DNA of 15,009 bases, taken from the NCBI GenBank assembly GCA_026014495.1, contig JAOZIF010000156.1, positions 1-15,009 of the forward strand, given 5' to 3'. Shown piece by piece: positions 1 to 15,009 of the stretch (positions are counted from its first letter, which is position 1; each line of letters begins with the position of its first letter). The DNA comes from Candidatus Bathyarchaeum sp. (GTDB taxonomy: Archaea > Thermoproteota > Bathyarchaeia > Bathyarchaeales > Bathyarchaeaceae). Position numbers and translations under genes: made by a program. Under the pieces are notes generated by a model. The model was not told where the DNA came from. It saw only the letters and a program-made list of their open reading frames with translations, and did not search any database.

Positions 1-1876
1 GATAGTTTGGTGAGTGCTCATGGTTGTAGGTGTAAACCTTTCCGTCAGCAATAGTGCCAATGAATGTTGGATAGTTGCCCCAGATTGATTCGTAGCCTGC
101 GTAGGTTTCGTTGTATTTCCAGCTTGTTGTTCCGTCTAGCGTGTTGTATGCGAAGACTTCTCCACCATAGCCTTGGGTGTATAGGTTGCCGTATGCAGGA
201 TAACCAGTCTTTACCATGTACATTACAGCGCCATAGTATGAGAAGGCGCGGTATGGCTCAGTGGTTGGACCCCACACTAGCTCTCCAGTGTCAAGGCTGT
301 AGCCTGACCATTGCATAGTTTCGTCGTCTCCTACCATGAACACGCGGTTTTCCGCGTCAACATGAGTTCCGCTTATTCTTCGGGTAATGTTGTTTGCTGG
401 TGCAGCATAGTTTTGTATCCACAGTAGTTGACCTCTTGTGCCGTCGTCTCGGTCACTGATAGCCCACATTGTCCAAGGATCAGGAGTTCCAGCCTGCCTA
501 AAGTTTGGCCATGTGGTGCTGGTGCCAAGAATCAAATCGCCGGGGATAACAGCAGTGATTGCTGGAGAACCGTCACCAGGCAAATCAGGTATTGTCACAT
601 TCCATGTGTATGCTTTGCTCATGTCAACTTCTTTTCCAACAGGTCGCCACTGATAGTCAGCGCTGTCTGTTCCAGAGCCGTATCCAGCTGTGCCTTCTAG
701 GCCTACGTTGTGTGCGGTGCTGTTCCATAGTGCGAGCCATCTTTCTCCGTAATTGAGTACGTAGCGTACTATTCCGCCTTCGTCGGTGTAGACTTCTGTG
801 CCAGATGGGACATTAGTTAAGTTGTAATAGTTTTCTCCGGTGAATGCGTCGTAGCCAATCCATTTGCTGCCAGAAGCCTGCCATAGAACACCTTGAACAA
901 CTCCGTGCTGATTAAGTGACTCATAGTCATAGAGTTGCCCGAAAGTTGGATTAATGTCGTCACGAGACCATAGTTCTTCACCAGTTAGCAAATCTACACA
1001 AGCATATTTCCAACCAGCACTGCGACCTCCTCCAGAGTGCCCAAACGGATACTGGAAGTACAATCGTCCATACATGATTATTGCACTGCTAAATCTGCCT
1101 TCATATGAACCGCCAGAATAAAAGCCCACACCAGGAATTGATGTTTCGCCTCCAACAACACCTCCAAACTGCGTCTCTAGTGTCCACAAGATGTGGGCGC
1201 TGTTAGGTGCAATTCCAGATTCTTGGAACAGACCAGTAATTTGGCTTCCGCCCAGCCAATGGGATGAAACAGTTGCCCATGCTGTGTTTTGGCCTTCAAT
1301 GGGTCGTGTCCAGTACTCTGTTGGAAGTGGATAATCAGGGATTTTCTCTATTGGATCTTCTTGTACAGTGAGGTATTCTGTTGCACTGCTGCCTATGTAA
1401 GTATCGTTAACAAAGACATCCTGTCCTCGTCCGATCAGGTATGATTCGCTTGCAGGTGGAAGACCTGTAGGGCCGTACCAACTCAGTACTTGTCCAGGAT
1501 AATCGAAAACGAATTCGTATGTTCCGATTTGGGTAGGGGTGTATATAGCCCATGCTGAACCTGTTGGGTCAGAATTTCCTACATCAATTACTTCTGTTGT
1601 TTCATCAGGTGCTGTGATAGTGATAGTGAAGTCGCGCCATCTGTCACCGCCAATTCCAGATGCGGTTGGCGGGTTTGGATGGACCCACATTATGACATAT
1701 ACGCTTTGGCCGACGCCTACTGGGTTTGGTGATAGTGCAACGTATGCGTAAGTTGGAATTGTCCATGCAGGATCATGTGCAGTGGTGATAGGTAGAGCAA
1801 TTAGTATAGAAGTGAAGCTTAACACCAGAATTAAAGTAACTGTAGTAGCAATTGTTTTGTTTTTTTGGATTTCCAT
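1..1876 (-). CDS. Secreted PQQ-like beta-propeller repeat surface protein (Bathyarchaeia-type); 3' end runs off the window; 625 aa visible
   Basis: Hand-translated from ATG at 1876 with no stop to the window edge; absent from the ORF track. Starts MEIQKNKTIATTVTLILVLSFTSILIALPITTA|HDPAW (signal peptide). PQQ-like blade motifs: YACVDLLTGEELWS, WIGYDAFTGEN, WSGYSLDTGELVWGP, VFAYNTLDGTTSWKY, IADGKVYTYNHEHSP. AAGGAG lies upstream at ~1889-1894. Confidence 0.9.
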   Translation of the reverse strand, partial: MEIQKNKTIATTVTLILVLSFTSILIALPITTAHDPAWTIPTYAYVALSPNPVGVGQSVYVIMWVHPNPPTASGIGGDRWRDFTITITAPDETTEVIDVGNSDPTGSAWAIYTPTQIGTYEFVFDYPGQVLSWYGPTGLPPASESYLIGRGQDVFVNDTYIGSSATEYLTVQEDPIEKIPDYPLPTEYWTRPIEGQNTAWATVSSHWLGGSQITGLFQESGIAPNSAHILWTLETQFGGVVGGETSIPGVGFYSGGSYEGRFSSAIIMYGRLYFQYPFGHSGGGRSAGWKYACVDLLTGEELWSRDDINPTFGQLYDYESLNQHGVVQGVLWQASGSKWIGYDAFTGENYYNLTNVPSGTEVYTDEGGIVRYVLNYGERWLALWNSTAHNVGLEGTAGYGSGTDSADYQWRPVGKEVDMSKAYTWNVTIPDLPGDGSPAITAVIPGDLILGTSTTWPNFRQAGTPDPWTMWAISDRDDGTRGQLLWIQNYAAPANNITRRISGTHVDAENRVFMVGDDETMQWSGYSLDTGELVWGPTTEPYRAFSYYGAVMYMVKTGYPAYGNLYTQGYGGEVFAYNTLDGTTSWKYNETYAGYESIWGNYPTFIGTIADGKVYTYNHEHSPNY

Positions 1877-1925
1877 TTTTCATTTTTTCTCCTTTTAATG
1901 CGCGAGTGAAGGGTATAAAATAAAA

Positions 1926-1940
1926 TATATTTAACTTTTT
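1926..1940 (-). promoter_or_regulatory. Archaeal BRE/TATA promoter of the beta-propeller gene
   Basis: Minus strand reads AAAAAGTTAAATATA ~50 nt upstream of the ATG; nearly the same as AAAAGCTTAAATATTTT upstream of the rnfD-like gene. Confidence 0.6.
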
Positions 1941-2231
1941 TCTCATCCCCATAAGGACGAATAACTGAACATGTTAGTGTTGACTGATTTTCTTTATGAA
2001 TTATTAAATTGAATATTTATTTGATTCATCATCATTAACAAGCAGTATTTAAGCAATTTATCACATCAATTAGTTAACAATAGGCCTCTATTTAATGAGA
2101 ATGGATACAGGCAAAGAGGTAGTGCAAGGTGTAACTCGTTGTGCGTACTAATAGCAAATGCAAGATGTATAATTCATAGCGTTTAGTTGAGATAAACAGG
2201 CACATTCAAGAAGTGCACCTAAAAATATTTA

Positions 2232-3086
2232 TTACTTTTTGGCGATCCAAGAGCTCATTTCAGGTTTGCACATAGATTTATACAGATAGAAAATTGGATT
2301 TGGGAACCATGTTCCTTTAAGGTGATAGTCTTTGCGTGTGAAAGAATCAAAGTTTTCCTTTTCAAATAGGTGCTCTATTTGTTCATGGTCTATATGATGA
2401 TCTTTTTTGTGCCAATAGTCAGACATAGTATAGTCAAGAGAAGGAACAGATATTCCCACAAGTTGGAAATACAAAGTATTGAGTATTGGATTAGAATGGA
2501 AATAAAGATGCTTTAACAAGTGTGGCAAAAGACGCGGTTCATTGTTCCAATAAGACGGAGATGCTTCATGATCTAAATACAGAACACCTCCTTGTTTTAA
2601 AAACACAGAAAGTTTTTGAATAGCACCCAAGTAATCGGGCAGATGATGAAGCACAGAATAACAAGTGATTAAGTCAAATTCGCCTTCATCAAAGTTCACA
2701 TCTTCGATCGGCGAGCTAATAACAGTTAATTGTTTAGAATTCACATAAGATTTGTAAGTTGTTTCCAAAAGGCTGCACATTTCCGCAGAAATATCCACCG
2801 CAGTTACGACATAGCCCATCTTTAGAAGTTTGCCAGTTAAATTCCCAGTACCTGCCCCAAAATCAAGAGCCTTTTTTACAGGGGTAACATCAGCCATGAG
2901 ATTATCTATCATCTTCAAAGTAGAGATTATTCGTTTCTGTTCATACGGATTATATACTTCTGGATGAACTAGAGTGTAATATTTTGCCTCGAAACGATGG
3001 AGCTCAACGTTTGCGGCATGAATTTTTTCTCGAAGATCGTCAGATGACAACAAATGCCCGTTATCATTCAACTTTTTTGACTTCAT
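2232..3086 (-). CDS. Class I SAM-dependent methyltransferase
   Basis: Motif I ALDFGAGTG, VTAVDIS, and FDLITCYSVLHH. Starts 28 bp after the radical SAM stop at 3115, so probably co-transcribed with it. Confidence 0.9.
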   Translation of the reverse strand: MKSKKLNDNGHLLSSDDLREKIHAANVELHRFEAKYYTLVHPEVYNPYEQKRIISTLKMIDNLMADVTPVKKALDFGAGTGNLTGKLLKMGYVVTAVDISAEMCSLLETTYKSYVNSKQLTVISSPIEDVNFDEGEFDLITCYSVLHHLPDYLGAIQKLSVFLKQGGVLYLDHEASPSYWNNEPRLLPHLLKHLYFHSNPILNTLYFQLVGISVPSLDYTMSDYWHKKDHHIDHEQIEHLFEKENFDSFTRKDYHLKGTWFPNPIFYLYKSMCKPEMSSWIAKK

Positions 3087-3114
3087 AGCTTAACCACAAC
3101 AAGAACACACAACA

Positions 3115-4500
3115 TCAAAGTTTAGCCTTAATCGCTCTGAGAAGATGCGCAAAAGCCGTTTTTGTTGCTGAAAAACCATACACCCCACCTTTAGAGAACA
3201 TACGCAGAATATAGGTAGGACGAATGTAAAACCTATGAAACGCATGTTCACGAAGTTCCCTCAACTCTTGCATACTCATTGTTGGAAGTTCAAAGATTGG
3301 AGTCGCTGTGTCGTACTTATCAAAATCAGTTACCCTCAGCCAACCCATCTTCTTTACAGTGTCAGCCATTGGAGTACCAGGGTAAGGCGTGGCGATATAG
3401 TAACCAACATCATCAGGGTCTAAGGCTTCAACAAGTTTAATCGTTTCCCATGCAGATTCTTTGGTTTCACCTGGAAATCCTAAAACTACACTTGCAATGG
3501 TTATCAGTCCAACTTCCTTTGCCAACTTGAAAGCATTCTTTGTTTTATTTGGAGTAAAGCCTTTTCCCATCGCATCTATGACATGCTGCGAACCTGCCTC
3601 AACACCTAACCACACGGCAATGCAACCAGCATCTTTCATTGTCTGAAGCAAATCCTTTGTAATCATGTCAACACGTGTGCCACAATCCCAAGTTACGTTA
3701 AGTTTCCGATCATGCAGTTCTCTACAGATCTCTCTAACTCTAGACTGATCAACAGTGAATGCATCATCATAAAAAGTAAACTTGTCTGCTCCGAAAGTTT
3801 TGTGAAGGTGTTCAATCTCGTCAACAACGTTCTTTGCACTACGCATCCGATATCCTCGACCAAACATCCTAACAGCAGAACAGAATTCGCACCAAAAAGT
3901 GCAACCGCGGCTTGTCATTAAAGGAAATATTACATCGCCATATTTTTTAAGCCGCTCAATAGGCCAGAGGTGATGAGCAGGAAACGGTAAACTGTCAAGG
4001 TCTTCTATGTAAGGCCTGTCAGGGTTACGAACAATTTCTTCACCCTTTCTGCAGGTTACGCCTAAAACATCATAGAAATCCTTGCCAGCCTCCAACAACT
4101 CCACAAGCTCCAGTATTGTGATTTCACCCTCTTTACGAACAACAACATCCAAATCAGGACATTCCTGCAAGGCCTTATCATCCCAAAACGTAACGTGCAC
4201 ACCCCCAAGAAGGGTTAAGCACTCTGGATGAACCTGCTTGGCAATCGTTGCTATTCGAAGCGCAGACTTGTATGTAAGAGTGGTTGAGGTCGTTCCAACT
4301 ATGTCAGGTTTACGTTTACTAAGTTCGGTTTTAAATTCATTATACGATATTTTGAGGGCTTGGCAGTCGATTACATCAACTTTGTAGTTGTTTTTTTCTA
4401 AAACAGCAGCTAAGTACCCAAGACCTAAGGGAGTGAAAGGGGGATGTTGATGGGAACCCTCAGGGTAAGGTGGATTAACAAGAGTTACATGCAGTGTCAT
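3115..4500 (-). CDS. Cobalamin-binding radical SAM protein (class B-like), copy 1, 461 aa
   Basis: N-terminal B12-binding domain (VTLVNPP..PLGLGYLAAVL, LGGVH, KEGE), SRGCTFWCEFC (CxxxCxxC), FYDD, GVEAGS, TPYPGT. Start moved from the track's TTG at 4620 to ATG at 4500, which matches the paralog's start and length and has AGGT upstream. Confidence 0.92.
   Translation of the reverse strand: MTLHVTLVNPPYPEGSHQHPPFTPLGLGYLAAVLEKNNYKVDVIDCQALKISYNEFKTELSKRKPDIVGTTSTTLTYKSALRIATIAKQVHPECLTLLGGVHVTFWDDKALQECPDLDVVVRKEGEITILELVELLEAGKDFYDVLGVTCRKGEEIVRNPDRPYIEDLDSLPFPAHHLWPIERLKKYGDVIFPLMTSRGCTFWCEFCSAVRMFGRGYRMRSAKNVVDEIEHLHKTFGADKFTFYDDAFTVDQSRVREICRELHDRKLNVTWDCGTRVDMITKDLLQTMKDAGCIAVWLGVEAGSQHVIDAMGKGFTPNKTKNAFKLAKEVGLITIASVVLGFPGETKESAWETIKLVEALDPDDVGYYIATPYPGTPMADTVKKMGWLRVTDFDKYDTATPIFELPTMSMQELRELREHAFHRFYIRPTYILRMFSKGGVYGFSATKTAFAHLLRAIKAKL
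3956..4048. repeat. 93-bp perfect direct repeat of 9859..9951 (inside the radical SAM paralogs)
   Basis: Base-by-base comparison: identical from tcaataggcc to cttcacccttt, with a mismatch at each end; offset 5903. Confidence 0.9.
4346..4412. repeat. 67-bp perfect direct repeat of 10249..10315 (inside the radical SAM paralogs)
   Basis: Identical from gatattttgagg to cagcagcta; offset 5903. Confidence 0.9.
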
Positions 4501-4565
4501 TGTTCTTACCTGAACGTATTTTGTTATACAACTACAAGAAACCCTATGCTTAATATGTTTTACAT
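4501..4565 (-). promoter_or_regulatory. Promoter/leader of radical SAM copy 1, duplicated at 10404..10467
   Basis: Minus strand AAAACATATTAAG (BRE/TATA-like) ~50 nt upstream of the ATG, and AGGTAAGAACA-ATG. Aligns to the copy 2 upstream region with 1 indel and 5 mismatches in ~65 bp. Confidence 0.7.
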
Positions 4566-4630
4566 TAAACCAATTAGAATAGCCTAGACCAAAATAACGA
4601 AGTGAACAAGAAAACGCCAATAGTTACAAC

Positions 4631-4670
4631 AAAAAAATAACATTAACAAAAAGTAAAAAGGGGGAAGGGG
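4631..4670 (-). terminator. Pyrimidine/oligo-T terminator after the membrane protein gene
   Basis: Minus strand CCCCTTCCCCCTTTTTACTTTTTG...TTATTTTTTT begins ~30 nt after the stop at 4701. Confidence 0.55.
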
Positions 4671-4700
4671 ATGATTGGGGGATTTTTGTTCCAGATATGA

Positions 4701-5345
4701 TTAGCCCATTTGTTTTGGACTAATACCGAACCATCCGAACAGTGTAGCAAATAGTGGTACTAGGATACCGTAGATTAAACGCGGTAGCAAGTTAAGGAAT
4801 AAACTATTTTCAGTTAGGTCACCAGTAAAGAGTGAATCTCCGGTCACCATACCAAAGGGCGAGATTAATTGTGTCCATAACAGGAACATTCCACCGATAA
4901 TGCCAGCTACAAGTCCAGCAACAACCATTCTACGGAAGCTAAACGAGTCTCTGTTCAGGGCTCCAGCGATGTAACCAGTAAGCATTGCACATACAACGTA
5001 TCCAAGGTTGCTTATTTCTCCAACCATCATAGTATTGGCATCAAAAGCACCCAGAGCAGCAAACGTGTCATTCACGTATAATGCATATATGCTGCCTAGC
5101 ATGAAACCTGCGCCTCCACCAGCCCATTTATTCCAAACGAGCCCAGCAAACATTGGAATACCTACAGTCAGAAGTGCCTCTCCAAGTCCATCTACTAGTA
5201 TAGAGTTTAGAATACCGCTTGAATCAACGTCGTTAATAATAGAACGAAGTTCTGTTGGAAAAATGATAATCAAGAAACCAACGATAACGGGTATAATTAT
5301 TCCCCAAAGGATGTCATTTAGTTTCCAATCTGTCCAGCTTGCCAT
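4701..5345 (-). CDS. Hypothetical integral membrane protein (~6 TM), possibly ECF transporter S-component-like
   Basis: 214 aa with about six hydrophobic, Gly-rich segments (e.g. IPMFAGLVWNKWAGGGAGFMLGSIYAL, VVAGLVAGIIGGMFLLW). Has an AAGGAGA RBS and its own TATA box. The S-component assignment is inference only. Confidence 0.75.
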   Translation of the reverse strand: MASWTDWKLNDILWGIIIPVIVGFLIIIFPTELRSIINDVDSSGILNSILVDGLGEALLTVGIPMFAGLVWNKWAGGGAGFMLGSIYALYVNDTFAALGAFDANTMMVGEISNLGYVVCAMLTGYIAGALNRDSFSFRRMVVAGLVAGIIGGMFLLWTQLISPFGMVTGDSLFTGDLTENSLFLNLLPRLIYGILVPLFATLFGWFGISPKQMG

Positions 5346-5388
5346 TTTTTGTTATCTCCTTTCTTTTTTCCCTTTTACTATCATTATA

Positions 5389-5402
5389 CATTTATATTTT
5401 GC
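5389..5402 (-). promoter_or_regulatory. Candidate BRE/TATA for the membrane protein gene
   Basis: Minus strand GCAAAATATAAAT ~45 nt upstream of ATG 5345. Confidence 0.5.
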
Positions 5403-5603
5403 GTATACGTCAATTTGCAAACAAGATTGCGCATGTTTTTCGTAAGAAATAGTGGTTTTAGCAGTTAAAAACATATCAAAGGGAAAAAAGAAGAATGAAC
5501 AAAACTCAATGCAACTGGTTATGGATTGAAAAAAGAAAAAATGTTTTAGGCAAGTTGCCAAAATCTGGTTAAAGACTAGTGCATTAAAAAAGACACAGTA
5601 ACT

Positions 5604-5649
5604 AAAAGAAAAAGAAAGAAAGTAATGTGTACGCAAGAATTGCGCACAC
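5604..5649 (-). terminator. Stem-loop plus U-tract terminator after the rnfD-like gene
   Basis: Minus strand GTGTGCGCAA-TTC-TTGCGTACAC (10-bp stem, one G-U pair; 5649..5627) followed by ATTACTTTCTTTCTTTTTCTTTT, ~20 nt after the stop. Confidence 0.7.
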
Positions 5650-5668
5650 TTTTAGATTGTTGTGGCAG

Positions 5669-7015
5669 CTATTGTTTCTTTATTTTGTCTCTAGCTGAAA
5701 CGATTATAGATTTCAAATCGATTCTTGCTGGACAAACGAAAGAGCAGTGACCACAGTTGTCACAGTATGCAGCGCCTAGTTTTTCGACTCTTGCCCAATT
5801 GCCTTTGTCGGCGGCTTCCTTGATCATTATAACTGGCAGATTCTTGCAGCATGTAGTCAGGCAGCGTCCACAGCGGACACAGTCAGTGGTCATTTGATCG
5901 CCAAGTTTTTTGGCTTTTGGAAGCTTTATTTTGAGTCTGGTTGTGCTTGCTTTTGGAAGTCCGACGCGATCAAGCAAAGGACACATTAAGTTCATGATCG
6001 GCAAAGCGAGAATAGATGCACCCAAGAATCCAGTGTATGTTTGAATGACTACAGTCAGTATTGCTAAGCCTGCACCGAATATGATTTGGCCTAGACGAGT
6101 CAGTGGAGTTGTTGCGGGGTCAGTTGCCATAAAGAATGCCATAAAGATCGAGCTACCCATGAATACATGGAATAATACTCTAAGCACGATGTCTCCACCG
6201 AAAATGCCTCCCATAACTGCAGAAACTATTACAGTAGTTACGAGGTAGGCTAGAGTTATTCTCCATTTAATGTATCCGCGGCAAGCTGCAAACAGAGCAA
6301 GTCCCATCAGAATCACAACAATGCTTGAAAAGCCACCTATCCAACCGTGATACTTCAGAACCAACATATTGAACAAAACGTCGGGGAGTGGATTATCATA
6401 TGAACCAAAAGTGTATGGGTTCATTGGGTCTAATGAAGGACTTCCATAGCAGGTGATTAGAGTGGTTCCAAGAGTTGTAGTTTCCATTGGATAGTAGTCG
6501 CCAAATAGACCAGCTGTTAGAGGGTTTTGCAGGTCTAGAGAAGCAAGATGGTCTGCAGGTCTTAGAGCGGACATGGATGAGAACATGGGTAAGAATAGCA
6601 ATCCGAGAATCAGCAGTTTCGCGATTGCAGCTGGGTTAACGTATTTTCTTCCAGCTAATCCTTGAATTTTCTTGAAAACAATCAAGCCGACAGCAGAAAT
6701 TAGAGCAGGATATAGGTATTGTTCAAGCCCTCCAGCCAAAACTGGTGTTGATTCAGTTGCCATTGCTGTAGGCAGTCCTAGTGAGTAGGACAGGGCAACG
6801 ATCAAACCGAAGACGGCGGCAGACATTGTGTTTTTTGGGAATCTGTAACTTAGTTTAGCGAACAGCATATCGCAGCCTACGGCGACTCCAACAGAAATTA
6901 GACAGATTACAAGTGAAGAAAGACCAAATGCGAAGTAAGATAGAAATGCGATACCGAATAACGCGGCAAGAGTATACTGCATCATCAAATCTTTTGTCAT
7001 TGGAGCTTTTACCAT
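5669..7015 (-). CDS. rnfD: RnfD/NqrB-family membrane protein fused to a C-terminal RnfC-like 2x[4Fe-4S] domain
   Basis: RnfD motifs YVNPAA, HGWIGGFSS, FMATDPATTPLTRLGQIIFG, MNLMCPLLD. C-terminal CVRCGRCLTTCC...VEKLGAAYCDNCGHCSFVCPARIDL resembles the RnfC Fe-S domain. GAGGT RBS at 7024-7028. Confidence 0.85.
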   Translation of the reverse strand: MVKAPMTKDLMMQYTLAALFGIAFLSYFAFGLSSLVICLISVGVAVGCDMLFAKLSYRFPKNTMSAAVFGLIVALSYSLGLPTAMATESTPVLAGGLEQYLYPALISAVGLIVFKKIQGLAGRKYVNPAAIAKLLILGLLFLPMFSSMSALRPADHLASLDLQNPLTAGLFGDYYPMETTTLGTTLITCYGSPSLDPMNPYTFGSYDNPLPDVLFNMLVLKYHGWIGGFSSIVVILMGLALFAACRGYIKWRITLAYLVTTVIVSAVMGGIFGGDIVLRVLFHVFMGSSIFMAFFMATDPATTPLTRLGQIIFGAGLAILTVVIQTYTGFLGASILALPIMNLMCPLLDRVGLPKASTTRLKIKLPKAKKLGDQMTTDCVRCGRCLTTCCKNLPVIMIKEAADKGNWARVEKLGAAYCDNCGHCSFVCPARIDLKSIIVSARDKIKKQ

Positions 7016-7060
7016 TTCAATTAACCTCTTATGTTTATGTGGGCTAGCTTTCTTAGTGTG

Positions 7061-7077
7061 AAAATATTTAAGCTTTT
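7061..7077 (-). promoter_or_regulatory. BRE/TATA promoter of the rnfD-like gene
   Basis: Minus strand AAAAGCTTAAATATTTT ~50 nt upstream of ATG 7015. Confidence 0.6.
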
Positions 7078-7420
7078 GGACACTCGTCAGCCAAGTGCAC
7101 TTAAGCTAAGTAAAAAATATTCACGAATTATATATAGATTTATTTTATTATTATTTACATTTCTATGCTTTGCTATTGATTTTCTTTTGAAATTGAACAG
7201 TTAAAGAAACTCTCTAGAGCAGATTTTTGGCGAAACAAAATTAACATGAAATGAAAAAAGAGCTGAGCACATTCTGCACACAAAACACTAAAAATGGGGC
7301 AACATATTTGGGACAACCAGACCACAGTAATATGTGAGCAATACAGTAAACTCTGTTTTTGAGAGGTAACGGCGTAATCATGGTTTTACAAACGTTTTTA
7401 GGTTTCCAGAAGCATGATTA

Positions 7421-7445
7421 AACTTGTTTCAAGTTGCTTTAAAAA
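7421..7445 (+). promoter_or_regulatory. Inverted repeat abutting a candidate TATA box of the plus-strand radical SAM gene
   Basis: AACTTG-TTT-CAAGTT (7421-7435) followed by TTTAAAAA (7438-7445), ~45 nt upstream of ATG 7490. Confidence 0.4.
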
Positions 7446-7489
7446 AGAAAAACAGCACCACAGTTCGTGTGTGAAAACAGTGAGTAGAA

Positions 7490-8938
7490 ATGCGTGTTTG
7501 CTTGATTAACCCACCTCGCATCCAACCCAAAGTATGGGGAGAGCCAAATGTATTTCAGCCTGTAGAAATAGCGTATGTAGCAGCGGTCTTAGAAAAACAA
7601 CACAAAGTAAGCATTATAGATACTCCAACAGAAGGCAGAAAAAATCTTGAATCAATAGATGACGCGACATACAGGGTAGGTTTAAGCACTAAAGACATAA
7701 CAGACAGAATCAAACGGTGGTCACCAGATGTTGTGGGAATCAACATGCCATACTCGGGCTGGAGCAGAACAACATTTGAGCTCGCATCTGCAATAAAAAG
7801 CGTTGACAAAGACATCATTACCGTGTTGGATGGAACACATCCCTCTGCAAGACCCGCAGATTGCCTTGCTCACCAGGGCGTAGACTTTGTTGTAATAGGT
7901 GAAAGAGAACAAACCACGCTTGAACTGGTTGGCGAATTAGAGCAAGGATTCACACAAGATTTCAAGAAAATAAAGGGAATCGCCTATCTTAAAGATGAAA
8001 AGACGGTCATTACTGCTCCAAGACCTAAAATTACAGATTTAGATTCGCTGCCATTTCCAGCAAGACACTTGCTCCCCATGAGCACATACTTTGACGCGGT
8101 AAGAGAAAACCCACTAAGAGGAGTAATACACAAACCATGGGCAGCAATGATGACTAGCAGAGGTTGCCCACACGAGTGCGTTTTTTGTTCAGTTCATCTT
8201 ACTATGGGAAGACAGTGGAGGGGCAGAAGCCCTGAAAACGTGATTGAAGAGTTAGAGCAGTTGGTTGATACTTACCACATTAAACAGATTGACTTCACTG
8301 AAAGCAATATTGCTCTGGACAAAAAAAGGATGGAAAATATCTGCGATTTAATCGTGGAACATGGAATAGATATTGAATGGTATACTCCAGACGGTTTGAG
8401 GGCGGATACTGTTGATGAAAACCTTTTGAGAAAAATGAAGCGTTCTGGTTGTAAGAAGATACGTATTGCTCCCGAGTCGGGCGTTCAGCGTGTTGTGAAT
8501 GAGGTTATTAAAAAAAATCAGGATTTAAAAGATGTGGAGAACGCTCTGATTTGGTCCAAAAAAGTGGGAATCAAAGTAGGATGCTTTTTTGTAATGGGAT
8601 TTGTAGGTGAAACAAAAGAAGACATTAAACAGACCATAGATTACGCGTATAAACTAAGAAAGTTAGGAGCAGATATTTTTCACTTTAGCATAGCCACCCC
8701 ATTATACGGAACAGAACTGTATGAGCAGGCTAAAAGTGGCGGTTTCTTAATGGACAATTTCAATGATGAAGCATTAGCTGCAGCTGAGCCTTTAATTGAA
8801 ACTCCAGAGTTCACAGCAGCCGAGTTGCGCGAATTATGCATACAAGCCAACATAGTAAATCAGAAGATTACTCCCGATAAAATTGTGAAAGCCATTTTGG
8901 ACCCAAAAAAAGCAATCAAAATGCTATGGAAAAGATAG
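7490..8938 (+). CDS. Cobalamin-binding-domain radical SAM protein (divergent third member), 482 aa
   Basis: VCLINPP, AYVAAVL, DLDSLPFPARHLL, SRGCPHECVFC (CxxxCxxC), IAPESG, ATPLYGT. Confidence 0.9.
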   Translation: MRVCLINPPRIQPKVWGEPNVFQPVEIAYVAAVLEKQHKVSIIDTPTEGRKNLESIDDATYRVGLSTKDITDRIKRWSPDVVGINMPYSGWSRTTFELASAIKSVDKDIITVLDGTHPSARPADCLAHQGVDFVVIGEREQTTLELVGELEQGFTQDFKKIKGIAYLKDEKTVITAPRPKITDLDSLPFPARHLLPMSTYFDAVRENPLRGVIHKPWAAMMTSRGCPHECVFCSVHLTMGRQWRGRSPENVIEELEQLVDTYHIKQIDFTESNIALDKKRMENICDLIVEHGIDIEWYTPDGLRADTVDENLLRKMKRSGCKKIRIAPESGVQRVVNEVIKKNQDLKDVENALIWSKKVGIKVGCFFVMGFVGETKEDIKQTIDYAYKLRKLGADIFHFSIATPLYGTELYEQAKSGGFLMDNFNDEALAAAEPLIETPEFTAAELRELCIQANIVNQKITPDKIVKAILDPKKAIKMLWKR

Positions 8939-9017
8939 ATCAAATGGGATAAGTTCTGCACACTACAAGCTAGCGAAGCGACAAGGTTAACAGTTGGCGC
9001 ATAGCATCGAGTTGATG

Positions 9018-10403
9018 TTAGAATTTGGCTTTAATTGCTCTGAGGAGATGTGCTAAAGCTGTTTTTGTTGCAGAAAATCCATAGACTCCGCCTTTAGAGA
9101 ACATACGTAGAATATAGGTAGGGCGAATGTAAAATCTGTGAAACGCTTTTTCTCGGATTTCTCTTAACTCTTGCATGCTCAGCGTTGGTAACTCAAAGAT
9201 TGGAGTCGCTGTGTCGTATCTGTCAAAGTCAGTTACTTTTAGCCAGTTATTTTTTTTGACCAATTCGTACATGGGAGTTCCGGGGTAAGGTGTGGCAATG
9301 TAAAAGCCTACATCATCAGGATTTAGTTTTTCTACAAACTTTATTGTTTCCCATGCGGTTTCCTTAGTTTCACCAGGAGTACCAAGGATTGTGCCAGCAA
9401 CAACCATTAGTCCCACTTCTTTTGTCCAATTAAAGGCCCTCATAACTTGTTCAAGGGAGAAGCCTTTTTCCATATTGTCTATGACCTTCTGGGAGCCGGA
9501 CTCAACTCCATACCATACAGCATAGCAGCCCGCCTTCTTCATTAATATGAGCAACTCTTTTGTAACCATGTCTACACGGGTTTCGCAGTCCCATTTTATT
9601 TTCAGTTTTCGACGGATTATTTCTTCGCAGAGTTCTGCAGTTCTGGGCTGATTGACAGTAAAACTATCATCATAAAAAGTAAACATGTCTGACCCGAAAG
9701 TTTTATGAAGATACTCAATTTCGTCCACAACATTTTTTGGGCTACGCATCCGATATCTTCGACCAAACATCCTAACTGCCGAGCAGAATTCACACCAGAA
9801 TGTGCAGCCGCGGCTTGTCATTACTGGAAAGATTACATCGCCGTATTTTTTGAGGTTTTCAATAGGCCAGAGGTGATGAGCAGGAAACGGTAAACTGTCA
9901 AGGTCTTCTATGTAAGGCCTGTCAGGGTTACGAACAATTTCTTCACCCTTTTTGCAGGTTATGCCTAAAACATCATAGAAGTCCTTGCCTGCTTCTAAGC
10001 GTTCTACAAGTTCCAGCATTGTGTTTTCGCCTTCTTTTCTTACAATAACATCCAAGTCTGGGGATTCTTGCAAGGCTTTGTCATCCCAGAAGGTGGCGTG
10101 GACGCCTCCAAGAATTGTTAGGCATTTGGGGTGAAGTTGTTTGGCGATTTTTGCTGCTCGGAGTGCAGATTTGTATGTGAGTGTAGTTGAGGTCATTCCT
10201 ACTATGTCGGGTTTGCGTTTGCTGAGTTCAGCTTTTAATTCGGCATGTGATATTTTGAGGGCTTGGCAGTCGATTACATCAACTTTGTAGTTGTTTTTTT
10301 CTAAAACAGCAGCTAGGTACCCAAGACCTAGTGGGGTGAATGGAGGGTGGTGATGTGCGCCCTCGGGGTAAGGTGGATTTACAAGAGTTACATTCAGGGT
10401 CAT
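9018..10403 (-). CDS. Cobalamin-binding radical SAM protein (class B-like), copy 2, 461 aa
   Basis: Same motifs as copy 1 (PLGLGYLAAVL, SRGCTFWCEFC, FYDD, GVESGS, TPYPGT). Gapless alignment to 3115..4500 with 87 aa differences by hand count. Confidence 0.92.
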   Translation of the reverse strand: MTLNVTLVNPPYPEGAHHHPPFTPLGLGYLAAVLEKNNYKVDVIDCQALKISHAELKAELSKRKPDIVGMTSTTLTYKSALRAAKIAKQLHPKCLTILGGVHATFWDDKALQESPDLDVIVRKEGENTMLELVERLEAGKDFYDVLGITCKKGEEIVRNPDRPYIEDLDSLPFPAHHLWPIENLKKYGDVIFPVMTSRGCTFWCEFCSAVRMFGRRYRMRSPKNVVDEIEYLHKTFGSDMFTFYDDSFTVNQPRTAELCEEIIRRKLKIKWDCETRVDMVTKELLILMKKAGCYAVWYGVESGSQKVIDNMEKGFSLEQVMRAFNWTKEVGLMVVAGTILGTPGETKETAWETIKFVEKLNPDDVGFYIATPYPGTPMYELVKKNNWLKVTDFDRYDTATPIFELPTLSMQELREIREKAFHRFYIRPTYILRMFSKGGVYGFSATKTALAHLLRAIKAKF

Positions 10404-10467
10404 TGTTCTTACCTGACGTATTTGGTGCTACAACTACAAGAAACGCTATGCTTAATATGTTTTGCAT
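10404..10467 (-). promoter_or_regulatory. Promoter/leader of radical SAM copy 2 (duplicate of 4501..4565)
   Basis: Same AAAACATATTAAG and AGGTAAGAACA-ATG elements as copy 1. Confidence 0.7.
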
Positions 10468-10503
10468 AAAGTTCAGTGAAGCTTTCCGTTAAAGTCAAAT
10501 TAC

Positions 10504-11490
10504 CTAAAATGGGAAAAAGTAGGCAGTAGTTAACACTAGCACAGGCACTACAAGAAGTACACCTAAAATTATTGCCACGTTTCTGATTTTTAATGAACGA
10601 AGTATTTTGTTTGCATCCAACTCTTCGAGAGGGTCACCAACGGCGTATTGTCCGGGTTTTTCTAATTGTACACGGAGCGCTCCAGCAATTGATGCCATCT
10701 GCCATCCATGATTTGTGCTTGGAATTTTAGCTTGGTCTCGACGTGCAATTGTCCACGCGCTCTTATAGTCGTCGCCTGTGATTGCTGCGGCTAAAATTAG
10801 TAGAAGTGTTGTTAATCTAGCGGGGATATAGTTAACTATAGTGTCAAAGACTGCAGAGAACCATCCTATGTGAAGGTGTTCAGGGTCTTTAAATCCAACC
10901 ATTCCGTCGAGTGTGTTAACGGCTCGGAAGGCGACGGCGCCTGGAACACCAAAAAAGCCGTAATAAAAGATTGGAGATAACCTAAAATCTGTCAGGTTTT
11001 CGGCTAACGATTCTATAACAGAAGAAACTATTTGGGGTCCAGTTAATTCTTTGTTGTCTCTTCGGGAGAAGTGAGCATATTTTCGTGCTTCAGTCAGGTC
11101 TCCTGATTCTATGGCTTTGGCTGCGGCTTTGCCCCAATCTGTTTCAAGTTTCATGCAAATGGTTAGTTTGAGGATAATAGCAGCGACAATTATGTAAACC
11201 AGCACGCCTAGGTAAGTGTAGATGACTTTTAGCCCAAAATATACAGGTATGGTAAAGGTTAGAATGACTGTCAGAGCTAAAATGATGCCATTTATTTTTT
11301 CTATTTTTGGATTCTTGTTTTTTAAACGGCGCTCCAGTATTTGAGTGAAGGTTCCCATCCAAACAGTTGGATGTAATCTGAATTGGAGTCTGTGCGGATA
11401 GTTAGGAGAAGGGTCACCGAAAATCAGGTCTAACACTAAAGCTAAAACGAGAACAATGACCGCAATCAACAGACTTGTTATTGTTATCAT
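10504..11490 (-). CDS. cbiB: Adenosylcobinamide-phosphate synthase CbiB/CobD
   Basis: LALVLDLIFGDP..HPTVWMG, ESLAENLTD..SPIFY, AFRAVNTLDGMVGF, NYIPARLT, STNHGWQMASIAGALRVQLEKPGQY; hydrophobic membrane protein. Confidence 0.93.
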   Translation of the reverse strand: MITITSLLIAVIVLVLALVLDLIFGDPSPNYPHRLQFRLHPTVWMGTFTQILERRLKNKNPKIEKINGIILALTVILTFTIPVYFGLKVIYTYLGVLVYIIVAAIILKLTICMKLETDWGKAAAKAIESGDLTEARKYAHFSRRDNKELTGPQIVSSVIESLAENLTDFRLSPIFYYGFFGVPGAVAFRAVNTLDGMVGFKDPEHLHIGWFSAVFDTIVNYIPARLTTLLLILAAAITGDDYKSAWTIARRDQAKIPSTNHGWQMASIAGALRVQLEKPGQYAVGDPLEELDANKILRSLKIRNVAIILGVLLVVPVLVLTTAYFFPF

Positions 11491-11602
11491 TCGGCAAACA
11501 CTGCTCGGGTAAACAGATAGATACCGATAGTCCAGAAATGTTACTTAAATCGATTGTCATCAAAATCGTTAACATAACAACAAAATAACATAATGAACCC
11601 AG

Positions 11603-13183
11603 TTAAGGCAAGTTTTGGTAAACCACTTTTCCTGACACAAGAGTCATCGCTACTTTAATCTCACCAATTTTGCTGGAAGCAGATGTTCGCGGGTCACCTG
11701 AAAGTACTGCAAGGTCAGCTAGTTTGCCTTCCTCAATTGAGCCTTTAATGGCATCATCACAGGATGCATATGCTGCGTTAATTGTGTACATACGTAATGC
11801 CTCATCAACTGTTAGTTGTTCTTCAGGAAAGAAGGGTCTTGTTACTGCTGCTTGCATTCCCAGCAGGGGGCTTAGTGGTTCCATGGGGCAGTCTGAGCCG
11901 CCTATAATTCGTATGCCTTCATTGACCAGTGTTTTGAGTGGATAAAGCAATCTAGCTCTGCTATTTCCTAAGCGCTCAACTGCCGACCACACCAAAAATT
12001 CGGAGAGGGCACATTTGGGTTGTATAGAAATAATCATGCCCAGTTTCTTGATGCGACTAATTAACTCCTTGTTTAGAACGGAGGCATGTTCTATACGGTA
12101 TCGATGGTTCGTTTTTGGCTTGTCCATCAAAACTTTTTCTATAGCAGTTAAAGCCATGTTAATTGCTTTGTCGCCCATTGCATGTATAACTAAACCAAGA
12201 TGGGCTTTGTGAGCCTTAGCTACTAACGAGTCCAGTTCTTCTTGAGAGTACAGCAACTGCCCCGTTGTAGATTGCTGGTCAAGGTAGGGTTGAGTCAAAG
12301 CGGCTGTTCGTGCAGCTAATGAGCCGTCTACAAAAATCTTAAAGCCTAACAGTCTTGTTGAATTGTCCCCTGAACCTAAGAGCGAATTCAAGCTGTCTAG
12401 TTGGTTCAAAAGAGTTGCTGGAGCTATTATGTGAACTCTTAGGGGTAACTTGTTTTGTGAAGCAAGGCTCTGAATGACCTTGATTTCATTAGCTGATGAA
12501 ACTATCCAGTGTATGCTAGTTATTCCTGATGCCACGATTTTTTTGCATGCTAAACTAGCAGACTCGATGAGTTCTTGGTTACTGGGTTCAGGTATTGTTT
12601 TCCACACCAAATCTGTTGCGTTTTCTCGCAAAATTCCTGTGAGTTCTCCAGTTTTTGGGTCTTTTTCAAGTGTCCCACCTAATGGAGAGAATGTTTTGTT
12701 GGTTACTCCAGCCAAGTCTAAGGCTTTGCTGTTAACGACGCAAACGCGTCCACATTGATGATAAAGGATTACAGGATTGTCTGGTGAGGCTTCATTTAGG
12801 TCGTGAAGGTCTGGGTAACGCTTTTCAGCAAAACAGGCTTGGTCCCATCCGTTACCAATAATCCATCGGTTTTTAGGTATATTCTGTGCATGTTCTCTAA
12901 GTTTGGCTTGCAGTTCTTTGATAGAAGTTACCGCGGTCAAGTCAAGCCATGTTAAGAACTTTCCAAAATCAGCAACATGAATGTGCGAGTCTATAAACCC
13001 CGGAACAACAGATTTTCCCTGTAAATTAATGACCTTAGTGGAGTTTCCAACAAGTGAATTAATTTGATTGTTTGTACCGACTTTAACGATTCTGTCTTTT
13101 TTTATGGCAAGTGCTTGAGCAGTTGGTTTAGAGGAATCCATGGTTATAACGTTGCCATCGACTAAAACTAAATCCGCAAACAT
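11603..13183 (-). CDS. Metal-dependent amidohydrolase, YtcJ/NfdA-like (amidohydrolase 3 family)
   Basis: VPGFIDSHIH, KIFVDGSLAARTAAL..PY, HAMGDKA, YRIEHAS, GGSDCP, GSIEEGKLADLAVL. Start set to ATG 13183 (GGTGA 5 nt upstream) rather than the track's TTG at 13201. Confidence 0.9.
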   Translation of the reverse strand: MFADLVLVDGNVITMDSSKPTAQALAIKKDRIVKVGTNNQINSLVGNSTKVINLQGKSVVPGFIDSHIHVADFGKFLTWLDLTAVTSIKELQAKLREHAQNIPKNRWIIGNGWDQACFAEKRYPDLHDLNEASPDNPVILYHQCGRVCVVNSKALDLAGVTNKTFSPLGGTLEKDPKTGELTGILRENATDLVWKTIPEPSNQELIESASLACKKIVASGITSIHWIVSSANEIKVIQSLASQNKLPLRVHIIAPATLLNQLDSLNSLLGSGDNSTRLLGFKIFVDGSLAARTAALTQPYLDQQSTTGQLLYSQEELDSLVAKAHKAHLGLVIHAMGDKAINMALTAIEKVLMDKPKTNHRYRIEHASVLNKELISRIKKLGMIISIQPKCALSEFLVWSAVERLGNSRARLLYPLKTLVNEGIRIIGGSDCPMEPLSPLLGMQAAVTRPFFPEEQLTVDEALRMYTINAAYASCDDAIKGSIEEGKLADLAVLSGDPRTSASSKIGEIKVAMTLVSGKVVYQNLP

Positions 13184-13350
13184 CACAGTCACCGTTAACA
13201 ATCGAGTTTAAAAACAGTTAATGTTACAGATTTACTTTTTTGTTATACTTGCGTGACTACGCATAGCAGCCATCAGATTAACATTCTGACGGATATAAAG
13301 GAGCAAAGAAACAAAGGAAACAACATGAAGCGTTAACTGAGCAGTTTTAG

Positions 13351-14442
13351 TTAGTTACCTTTCTTGGAAGGGTCACCTTTTGGCTCATACAGACATGCGT
13401 TGTCAGGTCCAAAATAGGAGCCAGTAAGACCGTATGCTCGGGTTCTGCAGCCACCACATATTTTTCGATGCTCACAAATTCCACATTTGCCTTGCAAGTT
13501 GTCTGGGTTTTGTAGTTTTTTGTAAAATTCTGAGTTTTGCATTTTATCCCAGAGTTCTTTTAGGCTGTTTTCTTTGATGTTTCCAATCTTCAAGTCCTCA
13601 GAATAAAAGCAGGGGATTACGTCTCCGTTCTCTAGAACGCTCAGGTATCCTCCGAACACGAAGTATATGCATTTGGCGGTGTGTGTTTTGTTATACCATT
13701 CACAGAAGCCTTCGGGGTCACGCTCTTTGACGATTCTAATGTAGTGTGGACAATGGATGTTAAAATCAAAATCAACCTTGTATTGCTTTTTAGACAAATC
13801 ATATAGGTGATTCAAAAACACTTCATACTCTTGAGGCGTTGGCTCCAAGTCTAAATGTTGTTTTGCTCTGCCACTTGGAACCAAGTGATTAAACCAAACA
13901 AATTTTGCGCCATATTTTTCTGCCAAACCAACTATGTGATCAGCTTCATCAAGGTTGACTTTAGTTATAGCCATAGATAAGCCGTTTAAGATTCCAGCCT
14001 TTGACAGTTTCTGAATCGCCGCCAAGGCTGCTTTGTATGAACCTTGTCCTCGTAGTGCATCGTTTGCTTTTTCTGAGCCGTCTATGCTGATGGATGTGTA
14101 CACATTGTACTTAACTAGGTTGTCAAGGATTTCTCCATCCACATAATAGCCATTAGTGAGTAAGCACACCTCAAGCCCCAAATCTTTTGCATGTGCAATA
14201 AGCGTGAAAACATCTTTACGTAAAAGCGGTTCTCCTCCCTTTAACCCAAACCACTGGGAACCAAACTCGTAGATTTGGTCAACAAGACGCAATCCCCATT
14301 CTGTGTCTAGTTCGTCAGGAGACTTTGTCATGTTTGCATCTACATTACAGTATACACAACTATAATTACAAGCGCCAGTAGCTCTCCAAGAAGTGATCAT
14401 TAAAGGGCCTTCAAGTTTCTTTGGGGGACCAGGACATGCCAT
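13351..14442 (-). CDS. Radical SAM/SPASM domain protein (AhbC/AhbD/NirJ/PqqE-like)
   Basis: CNYSCVYC, KGGEPLLR, LLTNG, SISIDG. SPASM cysteines: KC..GYLSVLENGDVIPC and GKCGICEHRKICGGCRTRAY...DNAC. Confidence 0.88.
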   Translation of the reverse strand: MACPGPPKKLEGPLMITSWRATGACNYSCVYCNVDANMTKSPDELDTEWGLRLVDQIYEFGSQWFGLKGGEPLLRKDVFTLIAHAKDLGLEVCLLTNGYYVDGEILDNLVKYNVYTSISIDGSEKANDALRGQGSYKAALAAIQKLSKAGILNGLSMAITKVNLDEADHIVGLAEKYGAKFVWFNHLVPSGRAKQHLDLEPTPQEYEVFLNHLYDLSKKQYKVDFDFNIHCPHYIRIVKERDPEGFCEWYNKTHTAKCIYFVFGGYLSVLENGDVIPCFYSEDLKIGNIKENSLKELWDKMQNSEFYKKLQNPDNLQGKCGICEHRKICGGCRTRAYGLTGSYFGPDNACLYEPKGDPSKKGN

Positions 14443-14765
14443 TTTGAATCAAAACCATCCAGATTGATAAAAATGTAGTATAATTGCAAGTTAAAAACGA
14501 TTCCGTTTTGCTTGCACACATATCCTGCAACTAAACACTACAACATAATAAATAAAATGAATGGATATCCCAACAATTAAGGAACAAAAAGAATATCACT
14601 TTGCTAAAAAATCAAGTGGTTAAACTTAAAATCAGAACAGGTTATACTCTAGTACAGTCTTTAGTTTCCAAAATAAATTATCTATCACAGGTCTAGAAAT
14701 AATTTAGTATAATAAACCGAAACACACATTGAATACGCTCTGCTAATCAATCAAGCATATTCTCT

Positions 14766-14810
14766 AAAAACAAAGAAAAAAAAAGAAAAATGGAAGGGAA
14801 TTTTAATCCC
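14766..14810 (-). terminator. Oligo-T terminator after the surface protein gene
   Basis: After the TAA, minus strand reads GGGATTAAAATTCCC (weak stem) then TTCCATTTTTCTTTTTTTTTCTTTGTTTTT. Confidence 0.6.
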
Positions 14811-15009
14811 TTATTTTCGCTTTTTGAGTGCCCAGAAGGCAACGATTCCTGCGACTGCAATTATGGCAACTGCGATTATGGCTAGTTCGGTTGTGCCTAA
14901 TCCGAGTACTCCAGGTTCTTCAGGTTCTTCAGGTTCAATTGGTGTTGATGTTGTTGTTGCTGGATCTACTGCGATAGCGGTTTCAGCGTATGAGCCCCAG
15001 TATGAGTTA
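14811..15009 (-). CDS. C-terminus of a membrane-anchored surface protein, probably another Bathyarchaeia-type PQQ-like beta-propeller protein (5' end outside the window)
   Basis: Hand translation: NSYWGSYAETAIAVDPATTTSTPIEPEEPEEPGVLGLGTTELAIIAVAIIAVAGIVAFWALKKRK*, i.e. Thr/Pro/Glu linker, TM helix and basic tail. The family call rests on recalled resemblance of the SYWGSYAET motif. Confidence 0.75.
   Translation of the reverse strand, partial: NSYWGSYAETAIAVDPATTTSTPIEPEEPEEPGVLGLGTTELAIIAVAIIAVAGIVAFWALKKRK
14912..14936. repeat. Short coding tandem repeat (caggttctt x ~2.8) encoding the EPEEPEEP linker
   Basis: caggttctt caggttctt caggttc. Confidence 0.8.

Follow-up and report, generated by a model that had tools for sequence, protein, structure and literature searches.

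Candidatus Bathyarchaeum sp. encodes, on one polypeptide, an RnfD/NqrB-type membrane domain and an RnfC-type domain for two [4Fe-4S] clusters. We propose, with moderate confidence, that this protein (P0001) transfers electrons at the membrane independently of Rnf, as a module that arose from the contact between RnfD and RnfC, that it would pass electrons from Fe–S clusters to flavin, and that its inputs are exchangeable. The gene lies in the 15,009-nucleotide stretch of DNA analysed here (the window: assembly GCA_026014495.1, contig JAOZIF010000156.1, positions 1 to 15,009, forward strand). The architecture of the protein, its conservation, the absence of its Rnf partners and its synteny were observed directly; we infer the cofactor content, the direction of electron flow, the acceptor and the physical partnership, flavin and Fe–S binding being predicted from motifs. 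Since the gene adjoins those of a vitamin-transporter-like protein and of radical-SAM and vitamin-B12 proteins, the product is probably a compact device that feeds electrons into the membrane.

Architecture and conservation of the fusion protein

The fusion gene (positions 5669–7015 including the stop codon, reverse strand) is an intact open reading frame for 448 amino acids according to the ORF list and translation. The protein has more than 100 full-length homologues at 61–84% identity, and purifying selection is evident in 36 aligned sequences, down to 63% identity, in which eight cysteines and ~120 other columns are invariant.

Residues 1–355 (5951–7015, reverse strand) form the membrane domain, identified by PF03116, Foldseek and residue mapping. 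PF03116 (NQR2_RnfD_RnfE) spans residues 7–355 with E = 2.7e-42 and 145.6 bits against a cut-off of 27.7. The fold is the ten-helix one of RnfD/NqrB, and the top Foldseek matches are the RnfD chains 9eri_D, 7zc6_D and 8ahx_D, followed by NqrB (TM to the RnfD chains 0.68–0.72, by target). The curated NCBIfam cut-offs are missed: TIGR01946 (rnfD) gives 93 bits vs 207, RsxD 78 vs 415 and rnfD_Methano 70 vs 400.

Residues were mapped using HMMER alignments to 7zc6_D and 7xk3_B together with the family alignment. Those of the riboflavin/Na+ site are retained and invariant in the family: N127, D299 and D349 are the equivalents of C. tetanomorphum RnfD Asn124 and Asp248 and of NqrB Asp397. The covalent-FMN motif, defined here as the flavinylated Thr in D-x-x-[ST]-x-A-T-P-L, is present in five canonical RnfDs and replaced in all 32 aligned family members; the Glu of the GxIGE motif is also gone, and G228 stands there in P0001. 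The family has invariant residues of its own in this domain, namely K124, D/E155-H156, C189, H223, W225, K250 and R279. The invariant S334 was considered as the counterpart of the FMN-contacting Ser284 of C. tetanomorphum RnfD and dropped, as an ungapped alignment sets Ser284 opposite I335.

A Lys-rich linker (residues ~355–372, KASTTRLKIKLPKAKKLG; 5900–5950, reverse strand), placed on the cytoplasmic side by the translation and the Rnf structure 7zc6 (PMC9588780), leads to the dicluster domain of residues 373–448 (5672–5899, reverse strand), which was identified from TIGR01945, the RnfC chains in the PDB and the Cys columns. Its motifs are C379xxC382xxC385xxxC389(C390) and C418xxC421xxC424xxxC428-P; the eight ligand Cys are invariant among the 36 aligned homologues, while C390 varies. 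Residues 363–447 align with positions 349–433 of the 435 in TIGR01945 rnfC (E = 3.1e-13), rnfC_Methano matches the C-terminal 85 residues (2.2e-12), and the PDB entries nearest to this region are the RnfC chains 9eri_C (4e-9) and 7zc6_C (1e-7). The best model from outside Rnf is CdhA (1.8e-6), and generic ferredoxin-type models give 3e-4 or worse. The N-terminal barrel-sandwich, NADH/FMN (Complex1_51K) and SLBB domains of RnfC were not found in P0001 by the Pfam scan. Because RnfC scores best, and because in sister lineages an RnfD without Fer4 stands immediately before a bona fide RnfC, the sequence comparisons support derivation of the C-terminal domain from RnfC.

The first-pass annotation of this DNA had described RnfD/NqrB motifs, a Lys-rich linker and RnfC-like Cys motifs, and had proposed a riboflavin-to-FeS segment. 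The PF03116 and rnfC matches agree with this, as does the retention of N127, D299 and D349. It had also asked whether the C-terminus might match generic ferredoxins as well as it does RnfC; RnfC is clearly ahead (3.1e-13 against 3e-4 at best).

The fusion joins exactly the two parts that touch in solved Rnf, the C-terminal arm of RnfD and the RnfC dicluster. In those structures the RnfD C-terminus is cytoplasmic and its arm rests on RnfC (7zc6; PMC9588780), with a distance of 11.7 Å from the riboflavin to [4Fe-4S]RnfC-2 (PMC9588780). The AF2 model of P0001 (mean pLDDT 62.6, with values under 50 across the linker and the Fer4 domain and in some of the outer loop) is too weak for the FeS-to-flavin geometry or for a clustering of H156, C189 and H223.

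An S-component-like partner in a radical-SAM and cobamide cluster

Downstream of the fusion gene, in the same orientation, the next gene encodes P0121 (4701–5345, reverse strand), a six-helix membrane protein of 214 amino acids that was singled out by synteny and whose AF2 model has a fold like that of ECF S-components. In 19 of the 23 loci examined a homologue occupies this downstream, same-strand position, and the neighbour remains even where the fusion proteins share only 42–50% identity. The family is present in all 35 carrier genomes (301 genomes sampled); as the carriers belong to only two related families, these co-occurrence counts are not independent.

P0121 matched no Pfam or NCBIfam family. 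With its AF2 model (pLDDT 75.6), the top 13 matches in VIA-align are all S-components (Z 8.8–14.5, 147–177 residues aligned), including PanT at 14.5, RibU at 11.7 and BtuM at 9.2, although Z-scores of helical bundles can be inflated. Other structure searches gave TM 0.63–0.64 (Atlas) and only weak matches in Foldseek (E = 0.07). The six-helix fold and the length of ~200 amino acids are common to P0121 and solitary ECF-type S-components (BtuM, RibU, BioY, ThiT); P0121 differs from them in having no sequence-family match and no adjacent ECF T/A genes, the one EcfT/CbiQ gene of the genome lying outside its cluster, and pairing with an RnfD-like redox protein is not described for S-components. Paralogues of the S-like protein occur at other sites, one adjoining a bona fide archaeal CobT in the same genome and another adjoining hemL-hemC-cobA-hemD in genome G146.

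Some 320 nt lie between the fusion gene and the S-like gene, and in this gap, 20 nt past the stop of the former, is a terminator-like hairpin of 10 pairs with a loop of 3 and a following T-rich tract (5627–5649, reverse strand). The two genes may therefore not be co-transcribed. Prediction of a complex of P0001 and P0121 (alignments A1 and A3) gave a score of 0.00 against a mark of 0.32 and was counted neither way.

The pair is flanked by radical-SAM and cobamide genes in a conserved cluster that contains CbiB and 3–5 B12-radical-SAM genes. A divergent intergenic region of 474 nt (7016–7489) is common to the fusion gene and a class B B12-binding radical SAM gene (7490–8938, forward strand; PF02310 and PF04055), which has an orthologue in the same position in loci L009, L011 and L039. 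The remaining members are on the reverse strand. They comprise a B12-binding radical SAM gene at 3115–4620 (best NCBIfam model BchE/HpnJ, below cut-off), the true start of which is probably the ATG at 4500; its paralogue at 9018–10403; a CobD/CbiB gene of the adenosylcobinamide-phosphate synthase family at 10504–11490 (PF03186, E = 1.6e-76), syntenic in L009, L010, L039 and L040; a radical SAM/SPASM gene at 13351–14442 (AhbD/NirJ-like, below cut-off); and a SAM-dependent methyltransferase of the conserved cluster at 2232–3086, syntenic in L009, L011 and L039. In family f9 a paralogue of the SPASM gene directly adjoins the fusion gene, in divergent orientation. The conserved pairing with the S-like protein and the conserved cluster tell against the description of P0001 in the first-pass annotation as a single-polypeptide, stand-alone protein.

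This setting raises the alternative of reductive cofactor handling, in which the S-like partner would hold a corrinoid (or flavin) at the membrane and RnfD-Fer4 would reduce it, for example Co(III)/Co(II) in cobamide salvage, feeding the neighbouring B12-dependent radical SAM enzymes. We regard this as doubtful. The S-like fold does match vitamin-binding S-components, among them RibU and the cobalamin transporter BtuM, and the CbiB and B12-radical-SAM genes of the cluster fit, as do the S-like paralogues beside CobT and the hem–cob genes. The S-like gene also stands where related two-gene systems have RnfG in their gene order, a sister group having an FMN_bind (RnfG-like) gene after RnfD-Fer4, and the RnfC-family protein PduS has been characterised as a corrin reductase (PMC2982820). 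That role of PduS is, however, disputed (PMC11275729), the inflation of helical-bundle Z-scores affects the fold matches, and the S-like family has neither a known ligand nor a conserved Cys of the kind used by BtuM. The Rfam scan of the window (E<=1) gave no match, hence no cobalamin or FMN riboswitch, and so no riboswitch hint at the ligand. More speculatively still, and in our view rather unlikely, RnfD-Fer4 and the S-like protein could be a new two-subunit membrane redox machine, the vitamin-binding S-component fold replacing RnfG as holder of the outer redox cofactor or substrate (corrinoid or flavin) and cytoplasmic electrons passing from FeS through riboflavin and a remodelled His/His/Cys/Trp pocket to a molecule bound at the membrane surface. 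Were this so, a possible use would be the reductive capture or activation of cobamides for B12-radical-SAM enzymes, of which these archaea have many.

Exchangeable input modules in relatives

Relatives of P0001 combine the same membrane domain with other inputs. In L033 and L035 a Fer4-less RnfD of the same clade is translationally coupled to a separate bona fide RnfC (411 bits to TIGR01945, cut-off 246) with NADH/FMN, barrel-sandwich and SLBB domains present. Further relatives of ~720 amino acids have Fer4-FrhB fused to the same RnfD clade, and in the sister group RnfD carries a fused Fer4-molybdopterin dehydrogenase and is accompanied by NuoE/F/G-like genes. It is in the sister group that the gene after RnfD-Fer4 is FMN_bind (RnfG-like), an FMN_bind neighbour being seen only in the distant relative P0137. 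The ancestral architecture is not resolved by a quick unrooted tree. The suggestion made at first pass of a donor different from that of Rnf is borne out by the FrhB-, RnfC- and molybdopterin-bearing variants.

The FrhB domain of the fused variants is nearest to genuine FrhB, Fsr and FpoF. A BciB/HCAR-like (tetrapyrrole reductase) identity was rejected, the match to HCAR being much weaker (5e-8 vs 2.5e-38). F420 might be the donor for these variants, but of 25 genomes of the genus only 1 yielded CofD, and the genome analysed here did not.

Proposed electron path

In the mechanism that we favour, a cytoplasmic donor would reduce the two putative [4Fe-4S] clusters of the RnfC-type domain, which the Lys-rich linker would anchor to the RnfD-type domain at the cytoplasmic C-terminus of the latter. 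From the clusters, single electrons would reach a flavin bound non-covalently in the conserved riboflavin site (N127, D299), which lies within the cytoplasmic half of the membrane domain, and an acceptor in or at the membrane would then receive them. The outer covalent-FMN station of RnfD appears to have been remodelled into a putative family-specific pocket (H156, C189, H223, W225 and G228), and the module would make no use of RnfG, RnfA/E, RnfB or ApbE. With a bare dicluster domain as its input, P0001 presumably takes electrons from a soluble ferredoxin or from an enzyme that docks to it; in the relatives this place is filled by a full RnfC on its own polypeptide (NADH) or, in fusion, by an FrhB-like flavin/FeS domain or a molybdopterin dehydrogenase. 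The S-like membrane protein is the most likely working partner of the module, which would serve the surrounding radical-SAM/cobamide pathway, a pairing that points to a link between membrane electron transfer and cofactor and radical-enzyme chemistry.

It is unlikely that the riboflavin reduces a lipophilic carrier directly, which would make P0001 a donor:membrane-carrier oxidoreductase and a small point of entry into respiration, with possible ion coupling at the Asn/Asp site. The riboflavin of NqrB in NQR does reduce quinone (ubiquinone) directly (PMC12174285), N127, D299 and D349 are retained, the genome has an Fpo/Nuo-like membrane complex that also implies some membrane carrier, and the input modules of relatives are of dehydrogenase type. 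The quinone pocket of NqrB, however, is made by N-terminal helices that are absent in RnfD (PMC12174285), and the N-terminus of P0001 is short. Moreover, MqnA/D of the futalosine pathway were not found, and this reading would leave unexplained why the S-like and radical SAM genes are so tightly linked to the fusion gene.

Rnf supplies reductant to nitrogenase. A module running 'uphill' on the membrane potential might send low-potential electrons through its Fe–S domain to the radical SAM clusters or the cobalamin of its neighbours, and radical SAM genes are indeed the most constant neighbours, the SPASM gene of f9 sharing a divergent promoter region with the fusion gene. The postulated ion-site residues are conserved, and Rnf is known to run in reverse (PMC12174285). 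Such a role is nevertheless improbable: there is no electron source on the membrane side, RnfA/E/G are absent and with them the second half of the coupled loop, and a cytoplasmic entry of electrons is suggested by the variants whose input domains are of NADH or FrhB type.

A solute channel or transporter gated by the Fe–S domain as redox sensor is more improbable again, for although the RnfD fold is related to urea/ammonium transporters (PMC9588780) and Foldseek gives weaker matches to urea transporters and Amt/Rh, RnfD and NqrB are nearest by far (E 1e-9 vs 1e-2), the flavin-site Asp and Asn are conserved, and relatives join the membrane domain to full dehydrogenase modules.

Absence of the other Rnf subunits

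Beyond P0001 no further rnf gene is present in the 15,009-nt window, which confirms the first-pass observation that rnfA, B, C, E and G are missing there. In the whole assembly (2.19 Mb, 93% complete) P0001 is the single PF03116 match, and profile searches of the same assembly gave no PF02508 (RnfA/E), no RnfB over the cut-off, no full RnfC, no FMN_bind (RnfG) and no ApbE; a search for an rnf operon elsewhere in the genome thus found none of the other subunits. RnfA/E occurs in 0/25 genomes of the same genus (g1, single-contig genomes included) and 0/21 of the second carrier genus (g20), and ApbE in 0/25 of the former. The first-pass term 'mini-Rnf' is not supported, as neither the covalent-FMN site nor RnfG nor the RnfA/E half of the electron loop is present, and nothing therefore suggests Rnf-type ferredoxin:NAD+ chemistry or pumping. 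We give practically no credence to P0001 being subunit D of an ordinary Rnf with its other genes elsewhere in the genome, as the database name 'RnfABCDGE type electron transport complex subunit D' implies and as genes left unassembled at 93% completeness might allow; as far as the searches reach this is refuted by the absences in the genome and in both genera, by the score under the NCBIfam rnfD cut-off (93 vs 207) and by the loss of the FMN motif.

Comparison with known systems

P0001 has in common with Rnf (C. tetanomorphum 7ZC6, A. woodii 9ERI, A. vinelandii 8AHX) the RnfD fold and the TDPxTxP, VNPA and PLxD motifs. Its dicluster domain aligns with RnfC residues ~350–433, and in Rnf it is the RnfD–RnfC pair that carries electrons between riboflavin and [4Fe-4S]. 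In P0001, by contrast, the two parts are on one polypeptide, and the NADH/FMN, SLBB and barrel domains of RnfC are gone, as are the Thr motif for covalent FMN and the GxIGE Glu.

Among described systems P0001 comes nearest to the two-subunit NQR/RNF-like kind of bacteria (Meheust et al. 2021, PMC8238504; 2024 preprint, PMC10979944), the defining features of which it fails. Both have an NqrB/RnfD-like (PF03116) N-terminal domain with a cytosolic electron-input domain at the C-terminus, in neither is the flavinylation Thr of the RnfD-like part conserved, and both contain one only of the two electron paths of Rnf/Nqr, so that electron flow is probably unidirectional. The input differs, being an RnfC-type dicluster (in the family with or without FrhB) as opposed to the NAD-binding PF00175, for which the Pfam scan gave no match in P0001. 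The NQR/RNF-like clusters hold ApbE or an RnfG/NqrC-like FMN-binding gene, neither of which is in the window or genome of P0001, and their partner is a flavinylated RnfG-like protein whereas that of P0001 is S-component-like. The hosts are Actinobacteria or CPR in the one case and archaea (Bathyarchaeia) in the other.

PduS/MNdh of bacterial microcompartments is another Fe–S module of the RnfC family that operates without a membrane core of the Rnf type; it is linked with B12-dependent enzymes and passes electrons through two [4Fe-4S] clusters to a non-Rnf partner. PduS is soluble and retains its NADH/FMN domain, whereas P0001 has the dicluster only, fused to a membrane protein.

RnfD and NqrB are usually viewed as inseparable parts of the six-subunit Rnf and Nqr ion pumps. 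Judging from the present family, the RnfD core may be a portable membrane module that has interchangeable cytoplasmic inputs and works without the covalent-flavin motif or the other pump subunits. Bathyarchaeia are abundant sediment archaea with a poorly understood energy metabolism. In the Bathyarchaeota literature on RnfD we found only a tally of subunits, 'RnfD present, Rnf incomplete' (PMC9534799), and no description of the RnfD-Fer4 family or of an RnfD-FrhB fusion; recognising the family prevents such survey scores from being misread as a partial Rnf.

The first-pass annotation had also assigned the gene its own promoter and terminator, and both have a counterpart here, the terminator in the hairpin computed past the stop. 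A sigma-70 promoter scan was disregarded, the model being irrelevant to archaea. Upstream of the gene, an A/T-rich TATA-like box, TTAAATAT, at 7071–7064 and a Shine-Dalgarno-like AGAGGT at 7029–7024 were read by eye from the letters, and these may serve the fusion gene.

Architecture of the fusion protein

The fusion gene (5669-7015, minus strand) is an intact open reading frame whose translation gives 448 amino acids. PF03116 (NQR2/RnfD/RnfE) spans residues 7-355 of the product (E = 2.7e-42), and several 4Fe-4S dicluster models in Pfam match residues about 375-435 weakly. Using NCBIfam, residues 363-447 align with the final 85 positions of rnfC (TIGR01945, E = 3.1e-13), and rnfC_Methano matches the C-terminal domain with E = 2.2e-12. 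The top non-Rnf model is CdhA (E = 1.8e-6), and NapF, NuoI and the polyferredoxins score 3e-4 or worse; these scores favour RnfC and so set the domain apart from generic ferredoxins. Sequence matches in the PDB agree, with RnfD of A. vinelandii, C. tetanomorphum and A. woodii and then NqrB for the membrane part, and RnfC chains first for the C-terminal part. RnfD and NqrB chains were also the top Foldseek matches of an AF2 model of mean pLDDT only 62.6. The first-pass annotation was thus right to read an RnfD/NqrB domain followed by an RnfC-like dicluster.

Among 36 aligned homologues, C379, C382, C385, C389, C418, C421, C424 and C428-P429 are invariant, as is the TDPATTP motif. Upstream of the ATG the sequence can be read as holding a TATA-like box and a site resembling Shine-Dalgarno, and beyond the stop codon lies a terminator-like hairpin that runs into a T-rich tail, so that the gene's putative promoter and terminator had been described correctly.

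Absence of the remaining Rnf subunits

The gene had been called an orphan, and this holds in its own assembly, 2.19 Mb in 196 contigs at 93% completeness, and, for RnfA/E and ApbE, across the 25 genomes of the genus. The assembly has one PF03116 locus, the fusion gene alone; PF02508 (RnfA/E), FMN_bind (RnfG), ApbE and full RnfC were not found in it, and RnfB gave nothing above cut-off. RnfA/E and ApbE were each found in none of 25 genomes of the genus, single-contig genomes included, and RnfA/E in none of 21 genomes of the second carrier genus; the missing genes are therefore not due to assembly incompleteness. That the protein is the ordinary RnfD of an Rnf complex encoded elsewhere is effectively excluded by these counts.

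RnfD residues kept and lost

Residues were mapped by HMMER alignment to 7zc6_D and V. cholerae NqrB, with roles taken from C. tetanomorphum Rnf. In C. tetanomorphum RnfD, Asn124 and Asp248 form a postulated Na+ site, and Asp248 also binds riboflavin (PMC9588780). Their counterparts, N127 and D299, and D349, the counterpart of NqrB Asp397, are all invariant within the family. Glu185 of the GxIGE motif adjoins the covalent FMN (PMC9588780); its position is taken by an invariant Gly, G228. The flavinylation motif D-x-x-[ST]-x-A-T-P-L is clear in five canonical RnfDs and gives way to unrelated sequence in each of the 32 aligned family members. Near the former FMN station the family has invariants of its own (K124, D/E155-H156, C189, H223, W225, K250 and R279), which, C189 excepted, are found also in the sister-group relatives P0137 and P0142. 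Since N127, D299 and D349 are kept and the FMN motif and Glu are gone, the half on the cytoplasmic (riboflavin) side appears preserved and the outer one remodelled. Ion coupling is possible, the Asn/Asp ion-site residues being conserved.

Family spread and exchangeable input modules

More than 100 full-length homologues (identity 61-84%) come from Bathyarchaeota or Thermoproteota and are called RnfD, and nothing more, in their source records. About a third of those listed are ~720-residue forms with added FrhB_N/FrhB_C. The survey across Bathyarchaeia that the annotation had proposed places the fusion gene in 35 of 301 sampled genomes of the class, all within two families of one order. Of the 24 other genomes in the window's own genus 21 have the gene, some in the short and some in the FrhB-long form. 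Two copies are broken by stop codons and matched piecewise (G009:C3:108364-109697, TAG; G004:C11:54372-55706, TAA/TGA), through either gene decay in some lineages or assembly errors. The only Asgard-named homologue, P0067, lies on a 3.9-kb contig labelled Candidatus Hodarchaeota and nests within a Bathyarchaeial genus-level clade in a quick tree; mis-binning of the contig is a likelier explanation than a true Asgard occurrence.

In the second carrier genus the RnfD-like gene has no dicluster domain and overlaps the start of a 430-residue RnfC gene, which is bona fide (RnfC_N, Complex1_51K, SLBB, 2x[4Fe-4S]; TIGR01945 411 bits against a cut-off of 246). Sister-group P0137 is an RnfD-Fer4 protein followed by an FMN_bind (RnfG-like) gene. 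In the same group, P0142/P0390 is a 1131-residue RnfD-Fer4-molybdopterin oxidoreductase fusion followed by NuoE-, NuoF- and NuoG-N-like genes (L044 7001-13556), and looks like a formate/NADH dehydrogenase-type module on an RnfD-like membrane anchor. The series of split RnfD and RnfC and fused forms is good evidence that the dicluster domain derives from RnfC. The series also shows a constant unit, RnfD core plus FeS 'plug', with varying electron-input modules attached. These modular inputs (RnfC, FrhB-like and molybdopterin variants) bear out the suggestion of a different electron donor. A quick maximum-likelihood tree of RnfD cores recovers the Bathyarchaeial family as a single clade with SH-aLRT 95, separated by a long branch from canonical RnfDs. 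The architectures are intermixed, and no order of events is drawn from the tree. The FrhB-like domain is nearest to F420-dependent FrhB, Fsr and FpoF; F420 is not assigned as its substrate because a search of 25 genomes in the genus found CofD (F420 biosynthesis) in just 1, and not in the window's own genome.

Gene neighbourhood and the S-component-like partner

Family f9, one of the carrier families, has a conserved triad of a divergent AhbD/NirJ-like radical SAM/SPASM gene, the fusion gene and an S-component-like gene. In the window's genus the divergent gene is a B12-radical-SAM, and the rest of the block holds 2-4 further B12-radical-SAM genes, a methyltransferase, CbiB, an amidohydrolase and a SPASM enzyme. 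In the window the B12-radical-SAM genes (3115-4620 and 9018-10403, minus; 7490-8938, plus) score highest against BchE/HpnJ and the SPASM enzyme (13351-14442, minus) against AhbD/NirJ, all below curated cut-offs; the methyltransferase (2232-3086, minus) is a weak BchM/CpaM match, also below cut-off, and CbiB lies at 10504-11490 (minus). The cluster has an apparent tetrapyrrole/cobamide flavour. The genes at 3115-4620 and 9018-10403 are close paralogues with identical top NCBIfam matches.

The S-like gene (4701-5345, minus) lies on the same strand, 3' of the fusion gene. This order was seen in 19 of the 23 loci examined, with a same-strand gap of 147-320 nt and partners of 205-260 residues, so that the idea of a single-polypeptide system does not stand. 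Of the other four loci, two are additional copies in genome G074, one belongs to a distant relative whose neighbouring gene is FMN_bind, and in L024 the S-like gene is about 10 kb away. The pairing holds where fusion proteins are 42-50% and partners 29-35% identical. By profile search the partner occurs in 37 of the 301 genomes, all 35 fusion carriers among them, though the carriers are kin and the counts not independent. It matched no Pfam or NCBIfam family. In structural alignment its AF2 model (pLDDT 75.6) comes closest to ECF S-components: PanT, RibU, ThiT, BioY, FolT and BtuM make up the top 13 of 48,161 PDB representatives (Z 8.8-14.5 over 147-177 residues). Atlas and feature searches point the same way, with weak Foldseek E-values.

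Rfam gave no match in the 320-nt gap between the two genes, and a 94-residue open reading frame there (5352-5636, minus), low-complexity, Phe/Ser-rich and without a family match, is probably not a gene. An S-like paralogue in the window's own genome (G000:C186, L041 6456-7052, minus) directly adjoins a bona fide archaeal CobT (L041 7210-8301; TIGR00303, 413 bits), and genome G146 (L042) has two near hemL-hemC-cobA-hemD and an SBF transporter. These paralogue positions suggest that the compound handled by the S-like family is related to cobamides or tetrapyrroles.

Electron path and comparison with known systems

Solved Rnf structures show the C-terminal arm of RnfD, on the cytoplasmic side, resting on RnfC, and electrons move between riboflavin(RnfD) and [4Fe-4S]RnfC-2, 11.7 Å apart (PMC9588780). 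The Lys-rich cytoplasmic linker of the fusion protein joins these two elements, the RnfD arm and the RnfC dicluster. As the most economical reading we propose a wire from donor to 2x[4Fe-4S], non-covalent flavin and membrane, which would be independent of the Rnf loop via RnfG and RnfA/E. As the wire would lie outside that loop, and RnfG and RnfA/E were not found, we reject the label 'mini-Rnf'.

The candidate acceptor that we rank first is a cofactor or substrate handled jointly with the S-like partner, in view of how regularly the two genes are paired, of the surrounding cobamide genes and of the RnfG-like gene at the partner's position in the sister group. A lipophilic carrier, as for NqrB (PMC12174285), ranks second. 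Third and last comes operation in reverse, in which a gradient would drive low-potential electrons to the radical SAM enzymes.

Among described systems the bacterial 'NQR/RNF-like' one comes closest. It has an NqrB/RnfD-like membrane domain with a C-terminal PF00175 NAD-binding domain and is encoded in a flavinylation (ApbE/FMN-bind) cluster; one-way transmembrane electron flow is proposed for it, and conservation does not extend to the Thr of its RnfD-like part (PMC8238504, PMC10979944). The working is similar in outline, but the fusion family lacks both defining features, PF00175 and ApbE/FMN-bind. It is archaeal, its FeS input is of the RnfC type, and its partner is S-component-like. Another precedent is PduS/MNdh, an RnfC-type module that works outside Rnf and beside B12 enzymes. 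We found no description of the RnfD-Fer4 family in the literature; one Bathyarchaeota survey counts 'RnfD in 3 of 19 MAGs' as incomplete Rnf, no more. The first-pass interpretation is supported in part, for an RnfC-derived dicluster, independence from Rnf and modular donors, and not for a single-polypeptide system or a mini-Rnf.

Other observations

The gene at 2-1876 (minus) encodes a large protein, probably a surface protein, with a signal/anchor sequence and a PQQ_2 beta-propeller; such proteins (850-920 residues) recur near the RnfD-Fer4/S-like pair in L025, L031, L033, L036, L039 and L011. Elsewhere in the genome (G000:C71, L022 843-7644) lies an Fpo/Nuo-like cluster that encodes three antiporter subunits of the NuoL/M/N type. 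The gene after it specifies an FpoF/FrhB-like protein that carries Fer4 at its N-terminus and CBS domains at its C-terminus.
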